A stretch of DNA of 32,000 nucleotides from an uncultured Candidatus Saccharibacteria bacterium (GCA_964481125.1 CAYZSL010000002.1:117801-149800), one strand, 5' to 3'; positions 1 to 32,000 are shown, counted from the stretch's first letter. Translations and numbers: made by a program. The notes: generated by a model from the sequence alone, not told the origin.

Positions 1-371
1 ACAATTAAGCCACAGATAACAGGAGTAAAGTTAATTAAAAGGGCGATAATAATTAATTTCGGCAAGGCTTTCTGAGCCTGATAGCCGGTAAGTCGGAGAG
101 CCGTTCCTAATCCGATAACTACCAATGCCAAAACTATAATAATGTTAGCAAAATCTCTAGTTAGTCCCCAACCGACCTCAAGGAAAGCATTATTAGCTGG
201 ATCAGTATAAGAAAGAGAAATAAAATTAGGCGAAAGAACCCAATTCAAAATATTAACAGCAAGCCATAAAAAAGCTCCGCTGATTATCCCTATAACATTA
301 AAAATCAAACCAAATATACTGGCAGCAACGCCCGATAAAGCAGTAGCAATTGCACTAACTATTGGACCCAT
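1..371 (-). CDS. Polytopic membrane protein, N-terminal part only (ORF continues past the left edge). Possibly a VirB6/TrbL-like partner of the adjacent pilin-like genes.
   Basis: Own reverse-strand translation from the ATG (complement of 369-371): MGPIVSAIATALSGVAASIFGLIFNVIGIISGAFLWLAVNILNWVLSPNFISLSYTDPANNAFLEVGWGLTRDFANIIIVLALVVIGLGTALRLTGYQAQKALPKLIIIALLINFTPVICGLI. It stays open to position 1. Several hydrophobic helices. Absent from the ORF track because it is open-ended. The functional label comes from context only. Confidence 0.6.
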   Translation of the reverse strand, partial: MGPIVSAIATALSGVAASIFGLIFNVIGIISGAFLWLAVNILNWVLSPNFISLSYTDPANNAFLEVGWGLTRDFANIIIVLALVVIGLGTALRLTGYQAQKALPKLIIIALLINFTPVICGLI

Positions 372-424
372 AAAATTAATTGTTTTATTATACCATACTA
401 CAAAAGAAAAAAGAAAGACAAATA

Positions 425-453
425 TTGGTCAAGAGCTTAAAACTTGCTATGAT
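425..453 (+). promoter_or_regulatory. Sigma70-like promoter placed for a leaderless or near-leaderless transcript of the 460..2316 gene
   Basis: TTGGTC (425-430), 17 nt spacer, TATGAT (448-453), then 6 nt (aaagca) to the ATG at 460. No Shine-Dalgarno in between. Confidence 0.4.
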
Positions 454-459
454 AAAGCA

Positions 460-2316
460 ATGAAGAAGCTGAAAGTATTTTCTTTTCTTTTGATTCTTAT
501 ATTTTCTTTATTTGCTGCTGGTTTTATTTTTGCTCAAAGACCATTAGAGATTGAATATCCTGAAGCTGGTGGTTTAAGGCCTGAAACTACTATTTTCGGC
601 CTTTCAGCATACGTAAAATATATATTTAATCTTTCAATTATTATTGCTGGATTAATAGCTTTTGCTGGTTTTGTCGCTGGTGGTATAAAATATATAACCT
701 CAACCGGCATCCCTGCTTTTAAAAAAGACGCTGGGGAACAAATGTTCGCTGCTTTTGTCGGTCTTTTGGTGCTTCTTACCTCTTATATGCTTTTAACAAG
801 TATTAACCCAGCATTAACCATGCTGGCAGGTCCGGAAATAATCAAAATCACTCCTGAATTCGTGGAAACGCCTACCCTAGAAAAAGAAACGTTATCATAC
901 ACCGAAATTCCAGTAGGCGCATTAATCCAAGAGCTTTTCCTTGAAGAGAGATTAGATAATTTAAAAACTTTTTCAAAAAAAGTTAGAGATATTTCAAATA
1001 AAATTGAACAAAAAACAAAAGAATTAAATTCTATTATCGCTCAATGCTCCTGCGACAAAGCGCACCCCAATTGTTCCGGAAACAATGAGACAAGTTGCTT
1101 AGCGGGATATTGTTCTGGAGATCCATGTCTAAACAAGAATGCAATTAAACTAAAAAGAAATGAAATTGAAGAGCTTATTAATAATGAAGAAGATGGACTT
1201 ATCTATTGGCAGAAGAAATTAGACAGAGAAATCAACGGCTCTTCCGAAGAAGAAGATGAATACATCGGCTTTAGGCAGATATATGAAGATTTGTTATCAG
1301 CTGAGGAGATGATGAAAAAATGTTCAGCAACTGCTAGCGCCAACGGTAAGCCGCAATTCTTAGTGGCCTACAAAGACTTTTGGGTTTACCAGCAGTATAT
1401 GGCAGAAAAATATATGATAGAGCAATTTTATAGGGAAAGACCTTTTGAATATATTCGTTTACCTAATCATCCTTTCGAGCCAACAACATTTTACTGCTCT
1501 GAAATGCTTTATTCTGTTGTCCCAATAGAGATTGATGAGGATTTAATCGCTGAGCTTGGAAAAGAAATAGAGATTTCCGAAGCCGCGACCTTGTGTAGCA
1601 ATGAAATTTTTATTGGTAAAGATGTTGACAGTACAGAAGAATTAGCTAGAAGGATGCTGGTTGAATTAGATGATATTAATAATAATGCCAAAGAAGAAAT
1701 AAATAATGAGATAGTTTCCACGGCCGATCCGAATGAATGTATAATTTCTACGTGTTCTTCTAATTGCCAGTGGATAGAAAAGCAGTGTATAAAGGGATAT
1801 TATTGTTGTGGTGGTTATGATGATGAAGGAAATTGTATGGAATGGTGTCCAGAGTGGGAAGATTGTAGTGAGTGCAAAACTTATCCCTGTACAGGAAGTG
1901 TTTGCCCTGGAGATCAGCCGAAGAAATCGCAGATTAATTCTCAATATAATCAAATTAAAGAGAACGATTCTGAGATATCTTCATCGTATATAGAGTTAGT
2001 AAATCTTATTCAGGAAAATGTTAGTGACAAATTCCTAAAAATATCGAATATTTTTAAGAGTTTAAGAACCGTACAAAGTCAAACTACAGCTTGTCACAAT
2101 CCCAAAGAGTCTTACATAAAACTCGAAGAAGGAAGAGAAAGCATTGTTTGGAGAGAATTTTTCCTTTGTTCTGATATTAAAGAATTTGCCACAAGAGAAA
2201 CTCCTTTCTACGATGAAGAAGGAGATGTTATAAATGATTGCTATGGCCCGACTTCAGACAACTTAGATTTTATGGATAATTTGTTCTGTTGCAAAGGTGA
2301 ATATGGGCCAGAATAA
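460..2316 (+). CDS. Secreted membrane-anchored protein: signal peptide, VirB2/TrbC-like (T4SS-pilin-like) two-helix module, and a ~480 aa cysteine-rich ectodomain
   Basis: Signal peptide MKKLKVFSFLLILIFSLFAAGFIFA. Two hydrophobic helices flank GGIKYITSTGIP...K, and the second ends LLTSINP. This is the same architecture as the 2341 and 17342 ORFs. The C-terminal part holds about 26 Cys by eye (e.g. CIISTCSSNCQWIEKQCIKGYYCCGG...CMEWCPEWEDCSECKTYPCTGSVCPG). Confidence 0.7.
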   Translation: MKKLKVFSFLLILIFSLFAAGFIFAQRPLEIEYPEAGGLRPETTIFGLSAYVKYIFNLSIIIAGLIAFAGFVAGGIKYITSTGIPAFKKDAGEQMFAAFVGLLVLLTSYMLLTSINPALTMLAGPEIIKITPEFVETPTLEKETLSYTEIPVGALIQELFLEERLDNLKTFSKKVRDISNKIEQKTKELNSIIAQCSCDKAHPNCSGNNETSCLAGYCSGDPCLNKNAIKLKRNEIEELINNEEDGLIYWQKKLDREINGSSEEEDEYIGFRQIYEDLLSAEEMMKKCSATASANGKPQFLVAYKDFWVYQQYMAEKYMIEQFYRERPFEYIRLPNHPFEPTTFYCSEMLYSVVPIEIDEDLIAELGKEIEISEAATLCSNEIFIGKDVDSTEELARRMLVELDDINNNAKEEINNEIVSTADPNECIISTCSSNCQWIEKQCIKGYYCCGGYDDEGNCMEWCPEWEDCSECKTYPCTGSVCPGDQPKKSQINSQYNQIKENDSEISSSYIELVNLIQENVSDKFLKISNIFKSLRTVQSQTTACHNPKESYIKLEEGRESIVWREFFLCSDIKEFATRETPFYDEEGDVINDCYGPTSDNLDFMDNLFCCKGEYGPE

Positions 2317-2340
2317 ATTTGTGTTATAATTTGATAACCT

Positions 2341-3387
2341 ATGTTTAAAAACCTCCCAATAATTATTTCTTTGTCTTTATTAGTTTTATTTTTGGCTAGT
2401 TTTTGTCTAGCGCTAACAGCAGAAGATCGTCCTTTAGAAGTTCCTTTGCCAGAAATCGGCTCAGAATCTGGTATAACAGCCACTCCTCTTTTGCCAGATT
2501 ATATAAAATATATTTTTAATTTTGCCGTAGTTATTTGCGGATTTGTTGCTTTCGGTGTTTTAGTTATGGGTGGCGTAAGATATGTGGCTTCTGCGGGAAA
2601 TCCCTCTACCATGTCGGATGCCAATGGCCAGATGCTCGCTGGTATTATGGGTCTAGTTATTATCCTGGGGTCTTGGCTGATCCTAAACACCATTAATCCA
2701 CAATTAAAGGTTATTAACCTTGAGTATAAAGAATCAGAATTGGTAGATGAAGGAACGGCCGAGGTTTTATTATGTAAAGATTCGGGAACAGAAAACTGTA
2801 AGCTTTTTCAAAGAAGTGTTTCTACATTAGGAGAAATAAATGGTCAGGTTAATTATATAAGATTTAATAATACAGAAGGTATAACATACGGAGCAGTTCT
2901 GCACAGCAAACAGAATTGGCAAGGCAACTGTGTTGTTTGTCTCGAAAGTGGTTGTAACATTGAAAAAGCTAATGGTGGTTATTCTATTACAGTTTTTAGA
3001 CAAGGTGATGGAGGAGGCGGAGGAGGTGTTGCAGTTACTCTTTATGAAGTGGATAGTTATAATGAATTATGTGGAACAGAATGTAAAAATAGCTGTTCTG
3101 GTTTTGGTGAGATATGCGGAGAAAAATGCATAGGATGGCAAGATTGGCTACCTGATTGGACTTGGCGAGGGGGAAAGTGTTGGCCTTTTAATGCTGGTGC
3201 ATACGAAACTACGAATATAGGTCTTTTAGAAAAAGTAAGATCATTTTATATAAATGAAAAAGGCAAGTATTTAGTAGTACGTTTTGATAAAACAAATTTT
3301 GAAGGTAATTGTGAAGTCCACCGCTATAGCTCTATGAACATCGGAGCTCAAGTAGTTAAGTCTTTAAAAGTTATCCCTATAAAATAA
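2341..3387 (+). CDS. Tandem paralog: signal peptide, VirB2/TrbC-like pilin module, and a ~230 aa cysteine-rich ectodomain with a poly-Gly tract
   Basis: The N-terminus aligns with the previous ORF: RPLEV.LPE.G, YIKYIFNF, GGVRYVASAGNPS, SWLILNTINPQL. About 12 Cys lie in the ectodomain, plus GDGGGGGGV. Extended -10 TGtTATAAT at 2322-2330, 10 nt before the ATG. Confidence 0.7.
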   Translation: MFKNLPIIISLSLLVLFLASFCLALTAEDRPLEVPLPEIGSESGITATPLLPDYIKYIFNFAVVICGFVAFGVLVMGGVRYVASAGNPSTMSDANGQMLAGIMGLVIILGSWLILNTINPQLKVINLEYKESELVDEGTAEVLLCKDSGTENCKLFQRSVSTLGEINGQVNYIRFNNTEGITYGAVLHSKQNWQGNCVVCLESGCNIEKANGGYSITVFRQGDGGGGGGVAVTLYEVDSYNELCGTECKNSCSGFGEICGEKCIGWQDWLPDWTWRGGKCWPFNAGAYETTNIGLLEKVRSFYINEKGKYLVVRFDKTNFEGNCEVHRYSSMNIGAQVVKSLKVIPIK

Positions 3388-4109
3388 GATTTTGTTAAAT
3401 TCATCCAATCTTTCAAACCAAGGGTTTCAGCCCTTTGAGAAGGTTGGATTTTGTTTTTCAAAAGCCAATTTTCTACATTTTTTTTGTCTATTTTTAAACC
3501 TCGAGAAAGATTGTTTATCAATTGCTTTCTAGGCTGGCAAAATCCAGCCTTAACGATTTTAAAGAATAAATCTCTTTTTTCAGAATAGGCGTAATTTGAA
3601 AGGCAGGGAGAAATTTTAATAACAGCAGAGTCAACTTTCGGTACAGGCCAGAATGATTTTCTGGAAATATAGCTGACAATTTCTACTTTAGCGTAAGCCT
3701 GAACAGAAACAGCTAAAATGCTCATTTTCGGAGGACTGGCGCAGATTCTTTGTCCTACTTCTTTTTGGACAACCAAAACCATTTGTTGGGGAGGATTATC
3801 AATAGCCTCAAGAAAGCGGCGGATAACAGGAGCAGTTAAATAAAAAGGGAGATTAGCCACTATCTTATAGTTTTTAAACTCAGGAATAAACTTTAGAATG
3901 TCTTTATTAATGATTTCTAAGTTTTTATTATTAAAGCTTTCTTTTAGCAGTTCAACCATATTCTTGTCTTTTTCTACAGCAATCACTTTTTTAACCTTTT
4001 GAACTAGTTCTTTAGTCAAAACTCCTAGGCCCGGCCCTATCTCCAAAACCAAATCTTCCGAATTCAAGTCAGCTGCCTTAATAATCTTTTTAATTGCTCT
4101 GCTGTCCAC
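3348..4109 (-). CDS. rsmA: 16S rRNA (adenine1518/1519-N6)-dimethyltransferase RsmA/KsgA. The ORF as tracked starts at GTG just downstream of an in-frame TAG (see finding).
   Basis: SAM-binding motif LEIGPGLGVLTKEL, NLPFYLTAPVI and overall KsgA/Erm layout. Stop is TGA (complement of 3348-3350). The same frame continues upstream to an ATG at 4203-4205 and is interrupted only by TAG at 4119-4121. Confidence 0.85.
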   Translation of the reverse strand: MDSRAIKKIIKAADLNSEDLVLEIGPGLGVLTKELVQKVKKVIAVEKDKNMVELLKESFNNKNLEIINKDILKFIPEFKNYKIVANLPFYLTAPVIRRFLEAIDNPPQQMVLVVQKEVGQRICASPPKMSILAVSVQAYAKVEIVSYISRKSFWPVPKVDSAVIKISPCLSNYAYSEKRDLFFKIVKAGFCQPRKQLINNLSRGLKIDKKNVENWLLKNKIQPSQRAETLGLKDWMNLTKSYFIGITFKDLTT

Positions 4110-4290
4110 TAAAAAGTTCTACCCCAGTCTTTTTAGGGGCTTAATTCGCTCGCTTTTCAGAAGATTTTTAATATTTTTCTTGTAAGATAAGTCCATTAAA
4201 GGCATTTTAGCATCATTTTACGGTGTGGAAAACCTGAGCTTTTTGCCCTTGACTTCCTCCACGGAAAGGGTAACCTTAAAGAAGTTTATA

Positions 4291-5391
4291 ATGATTGATT
4301 ATCTGAGTATTAACAAGCTGTTTAATATCGTTTGCAAAAAAACCAAGGGTTCTATAAAGACCCCTTGTATTTGTATGGGCATAATCGCTCTTTTTTTATT
4401 TGTTTTTGTCAGTTTCAGCCCTGCTTTGGTTTTAAATTCTTTTGCCGACAAAAGCGACCCTTGCTTGGTTGAGGAAGATGTCCAGGAAAGCAACTTATTT
4501 TGTGCTCCGATAAAAAGCTTTTCGCCAGAATCCCCAGAATTTGTTTTAATTGGGAATAGTAGCATGATAGCTTCCACTCCTCCGAATACTTTCTCCTCCC
4601 AGGTTTTAGGAGCTTTGGTTATAGGCTATGAATCAGAAGACGTTAAAAAAGTGATTACTGAGTATATTGTTGAAGAAGGAGATACTTTATGGTCTTTGGT
4701 TGAGGAATTCAATATTTCCATGAATACCATTCTTTGGGCCAACGATTTAAGCGAAAACTCAATAGTCAAGCCGGGCCAAAAGCTGGTTATTCTGCCAGTT
4801 TCTAGTTTGGTTCATCACGTAAAATCAGGAGATACTATATCCAGCATCGCCCAAACTTACAAGGGCAAGACAGAAGAAATAATTGCTTTTAACGATCTGG
4901 CTAATGAAAATGCTGTCTATATCGGGGACATTATTATTGTTCCTAATGGTGCGATGCCTTCTGTTATTGTCCAAGAGCAGCAGGCTCCCAGTAGCGTTCC
5001 TTTAGCCAGCAGCTATTTTATCTGTCCTCACGCAGCTTGCCACATCACTCAATGGCTTCACTGGTATAATGCAATTGATTTTGACGGCAAGTGCGGAGAT
5101 CCGATTAGAGCTGCAGCAGCTGGTACGGTTTTGAAGGTACAACTGACAAGCTCTACTTCCCGTTGGGCTTTTGGAGGCGCTGGCAATCACATAACAATAT
5201 TGCATCTCAATGGGGTGGTAACAATGTACGGCCATCTTTCCGCCAGCTTGGTAAATCCGGGAGATGTCGTTTCTCAAGGACAAATTATCGCTTTAATGGG
5301 TGGTCAGCCAGGAACGCCTGGGGCAGGGCTTTCAACCGGTTGTCATGTTCATTTTGGAGTGACAGGCGCTATAAACCCTTTTAACAGATAA
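4291..5391 (+). CDS. Secreted peptidoglycan hydrolase: signal/TM segment, two LysM domains and an M23 (LytM-type) metallopeptidase domain
   Basis: LysM repeats YIVEEGDTLWSLVEEFNISMNTILWANDL...GQKLVILP and HHVKSGDTISSIAQTYKGKTEEIIAFNDL...IGDIIIVP. M23 motifs GNHITILH...YGHLS...GQIIALMG and GCHVHFGV. The ORF track begins at GTG 4225. ATG 4291 (MIDYLS...) or the later MGIIALFLF are likelier starts, so the start is uncertain. Confidence 0.8.
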   Translation: MIDYLSINKLFNIVCKKTKGSIKTPCICMGIIALFLFVFVSFSPALVLNSFADKSDPCLVEEDVQESNLFCAPIKSFSPESPEFVLIGNSSMIASTPPNTFSSQVLGALVIGYESEDVKKVITEYIVEEGDTLWSLVEEFNISMNTILWANDLSENSIVKPGQKLVILPVSSLVHHVKSGDTISSIAQTYKGKTEEIIAFNDLANENAVYIGDIIIVPNGAMPSVIVQEQQAPSSVPLASSYFICPHAACHITQWLHWYNAIDFDGKCGDPIRAAAAGTVLKVQLTSSTSRWAFGGAGNHITILHLNGVVTMYGHLSASLVNPGDVVSQGQIIALMGGQPGTPGAGLSTGCHVHFGVTGAINPFNR

Positions 5392-5508
5392 AACAAAAAT
5401 TCCATGCCTATTTTCCTATACGTACTAACTCTTTTTACGGACGGCCATATAAAACACATTTTGCATTATCTGGATCAGCAAATATTCTAATTGATTTTAT
5501 GGTTAAAA

Positions 5509-5538
5509 CAAAAAAGCCTCTTGATCGAGGCGTTTTTT
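5509..5538. terminator. Putative bidirectional intrinsic terminator between convergent genes
   Basis: A-run, GCCTC (5516-5520), loop ttgatc, GAGGC (5527-5531), then TTTTTT (5533-5538). The stem is only 5 bp. Confidence 0.45.
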
Positions 5539-5552
5539 AATACATATATATA

Positions 5553-5927
5553 CTATTTTCCTTCGCACTTCATACAAAGCCTGGCCGCAGGATAAACTTT
5601 CAGTCTTTCTTTATCTATTTCTTCTTTGCAGTTTTCGCACTTGTCGTAATTACCTTTTGTTATTTTATCTAAAGCCAGATTAATGTCTTTTAGCTGGTTT
5701 TCCAGATTGTATTCCAGGGGCAAAAGAGTACTGTATTCTTCCACTTCGTCAGCTGCTTTTTCCAGAGCGGCTGAGCCCGATTCGCCGCTGTCAAAGCTGG
5801 GAAAGCGGGTATCCCAGTCTCCCTTGACCCTGTCGTCTTTCTTGGCGATTTTCTCAAGCTGTGATTCAATATTCTTTTTTTCCTGTTCTAACTTTTCTTT
5901 TAGCTGATTCAGCAGTTTTTTGTCCAT
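5553..5927 (-). CDS. DksA/TraR-family C4 zinc-finger protein
   Basis: C-terminal CENCKEEIDKERLKVYPAARLCMKCE (CxxC-x17-CxxC) preceded by a coiled-coil-like acidic region. Its ATG overlaps the stop of the upstream GH3 gene (TAATG). Confidence 0.75.
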   Translation of the reverse strand: MDKKLLNQLKEKLEQEKKNIESQLEKIAKKDDRVKGDWDTRFPSFDSGESGSAALEKAADEVEEYSTLLPLEYNLENQLKDINLALDKITKGNYDKCENCKEEIDKERLKVYPAARLCMKCEGK

Positions 5928-7885
5928 TACATTAAGCTGTTTTTAATATTAATAATCTTAAATATGGCTGCTTCTACCTTATCTTTGGATATTTCTCCGT
6001 TTCTGAACGCTTCAGCGAAAGCATCCAGGCCTTCGGCAACGCCTATTTCCCATCCAGAAAAAAACATGACATCAGCCCCAGCTTCAATCGGTTTTGTCAC
6101 AATATCCTTTAAAGAGAATTTGTCTGAAAGATAGGTTTGCGCCAAATCGTCTGTCATAATTATTACTTTTGAGCCCAAGTTATTCTTTAAATACTGGATG
6201 GCTTTTGGAGAAAAGGCAAAAGGCATAGAAGAATCCAGATTGGTATACACCATATTAGCAGTCATGACGAATTCTGGATTGGCTTGAATTGCTTTTTTAA
6301 ATTGGGATATTGTAGGCAACGTGCTTGTCTCAGCCAAGGATTCTTCGGGATTAAAAGTAATTCCAGAGTACCCAGGGAAGTGCTTCATAGCAGTCAGAAT
6401 GCCAGCGCCCTTCTGGCCGTCAATGAAAGATTTTGCCAAATTGCCTGAAGTTAGCGCATCCTTTTCAAAAGTTCTGTCGAAAAGAAAATCTTCTTCTCCG
6501 ACCTGGTCCAAAAGTGGAGCCAGATTGAGATTTATTCCCAATTCTTTCAATTCCTGGCCTCTCACTGAACCTATTTGAAAAGCCTGGTCAACTGATTCAA
6601 TTTCCGACTGGGCAGTTTTCTCCTGGAGAAAGTCTATTCTGGAAATAGTGCCGCCCTCCTGGTCAACAGCGACAAAAAGAGGCAGGCCGGTTTCCTGCAA
6701 AGAAAGAATCTGCAGATCGCCAATGAGTTTTTTCAGTTGCTCCTCGTTCTCAATGTTTTTTGACAGCAAAAGAATGCCTCCTGGCCTGTATTTTTTAAAG
6801 AAATCTGCCAGCTCAGTCGTTAAAGCGATTCCGTCAAATCCGACAATGAATAGCTGGCCGATTTGTTTTTCCAGTTTTGCCGCATCTGCTGCCTCAAACG
6901 TTTTTTTCATGCTTTCAAAAGAGGTGGCAAAAATAAAGTAATCATCAAGCAGAGCGTAGCAGATTCCGAAATCTTCTTTGGAAATGGTCAGAAATCTGAA
7001 GCTTTTTCCCTGGTAAGAGCTGTTTTTGAAAGAAGAAGCCAGGGCTTTAGTTTCTTTGCCCAGGGCAGCAAAGAGGATTTCAGTATCTGCTTCCATTGTC
7101 ATTTCCCAAGAAATCATTAAGTGAGAAATGTCTCCCTTTGTTTTTGTCATAAAGCCCAGGCGGTTAACTCCCTTGATTGAGTAGATAAACAAAGTAAAGT
7201 CATCTTCTAATCCGAATGAAACTTCTTCTGGAATTTTCATCGCAAAAGCTCCAAGAAATTCATTTAAACCGACAATTTTGTTTTCTGCCGTATTCTGGAA
7301 TAGAATCCTTGTATATCCATCCTCATAGGTTTTTTGCATAATCTGGGAAAACATCTGGGGAATGGCTGCTGCATTCGTGATCTCCATGGTTTCGGTAGAG
7401 CCAGCTGAAATTAAGGAAGCAGGAATAACAATTTTTGGTTTCTCGACGACTTCTTCGGTCGGCGTGGTTTCTGTTGTGATTTCTGTTTCCGGTTTGGCTA
7501 TTTCTCCTTTGGGCAATTTGCCTACAGTAAAAAGCCAGTAGAAAAAACCAACAAGAAGTAAAATAATAACAACAGCTGATATTCTGATCAGGATTTTTTT
7601 GAAAGAAGATGATGGTTTTTGCGTTTGGGGAATTAAGGTTTGGGGAGCTTCTTCTACGGCTGCTTCTTTTGGTAAAGCAGCGCTTTCTCTCGGCAAAAGA
7701 ATCCCTGGTTTTTCTGTTGGCGCTTCTTTTTTCACTTCCCCCAAAGCAGCCACTCTTGTTTTTTCTTTTTCAGCTTCTCCTTCCCTCAGTTTGGCAAGGT
7801 CTCTTTGCATTGTTTTTGCCTCGCCCCTTTTTAAAAACTCAAGCATTTCTTCTTTGTTTTCTTCTGGCTGAGGATTGTTTTCCAT
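5927..7885 (-). CDS. Membrane-anchored glycoside hydrolase family 3 (NagZ-like) protein with a long N-terminal extension of unknown function
   Basis: Charged N-terminus, one TM helix (ILIRISAVVIILLLVGFFYWLF) and a ~200 aa unassigned domain. GH3 N-domain motifs follow: QLFIVGFDG, PGGILLL, PLFVAVDQEGGTISR, MKHFPGYSG, VIIMTDDL. Confidence 0.7.
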   Translation of the reverse strand: MENNPQPEENKEEMLEFLKRGEAKTMQRDLAKLREGEAEKEKTRVAALGEVKKEAPTEKPGILLPRESAALPKEAAVEEAPQTLIPQTQKPSSSFKKILIRISAVVIILLLVGFFYWLFTVGKLPKGEIAKPETEITTETTPTEEVVEKPKIVIPASLISAGSTETMEITNAAAIPQMFSQIMQKTYEDGYTRILFQNTAENKIVGLNEFLGAFAMKIPEEVSFGLEDDFTLFIYSIKGVNRLGFMTKTKGDISHLMISWEMTMEADTEILFAALGKETKALASSFKNSSYQGKSFRFLTISKEDFGICYALLDDYFIFATSFESMKKTFEAADAAKLEKQIGQLFIVGFDGIALTTELADFFKKYRPGGILLLSKNIENEEQLKKLIGDLQILSLQETGLPLFVAVDQEGGTISRIDFLQEKTAQSEIESVDQAFQIGSVRGQELKELGINLNLAPLLDQVGEEDFLFDRTFEKDALTSGNLAKSFIDGQKGAGILTAMKHFPGYSGITFNPEESLAETSTLPTISQFKKAIQANPEFVMTANMVYTNLDSSMPFAFSPKAIQYLKNNLGSKVIIMTDDLAQTYLSDKFSLKDIVTKPIEAGADVMFFSGWEIGVAEGLDAFAEAFRNGEISKDKVEAAIFKIINIKNSLM

Positions 7886-7891
7886 AGAGGT

Positions 7892-10027
7892 TTATTGGCT
7901 TTTAGCTTCTTTTAAAGAAAGATTGATTCTTCCTTGTTCGTCGATCGAAATGACTTTGACCGGAACAATATCTCCCACTTTGACGATGTCTTCCACTTTG
8001 TTTACGTGGTGATCGGCCAGCTGGGAGATGTGGACTAAGCCCTCTTGTCCTGGCAGCATTTCAACAAAAGCGCCGAAATCCAGAATCCTTTTGACTTTTC
8101 CCTGGAAGATTTCGCCGATTTTGACTTCGTGGGTGATATTTTTTATCCAGGAAGCAGCTTTTTCCGCTGCCTCTTCTTTTTCAGCGGTAATGAAAATTCT
8201 GCCAGAATCTTCAATATCGATTGATACGCCGCACTCTCCGATGATTTCATTTATTATTTTTCCGCCAGGGCCTATCACTTCCCTTATTTTGACAGGATTT
8301 ATCTGTAAAATTAATATCCTGGGAGCATGGGGAGAAAGGCTTTCTTTCGGTTTGGAAATTACTTTCGTCATTTCGCTTAAAATCTGTAGTCTTGCTTTTT
8401 TAGCCTGAATCAAAGCGTTTGAAATAATTTCCTTGCCGATCCCCTGGATTTTAACGTCCATTTGGATGGCAGTAATTCCTTTTTCCGTTCCAGCAACTTT
8501 AAAGTCCATGTCTCCGTGGTGGTCTTCCGGTCCCTGAATGTCGGTTAATATTTTGTAGTTTCCTTTCAAATCAGCCATTAACCCTAAAGCAATGCCAGTA
8601 GCCGGCCTGCTGATCGGTACGCCAGCATCCATTAAAGCCAAAGAAGCGGCTGAAACAGAAGCCATGGAAGTTGAACCGTTGGAAGAAAGGATTTCAGTAA
8701 CTATGCGGATGGTGTACGGGAATTTATCAAAACCGGGCACTAAAGGCATCAAAGCTTTTTCTGCCAGCATGCCGTGGCCTATTTCCCTTCTGCCAGGGCC
8801 CCTCATCGGTTTTACTTCGCCAGAAGAGTAAGGAGGGAAGTTGTAATGATGCATGAATCTTTTCTTACCGGTAGTTTCCATTCCTTCAAGAAGCCTGACG
8901 TCGCCTGGCGCGCCCAAGGTCAGTATGGAAAGCGCTTTGGTTTGACCCCTGACAAATAATCCTGAGCCGTGGGTTCTGGGCAATAATCCTACTTCGCATT
9001 CTATGTTCCTTACCTCGTCAATCTTTCTGGAATCAGGCCTTTTGCCAGACTTAATAACGCTTTCGTGGATCATTTTTTCGATTTCTTCTTCAAAAAATGT
9101 CTTTGCATAACTTTCCTTTCCCATGTCAGGATATTTTTCCTGGATAAAATAGACCAGTTCTCCTTTTAAGAGATTGACTTCGTCCATTTGGCTTTTCTTG
9201 TCTTTTTGGAAGAAAGCTTTTTCCAGTTTGTTTCCCAGAAAATCCCTAATGTCTTTTTCCAGGTTTTCGTCTTTGGGAGTTTCCTTGATTACCACTTTTT
9301 CCTTGCCGGATTTTTGAGTAATTTCTTTTTGAAAACCAATAAGCTTTTTCAAGAAGGGCTTGGCAAAATCAACCGCTTTCAAAACAGTGTCCTCTTCTAT
9401 TTCATTACTCTCCATTTCAATCATATTGATTAAAATGTCATCGTCTTTGTCATTACCCAAATCATTAGCCAGGGGCGAGGAAAGTCCGGCAATTGCCAAA
9501 TCTAATTCAGCTTTTTCTCGTTCTCCGTAAGTCGGGTTGATAATAAAGCCTTTTTCATCCTTACCTACCCTGAGAATGGCTATCGGTCCTGCCCATGGTA
9601 TGTCAGAAATGGAAAGAGCCATGGAAGCAGCAATTAATCCGACAATATCAGGATCATTCTCCCCGTCCCAGGAAAGGCAGGTAACCACTACCTGGACTTC
9701 TCTTTTCAGATTTTTAGGAAAACGGGGTCTTATTGCCCTGTCGATAAATCTGGCAGTCAGAATAGCTTCGTCTGAAGGCCGGCTTTCCCTTCGTAAGTAT
9801 CTTGAGCCTAAGATCTTGCCGGCAGCATAATATCTTTCTTCGTATTCAACAGTCAAAGGGAAAAAATCAATTCCTTCCCGTTCGAAATCAGACATGACAG
9901 CTGTGGCTAAAACCGTAGTCTCTCCGTATTGGACCAGAACGCTGCCCGAAGCCTGTTCGGCCAAGTTGCTGATTTCAACCTTTAGCTCTTTACCTCCGAT
10001 TTCTAATTTAAAAGTTTCTTTTTTCAT
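7892..10027 (-). CDS. pnp: Polyribonucleotide nucleotidyltransferase (PNPase)
   Basis: 711 aa with two RNase PH-like domains (e.g. HGSGLFVRGQT, REIGHG, EILSSNGSTSMA) and C-terminal KH (GPGGKIINEI) and S1 (GEIFQGKVKRILDFGAFVE) domains. Confidence 0.97.
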   Translation of the reverse strand: MKKETFKLEIGGKELKVEISNLAEQASGSVLVQYGETTVLATAVMSDFEREGIDFFPLTVEYEERYYAAGKILGSRYLRRESRPSDEAILTARFIDRAIRPRFPKNLKREVQVVVTCLSWDGENDPDIVGLIAASMALSISDIPWAGPIAILRVGKDEKGFIINPTYGEREKAELDLAIAGLSSPLANDLGNDKDDDILINMIEMESNEIEEDTVLKAVDFAKPFLKKLIGFQKEITQKSGKEKVVIKETPKDENLEKDIRDFLGNKLEKAFFQKDKKSQMDEVNLLKGELVYFIQEKYPDMGKESYAKTFFEEEIEKMIHESVIKSGKRPDSRKIDEVRNIECEVGLLPRTHGSGLFVRGQTKALSILTLGAPGDVRLLEGMETTGKKRFMHHYNFPPYSSGEVKPMRGPGRREIGHGMLAEKALMPLVPGFDKFPYTIRIVTEILSSNGSTSMASVSAASLALMDAGVPISRPATGIALGLMADLKGNYKILTDIQGPEDHHGDMDFKVAGTEKGITAIQMDVKIQGIGKEIISNALIQAKKARLQILSEMTKVISKPKESLSPHAPRILILQINPVKIREVIGPGGKIINEIIGECGVSIDIEDSGRIFITAEKEEAAEKAASWIKNITHEVKIGEIFQGKVKRILDFGAFVEMLPGQEGLVHISQLADHHVNKVEDIVKVGDIVPVKVISIDEQGRINLSLKEAKSQ

Positions 10028-10028
10028 T

Positions 10029-10535
10029 TTATCTTGCTTTTAATAAATATTTATCCAGGTTTTTTTCCAAATCAATGAATTCGTCAACCGATTCTTTCAG
10101 CTTGGAAGAAGATGACTTGCCAAAAGCAACAACCTCAACTCTTTTACCCTGGTTTTTCAAATATTCCACCAATTGCAGGAAATCGCCGTCCCCTGAGCAC
10201 AAAACAATGGCATCGCAGCTCTGGGAGATTCTTATAGCGTCAACCGTAATGCCGACATCCCAGTCAGCTTTTTTCAATCCTCCGAAAAACTCCTGCAAAT
10301 CTCTGACCCTGGTTTCAATGCCCAGTTTTATCAAAGCTTCAAAAAAAGGCTTTTCTTCCCCTGTTTTTGTTTTGACAACATAAGCAAAAGCCCTGATTAA
10401 GTTCCTGTTGGAAACAGCCACTTTTAAAATGGCTCCGAAGTTAACCCTGGCGCCATGCAGATTTTTAGCAGAATGGTAAAGATTTTGAACGTCGATCAAT
10501 ACGGCCACTCTTTGGCCCGAATGTTTGATTACCAT
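10029..10535 (-). CDS. NYN-domain (LabA-like) predicted ribonuclease
   Basis: VAVLIDVQNLYHSA, DVGITVDAI, DAIVLCSGDGDFLQLVEYLKNQGKRVEVVAF. Sits 2 nt after rpsO and 1 nt before pnp. Confidence 0.75.
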   Translation of the reverse strand: MVIKHSGQRVAVLIDVQNLYHSAKNLHGARVNFGAILKVAVSNRNLIRAFAYVVKTKTGEEKPFFEALIKLGIETRVRDLQEFFGGLKKADWDVGITVDAIRISQSCDAIVLCSGDGDFLQLVEYLKNQGKRVEVVAFGKSSSSKLKESVDEFIDLEKNLDKYLLKAR

Positions 10536-10537
10536 AA

Positions 10538-10804
10538 TTATTTCTTTAATCCTATTTTTTTGATTATGCTGTTATATCTTTTTGCACTTTCCTTCTTTAA
10601 ATAACCGAGCAGGCTTCTCCTTTTTGAAACCATTTTCAATAGCCCTCTTTTTGAGTGGACGTCTTTGGCGTGAATTTTTAAATGTAAAAGCAGCTGTTTT
10701 ATTTCCTCGGACAATAAAGCAACCTGTACTTCCGGAGAACCGGTATCCACGTCGTGCAACTTGTAATTTTTGATTATTTTTTCTTTTTCTTGTTGTGAAA
10801 GCAT
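10538..10804 (-). CDS. rpsO: 30S ribosomal protein S15
   Basis: 88 aa with [36 protein letters not shown]. Confidence 0.95.
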
Positions 10805-10830
10805 ATGTTTTTGTTTAAAAATTATTGCTG

Positions 10831-10903
10831 TGCCCCCGCCGCGACTCGAACGCGGAACCTTATCCTTAAGAGGGATCTGCTCTACCGATTGAGCTACAGG
10901 GGC
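10831..10903 (-). tRNA. tRNA-Lys (anticodon CTT), no encoded CCA
   Basis: Hand-folded reverse complement: GCCCCTG/CGGGGGC acceptor, GCTC/GAGC D stem, anticodon loop CTCTTAA, CCGCG-TTCGAGT-CGCGG T arm. 73 nt. Confidence 0.85.
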
Positions 10904-10910
10904 TCGTTTG

Positions 10911-10982
10911 TGCCCCCGGAAGGATTCGAACCCTCACCTTAAGTTCCGAAGACTTACACGCTATCCATTACGCCACGGGGGC
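10911..10982 (-). tRNA. tRNA-Arg (anticodon TCG), no encoded CCA
   Basis: Reverse complement: GCCCCCG/CGGGGGC acceptor, anticodon stem TAAGT/ACTTA, loop CTTCGGA, T arm GAGGG-TTCGAAT-CCTTC. 72 nt. Confidence 0.85.
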
Positions 10983-11012
10983 GCGCGTCATTTTCTAATG
11001 ATAGCAGATTAA

Positions 11013-11041
11013 TTGAAAAAAACAAGTTTTTAAGATAAGAT
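11013..11041 (+). promoter_or_regulatory. Sigma70-like promoter placed for a leaderless cca transcript
   Basis: TTGAAA (11013-11018), 17 nt spacer, TAAGAT (11036-11041), then 6 nt to the ATG at 11048. No Shine-Dalgarno. Confidence 0.4.
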
Positions 11042-11047
11042 GAGAAT

Positions 11048-12517
11048 ATGCTGATTCCAAAAGAGGTAAAAACTATTATTGAAAAACTGAAAAAGGCTGG
11101 TTTCCAGGCCTATATTGTCGGTGGCTGCCTCAGGGATATTTTAAGGAAAGCTAAGCCGGAAGACTGGGACATTGCTACCAACGCCAAGCCCAAAGAAATA
11201 CAAAAGCTGTTCTCAAAGAGCTTTTACGAGAATAAATTTCTGACAGTGACTGTTAAAACCAACAGTAAAGCCAAAGAACTGAAAGAAGTTGAAATTACAA
11301 CTTACAGGTCTGAGGCGAAATACAGCGATAAAAGGCATCCTGACGAAGTTAAATTCGCCAAAACCATAAAAGAAGATTTAGCCAGAAGGGACTTTACAGT
11401 CAATGCTATTGCTTTAGCTTTAAAAGGCAAAGAATATGATATAGAAGATCCTTTTGACGGGCAAAAAGACTTGAAAACAAGATTGATAAGGGCTGTCGGC
11501 GACCCGCAAAAGCGCTTTTCAGAGGATGCTTTGAGAATGATGAGAGGAGTTAGATTTTTCACCACTTTGAACGGTTCCGCCAAGTGGCAGATTGAGCCAA
11601 AAACAGCTCAAGCCATAAAAAAAAATGCCTCGCTCCTTCAGGAAATTTCCAAAGAAAGAGTAAGGGATGAATTAATAAAAATTGTCATGTCAGAAAGGGC
11701 GGCTGAGGGCATAGATCTTTTAAGAGAATTGGGATTGTTAAAGTATATTATTCCGGAACTGGAAGAAGGATACAAAGTTTCCCAGAACAAGCATCATATA
11801 TATGAATGCTACGACCACTATCTGAAATCTTTGGATTATGCAGCTAAAAAGAATTTCAACAAGCACGTAAGAATGGCTGCTTTGTTTCACGATGTCGGCA
11901 AGCCGAGATCCAAAAGAGGAAAAGGCCAGGATTCCACTTTTTACAGCCACGAGATAATCGGAGCGAAAATGACTTATCAAATATTGAACCGTTTGAAATT
12001 TCCCAAAAAAGACATTGAAAAGATAGTCAGGCTGGTCAGATACCATCTTTTCTACTATAATCCTGAAGAGGTCGGTGAAAGTTCTGTCAGGCGACTGGTC
12101 CGCGAAGCAGGCCCGGAAAACATGGAAGAGCTCTTACAGGTGAGAATGGCAGACAGAATAGGCTCTGGCGTTCCCAAGGCTGAACCTTACAAGCTAAGGC
12201 ATTTAAAGTATATAATTGATAAGGTCTCTCAAGATCCGATTTCAGCTAAAATGCTGAAAGCTAACGGAAAAGACGTGATGAAGATTCTAAATATTGAATC
12301 AGGGCCGAAAATAGGCCAGATACTGGATATTTTATTAAGTTACGTTTTAATTGATCCTGGAAAGAACAAAAAAGAATTTCTAGAAAAAGAAATTAAAAAG
12401 TTAGGCGAATTATCGGAAAAGGAAATTCTCTCTTTTTTTGCAAAAGCAAAAGCAGAAAGAGAAAAGATCGAAACCAAGAGAGACGAGATGACCAAGAAAA
12501 AATACTGGGTTACTTAA
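11048..12517 (+). CDS. cca: CCA-adding tRNA nucleotidyltransferase with HD domain
   Basis: GGCLRD, DWDIAT, RDFTVNA (class II nucleotidyltransferase head) and HD region ALFHDVGKP...H. 489 aa with a Lys/Glu-rich C-terminal tail. Confidence 0.9.
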   Translation: MLIPKEVKTIIEKLKKAGFQAYIVGGCLRDILRKAKPEDWDIATNAKPKEIQKLFSKSFYENKFLTVTVKTNSKAKELKEVEITTYRSEAKYSDKRHPDEVKFAKTIKEDLARRDFTVNAIALALKGKEYDIEDPFDGQKDLKTRLIRAVGDPQKRFSEDALRMMRGVRFFTTLNGSAKWQIEPKTAQAIKKNASLLQEISKERVRDELIKIVMSERAAEGIDLLRELGLLKYIIPELEEGYKVSQNKHHIYECYDHYLKSLDYAAKKNFNKHVRMAALFHDVGKPRSKRGKGQDSTFYSHEIIGAKMTYQILNRLKFPKKDIEKIVRLVRYHLFYYNPEEVGESSVRRLVREAGPENMEELLQVRMADRIGSGVPKAEPYKLRHLKYIIDKVSQDPISAKMLKANGKDVMKILNIESGPKIGQILDILLSYVLIDPGKNKKEFLEKEIKKLGELSEKEILSFFAKAKAEREKIETKRDEMTKKKYWVT

Positions 12518-12518
12518 A

Positions 12519-12589
12519 CGGGGTGTAGTATAACGGTAGTATACAGGGTTCGGGACTCTGCGGCCTGGGTTCAATTCCCAGCACCCCGA
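12519..12589 (+). tRNA. tRNA-Pro (anticodon CGG), no encoded CCA
   Basis: C1:G72 acceptor CGGGGTG/CACCCCG plus A73, anticodon loop TTCGGGA, T arm CTGGG-TTCAATT-CCCAG. 71 nt. Starts 1 nt after the cca stop codon. Confidence 0.85.
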
Positions 12590-12594
12590 AAGCT

Positions 12595-12666
12595 GGGCCT
12601 GTAGTTCAGTGGTAGAACGCCGCGTTCGCATCGCGGAAGTCGGCGGTTCAAATCCGCCCGGGTCCA
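12595..12666 (+). tRNA. tRNA-Ala (anticodon CGC), no encoded CCA
   Basis: Acceptor GGGCCTG/CGGGTCC includes the G3:U70 Ala identity pair. Anticodon stem CCGCG/CGCGG, loop TTCGCAT, T arm GGCGG-TTCAAAT-CCGCC. 72 nt. Confidence 0.88.
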
Positions 12667-12679
12667 TAATTTTCCCCTA

Positions 12680-12707
12680 TTGACGGTTTGTTTTGCTTTG
12701 CTATCAT
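12680..12707 (+). promoter_or_regulatory. Candidate nusA promoter
   Basis: TTGACG (12680-12685), 16 nt spacer, TATCAT (12702-12707). A small leader hairpin follows at 12715-12733. Confidence 0.35.
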
Positions 12708-12746
12708 TTAATTAGTCCGCAAAAGTTGCGGGCACTTTTTAAAAAT

Positions 12747-13976
12747 ATGTTTGACATCAAAAATTTCATGTCGGCCATCGCCCAGATTGCCGAAGAAAAA
12801 AGCATCTCGCCTGAAAAGGTTTTGGAAACCATTGAGGTAGCCATTGCCGCAGCCTATAAAAAAGACTACGGGAAAAAGGGACAGATAATCAAAGCCAAAC
12901 TTGATCCGGAATCAGGCAATGTTCAGTTTAAACAAGTAAAGATAGTCGTAGACAAGAAAATGATTTATTCGGAAGAAGAATTGGAGAAAATGAAAACTTT
13001 GCCTTCCGAATCCTTTTCAAGAGATTCTGAAAAGCAGGCTTTATCAGAAGACAAAAAAATCCGCTTTAATCCGGAAAAGCATATTATGTTTGAAGAAGCC
13101 AAAAAGATAAATTCTAAAATAAAAGTTAGCGAAGAGCTGGAAACTGATTTGGAAGAAAAAAAGGATTACGGTAGGATCGCCGCCCAAACCGCAAAACAGG
13201 TTATCTTGCAAAAGATAAGGGAAGCTGAAAAAGAAAGCGTTTTTACGGAATACAAATCAAAAGAAGGAGAAATAGTTTCAGGTATTGTCCAGAGAATTGA
13301 AGGAAGGAATGTTTTTATGGATGTCGGCAAAACCTTGGGAATCTTGCCCAGGGAAGAGCAGGTACCAGGGGAATTCTACAGGCCCGGACAGCGCCTTAAA
13401 GTTTTTCTTTTGAAAGTTGAAGAAACGCCCAGAGGCCCTGTTATACTTTTATCAAGGGCTTATCCTAAATTAATTTCAAAACTTTTTGAACTTGAAGCTC
13501 CGGAAGTTTCTTCAGGCCAAGTTCAAATAAAATCAATTGCCAGAGAGGCGGGTTTTCGTTCAAAGATAGCTGTCATTTCCGAAACCGAAGGAATAGATCC
13601 GATAGGTTCTATGGTTGGTCAGAAAGGAACAAGGGTTATGGCAGTAATTAATGAATTGGGAGGAGAAAAGATTGATATTATCGAGTACTCGCCAGACTCT
13701 GAAAAATATATTGCCAATTCCCTTTCTCCGGCCAAAGTCCTGGAGGTGAAGATAATGCCGAAAAGCAAAGCCATAGTTATTGTTCCTGAAGACCAGTTGT
13801 CCTTAGCCATTGGCAAAGACGGACAAAACGTAAGATTAGCAGCTAAGCTGACCGGTTGGAAAATAGACGTTAAAGCAGAGGGCTATGTCGGAGAAGAAAA
13901 GAAAGAAGAGGAACCAAAAGAGAAAAAAGAAACAAAGAAACCAAAAAAGAAAGAGACAGAAAAGGTTAAAAAATAA
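12747..13976 (+). CDS. nusA: Transcription termination/antitermination factor NusA
   Basis: [39 protein letters not shown] is a typical NusA N-terminus. S1 ([21 protein letters not shown]) and two KH regions follow, with a Lys/Glu-rich tail. The track start 12693 is a TTG extension, so I prefer ATG 12747. Confidence 0.92.
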
Positions 13977-13996
13977 TAATCAATAATCTTACATTT

Positions 13997-15979
13997 ATGA
14001 TAATCATTCCAATAATCGTTTCCGTTTTCTCCTTAGTTTTCGCTTACTTTCTGATAAAAGAAATAAATAAAGCCTCTTCCGGTTCGGGGAAGATGATTGA
14101 AATTTCCCAGGCTATTAAAGAGGGAGCCATGGCTTTTTTGAAAAGGCAGTACAAGACCTGCGCGGTTGTGGCTGTTATTATATTTTTTATTCTTTTGATA
14201 GCTTTAGGCTTTAAAATAGCAATCGGCTTTTTGATTGGCGCCTTAGCTTCAGGCTTGGCGGGTTATCTCGGCATGGTTGTTTCGACTAAAGCCAACGTCA
14301 AAGTGGCTGAGGCAGCCAAAAGCGGCTTAAAATCAGCTTTAAGTTTAGCTTTCAAAGGAGGTTCAGTAACAGGATTCTTGGTTGCTGGCTTGGGATTGCT
14401 TTCTGTTTCCGGTTTTTATCTTTTGACCCAGGATTTGAAATCTTTAATCGCTTTAGGATTTGGCGGAAGCTTGATTTCCGTTTTTGCCAGATTGGGAGGT
14501 GGAATTTACACGAAAGCAGCGGATGTGGGCGCTGATTTGGTCGGTAAGGTAGAAAAAGGAATTCCAGAAGACGATCCGAGGAATCCGGCAGTTATCGCTG
14601 ATCAGGTTGGCGACAATGTTGGAGACTGTGCAGGAATGGCAGCTGACCTTTTTGAAACGTATGTGATAACAATTGTGGCAGCCATGGTTTTGGGAGGATT
14701 GTTTTTCCCGAGTTTGCCAGAAGCGATCATGCTTCCTTTGCTCTTGGGGTCAATCGCAACTCTAGCTTCTATTATTGCAACTTTTTTTGTCAGGTTGGGC
14801 AAGGACCAGAGCATTATGCCAGCTTTTTACAAAGGATTGATGGTGGCAGGCTTTTTATCAGCTCTTGGTTTTTTGCCAGCCATTTTCCAGTTCAGCAAAA
14901 GTTTGAAAATACCGGTAGCTAATCTATATTTGCCAGCTTTAATCGGCCTTTTGATTGCTGCTTTCATGTTCATAATCACTGAATTTTTCACTTCCAAAAA
15001 ATATTCTCCTGTTAAATCAATAGCTTCAGCTTCCCAATCAGGCCATGGCCCTAATATTATCATTGGCTTGGCAATAGGAATGAAATCAACCGTTCTGCCA
15101 GTTATCATTATTGCTGCGGGCATTCTTATCAGTTTCGCGCTCGGTGGAACATACGGTTTGGCTATTGCTGCTGTGGCCATGCTTTCTTTGACAGGATTGA
15201 TTATTGCTTTGGACGCTTACGGTCCAATAACTGACAATGCAGCAGGTATTTCAGAAATGGCAGACCTCCCTGAAAAAAACAGAAAAACTACTGATGCTTT
15301 GGATGCTGTCGGTAATACGACAAAAGCAGTAACCAAAGCTTATGCCATTGCTTCTGCCGGCTTAGCTGCTTTGGTGCTTTTCTCAGTTTACACTCAGGAA
15401 TTGCTGGATATGGGAAGAAAGGTCCAGTTTTTATTGGACGACCCCAAAGTTTTAGCCGGCCTTTTTCTCGGCGGAGTGGTCGCCTATTATTTTGTTTCCT
15501 TATCAATGACAGCTGTCGGCAAGGCTGCTGGCAAAGTGGTTGAAGAAGTAAGAAGGCAATTCAAAGAGATAAAAGGATTGATGGAAGGAAAAGCCAGGCC
15601 TGATTATTCAAGATGCGTTGATATCGTAACCAAAGCTGCTTTAAAAGAAATGATAGTGCCCGCTCTTTTGCCAGTTGTCTTTCCGATTCTAGTCGGTTTC
15701 ATTTTGGGACCTGAAGCTCTGGGCGGATTATTGATCGGTTCAATTATTGTCGGAATATTTTTAGCCATTTCAATGACTTCAGGAGGAGCTGCCTGGGATA
15801 ATGCAAAAAAGTATATTGAAGAAGGAAACTTCGGAGGAAAAGGAAGTTTTGCCCACCAGTCAGCGGTAACTGGAGACACAGTTGGTGATCCTTACAAAGA
15901 TACTGCTGGTCCCGCTATAAACCCGATGATAAAAGTTCTCAATATAGTTGCTTTATTAATTGTTGTTTTCCTAGTATAA
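13997..15979 (+). CDS. hppA: Membrane-bound proton-translocating inorganic pyrophosphatase (K+-independent subtype by motif)
   Basis: [63 protein letters not shown] (Lys in GNTTKA), [20 protein letters not shown]. 660 aa, polytopic. Confidence 0.93.
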
Positions 15980-16006
15980 AGCGCCTCAATCAGAGAAAGA
16001 GTCGCC

Positions 16007-16627
16007 TTAAGAAAAGAAGAGGTTTATTCCCAGGCTTAGCAGATAAACAATTAGGAATATGTGAGGTAGGTTTACTGCTGCCAAATACCAGTGGCCGTAT
16101 TTTAATCCTTTTGCTCCTAGAGCGGCAACAGCGATGATGTCAGTTACGGGCAAAGGAAGGAGTAGGAATAATAATATGATCCAAGTGTTTTGTTTTCTCA
16201 GCCATACAGTAAACTTTTGCTTTTTATCGTTGGCAAACGAATTTAAGGCCTGGTATCCAGTCCCTTTTTTCAAAATTAGCATCTGATTTTTTGAAAAAGG
16301 GAGAACTAATCCTTTTTCTAATTGTTTTTTCAGCCAGTTTAGTGCTTTTTTCAGAAAGATTATTATGCCAAAGGTTCCGAAATAAATACAAAATAGCTGA
16401 ACTGTGCTTATGCCATAACAAGCAAGGCTGGCCTGCCAGAGAGGTTTGCCGCTGATAAGCCAGTAGTTTACTGTCCCCTGGAAATATACAAATAAAGGGA
16501 GAGAATGAGAAAGTATTTCTATGGGAGAACGGGAAAAGCTAAAAGGCAAAGCAAGACAAACAATAACAAAAACAATCAGAAGCTTTTTCTCGACAGGGAG
16601 AGTTGTGAACTTTTTTAAATTTCCCAA
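16007..16627 (-). CDS. Hypothetical polytopic membrane protein
   Basis: 206 aa with 5-6 hydrophobic segments. TTG start preceded by a strong GGAGGTGA (complement of 16638-16645), which is one of the few clear Shine-Dalgarno sites in the window. Confidence 0.55.
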   Translation of the reverse strand: MGNLKKFTTLPVEKKLLIVFVIVCLALPFSFSRSPIEILSHSLPLFVYFQGTVNYWLISGKPLWQASLACYGISTVQLFCIYFGTFGIIIFLKKALNWLKKQLEKGLVLPFSKNQMLILKKGTGYQALNSFANDKKQKFTVWLRKQNTWIILLFLLLPLPVTDIIAVAALGAKGLKYGHWYLAAVNLPHIFLIVYLLSLGINLFFS

Positions 16628-16709
16628 ATATTATCACCTCCTTTCTTGGGAATGCTAATTTCCAATCTTACACAACCAAAAACAAAAAGCAAGCTGTTTT
16701 TTTTTAAGT

Positions 16710-16737
16710 TTGACTAAAAATTTTAAAATAATATAAT
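16710..16737 (+). promoter_or_regulatory. Near-consensus sigma70 promoter placed for a leaderless clpP transcript
   Basis: TTGACT (16710-16715), 16 nt spacer, TATAAT (16732-16737), then 7 nt to the ATG at 16745. No Shine-Dalgarno. Confidence 0.5.
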
Positions 16738-16744
16738 TAAGTAT

Positions 16745-17329
16745 ATGAATTTGATACCAACCGTAATAGAAAAAACCCAATACGGGGAAAGGGCTTACGA
16801 CATATATTCCAGGCTTTTAAAAGACAGAATCATATTTTTGGTAGGCCCTATTACCGACCATCTGGCCAATTCAACTATTGCCCAGATGCTTTTTTTGGCT
16901 TCAAAAGACCCTGAAAAAGACATTAAGCTTTACATTAATACGCCAGGAGGATCGGTAACTGCTGGCATGGCTGTTTACGATACCATGCAATACGTAAAAC
17001 CTGATATTTCTACGGTTTGCATTGGCTTGGCCGCTTCCATGGGAGCAACCTTGTTGGCGGCTGGAGCAAAGGGCAAGCGCTTTGCTCTTCCTAATTCCCA
17101 GGTTTTGCTACACCAGGTGGCAGGCGGCGTAAGCGGCGAAGCAGTGGAAATAGAAATTACTGCCAAGCAAATTATTAAGATTAAAGAGAGACTAAATAAT
17201 ATTCTGGCTAAGCATACGGGCCAGCATTTAGGGAAGATTGAAAAAGACACTGACAGAGATTTTTATTTATCAGCTGAAGAGGCAAAAGAATACGGCCTGA
17301 TTGATAAAGTTATCAAACCAAAAAATTAA
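16745..17329 (+). CDS. clpP: ATP-dependent Clp protease proteolytic subunit
   Basis: [45 protein letters not shown] (catalytic Ser), LLHQ (His). Confidence 0.96.
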
Positions 17330-17341
17330 TTATTTAAAACA

Positions 17342-17746
17342 ATGAAAAAAAGATTAACAATATTATTGGTTTTCTTCGGTCTATTCCTGTCTTTTATCGT
17401 AGCACGGGCCCAATCAGAAGGACTTGTTCCTTGCGGAGGGCCGGGTCAAGAGGCGTGCAAGCTTTGCGATATTTTCCTGATGTTCGATAGAATTGTTGAT
17501 TTCGTCATGATAACTCTTGTGCCGCCGCTGGCTGCCTTGATGCTGGTTATCGGCGGAGTGATGTTTTTCTTTTCCGCCGGAGATACTGGCGGGCTGACTA
17601 AGGCAAAAAGCGTTTTAACTTCCGTGATTTTCGGCCTAGTCATAGTTTACGGCTCCTGGCTATTAATCAATTCTTTTTTCCTGGTAATTGGCGTAAGCGA
17701 ATGGACTGGTTTAGAGCAAGGCTGGTTTAGTTATCCTTGTCACTAA
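17342..17746 (+). CDS. Small VirB2/TrbC-like T4SS-type pilin (CPR-type)
   Basis: Signal peptide, GLVPCGGPGQEACKLCD, helix, GGVMFFFSAGDTGGLTKAK, helix ending GSWLLINSFF. 134 aa. Starts 12 nt after the clpP stop. Confidence 0.7.
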   Translation: MKKRLTILLVFFGLFLSFIVARAQSEGLVPCGGPGQEACKLCDIFLMFDRIVDFVMITLVPPLAALMLVIGGVMFFFSAGDTGGLTKAKSVLTSVIFGLVIVYGSWLLINSFFLVIGVSEWTGLEQGWFSYPCH

Positions 17747-17771
17747 AAACTGTTTTATTTGAAGATTTTCT

Positions 17772-17800
17772 GCCGGGCCAGGGGCCTGGCTTTTAGTTTT
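17772..17800 (+). terminator. Intrinsic terminator after the clpP-pilin pair
   Basis: GCCGGGCC-agg-GGCCTGGC (8 bp stem with one G:U pair) followed by TTTTagTTTT. Confidence 0.6.
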
Positions 17801-17888
17801 GACAAGATAAAGGAAACCTGCTAACATCAAAACGTATTATTAGCTTAACTTTGAACTTTGGTGAATTACCAATATTTCAACTTGAATT

Positions 17889-19418
17889 ATGAATCAATTT
17901 ACCCTACTTTTAGTGGGCATATTTGCTTTGACCCTAGGATCGGTTTTGGGTTACTATGCCCGCCAATCAATCGCCAAGAAACAAGCAGGTACCTTAGAAG
18001 CAAAACTTCAAAAGAAAGTTCTCAAAGCCAAGCAAGAAAGCGAAATAGTTCTTGCTGAAACGGAAGAGAAAGCAAAACAACTTTTAGAATCTGCCCAAAA
18101 AGAAACAGATGATAGGCGCTACGAGGTTTTAAAAACCGAGCGTCTTTTATTAAGAAGGGAGAATATTTTAGACCAGAAGATCTCCACTCTTGAAAGGGAC
18201 CAAAAAGAATTCCAAGAAAAAGTTGAGAAATTAAGAACGATTAAGGAAAGTTTGGAAAAACTTAGACAGGAAGCTATAGAAAATTTAGAAAGAATTTCCA
18301 AAGTTTCCATGGAAGAAGCGAAAAAAGAATTGCTCCAGAACCTGGAAAAAGAATACCAGCAGGAAGCTTTGGAAAAGATAAGAAAACTGGAAAAGGAAGG
18401 ATGGGAAAAGTACGAAGAAAAAGCAAAAGAATTTTTAACCATCGCCATTCAAAAGTGCGCCCTAAGCCAAGCACAGGAAATTACCACCACTTCCATAAGC
18501 TTGCCTTCAGAAGAAATCAAAGGAAGGATTATCGGTAAAGAAGGCAGGAATATTAGAACTTTAGAAAAGCTGACAGGGGTTGAGATTATTGTTGACGAAG
18601 CACCAGAATCAGTGGTTATTTCCGGGTTTGATCCTGTGCGTAGGCAGATTGCCAAAATTGCCTTAGAAAGGCTGATCAAAGACGGCAGGATACAGCCAGC
18701 AAAAATTGAAGAGCAAGTTCAATCTGCTGAAGCAGATATCGGCAAACAGATTAAAGAAGCCGGAGAAACAGCGATTTACGACACGGGAGTGATCGGACTT
18801 GACCAGAAAATAGTTCAATTGCTGGGAAGATTGAAATTCAGAACGAGCTTCGGCCAGAATGCTCTCTTACACTCTATTGAGGTCAGTCATTTGGCTGGCA
18901 CTTTAGCTTCTGAAATCGGCGCTGATTCTCGAGTCTGCAAGAAAGCAGGGCTTTTGCACGACATTGGCAAGGCGGTTGACCACCAAATAGAAGGCTCTCA
19001 CGTTGATATCGGAATTAAGATTTTGGAGAAATTCGGAGTTGAAAAAGAAGTGGTTTCAGCTATGAAATCCCATCACGAAGATTATCCTTACGAAACCCTT
19101 GAATCAATAATAGTTCAGACCGCTGACCAGATATCAGGCGCCAGGCCTGGAGCCAGAAAAGACACTTTGGAGAATTATTTGAAAAGACTGGGAGAATTGG
19201 AAAAAATCGCTTTGAATTTCCAGGGAGTGGAAAAAGCCTGGGCTTTGCAAGCTGGCAGAGAGATCAGAGTTTTTGTTAAACCGGAACAAGTAGATGATTT
19301 GCAAGCCAAAACTTTAGCCAAAGATATTGCTAAGCAGATACAAGAAGAGCTAAGATATCCTGGCGAAATTAAAGTGACAGTTATCAGGGAAACAAGAGTG
19401 ATTGAACACGCAAAATAG
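17889..19418 (+). CDS. rny: Ribonuclease Y
   Basis: N-terminal TM helix, long coiled coil, KH domain (IGKEGRNIRTLEKLTGVEIIVD), HD domain (LLHDIGKAVDH, HHEDY). Ends in TAG. Confidence 0.95.
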   Translation: MNQFTLLLVGIFALTLGSVLGYYARQSIAKKQAGTLEAKLQKKVLKAKQESEIVLAETEEKAKQLLESAQKETDDRRYEVLKTERLLLRRENILDQKISTLERDQKEFQEKVEKLRTIKESLEKLRQEAIENLERISKVSMEEAKKELLQNLEKEYQQEALEKIRKLEKEGWEKYEEKAKEFLTIAIQKCALSQAQEITTTSISLPSEEIKGRIIGKEGRNIRTLEKLTGVEIIVDEAPESVVISGFDPVRRQIAKIALERLIKDGRIQPAKIEEQVQSAEADIGKQIKEAGETAIYDTGVIGLDQKIVQLLGRLKFRTSFGQNALLHSIEVSHLAGTLASEIGADSRVCKKAGLLHDIGKAVDHQIEGSHVDIGIKILEKFGVEKEVVSAMKSHHEDYPYETLESIIVQTADQISGARPGARKDTLENYLKRLGELEKIALNFQGVEKAWALQAGREIRVFVKPEQVDDLQAKTLAKDIAKQIQEELRYPGEIKVTVIRETRVIEHAK

Positions 19419-19435
19419 ACAATTATTATCTAAAC

Positions 19436-19459
19436 AAAAACGGCTTTCGGGCCGTTTTT
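19436..19459. terminator. Intrinsic (potentially bidirectional) terminator after rny
   Basis: AAAAACGGC-tttcgg-GCCGTTTTT perfect inverted repeat. Confidence 0.55.
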
Positions 19460-19466
19460 GCATTTG

Positions 19467-19537
19467 AGCGGGTGAGGGGAATCGAACCCCTGGCGCCAGT
19501 TTGGAAAACTGGGGTATTACCACTATACGACACCCGC
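19467..19537 (-). tRNA. tRNA-Gly (anticodon TCC), no encoded CCA
   Basis: Reverse complement: GCGGGTG/CACCCGC acceptor plus U73, D stem GTAT/ATAC, anticodon stem CCAGT/ACTGG, loop TTTCCAA, T arm AGGGG-TTCGATT-CCCCT. 71 nt. Confidence 0.88.
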
Positions 19538-19557
19538 AAAGTTCAATAAATTTCGTT

Positions 19558-19631
19558 TGGTCGGGGCATCCAGATTTGAACTGGAACTAAATCCTCCCAA
19601 AGGACTCGTGCTACCGTTACACTATGCCCCG
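19558..19631 (-). tRNA. tRNA-Pro (anticodon TGG), CCA encoded
   Basis: Reverse complement: CGGGGCA/TGCCCCG acceptor (C1:G72), A73, CCA. Anticodon loop TTTGGGA, T arm TCCAG-TTCAAAT-CTGGA. 74 nt. Confidence 0.88.
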
Positions 19632-19697
19632 TTCATTCCCATTCTAGTAGAACTTACTCTTTTGGTCAATTTTCTAGTATGGTATACTAATATAATA

Positions 19698-20645
19698 ATG
19701 ATTGGTAAAAAAATTCTTGAACAACTGAATATTATTAAGCAATGCAGGAAATATAGCTTGTCTGTTTGGCAGTGCCCCCAGTTTCTTTTCCTGATAATGG
19801 GCATAATTATTATTGTATCTTCCTTGCTTACTTATGCTATCGGCAACCGCTACATTGAGGATCCGCTTTTGGTCGCTTTGATAGTTATTGCCGTCAGCAT
19901 TGTCCTGCTTATAATTGCGGCAACCATTACCCGTAGTTTTGAAACTCTGGCAGAAACAAACAGGATGAAATCAGAGTTTGTCAGCATTGTTTCCCATCAG
20001 CTTCGCTCGCCCCTCTCTAACTTAAAATGGGTTATTGAGCTTTTGATGTCTGGCAAAGTTTGTCCGGTTGCAGAAAAGCAGACAGAATACTTCAGAATGT
20101 TAAAAGAAAACAGCAAGAGAATGGACGAGCTTGTTTCTGATTTACTGACTGTTTCTAGAATAGAACAAGGTAGGTTGCCTCTGCAAAAAGAAAAAACCTC
20201 TTTTAAAGATTTAGTTGAAAAAATAATCAAAGAAACTGAAATTTTAGCCAAAGCGTCCAACGTTGAAGTAGAATTCAATCCGGCAGACAATCTGCCCGAC
20301 ATTATCTTCGATCCGTCGCAGCTTAAGTTGTCCGTCGCTAACCTTTTGGAAAATGCCATTCGCTATGCAAAAGCAAAAGGAAACGTGAAAATAGGCTTAA
20401 AGAAGAAAAACAGCAAGCTTTACTTTGAGATAAAAGACAGCGGAGTGGGCATTCCCGAAAAAGACCAAAAATATATTTTTCAGAGGTTTTTCCGTTCTGA
20501 AAACGCAAAAAAGCGTCAAACCGAAGGATCAGGCCTCGGTTTATACATTGCCAAATCAATTATTGAAAAATCAGGCGGTAAAATAGGATTTAACTCTAAG
20601 GAAAATAAAGGGTCGACGTTTTGGTTCACCTTGCCAATAAAATAA
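19698..20645 (+). CDS. Sensor histidine kinase with two TM helices and almost no extracytoplasmic loop
   Basis: HisKA H-box SIVSHQLRSPLS. HATPase N, G1 and G2 boxes LLENAIRYA, DSGVGIP, GSGLGLYIAKSIIE. The track start 19557 runs through the reverse complement of tRNA-Pro, so ATG 19698 (MIGKKILEQ) is preferred. Confidence 0.85.
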   Translation: MIGKKILEQLNIIKQCRKYSLSVWQCPQFLFLIMGIIIIVSSLLTYAIGNRYIEDPLLVALIVIAVSIVLLIIAATITRSFETLAETNRMKSEFVSIVSHQLRSPLSNLKWVIELLMSGKVCPVAEKQTEYFRMLKENSKRMDELVSDLLTVSRIEQGRLPLQKEKTSFKDLVEKIIKETEILAKASNVEVEFNPADNLPDIIFDPSQLKLSVANLLENAIRYAKAKGNVKIGLKKKNSKLYFEIKDSGVGIPEKDQKYIFQRFFRSENAKKRQTEGSGLGLYIAKSIIEKSGGKIGFNSKENKGSTFWFTLPIK

Positions 20646-20650
20646 ATATT

Positions 20651-21019
20651 ATGAAAACAATTCTTTTTGTTGAAGACGAATTCACTCTCCAAAAGACCCT
20701 CGGGGAAGTTTTAACCAAAGAAGGCTACCAGGTAATTTCCGCTCTAGACGGAGAAATAGGATTGAGAATGGCGAAAGAAAAAAAACCAGATTTAATCTTG
20801 CTTGATTTGATTTTGCCGAAAATGAACGGATTTGAGGTTTTGAAAAAGATAAAAGAAGACGAGGCAATCAAAGACATACCGATAATCGTTTTAACCAATC
20901 TTGAAGGAATGGAAGACATACAAAAGGCTTTGGAACTGGGAGCAGCCACTTATTTGGTGAAAGCGAATTATAGCCTGGAAGAAGTACTGGAGAAAATAAA
21001 AAAGACTATCAACGAATAA
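20651..21019 (+). CDS. Single-domain (CheY/PilH-like) response regulator receiver
   Basis: MKTILFVEDE, KPDLILLDLILPKMNG (phospho-acceptor Asp), PIIVLTN, YLVKA. No output domain. ATG 20651 is preferred over the track start 20621. Confidence 0.88.
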   Translation: MKTILFVEDEFTLQKTLGEVLTKEGYQVISALDGEIGLRMAKEKKPDLILLDLILPKMNGFEVLKKIKEDEAIKDIPIIVLTNLEGMEDIQKALELGAATYLVKANYSLEEVLEKIKKTINE

Positions 21020-21032
21020 CAACAATTTATCA

Positions 21033-22787
21033 ATGAGAGTAGAGCCGCAACAATTAAAAGCTTTTCTTTTGGATGCCAAATTAACTACTGAAAAGCAGTT
21101 TAATGAGGTTCAGAAAGAAGCTGAAAAGAAAGGCCAGAAAGTCCAGGACGCTTTAGTCTGCAAAGGAGTCATTTCACAAGAAGAGATGATTAAGATGGAA
21201 GCGTATATCTTGGGTATTCCTTTTGTCGATTTGGAAAGGGAAAAGATTGATGATGAAATCCTGAAGATTATTCCTGAACCGATCGCTCGTTCCAACAATA
21301 TTGTTGCTTTCAGGAAAAAAGGAAAAGATTTGGAGGTGGCTATGCTTGATCCAGAAGACCTGGGAACGATTGATTTTATCAAAAAAACCGCTGATTTTAG
21401 GATTTTGCCGAGATTAACCACTCCACAAGGCATTAAAAACGTTCTTCTGCAATATCAGAAGAGTTTGGAAGCTGAGTTTGGAGATATAATAAAAAAAGAG
21501 GCCGGCGGAATCAAAACAGTCAAAGACAGTGCTTTAACAGAAAAAGGAGAGGTCGAGGATTTAAAAAAAGCAGCTGAAGATCTGCCGGTAATCAAGATTA
21601 TTGACACTCTTTTGAAACACGCTATTTTAGGCAGAGCTTCAGATATTCATATTGAACCGACCAGAAAGGAAGTAATAGTCAGATACAGGATTGACGGCAT
21701 ATTAAGGGATGCCATGGTTCTGCCGAAACAGGCCAGTTCAGGAATCGTTGCCAGAATAAAAGTCTTATCCAATTTAAAACTTGATGAACATAGACTGCCC
21801 CAAGACGGCCGTTTCAGGGTTGAAGCAGAAGACTACAAGTTTTCAATTCGTGTTTCTATTCTGCCGGTTTTTGACGGAGAGAAAGTGGTAATGAGGCTTT
21901 TGTCGGAAACAGCTAAAGCATTTACTTTAGAACAGCTTGGGCTGAGGGGAGAGTCGTTGGAATTCATTCAGGACAATTTGAGAAAGCCGATCGGCATGAT
22001 TTTAGTAACCGGCCCCACTGGCTCTGGTAAAACCACTACCTTATATTCAATGATGGAAATTTTAAACAGTCCGGCTATAAACATTTCAACCATTGAAGAT
22101 CCTATTGAGTATAGAATGCCGAGAATCAATCAGACCCAGGTGAACGCCAAAATCGGATTGACTTTCGCTTCCGGACTCCGTTCTTTGGTCAGGCAGGATC
22201 CTGACGTAATTATGGTCGGTGAAATCAGAGACAATGAAACCGCAAGCTTGGCCATCAACGCTGCTTTAACCGGCCATCTGGTTTTGTCCACCTTGCATAC
22301 TTCTTCAGCTGTCGGCGCCATGCCCAGGCTTATCGATATGAAAGTTGAACCGTTTTTAATCTCTTCGACCCTGAATGTTGTTTTGGCTCAAAGATTAGTC
22401 AGGCGGCTTTGCGAGGAGAAAGAAAAATACAATTTAAAAGACTCTGAAATAAAAAATCTTAAAAAATACTGCGACTTGGACAGAATCTTAAAAGCATTGA
22501 AAGAAGAAAAAATAATAAAGGAAGACCAAAATTTGAAAGATGTTACTTTTTACCGGCCGAAAATCACCAAAGATTCTCCCGAAGGATACCAGGGCAGGCT
22601 GGGGATTTACGAAGTGTTGCCGGTTACCGAAACCATAAAGGAATTAATAGTAAAAGAGGCTGATGCTGAACAAATACAAAAACAGGCTTTGCAGGAAGGC
22701 ATGAGAACAATGGTTGAAGACGGCTTCCTAAAGGCAGCGCAAGGCATTACTTCAATCGAGGAAGTTTTAAGAGTAGCAGTAGACTAA
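21033..22787 (+). CDS. pilB: Type IV pilus assembly ATPase (PilB/GspE family)
   Basis: N-terminal GspE-N-like region, Walker A GPTGSGKTT, Asp box, Walker B VIMVGEIRD, His box TGHLVLSTLHT. Only two Cys sit where many PilB/GspE proteins carry a tetracysteine Zn site. Confidence 0.92.
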   Translation: MRVEPQQLKAFLLDAKLTTEKQFNEVQKEAEKKGQKVQDALVCKGVISQEEMIKMEAYILGIPFVDLEREKIDDEILKIIPEPIARSNNIVAFRKKGKDLEVAMLDPEDLGTIDFIKKTADFRILPRLTTPQGIKNVLLQYQKSLEAEFGDIIKKEAGGIKTVKDSALTEKGEVEDLKKAAEDLPVIKIIDTLLKHAILGRASDIHIEPTRKEVIVRYRIDGILRDAMVLPKQASSGIVARIKVLSNLKLDEHRLPQDGRFRVEAEDYKFSIRVSILPVFDGEKVVMRLLSETAKAFTLEQLGLRGESLEFIQDNLRKPIGMILVTGPTGSGKTTTLYSMMEILNSPAINISTIEDPIEYRMPRINQTQVNAKIGLTFASGLRSLVRQDPDVIMVGEIRDNETASLAINAALTGHLVLSTLHTSSAVGAMPRLIDMKVEPFLISSTLNVVLAQRLVRRLCEEKEKYNLKDSEIKNLKKYCDLDRILKALKEEKIIKEDQNLKDVTFYRPKITKDSPEGYQGRLGIYEVLPVTETIKELIVKEADAEQIQKQALQEGMRTMVEDGFLKAAQGITSIEEVLRVAVD

Positions 22788-22798
22788 ATTAAAAACAT

Positions 22799-24019
22799 AT
22801 GCCTATTTATAATTATTTCGCCAAATCCTTAAAGGGAGAAGAGAAATCAGGGATAGCCCAGGCTAAAGACAAAAAAGAGCTCTCCCAAATTTTAAAAGAC
22901 CAAGGTTTTATTTTAATCCGAGCCGGAGAAAAAGAAGAATCAGCAAAAAAAAGCAAATCTGTCAGTTTATTTTCTTTCGGCGGGAAAGTTCCCCTGACCG
23001 AAAAATTAATTTTCACCAGAAACCTCCAGGTAATGATAAGTTCTGACCTTGCTTTGCCCAAAGCTCTCGAAACTTTAGCTTTACAGACGAAAAACAAAAA
23101 ATTCAAAGAAGCTATTCTAGATATCAGCAATGAGATTATTAAGGGAAACAATTTTTCTGAAGCTTTGACAAAATACCCCCAGATTTTCTCAGGACTTTTC
23201 CAGAACATGGTGAAGGTCGGGGAAGAAGCCGGCAACCTTGACGAAGTGTTGAAGATTCTGGCTCTGCAATTGGAAAAGGAAAACGAGCTGAAGTCAAAGA
23301 TAAAAAGCGCCATGATGTATCCAGTAGTAATAATTTCGGCAATGATCGGCATAGGTATTTTGATGCTGATTATGGTTGTGCCGAGTCTGGCTGATACTTT
23401 TGAGGAATTGGAAATTGAATTGCCCCTTACCACCCAAATAGTAGTCGGTTTGGGAACGTTTTTGGCTACTAATTGGCTTCTCGTTCTTTTGGGCATTATT
23501 TTCCTTGTTTTCATTTTGTCTTTCACTCCGAAAATTAAAAAAGGCAAAAGAGTGATGGACGCTTTATTTTTGAAAATTCCGGTTATTTCTACTTTGGTAA
23601 TAAAAACTAACTCTGCTCAGGCTATTAGGACCTTGGGTTCTTTGATTTCTGCTGGCGTGCCGATTATAAGATCTTTAAAGGTTACTTCAGACGTACTGTC
23701 TAATATTTATTACAAGGACGCTCTTTTGGTAGCTATGGAGAAAGTCAAAAAAGGAGAAAAGCTTTCAGATGCTTTGAGTCCTTATGAAAATATATTTCCT
23801 TTGGTTGTTATCCAGATGATTAAAGTTGGCGAAGAAACCGGCAAAACAGCGCCCATTTTGACCAAATTGGCCGACTTTTTCGAGGAAGAAATAGATTACG
23901 CTACCAAGAATTTAGTTTCCGTTATTGAACCTGTTTTAATGATTATGATCGGAGCTGCTATCGGCTTTTTTGCTATCTCAATGATCCAGCCGATGTACTC
24001 CATGTTGGGCGCAATTTAA
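22799..24019 (+). CDS. pilC: Type IV pilus platform protein (PilC/GspF family)
   Basis: Duplicated GspF domains (FTRNLQVMISSDLALPKALE and AIRTLGSLISAGVPIIRSLK), three TM segments, 406 aa. Confidence 0.92.
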   Translation: MPIYNYFAKSLKGEEKSGIAQAKDKKELSQILKDQGFILIRAGEKEESAKKSKSVSLFSFGGKVPLTEKLIFTRNLQVMISSDLALPKALETLALQTKNKKFKEAILDISNEIIKGNNFSEALTKYPQIFSGLFQNMVKVGEEAGNLDEVLKILALQLEKENELKSKIKSAMMYPVVIISAMIGIGILMLIMVVPSLADTFEELEIELPLTTQIVVGLGTFLATNWLLVLLGIIFLVFILSFTPKIKKGKRVMDALFLKIPVISTLVIKTNSAQAIRTLGSLISAGVPIIRSLKVTSDVLSNIYYKDALLVAMEKVKKGEKLSDALSPYENIFPLVVIQMIKVGEETGKTAPILTKLADFFEEEIDYATKNLVSVIEPVLMIMIGAAIGFFAISMIQPMYSMLGAI

Positions 24020-24498
24020 TGAAAAATCAGAATTCAAAAGCTTTTACATTCGTTGATGTTTTGATTGGCGTCAGTTTGCTGCTGATTATTTTTATTAGCA
24101 TTTTCGGCGTTTTTCAATTGACCTCGAAAATAATCGTCCTCTCAAAGAACAAAATTACTGCTGCCTCAGTTGCTAACGAAGAAATAGAAAAGATAAGGAA
24201 TCTTGTTTATTCTTCGGTTGGTATTATTAATGGCGCTTTGCCGACAGCTGTCGGTATTTTATCTTCAACGAGTACCGTTGCCTTAAATAACGTTGATTAT
24301 TTTATTGAAAGGAAGATTGAATATATTTCAGACGAAGCTGACGGAACCGGAGGCGCAGACAGCTGCGATTTGGATTACAAGCGGGTTGATATTAGAGTCT
24401 CTTGGCAGAGTCGGTTTCCCGGAGAGATAAAAATGGTCACTGATATATCTCCGCAAAGCAAAGACGAAGAACTTGCTTCTTGTCAGGCTCAGCCATAA
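24019..24498 (+). CDS. Pseudopilin-like protein with degenerate class III signal (minor pilin candidate)
   Basis: MKNQNSKAFTFVDVLIGVSLLLIIF has A-FTFVD in place of G-FTLxE, then a hydrophobic helix. ATG overlaps the pilC stop (TAATG). Confidence 0.6.
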   Translation: MKNQNSKAFTFVDVLIGVSLLLIIFISIFGVFQLTSKIIVLSKNKITAASVANEEIEKIRNLVYSSVGIINGALPTAVGILSSTSTVALNNVDYFIERKIEYISDEADGTGGADSCDLDYKRVDIRVSWQSRFPGEIKMVTDISPQSKDEELASCQAQP

Positions 24499-24506
24499 TA
24501 ATTTTT

Positions 24507-25106
24507 ATGAAAAAAGGATTTACTCTCGTTGAAACCATGGCCACTATCGCTGTTTTTGCCTTGGCTATTGGCCTTGTTGTCGGCTTGATTGTTATGACCT
24601 ATAGGACATACGGACAAACTTGGCAAAAGTCTTCAACTACCAACGAAGCAAGGAAAGCTATTGAAACAATGGTTCAGGAAATCAGAAAGGCCAGATCCGG
24701 AGAAGACGGTTCTTATCTTCTTGGAAAGGCTGATGATGGAGAATTAATAATCTATTCAGATATCAACAAAGACAGCAGTATTGAAAGGGTCAGATATTTT
24801 TGGCAGGCCGGAGAAGCGACTAACAGTTTTAAAAAGGGGGTGACAGAACCCTTCAATAACGAAGGAGTCATCAGCTATCCCTTGGATCAGGAACAGATTG
24901 AAAATTTAAGCTCTTTCGTTTGTAATGACCTGCCTGTTTTCAGATATTTTGACAGCAATAATCAGGAGATAGCGGAACTTGGCAGTCGCATCCTTAATAC
25001 AAGGCTGATCCAGGTTTATTTAGCCATCAATGCTGATCCGGACAATCCCTCTCAGAATTTTGAATTATTGTCTTCAGCTCAGATAAGAAATTTAAAAGAA
25101 GAGTAA
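24507..25106 (+). CDS. Type IV prepilin (canonical class III signal); candidate major or minor pilin
   Basis: MKKGFTLVETMATIAVFALAIGLVVG carries the G/FTLVE cleavage-methylation motif. ATG 24507 is preferred over the track start 24480. Confidence 0.8.
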   Translation: MKKGFTLVETMATIAVFALAIGLVVGLIVMTYRTYGQTWQKSSTTNEARKAIETMVQEIRKARSGEDGSYLLGKADDGELIIYSDINKDSSIERVRYFWQAGEATNSFKKGVTEPFNNEGVISYPLDQEQIENLSSFVCNDLPVFRYFDSNNQEIAELGSRILNTRLIQVYLAINADPDNPSQNFELLSSAQIRNLKEE

Positions 25107-25107
25107 T

Positions 25108-26514
25108 ATGCCAAAAGGAATAATCACTACATACGCTTTGGTTTTCGGAGCCATATTCACCATATTGCTTGCCAGTATTGTCGGGGTTGTTTTGCTGCAG
25201 TTAAAACAAGCTAATCAGAGATTGGCCTGGAATCAGGCTCTGCACACAGCCGAAGCCGGCCTCCATTATTACAGATGGTGTTTGAATAACGCGGTTGAAG
25301 ATAATTGCCAGCTTGAAAAGGAGCATTTTGATATTGAGGGTAATCCATTGGGAGAATTTTTTCTGGAAGATTTCACCAATTATGCCTGTGGAGAAATGGT
25401 TTCCAGGAGAATATATTCTACTGGCTGGGCTAACAAGTTCCCTGATACCCAGAGGAAGATAAGCATGTTTTATTCCAGATCTTCCATAACCGGATTTTCC
25501 TATTTGACCAACACCAATGTTTGGGTAGAATCAGGTACGCAGGTAAAAGGAGTATACCGTTCCAATGCCGGTATAAGAATGGATGGAGAAAACAAATCTT
25601 CGGTTCTTTCAGCTACCAGTTCTTGGCTTTGCACCGCTTCTTACGGGTGCGATTATTTAAGCTGTCCTACTGATTGTTCTCGGGAGGGCTCATCTTGCCG
25701 CTGCCCGGGGATTTTTACCACCACCAAGGAATCTAATCCCGATTTATTTTCTTTTCCTGTCGAGTATTTTAATTTTGATGCAATTACCATAGACTTGAGA
25801 GCGATAAAAGACATTACCATTAGCCATCCCTTGCAGTATTACTGGCCGCCGGTAACAGAGGTTGATCCTATTGGTTTGGGATACCATCTTAAGTTTTTGA
25901 CAACTGGCGGGTTTGAAGTATGGATTATTACCGATTTAACTTCAACTTATTCTTACAGCGCAGAAGAAGGTTGGCATTATGACTCTTTTATAATCAGCGG
26001 GGAGTATCGTTACGGCGGTACGATTTTCACAGACCCTGATTGTGGGCTTATCTTTGTTGAGGATAATCTTTGGGTAAACGGGGAGATAAACGGAAAAGTA
26101 ACAATTGCTTCAGCAGACCTGATTAGTCCGAGTAAAGATACAAGCATTATTTTGCCAGGCGATATTTATTACGATAATCAGAGCGGCTCTTGCGGGCTAG
26201 CGTTAATCACCGAAAAAAATATTTTAATCGCTCCTAATGCTCCAAGTCAAATGGATATGTTCGGCATTTTCGTTGCCCAAAAAGGGCGCTTTGGCATAAA
26301 CCATTATCCTTCAAATCTTAAGAATAAGCTGAAGATAACTGGTTCAATAGTCAGCAGCAATAGAATCAGGATTAATTGGGCTTCCGGGGGATCAATAATA
26401 TCAGGCTTCAAAATTTACGAACACAAAGTTGACTTAAATGTAATTTACAGTCCGCCTCTCTTTGTTCCCTATACCGGTTCTGACTTCAGAATTGTCGGCT
26501 GGGAGGAAATATAA
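25108..26514 (+). CDS. Large PilX-N-like pilus-associated protein (candidate tip or minor pilin) with a Cys-rich patch
   Basis: N-terminal helix YALVFGAIFTILLASIVGVVLL, then QALHTAEAGLHYY, which resembles the PilX N-terminal motif. CTASYGCDYLSCPTDCSREGSSCRCPG has 7 Cys in 27 aa. 468 aa. Confidence 0.55.
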   Translation: MPKGIITTYALVFGAIFTILLASIVGVVLLQLKQANQRLAWNQALHTAEAGLHYYRWCLNNAVEDNCQLEKEHFDIEGNPLGEFFLEDFTNYACGEMVSRRIYSTGWANKFPDTQRKISMFYSRSSITGFSYLTNTNVWVESGTQVKGVYRSNAGIRMDGENKSSVLSATSSWLCTASYGCDYLSCPTDCSREGSSCRCPGIFTTTKESNPDLFSFPVEYFNFDAITIDLRAIKDITISHPLQYYWPPVTEVDPIGLGYHLKFLTTGGFEVWIITDLTSTYSYSAEEGWHYDSFIISGEYRYGGTIFTDPDCGLIFVEDNLWVNGEINGKVTIASADLISPSKDTSIILPGDIYYDNQSGSCGLALITEKNILIAPNAPSQMDMFGIFVAQKGRFGINHYPSNLKNKLKITGSIVSSNRIRINWASGGSIISGFKIYEHKVDLNVIYSPPLFVPYTGSDFRIVGWEEI

Positions 26515-26529
26515 TAAAATATCAATATA

Positions 26530-27639
26530 ATGTTTAATTTTCTTAATTTAAAGCAAAAAGCTTTTGGGCTCGATATTTCTGATTTTTCTTTGAAAATTGC
26601 AAAGCTTAAGAAACATGGCCAGTTTTTTAGTGTATCTTCATTCAAAGAAGTGCCCTTGGAAACCGGTATAGTCAGAAAGGGAGAAATTAGAGACGAAGAT
26701 AAATTGGCAGAAATAATTAAAAAGTCAGTAAGAAACGTCCAAGGTGAAAAACTGCAGACAAGAGACGCTGTAATTTCTCTGCCGGAAGAGAAATCTTTTT
26801 TGAGGATAATCCAAATGCCCAAGCTTTCAGGAGAAGATTTAAAATCAGCGATAGTTCTTGAAGCTGAAAATCACATACCTTTGTCCATGGAAGAAGTTTA
26901 TTTTGATTACCAGGCTATTACTCCTTTATACGATCACTTGGACCATCTTGATGTCTTAATTGTGGGCTTCCCACGGAAGATAATCGATTCCTACGTCAGC
27001 TGCCTTAAAAAAGCCAATATCAGGCCAGTTGCTTTAGAGCTAGAATCTCTGGCTATTACTCGCGCTTTAATAGAAAAAGAGGTTTCTACCCATCCTGTTT
27101 TTATGCTTGATTTCGGTTTGAGTAAGACAAACCTTATCATATTTTCCGGTAATTCTGTAAAGTTTACGTTTTTTCTACCTGTCTCTTCACAAGAGCTTAC
27201 TGAAGCTGTAGCCCGTTCCATGCAAATTGATTTAGTTAAGGCTGAAAACCTGAAAAAGCAATACGGCTTGGAAAGCAAGGTAGACAAAACAGGAGAAGAA
27301 GTCTTTAACGCTTTGATCCCGCCCTTGACCGATTTAATAGAACAAATTAAAAAATATTTTGATTATTACCGGGCTCGGCCCCAGCATGAACACTTGCCGC
27401 CGAACGGCACAAAAGAAGAAGTTATTTTGGTTTGCGGCGGCGGAGCCAAACTGAAAGGATTGACTGATTTCCTTTCTTCACAGCTAAAAATTGCGGTGAA
27501 AATAGGAAATCCTTGGGTGAATATTCTTCCTCCGGCCAGCCAACCCAAGGAGAAGGCTTTGATTTATGAAAAAGAAGAATCGTTGAGCTATACCACTGTT
27601 CTGGGATTAGCATTAAGAGGAATTAAAGAAAATGATTAA
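26530..27639 (+). CDS. pilM: Type IV pilus assembly protein PilM (actin-like ATPase fold)
   Basis: FGLDISDFSLKIAKL, ISLPEEKSFLRIIQMP, VLIVGFPRKIIDSY, VCGGGAKLKGLTDFLS. Confidence 0.85.
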   Translation: MFNFLNLKQKAFGLDISDFSLKIAKLKKHGQFFSVSSFKEVPLETGIVRKGEIRDEDKLAEIIKKSVRNVQGEKLQTRDAVISLPEEKSFLRIIQMPKLSGEDLKSAIVLEAENHIPLSMEEVYFDYQAITPLYDHLDHLDVLIVGFPRKIIDSYVSCLKKANIRPVALELESLAITRALIEKEVSTHPVFMLDFGLSKTNLIIFSGNSVKFTFFLPVSSQELTEAVARSMQIDLVKAENLKKQYGLESKVDKTGEEVFNALIPPLTDLIEQIKKYFDYYRARPQHEHLPPNGTKEEVILVCGGGAKLKGLTDFLSSQLKIAVKIGNPWVNILPPASQPKEKALIYEKEESLSYTTVLGLALRGIKEND

Positions 27640-28186
27640 TCTTTTACCGTTTTCCAAAAAACAAGAAATAAATCAGGAAGAAAACTGGAAGATACTGATG
27701 ATTTTGGCTATTAGTGTTTTGGAAGTTCTCGTTTGCTTTATTCTTATTCTTTATGCAATAAACATTTCTATTGCCGGAGACGTTAGTCTGGAAAAGATTT
27801 TGTACGAACAAAAGGCAAAAGAATTCGAATCCTCCCAAATGTTGGATTTAAAAACAGAGATAATCGGATTTAATAAAGTTGTTCTTCAGCTGGATAATTT
27901 CTATCAGAATCAGCTTACTCCGACCGAAACCATTGAGGAAATTTTACAGACAATTCCAGAAGGCATTTACCTGACAAATTTAGCCATTACTTTGGGGAGC
28001 GACAAAGATAAAATAATGCAATGCGAGCTCAAGGGATTTTCCCCGACCAGTGGAATGCTGCTTGTTTTTAAAGAAAACCTTGAGAAAGAAGAGAGTTTCA
28101 ATGAGGTTTCTTTTCCGCCAGCCACTTGGTTAAAGTCAATTGATATTAATTTCACGGTAACTTTCAAAATAAATGACAATAACTAA
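27632..28186 (+). CDS. pilN: PilN-like pilus assembly protein
   Basis: N-terminal MINLLP motif, single TM helix, overlaps pilM by 8 nt. Confidence 0.7.
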   Translation: MINLLPFSKKQEINQEENWKILMILAISVLEVLVCFILILYAINISIAGDVSLEKILYEQKAKEFESSQMLDLKTEIIGFNKVVLQLDNFYQNQLTPTETIEEILQTIPEGIYLTNLAITLGSDKDKIMQCELKGFSPTSGMLLVFKENLEKEESFNEVSFPPATWLKSIDINFTVTFKINDNN

Positions 28187-28712
28187 AAGAATTAATATCA
28201 CTTTAATATTTTTTTCACTTTTGATTATTTCAATAATTGTTTTTGCCATTATTCCTCTTTTTCAGGCAATCGGAAACAATTCCAAAGAAGTAGTCGTACA
28301 AAAACAAAAAATGGCGCTTTTGGAAATAGAAAGCGTAAGCCTAAAGGAAAACGAGTCTTCGATGAAATCATCGCAACAATTCATGGAAGAGGTTGGCAAG
28401 TTATTTATTGATTCGGAAGTTCCTTTGGAATTCATCAATTTTTTAGAAGACGTTTCCCAAGAATGCCAGATTAATACAGAAATCTTGCCTAGTTTCGAAA
28501 AGAATACAGAAAAAGACGTATGGCCCTATTCCACTTTCCAACTGGTTTCCAGCGGTTATTTCTTTAACTTCTTAAAACTGTTGGAAAAGTTGGAAAACAG
28601 CCCTTATCTTATTGACGTGCAGAATATGAACATCAGCAGAGTAGGCGCTCAAGAAGAAGGAGGATTAACCAATATCAAGGCCAGCTTTGCCATAAAAGTA
28701 TTTGTCAAATAA
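28173..28712 (+). CDS. pilO: PilO-like pilus assembly protein
   Basis: Single N-terminal TM helix, coiled-coil region and the position after pilN. Overlaps pilN by 14 nt. Assignment is mainly positional. Confidence 0.5.
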   Translation: MTITKRINITLIFFSLLIISIIVFAIIPLFQAIGNNSKEVVVQKQKMALLEIESVSLKENESSMKSSQQFMEEVGKLFIDSEVPLEFINFLEDVSQECQINTEILPSFEKNTEKDVWPYSTFQLVSSGYFFNFLKLLEKLENSPYLIDVQNMNISRVGAQEEGGLTNIKASFAIKVFVK

Positions 28713-28713
28713 A

Positions 28714-29016
28714 ATGTTTAAGTTTAAATCAACGAAATTAAAAGAAGTATTGAGAAAATTGCCAAAAAGTTTGGCCAAACGCAGTTTCCTGTTTTTCATA
28801 ATGTTGTTTCTGATTATTGCTTTTGTGGGAGGCTTTATCTTTTATTACTATCAATCTGGCTATTCTCTCGGCGTTGGCGATGAATTAAGTGGAGAAAAGC
28901 CGTTGAAATTCGATACTGATAGACAGCAGAAGGCTCTGGAGGAGTGGCAAAAAAGGGAAGAAAGTTTCAATTTAGCTGGTTCTAAAATATATTCTGATCC
29001 TTTTCAGATTGACTAA
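28714..29016 (+). CDS. Small single-pass membrane protein, last gene of the pilus operon
   Basis: MFKFKSTKLKEVLRKLPKSLAKRSFLFFIMLFLIIAFVGGFIFYYY. ATG 28714 lies 1 nt after the pilO stop. The track start 28702 is a TTG extension. Confidence 0.5.
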   Translation: MFKFKSTKLKEVLRKLPKSLAKRSFLFFIMLFLIIAFVGGFIFYYYQSGYSLGVGDELSGEKPLKFDTDRQQKALEEWQKREESFNLAGSKIYSDPFQID

Positions 29017-29053
29017 AGGCTGATTTCAGGTAGAATATATACGTTAAAAACTT

Positions 29054-29128
29054 GCCCTCGTAGTTCAATGGATAGAACACTAGCCTTCTAAGCTGGATAT
29101 GCAGGTTCGATTCCTGCCGAGGGCACCA
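29054..29128 (+). tRNA. tRNA-Arg (anticodon TCT), CCA encoded
   Basis: GCCCTCG/CGAGGGC acceptor, D stem GTTC/GAAC, anticodon loop CTTCTAA, T arm GCAGG-TTCGATT-CCTGC, then ACCA. 75 nt. Confidence 0.88.
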
Positions 29129-29129
29129 T

Positions 29130-29203
29130 GGTGGGCGTAGTGTAGTGGTCTAGCACAAGAGTCTGTGGAACTCTTAGGGGGAGTTCGAATCTCCTCGCTC
29201 ACC
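29130..29203 (+). tRNA. tRNA-His (anticodon GTG) with encoded G-1:C73, no encoded CCA
   Basis: G-1 followed by GTGGGCG/CGCTCAC acceptor and C73. Anticodon stem AGAGT/ACTCT, loop CTGTGGA, T arm GGGAG-TTCGAAT-CTCCT. 74 nt. Confidence 0.88.
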
Positions 29204-29208
29204 TGTCT

Positions 29209-29260
29209 AAAACCAGAAACCGCTTTCTCAAGAAGGCGGTTTCTGGTAGGATAGGATAAT
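29209..29260. repeat. R1a: 52-nt intergenic hairpin repeat (copy 1 of 2)
   Basis: aaaaCCAGAAACCGCtttctcaagaagGCGGTTTCTGGtaggataGgataat. 11 bp perfect stem. Identical to 31163..31214 except one position (29254 G vs 31208 A). Confidence 0.9.
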
Positions 29261-29280
29261 AATTATCAATTAAAAATATT

Positions 29281-30414
29281 ATGAAAAACAAAGCTTTCTC
29301 TAGTATTTTAATTATATTAATTGTTACATTTGTTGTAGGACTTTTAACCATATTCTACTTTCTTGGGAATCAAAATTCTGGGATAGAACTCACTAATGTA
29401 TTAAACCCTCCATCAACGCCTACATCAACCTCTGATCAAGACGAAACTGCTGATTGGCAAACCTACAGGGATGAAGAATATGGAATTGAATTTAAGTATC
29501 CATTAGATTGGAGTGTTGGTCAGTCACCTAACTCTAAGGAATCTTTACTTATCGCTCCCGAATCTATAATCAAAGGATTAAATGAAATAGAATGGGCTAC
29601 TGGGGGGAGTATTACTTTGGGAATGACTATAAATAAAGATGTTGAAAGACCAGAAATTAAATCGGATGAATATAGTCAACTTATCAAAGAAGATATTATT
29701 TTTGTCGATAATCGGGCAACAACAGAATATACAACTCTACAGACCATAGACTTGCCAGGGGTGTTAGAAGGTTCAGTGATAGTTAGTGTAGTTATTCAAA
29801 GTGGTGAAGTGTTTTACAAAATTGACTTTCTAGACAATCAATATCGTGAACTTTTTAACCAAATACTTTCTACTTTTAAATTTATTAAAGAAGAAACAGA
29901 TAATGTTGCTTGTACCATGGAGGCGAAACTTTGTCCCGATGGTTCTTATGTTGGTCGCACTGGTCCTAACTGCGAATTTGCACCATGTCCCGACGCAGAA
30001 GACGAAACCGCCAATTGGAAGGTTTATAAAGATGAGTATTATGGACTTGAAATAAAGTATCCGCAAGATTGGGAATCACAAACACCACTTTTAGGTGAAA
30101 AAGAAGGAAAGGCTATTGTAATAATTGGAAACCTTGGTGACTCAAAGACGGCGATTTCTGATTTAAAAAAATGGATTTTTTATGAATCGGATAATGTAGT
30201 AAATTTTAAAGAAGAAGAGATATTATTAGATAATTTCCCAGCCATCAAAATTACTTATAAAGTAATTCATATAGAATCAACGGGTGCTACTAGATGGGAA
30301 GCTAATGTTTTTTTTGATAAAGAGAAAATTTCTAAAATATGGTTTCAGACAGACGAAGAAAATTATTTATCTGTTTTCGACCAAATACTTTCTACTTTTA
30401 AGTTTCTAGACTAA
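29281..30414 (+). CDS. Secreted or membrane-anchored hypothetical protein made of two copies of a ~150 aa domain joined by a Cys-rich linker
   Basis: N-terminal TM/signal segment. Each half starts ET(A)(D/N)W(Q/K).Y(R/K)DE.YG(I/L)E(F/I)KYP.DW and ends F(N/D)QILSTFKF. Linker is CTMEAKLCPDGSYVGRTGPNCEFAPCP. Confidence 0.7.
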   Translation: MKNKAFSSILIILIVTFVVGLLTIFYFLGNQNSGIELTNVLNPPSTPTSTSDQDETADWQTYRDEEYGIEFKYPLDWSVGQSPNSKESLLIAPESIIKGLNEIEWATGGSITLGMTINKDVERPEIKSDEYSQLIKEDIIFVDNRATTEYTTLQTIDLPGVLEGSVIVSVVIQSGEVFYKIDFLDNQYRELFNQILSTFKFIKEETDNVACTMEAKLCPDGSYVGRTGPNCEFAPCPDAEDETANWKVYKDEYYGLEIKYPQDWESQTPLLGEKEGKAIVIIGNLGDSKTAISDLKKWIFYESDNVVNFKEEEILLDNFPAIKITYKVIHIESTGATRWEANVFFDKEKISKIWFQTDEENYLSVFDQILSTFKFLD

Positions 30415-30449
30415 AACAGGTTCTAACATCGTCCCCTAGACCACCTTTC
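30412..30449. repeat. R2a: 38-nt exact repeat (copy 1 of 2)
   Basis: taaaacaggttctaacatcgtcccctagaccacctttc is identical to 31123..31160. Its first 3 nt are the TAA stop of the 29281 gene. Confidence 0.9.
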
Positions 30450-30455
30450 ATTTCC

Positions 30456-30497
30456 CCCGTTAGAGGAGCCAATTAATCGCTAATCGGGCGGTTTTTT
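30456..30497 (+). terminator. Candidate intrinsic terminator after the 29281 gene
   Basis: CCCGTTAG (30456-30463) pairs with CTAA(t)CGGG (30480-30488) with one bulge and a 16 nt loop, then cggTTTTTT. Loose structure. Confidence 0.35.
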
Positions 30498-30514
30498 GGT
30501 AGAGTAAAATATAT

Positions 30515-31009
30515 ATGCAAAAAGAATTAAATAATTATGCTTTTATTGATAGCCAGAATGTAAACTTGGGCGTCCAAGAGTCGGGTTGGAAATTAGACTT
30601 TAGAAAGTTGAGGATTTATTTAAAAGAAAAATATTCCGTGAAAACGGCATATCTTTTTATTGGTTATTTACCAGAGAATAAAAATTTATATAGTTCCTTA
30701 CAAAAATACGGATATCTACTTATTTTTAAACCAGTAATAAAAGACGATAAAGGAGGGCCAAAGGGTAATGTGGACGCAGACTTGGTTTTACAATCAATGA
30801 TTGATTATAACGAATATTCTAAAGCAATTATTGTCACGAGTGATGGTGATTTTTATTCGTTGGTTGAATATCTCTATAAAAATGAAAAGTTAGAAATAGT
30901 CTTAAGTCCCAATAAAGAGAATTGTTCCGTACTTTTACAAAAAGCCGCTAGAGAGAAGATTTGGTTTATGGATAATCTTAAGAAAAGATTAGAGTATATT
31001 GGAGTATAA
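30515..31009 (+). CDS. NYN-domain (LabA-like) predicted ribonuclease, second and divergent copy
   Basis: YAFIDSQNVNLG, NVDADLVLQSMID, AIIVTSDGDFYSLVEYLYKNEKLEIVLSP. Confidence 0.7.
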   Translation: MQKELNNYAFIDSQNVNLGVQESGWKLDFRKLRIYLKEKYSVKTAYLFIGYLPENKNLYSSLQKYGYLLIFKPVIKDDKGGPKGNVDADLVLQSMIDYNEYSKAIIVTSDGDFYSLVEYLYKNEKLEIVLSPNKENCSVLLQKAAREKIWFMDNLKKRLEYIGV

Positions 31010-31122
31010 ATGAAAAAGCACCGCTTAGGGACGGAACCCAAAGAAGTGCTTTTTCGTAGTGATTCTATTTTAAGGCTAGCAATATTAAAGGATATTGTCA
31101 AGCGCTTGAATTCAACAATAGT

Positions 31123-31160
31123 TAAAACAGGTTCTAACATCGTCCCCTAGACCACCTTTC
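31123..31160. repeat. R2b: 38-nt exact repeat (copy 2 of 2)
   Basis: Identical to 30412..30449. Separated from R1b by only 2 nt. Confidence 0.9.
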
Positions 31161-31162
31161 GA

Positions 31163-31214
31163 AAAACCAGAAACCGCTTTCTCAAGAAGGCGGTTTCTGG
31201 TAGGATAAGATAAT
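31163..31214. repeat. R1b: 52-nt hairpin repeat (copy 2 of 2)
   Basis: Matches 29209..29260 at 51 of 52 positions. Ends exactly at the ATG of the 31215 gene. Confidence 0.9.
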
Positions 31215-31817
31215 ATGGAACAAATATTTTCAAAAGAAATAGCCGATGAATTTATGATTTTCAAGGGAGAAGTAAGGGGAGTTTCGCTTAAAAACTACGC
31301 AGATTTTATTGTAAAAAAAGACGGTGAAGAAGGATTAAAGAAAGTGGAGAACGCTCTAGCAGAAGTCGGTTATCCGATAAAGTATCGAGAATTAGCAACA
31401 ATGGATTTTTATCCTTTAGGGTTCCAGGCTCTTTCTATAGCTGCCATGCAGAAATTTCTAAATTACGACGAAAAAACATTTTATGAATTGGGAAGTTTTC
31501 AGCCTAAAATCTCCTTAATGATTAAAATATTCTTAAAATATTTTTTCTCAATTGATATGCTGGCTAAAAAGGTTCCCGACATGTGGAAGAAGTCTTACAC
31601 AGTAGGAGAGCTAAAGGTGGCAGAACTCGATAAAGGAAAAAGACACATGATTTTAAGGCTTGAAAATTTCCCTTGCCATCCGATTCAATGTCACCAAACC
31701 CTTAGAGGTTACTTCCCTAGCGTTCTTAAGATGGTATTGGGGGCTGAGCCGACGTGTGAGGAAACAAAATGTGTTTTCCGAGGAGATAAGTATCATGAAT
31801 ATTTATTGAAATGGTAG
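31215..31817 (+). CDS. Hypothetical protein, possibly a V4R/DUF2378-like small-molecule-binding domain
   Basis: 200 aa. The C-terminus LGAEPTCEETKCVFRGDKYHEYLL resembles the V4R E..C...GD..C.F signature. This is recollection of the family consensus, not a search. Confidence 0.4.
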   Translation: MEQIFSKEIADEFMIFKGEVRGVSLKNYADFIVKKDGEEGLKKVENALAEVGYPIKYRELATMDFYPLGFQALSIAAMQKFLNYDEKTFYELGSFQPKISLMIKIFLKYFFSIDMLAKKVPDMWKKSYTVGELKVAELDKGKRHMILRLENFPCHPIQCHQTLRGYFPSVLKMVLGAEPTCEETKCVFRGDKYHEYLLKW

Positions 31818-31826
31818 TTTAATTAT

Positions 31827-32000
31827 ATGGAGCAGATAATTTCAAAAGAAGAATTATTGGAATTAGAGCAAATTAAGGGTGAAACAACCGGAAATAGCAT
31901 TAAAAATACTGGTGAGTTTGTTTTGAAAGAAGAAGGTAAGGAAGGTTTAAGAAAATTAGAAGAAACAATGGAAGCGCTTGGTTTTCCAATAAATTACCAA
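31827..32000 (+). CDS. Tandem paralog of the 31215 gene, N-terminal 58 codons only (runs off the right edge)
   Basis: Own translation MEQIISKEELLELEQIKGETTGNSIKNTGEFVLKEEGKEGLRKLEETMEALGFPINYQ aligns with MEQIFSKEIADEFMIFKGEVRGVSLKNYADFIVKKDGEEGLKKVENALAEVGYPIKYR. Confidence 0.6.
   Translation, partial: MEQIISKEELLELEQIKGETTGNSIKNTGEFVLKEEGKEGLRKLEETMEALGFPINYQ

Follow-up and report, generated by a model that had tools for sequence, protein, structure and literature searches.

Tandem arrays of VirB2-like pilin genes are known in Patescibacteria, near virB4 and near dnaA and ksgA (PMC12102498). These arrays are essential in S. epibionticum (PMC10633639), and the pilins within them are divergent, averaging 25% identity and reaching 54% at most (Quinonero-Coronel et al., 2025, PMC12102498). 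Every conjugative pilus solved so far has both the N- and C-termini on the tube exterior (10.64898/2025.12.18.695078).

We analysed 32,000 nucleotides of DNA (hereafter the window) from an uncultured Candidatus Saccharibacteria bacterium. Near its start lie two tandem genes on the plus strand: ORF1 (460..2316; 618 aa), encoding a signal peptide, a T4SS_pilin-type hairpin, a neck, and a large Cys-rich head; and ORF2 (2341..3387; 348 aa), encoding a signal peptide, a T4SS_pilin hairpin, and a predicted two-domain βγ-crystallin head. Like the arrays of Patescibacteria such as Ca. Southlakia epibionticum ML1 (PMC12102498), the two genes belong with PF18895, are tandem and divergent (39% identity here), and sit at a chromosomal monoderm-type T4SS with VirB4, PrgI/VirB3, and VirB6 near dnaA, rnpA, and ksgA. 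The described pilins, however, are treated as small, whereas here each has a putatively external head of 221 or 493 aa. Neither PMC12102498 (main text and figure supplement) nor the 2025 T4SS review mentions pilin-head fusions, in agreement with a first-pass annotation of the window, according to which no characterised T4SS pilin is known to have this architecture; the head-bearing form of the known CPR T4SS pilin is undescribed in the literature we searched.

ORF1 and ORF2 share an N-terminal module

The first-pass annotation, made from sequence alone, had described two ORFs with a common N-terminal module and divergent C-termini, and both observations held. BLASTP aligned residues 10-122 of ORF1 with residues 13-125 of ORF2 without gaps (44/113 identities, 39%; E=2e-25), and found no significant similarity beyond this 113-aa module, the C-terminal parts being wholly divergent. 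All the motifs it had quoted are present in the two modules: RPLE(I/V)..PE.G, Y(V/I)KYIFN, GG(I/V)(K/R)Y(I/V).S.G.P, and (Y/W).L(L/I).(S/T)INP. Its estimates of the C-terminal regions (about 480 aa with about 26 Cys, and about 230 aa with about 12 Cys plus a Gly6 tract) also held: past the module we counted 26 Cys over 493 aa in ORF1, and 12 Cys over 221 aa in ORF2, where a GGGGGG tract is also present. ORF2 begins 24 bp downstream of ORF1 and at its 3' end runs 40 bp into the convergent rsmA gene. On the other side, 88 bp (372..459, read from the sequence) separate ORF1 from a divergent VirB6-like gene; a single promoter-like match falls here (426..453, plus strand), but such matches were not enriched over shuffled sequence and provide no evidence of function.

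The modules are T4SS_pilin modules

PF18895 (T4SS_pilin; curated cut-off 26.6 bits) is the VirB2-like pilin family of CPR/Patescibacteria. ORF2 exceeded the cut-off both at full length (29.2 bits) and as the N-terminal module alone (32.1 bits). ORF1 scored only 17.5-20 bits (aa 55-113), and we place it in the family despite this because it is 39% identical to ORF2 and because its own homologues match: four have precomputed PF18895 matches, and of 51 proteins with the ORF1 ectodomain, 41 matched the family (E<=0.001). Among modules of relatives 15/16 matched (E<=0.01). Both modules are T4SS_pilin modules, that of ORF1 only by this indirect route.

The ORF1 signal peptide (460..534, plus strand; aa 1-25, within a hydrophobic window of aa 1-29) probably ends at ..IFA|QRPLE, a site inferred without a dedicated signal-peptide predictor; F24 and A25 are invariant and Q26 near-invariant in the ORF1 family. 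The pilin module that follows (535..819, plus strand) comprises an N-terminal extension (aa 26-47, LE..YP..G) and a two-helix hairpin (aa 48-120) ending in INPxL, with helices at 48-80 and 85-115 in the AF2 model. This module is the most conserved part of the ORF1 family, at about 70% mean identity versus about 50% for the head. N116, P117, and L119 of the INPxL junction are invariant among the twelve homologues of ORF1, and, cysteines apart, only P117 is invariant in all 51 fusion proteins. The corresponding ORF2 hairpin (2497..2709, plus strand; aa 53-123) has AF2 helices at 53-83 and 88-118, and has a sub-threshold match to the NCBIfam pilin-like conjugal transfer protein NF045849 (E=2e-4).

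The relationship to canonical TrbC/VirB2 (PF04956; cut-off 27.9 bits) is weaker. PF04956 matched neither ORF1 nor ORF2, and only 2/16 modules at E<=0.01; about ten short PF18895 proteins have precomputed PF04956 matches, one of them named VirB2 pilin by its source. Aligning a module profile with the A. tumefaciens VirB2 sequence (8cue) by hhalign gave no signal (probability 0.4%), searching PDB sequences with a module profile returned no pilin, and none was present among the top 50 Foldseek matches to the ORF2 model. Distant kinship is plausible, but the link is weak and is not shown for ORF1 or ORF2. The first-pass proposal of VirB2/TrbC-like pilin modules was nonetheless supported: the absence of any significant profile match would have refuted it, and PF18895 provided such a match for ORF2 and for the short ORF described below.

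Headless versions of the module exist

A profile built from the module matched exactly three ORFs in the 32-kb window: ORF1, ORF2, and a stand-alone 134-aa T4SS_pilin of the LVPCG..C..C subtype (17342..17746, plus strand). This last ORF, which the first-pass annotation had identified as the two-helix module occurring alone, indeed has the same hairpin and matches PF18895 (27.3 bits); it carries the LVPCG..C..C signature, which the annotation had given for a CPR-specific Pfam family, T4SS_pilin. It is 42% identical to ORF2 over 45 aa (E=2e-9), and has a sub-threshold match to PF04956 (20.4 bits, E=6e-4). It is the sole short pilin in the window, differs in subtype from ORF1 and ORF2, lacks the INPxL junction motif, and lies 14 kb from the T4SS locus, flanked by clpP and the RNase Y gene, a position retained on other contigs.

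Relatives encode headless modules of the ORF1/ORF2 subtype (LE..YP...INPQL): proteins of 131-134 aa that end about 10 residues past INPQL. In one locus (L009) such a protein is the pilin of the T4SS locus, and we therefore regard the module as a genuine locus pilin that acquired heads.

The heads are divergent and interchangeable

The ORF2 head (2761..3384, plus strand; aa 141-348) is predicted to comprise two βγ-crystallin domains, the Gly6 linker, and a Cys-rich insertion in the second domain. Foldseek against the PDB matched it to bovine γF-crystallin (1a45; E=5.4e-4, prob 1.00, TM 0.64 on target, 216 columns), and to the microbial βγ-crystallins 3hzb, 2kp5, and 1nps (TM 0.65-0.75 on target); model pLDDT is 84-91 across most of the first domain. 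Pfam Crystall (PF00030) did not match ORF2 at E<=10; it matched relatives P0040 and P0041 (26.6 and 29.6 bits; cut-off 25), as did Inhibitor_I36. An F-x-x-x-N-F-x-G signature and a conserved Ser are visible in the ORF2 head. Of the Ca-binding motif N/D-N/D-x-x-S/T-S, inspected by eye, the Ser is kept (invariant at S215; S341 in at least 90%), but no clear acidic/amide pair could be made out. We conclude from structural matching of a predicted model that the ORF2 head has a two-domain βγ-crystallin fold; its function is not established.

The ORF1 ectodomain begins with a neck (889..1179, plus strand; aa 144-240), modelled at pLDDT of about 90 as a β-strand, a 32-residue helix, and a six-Cys cluster (C196, C198, C205, C213, C218, C223). 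Across the 51 proteins C198, C205, C218, and C223 are invariant, and C196 and C213 are present in at least 90%. It is this region, the first ~110 residues of the ectodomain, that is shared with relatives bearing M23, SLT_3, C39-like, or CBM_4_9 heads, in which it is joined to the same pilin module. The head itself (1180..2313, plus strand; aa 241-618) is modelled as an α/β region, long helices, a Cys-rich β-hairpin block (aa 421-485), and a low-confidence Cys-containing tail. Foldseek found no match for it (best E 0.66 in the PDB, 0.08 in BFVD), and none came from Pfam, NCBIfam, or PDB sequences; within the PDB and BFVD searches, its fold has no counterpart among solved or viral structures, and its function is not established. 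Nearly all 26 ectodomain Cys are conserved, most down to 31% identity. The head was found in 64 clusters among 1.84 billion, almost solely behind the pilin module, with matches beginning at residues ~130-140 of 500-770-aa proteins. In both ORF1 and ORF2 a low-confidence linker of about 20-25 residues connects hairpin to head in the AF2 models.

In relatives the same pilin scaffold carries M23 peptidase, lysozyme-like (SLT), C39-like peptidase, VanY, carbohydrate-binding (CBM), or crystallin heads, and in one locus (L003) a single small gene separates virB4 from a downstream pilin::M23 fusion. Because wall-acting and wall-binding heads are interchangeable on one scaffold, this looks like modular display, at the T4SS contact site, of domains that bind or cut the wall.

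The genes adjoin a T4SS locus

The partial gene at 1..371 (minus strand), divergent from ORF1, encodes the first 123 aa of a polytopic membrane protein of 729 aa, which the first-pass annotation had suggested to be a VirB6/TrbL-like channel component. The full gene, recovered on L001, encodes a protein that is hydrophobic over about its first 330 aa and hydrophilic over the C-terminal ~400 aa. Although hmmscan of the 729-aa protein itself gave no match, it has a precomputed PF19590 (TrbL_3) match, and its syntenic counterpart in L007 (40% identity, E=2e-128) matches PF04610 (TrbL/VirB6; 27.1 bits, cut-off 25.9). The PF19590 record, the ortholog's match, and synteny support the suggestion. To its left lie a PrgI/VirB3-like gene (PrgI, 34.7 bits) and then virB4 (P-loop, 55 bits), rather than the setting of an unrelated transporter that would have counted against a T4SS. 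VirB4, TraC-like, PrgI, and VirB6-like genes are found directly left in conserved order in L001, L002, and L007, the last a relative only 35% identical; in the related genome L002 the locus adjoins dnaA. VirB4, TraC-like, PrgI/VirB3-like, and VirB6/TrbL-like genes occupy one strand and the two pilin genes the other, and VirB6/VirB4 adjacency is kept in 3/4 further fusion-bearing loci examined. Within the 10 kb examined we saw neither a relaxase nor a coupling protein. On the other flank, a wall hydrolase with LysM (82 bits) and Peptidase_M23 (73 bits) domains (4225..5391, plus strand) recurs next to rsmA and the T4SS locus in L002, L007, and L009; it is possibly a T4SS accessory with a VirB1-like role, its membership being uncertain.

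Topology and a model for head display

Hydropathy windows and the AF2 models, without a dedicated predictor, indicate a signal peptide and two hydrophobic helices in both ORF1 and ORF2, from which we infer that the C-terminus is outside. The extracytoplasmic domain types found at the same position in relatives (M23, VanY, SLT, CBM, βγ-crystallin) fit an external head. The first-pass claim that the Cys-rich domains are extracellular and disulfide-bonded is thus supported by inferred topology, Cys conservation, and relatives' domains, and nothing places the head in the cytoplasm, which would have refuted it.

We suggest, with moderate confidence, that ORF1 and ORF2 are VirB2-like Patescibacteria pilins displaying modular disulfide-bonded heads on a pilus or the cell surface, there engaging the host envelope; polymerisation and function are inferred. 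In this model the Sec signal peptide would export each protein, and the two-helix hairpin would be inserted with both ends outside, so that the C-terminus would carry a disulfide-bonded extracellular head: a double βγ-crystallin in ORF2, and a six-Cys neck and unmatched head in ORF1. The VirB6/VirB4 machine would handle the hairpins as ordinary pilins, and heads would be exposed on the exterior of a short pilus, where they may bind or act on the host-cell envelope; tip or minor subunits are the most plausible placement, but positions along its length are possible. If true, head-bearing pilins would be a possible means for host-dependent ultrasmall bacteria to touch or cut the host cell wall. 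The earlier idea of a pilin-like anchor or polymerising stalk with large heads is supported, without proof of anchoring versus polymerisation, and of the suggested surface attachment or uptake apparatus for episymbiosis we retain a host-contact role only as inference. Against this model, no pilus has been seen in the organism and no result shows polymerisation; ORF1 by itself falls short of the PF18895 cut-off, and the tie to canonical VirB2/TrbC is weak; the interhelix loop, read from the ORF1 and ORF2 sequences, is not clearly positive; the window's one short pilin is of another subtype and 14 kb distant; neither head has an established function; and heads of 25-55 kDa per subunit, an estimate rather than a computed result, may not fit easily into a five-start VirB2-type tube.

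It remains possible that ORF1 and ORF2 are instead membrane-anchored exoproteins, the hairpin having been co-opted purely as an anchor for heads on the surface of a wall-poor ultrasmall cell and never entering a filament; T4SS linkage would then reflect co-regulation, or a role in or near the channel, and not pilus formation. VirB2-like proteins are needed in many T4SSs without a visible pilus (PMC12857230), the heads are large (221 and 493 aa) and separated from the hairpin by the low-confidence linker, and M23, VanY, and SLT heads would be equally workable as anchored exoenzymes. Against this, the hairpin and N-terminal extension are the most conserved parts, beyond the needs of a simple anchor, headless versions serve as the locus pilin in relatives, and adjacency to VirB6 is tight and conserved.

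We consider it unlikely that the proteins are tethered pro-proteins, in which the module would be an export and tether leader, and the head would be cut near INPxL and released in soluble form, leaving a short mature pilin. TrbC/VirB2 proteins undergo C-terminal processing, offering an analogy, and several observations fit: the invariance of N116, P117, and L119 in ORF1 homologues and of P117 across the fusions, the absence of INPxL from the window's LVPCG-type short pilin, the termination of headless pilins of the ORF1/ORF2 subtype shortly after INPQL, and the low-confidence linker past INPxL. However, no protease or cleavage motif was identified, and INPxL conservation may merely mark the end of the second helix, leaving processing purely inferred. 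Least credible, and largely refuted, is that these are not pilins at all, and are unrelated surface proteins beside a T4SS locus whose hairpins resemble pilins by chance or composition. Helical hairpins are low in information, the ORF2 hairpin also had Foldseek matches to HtrII and ATP synthase subunit c, and there were weak Pfam matches to Htr2 and tetraspanin; but PF18895 matched ORF2 above its curated cut-off and most relatives in both sets searched, VirB6/VirB4 adjacency recurs in fusion-bearing loci, and sequence similarity is unbroken to short pilins that also match TrbC.

Comparison with known systems

Read as head-bearing pilins, ORF1 and ORF2 resemble canonical VirB2/TrbC/TraA (PF04956; the T-pilus, 8cue/8exh, and F-pilus) in having a signal peptide, two hydrophobic helices, a short loop, both ends predicted outside, and VirB6/VirB4 neighbours. 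They differ in that mature canonical pilins are ~70-120 residues long, are often cyclised or acetylated, and have no globular domain, and in the lack of a significant sequence match. The ORF2 head shares its two-domain Greek-key fold with microbial βγ-crystallins (Protein S, Flavollin 3hzb, Hahellin 2kp5; Crystall, Inhibitor_I36), but unlike them is fused to a pilin, has a Cys-rich insertion in its second domain and several conserved Cys, and has no evident Ca motif. Functional overlap with VirB1 wall hydrolases is possible, given that ORF1 relatives bear M23 or lysozyme-like heads on the pilin-neck scaffold in T4SS loci, and a tip location of the heads, if confirmed, would mimic VirB5 tip proteins; neither VirB1 nor VirB5 was matched by ORF1 or ORF2 in sequence or fold (Pfam, NCBIfam, PDB, Foldseek).

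Pairing a polymerisation module with a variable exposed domain is familiar from FimH and PapG of chaperone-usher pili, the minor pilins CofB and GspK, and flagellins. ORF1 and ORF2 would follow the same logic with unrelated folds and assembly machines, and no homology is implied. By analogy, the closest working comparisons are with FimH and other two-domain tip adhesins, and with flagellins, which are laid out as a core plus an outer domain.

Two adjacent genes share a pilin-type module

ORF1 (460..2316, + strand, 618 aa) and ORF2 (2341..3387, + strand, 348 aa) lie 24 bp apart. An ungapped alignment of their N-termini spans 113 residues with 39% identity (E=2e-25), and pairwise comparison found no significant similarity past this module. 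ORF1 continues into a C-terminal region of 493 aa with 26 Cys, and ORF2 into one of 221 aa with 12 Cys and a Gly6 tract; a relationship between these heads was considered, but only chance Cys-rich matches resulted (E>=0.77), and we regard them as unrelated. Hydropathy and AlphaFold models give both proteins a signal peptide followed by two long helices, modeled at residues 48-80 and 85-115 in ORF1 and at 53-83 and 88-118 in ORF2. We infer that the signal peptide is probably cleaved after an invariant F-A, between ..IFA and QRPLE in ORF1.

A 134-aa ORF at 17342..17746 (+ strand) has the second half of the module in common with ORF2 (42% over 45 aa, E=2e-9) and bears an LVPCG..C..C signature at its N-terminus. 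A profile built from such modules identified exactly three module-bearing ORFs in the window: ORF1, ORF2, and this short ORF. The first-pass annotation had read ORF1 and ORF2 as VirB2/TrbC-like modules fused to Cys-rich ectodomains; its description of the module is confirmed, and every motif that it quoted is found in ORF1/ORF2.

ORF2 and the convergent rsmA/ksgA gene (3348..4109, - strand) overlap at their 3' ends by 40 bp (3348..3387), with no terminator-like site found between the two. Promoter and terminator matches in 1..4300 were not commoner than in shuffled sequence and were not used. G+C content is lower in the pilin-fusion region (1..4000, about 0.35) than in most of the next 25 kb (0.39-0.45); constraints may differ, or the head-encoding DNA may be more recent in origin. 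One ORF1 homologue (P0004) is annotated with an 84-residue N-terminal extension reading into the region of the opposite-strand VirB6 gene; its start was probably mis-called in the source assembly.

The module belongs to the CPR T4SS_pilin family

We assign ORF1 and ORF2 to the CPR T4SS_pilin family (PF18895), not to canonical TrbC/VirB2. Against the PF18895 cut-off of 26.6 bits, ORF2 scores 29.2 bits, its isolated module 32.1, and the 17342 ORF 27.3. ORF1 falls below the cut-off (17.5-20 bits) and is placed in the family because it is similar to ORF2, to PF18895-positive homologues, and to proteins sharing its ectodomain: PF18895 matches are precomputed in four ORF1 homologues, and 41 of the 51 proteins that share the ectodomain match the family (E<=0.001). 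Searches of ORF1 against Pfam, NCBIfam, and PDB sequences returned nothing besides the pilin module. ORF2 also resembles, below threshold, the NCBIfam pilin-like conjugal transfer protein of mycoplasma ICEs (E=2e-4), and one database source labels an ORF2 relative “pilin.” Typical PF18895 proteins recovered by profile search are 105-234 aa long.

The link from the module to canonical VirB2/TrbC is indirect. Among the three ORFs only the 17342 ORF matches PF04956, and weakly (20.4 bits, E=6e-4); about ten short PF18895 proteins also match. Aligning the module with the A. tumefaciens VirB2 sequence (8cue) using hhalign gave no signal. Searching PDB with a profile of the aligned modules likewise gave no direct link to solved pilins, only chance helical-hairpin matches.

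The gene pair lies in a type IV secretion locus

An identical ORF1 protein is encoded on L001, a 9.3-kb metagenome contig reaching left of the window. The full gene on L001 reveals that the partial gene at 1..371, initially noted as a polytopic membrane gene, encodes the first part of a 729-aa protein whose N-terminal third is indeed polytopic. A TrbL_3 match is precomputed for this protein; because our own hmmscan did not reproduce it, we base the VirB6-like assignment on the syntenic protein of a related contig, L007, which is 40% identical (E=2e-128) and matches TrbL/VirB6 PF04610 (27.1 bits against a cut-off of 25.9). Left of the VirB6-like gene on L001 lie two small unknown genes, then a PrgI/VirB3-like gene (34.7 bits) and, further left, a VirB4-type ATPase (P-loop_TraG, 55 bits, with a GSGKSY Walker A motif). 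A TraC-like gene, also to the left, rests on a weak precomputed match only, with none in our own scan.

On L002, a related 539-kb contig, the order is dnaA-rnpA-yidD-yidC-jag, then 137 aa-VirB4-175 aa-PrgI-156 aa-104 aa-VirB6, continuing with divergent ORF1-ORF2, then rsmA and LysM-M23; L007 keeps this order, with an ORF1 ortholog of just 35% identity. Judging by the source names of homologues, the lineage belongs to Paceibacteria/Nealsonbacteria. The locus agrees with the description published for Paceibacteria: a chromosomal T4SS of monoderm type that lacks a relaxase, lies near dnaA and ksgA, and has VirB2-like genes that are tandem and divergent (PMC12102498).

Four small genes are conserved in this locus, encoding proteins of 104-105, 156, 137, and 175 aa (3041..3358 and 2509..2979 on L001; 3522..3935 and 5757..6284 on L002), and none has a significant family match. 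A Band_7/SPFH protein stands in place of the 104-aa gene in L003 and L007. In the window, 4225..5391 encodes a LysM-LysM-Peptidase_M23 wall hydrolase, found beside rsmA and the T4SS locus also in L002, L007, and L009. It might fill a VirB1-like role; M23 and LysM domains were found in VirB1 homologues of Patescibacteria by survey (PMC12102498).

Interchangeable heads are carried on one scaffold

The ORF2 head has a crystallin fold, as predicted by its model (pLDDT 84-91 for the greater part of the first head domain). This model matches the two-domain gamma-crystallin 1a45 (E=5.4e-4, probability 1.00, TM 0.64 on target) and, among microbial beta-gamma-crystallins, the single domains 3hzb, 2kp5, and 1nps, and the ORF2 sequence shows a Greek-key signature (RFDKTNFEG, for instance). 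Pfam Crystall does not match ORF2 itself; relatives with its pilin module match Crystall and Inhibitor_I36.

The ORF1 head is a rare Cys-rich domain that matches no solved structure. Its model, confident at residues 144-350 and 386-555 (pLDDT about 75-98), comprises a beta-strand, a 32-residue helix, a six-Cys cluster, an alpha/beta region, long helices, and a Cys-rich beta-hairpin block; Foldseek found no match to the model in PDB or BFVD. The majority of the 26 Cys are kept in homologues down to 31% identity, as extracellular structural disulfides would lead one to expect. When the ectodomain alone was run with HMMER against all 1.84 billion cluster representatives, only 64 proteins were recovered; nearly all of the full-length ones match from residues ~130-140 onward, directly after a pilin module.

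The first ~110 residues of the ectodomain form a neck, the sole matched part in many of these 64 proteins. C198, C205, C218, and C223 are invariant in the 51 proteins, and C196, C213, and P222 are present in at least 90%. After the neck, relatives carry Peptidase_M23 (6 proteins), SLT_3 lysozyme-like, Peptidase_C39_2, or CBM_4_9 heads, and a VanY head occurs among ORF2 relatives. A pilin-neck-M23 gene lies within the T4SS locus of L003, one small gene downstream of virB4; two 462-aa pilin fusions in tandem adjoin yidC and rnpA in L004; and the VanY fusion, in L005, has a different gene context. Headless proteins of 131-134 aa have the same module (LE..YP...INPQL), one of them being the pilin gene of the T4SS locus adjoining dnaA in L009, and intermediates of 200-234 aa bear small heads. 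Mean identity is about 70% for the hairpin and about 50% for the heads.

The short pilin and neighboring systems

The 17342 ORF is flanked by clpP and the RNase Y gene, a position repeated on L011 and L012; the T4SS locus is 14 kb away, and a type IV pilus cluster follows just downstream. Cys residues lie near both termini of the short pilin (C31, C39, C42, and C133), and we speculate, by analogy with cyclization in TrbC/VirB2, that a disulfide may join its termini.

The type IV pilus cluster (21033..28712, + strand) is complete and a distinct machine from the T4SS, encoding a PilB ATPase (T2SSE, 416 bits), PilC (T2SSF), an N-methyl pseudopilin, PilM, PilN, and an unassigned 179-aa ORF; 159- and 468-aa ORFs beside the pseudopilin have no Pfam match. 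Two distinct surface-filament systems are therefore encoded within 30 kb. A histidine kinase/response regulator pair lies upstream of the cluster (19557..21019). Elsewhere, 29281..30414 encodes a 377-aa secreted protein with two internal repeats (..DETADWQTYRDEEYGIEFKYPLDW.. and ..DETANWKVYKDEYYGLEIKYPQDW..), the first with a PsbP_2-like match. The window also encodes two apparent NYN-type proteins. The one at 10029..10535 (- strand) shares synteny with rpsO and pnp in relatives, and its counterpart there has a precomputed NYN match; the one at 30515..31009 (+ strand) was assigned from sequence only.

Discussion

The identity of these proteins is solid, and their architecture is unusual among VirB2-like proteins; the mechanism is inferred. 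We infer that the C-terminal head would lie outside the cell because a signal peptide and two membrane helices precede it, and the extracytoplasmic head types in relatives agree; in the literature, all solved conjugative pili expose both termini on their outer surface. If the module enters VirB2-type assembly on VirB6, heads would be displayed on the fiber. We favor a tip or minor-subunit role as most likely, because a 25-55 kDa domain per subunit would crowd a five-start tube, by rough estimate and without computation. A decorated homopolymer, by analogy with the outer domains of flagellins, cannot be ruled out. The locus of this lineage holds no pilins other than the fusions, and the short 17342 pilin belongs to another subtype.

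Other readings of the hairpin remain. It may be a membrane anchor only, which we consider rather unlikely. Release of the head by cleavage at the INPxL junction, which is invariant, seems unlikely. That the resemblance to pilins is a chance match is very unlikely and, given the family matches of ORF2 and of ORF1's homologues, largely refuted.

Building on head display, a bolder reading is that Patescibacteria VirB2-type pilins are polymerizable carriers, in which one conserved hairpin and an optional six-Cys neck would repeatedly have captured binding and wall-degrading domains, so that the T4SS fiber or tip itself would recognize and breach the host envelope. Taken whole, we hold this reading to be less likely than not. 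If true, globular outer domains would be a first among VirB2-family pilins, and the reading would supply a concrete mechanism for the T4SS and pilin array being essential in epibiotic growth.

The T4SS locus and the pilin module are of kinds already known. Earlier publications describe tandem arrays of VirB2-like pilins in the T4SS loci of Patescibacteria, and one cultivated species cannot do without them. A recent preprint makes the case for VirB2-like pili as a general feature of Gram-positive T4SSs. In the literature searched, which excluded the spreadsheet supplement of PMC12102498, a VirB2-type pilin with a large globular head is undescribed. Family-wide swapping of binding or enzyme heads on pilins is likewise undescribed in the literature searched, where, for Patescibacteria, nothing on pilin-head fusions, on VirB2 fusions, or on tip adhesins described this architecture. 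The actual role of the essential, relaxase-less Patescibacteria T4SS is an open question (PMC10633639, PMC12857230). Locus pilins with putatively extracellular heads, together with hydrolase and carbohydrate-binding heads in relatives, point to action on the host wall, not DNA transfer, and genes of the ORF1/ORF2 type offer a testable handle on this role. The VirB2 family would widen from minimal hairpins to modular, head-bearing pilins. Heads are known on type IV pilins, chaperone-usher adhesins, and flagellins, which pilins of the ORF1/ORF2 type would in this respect resemble.
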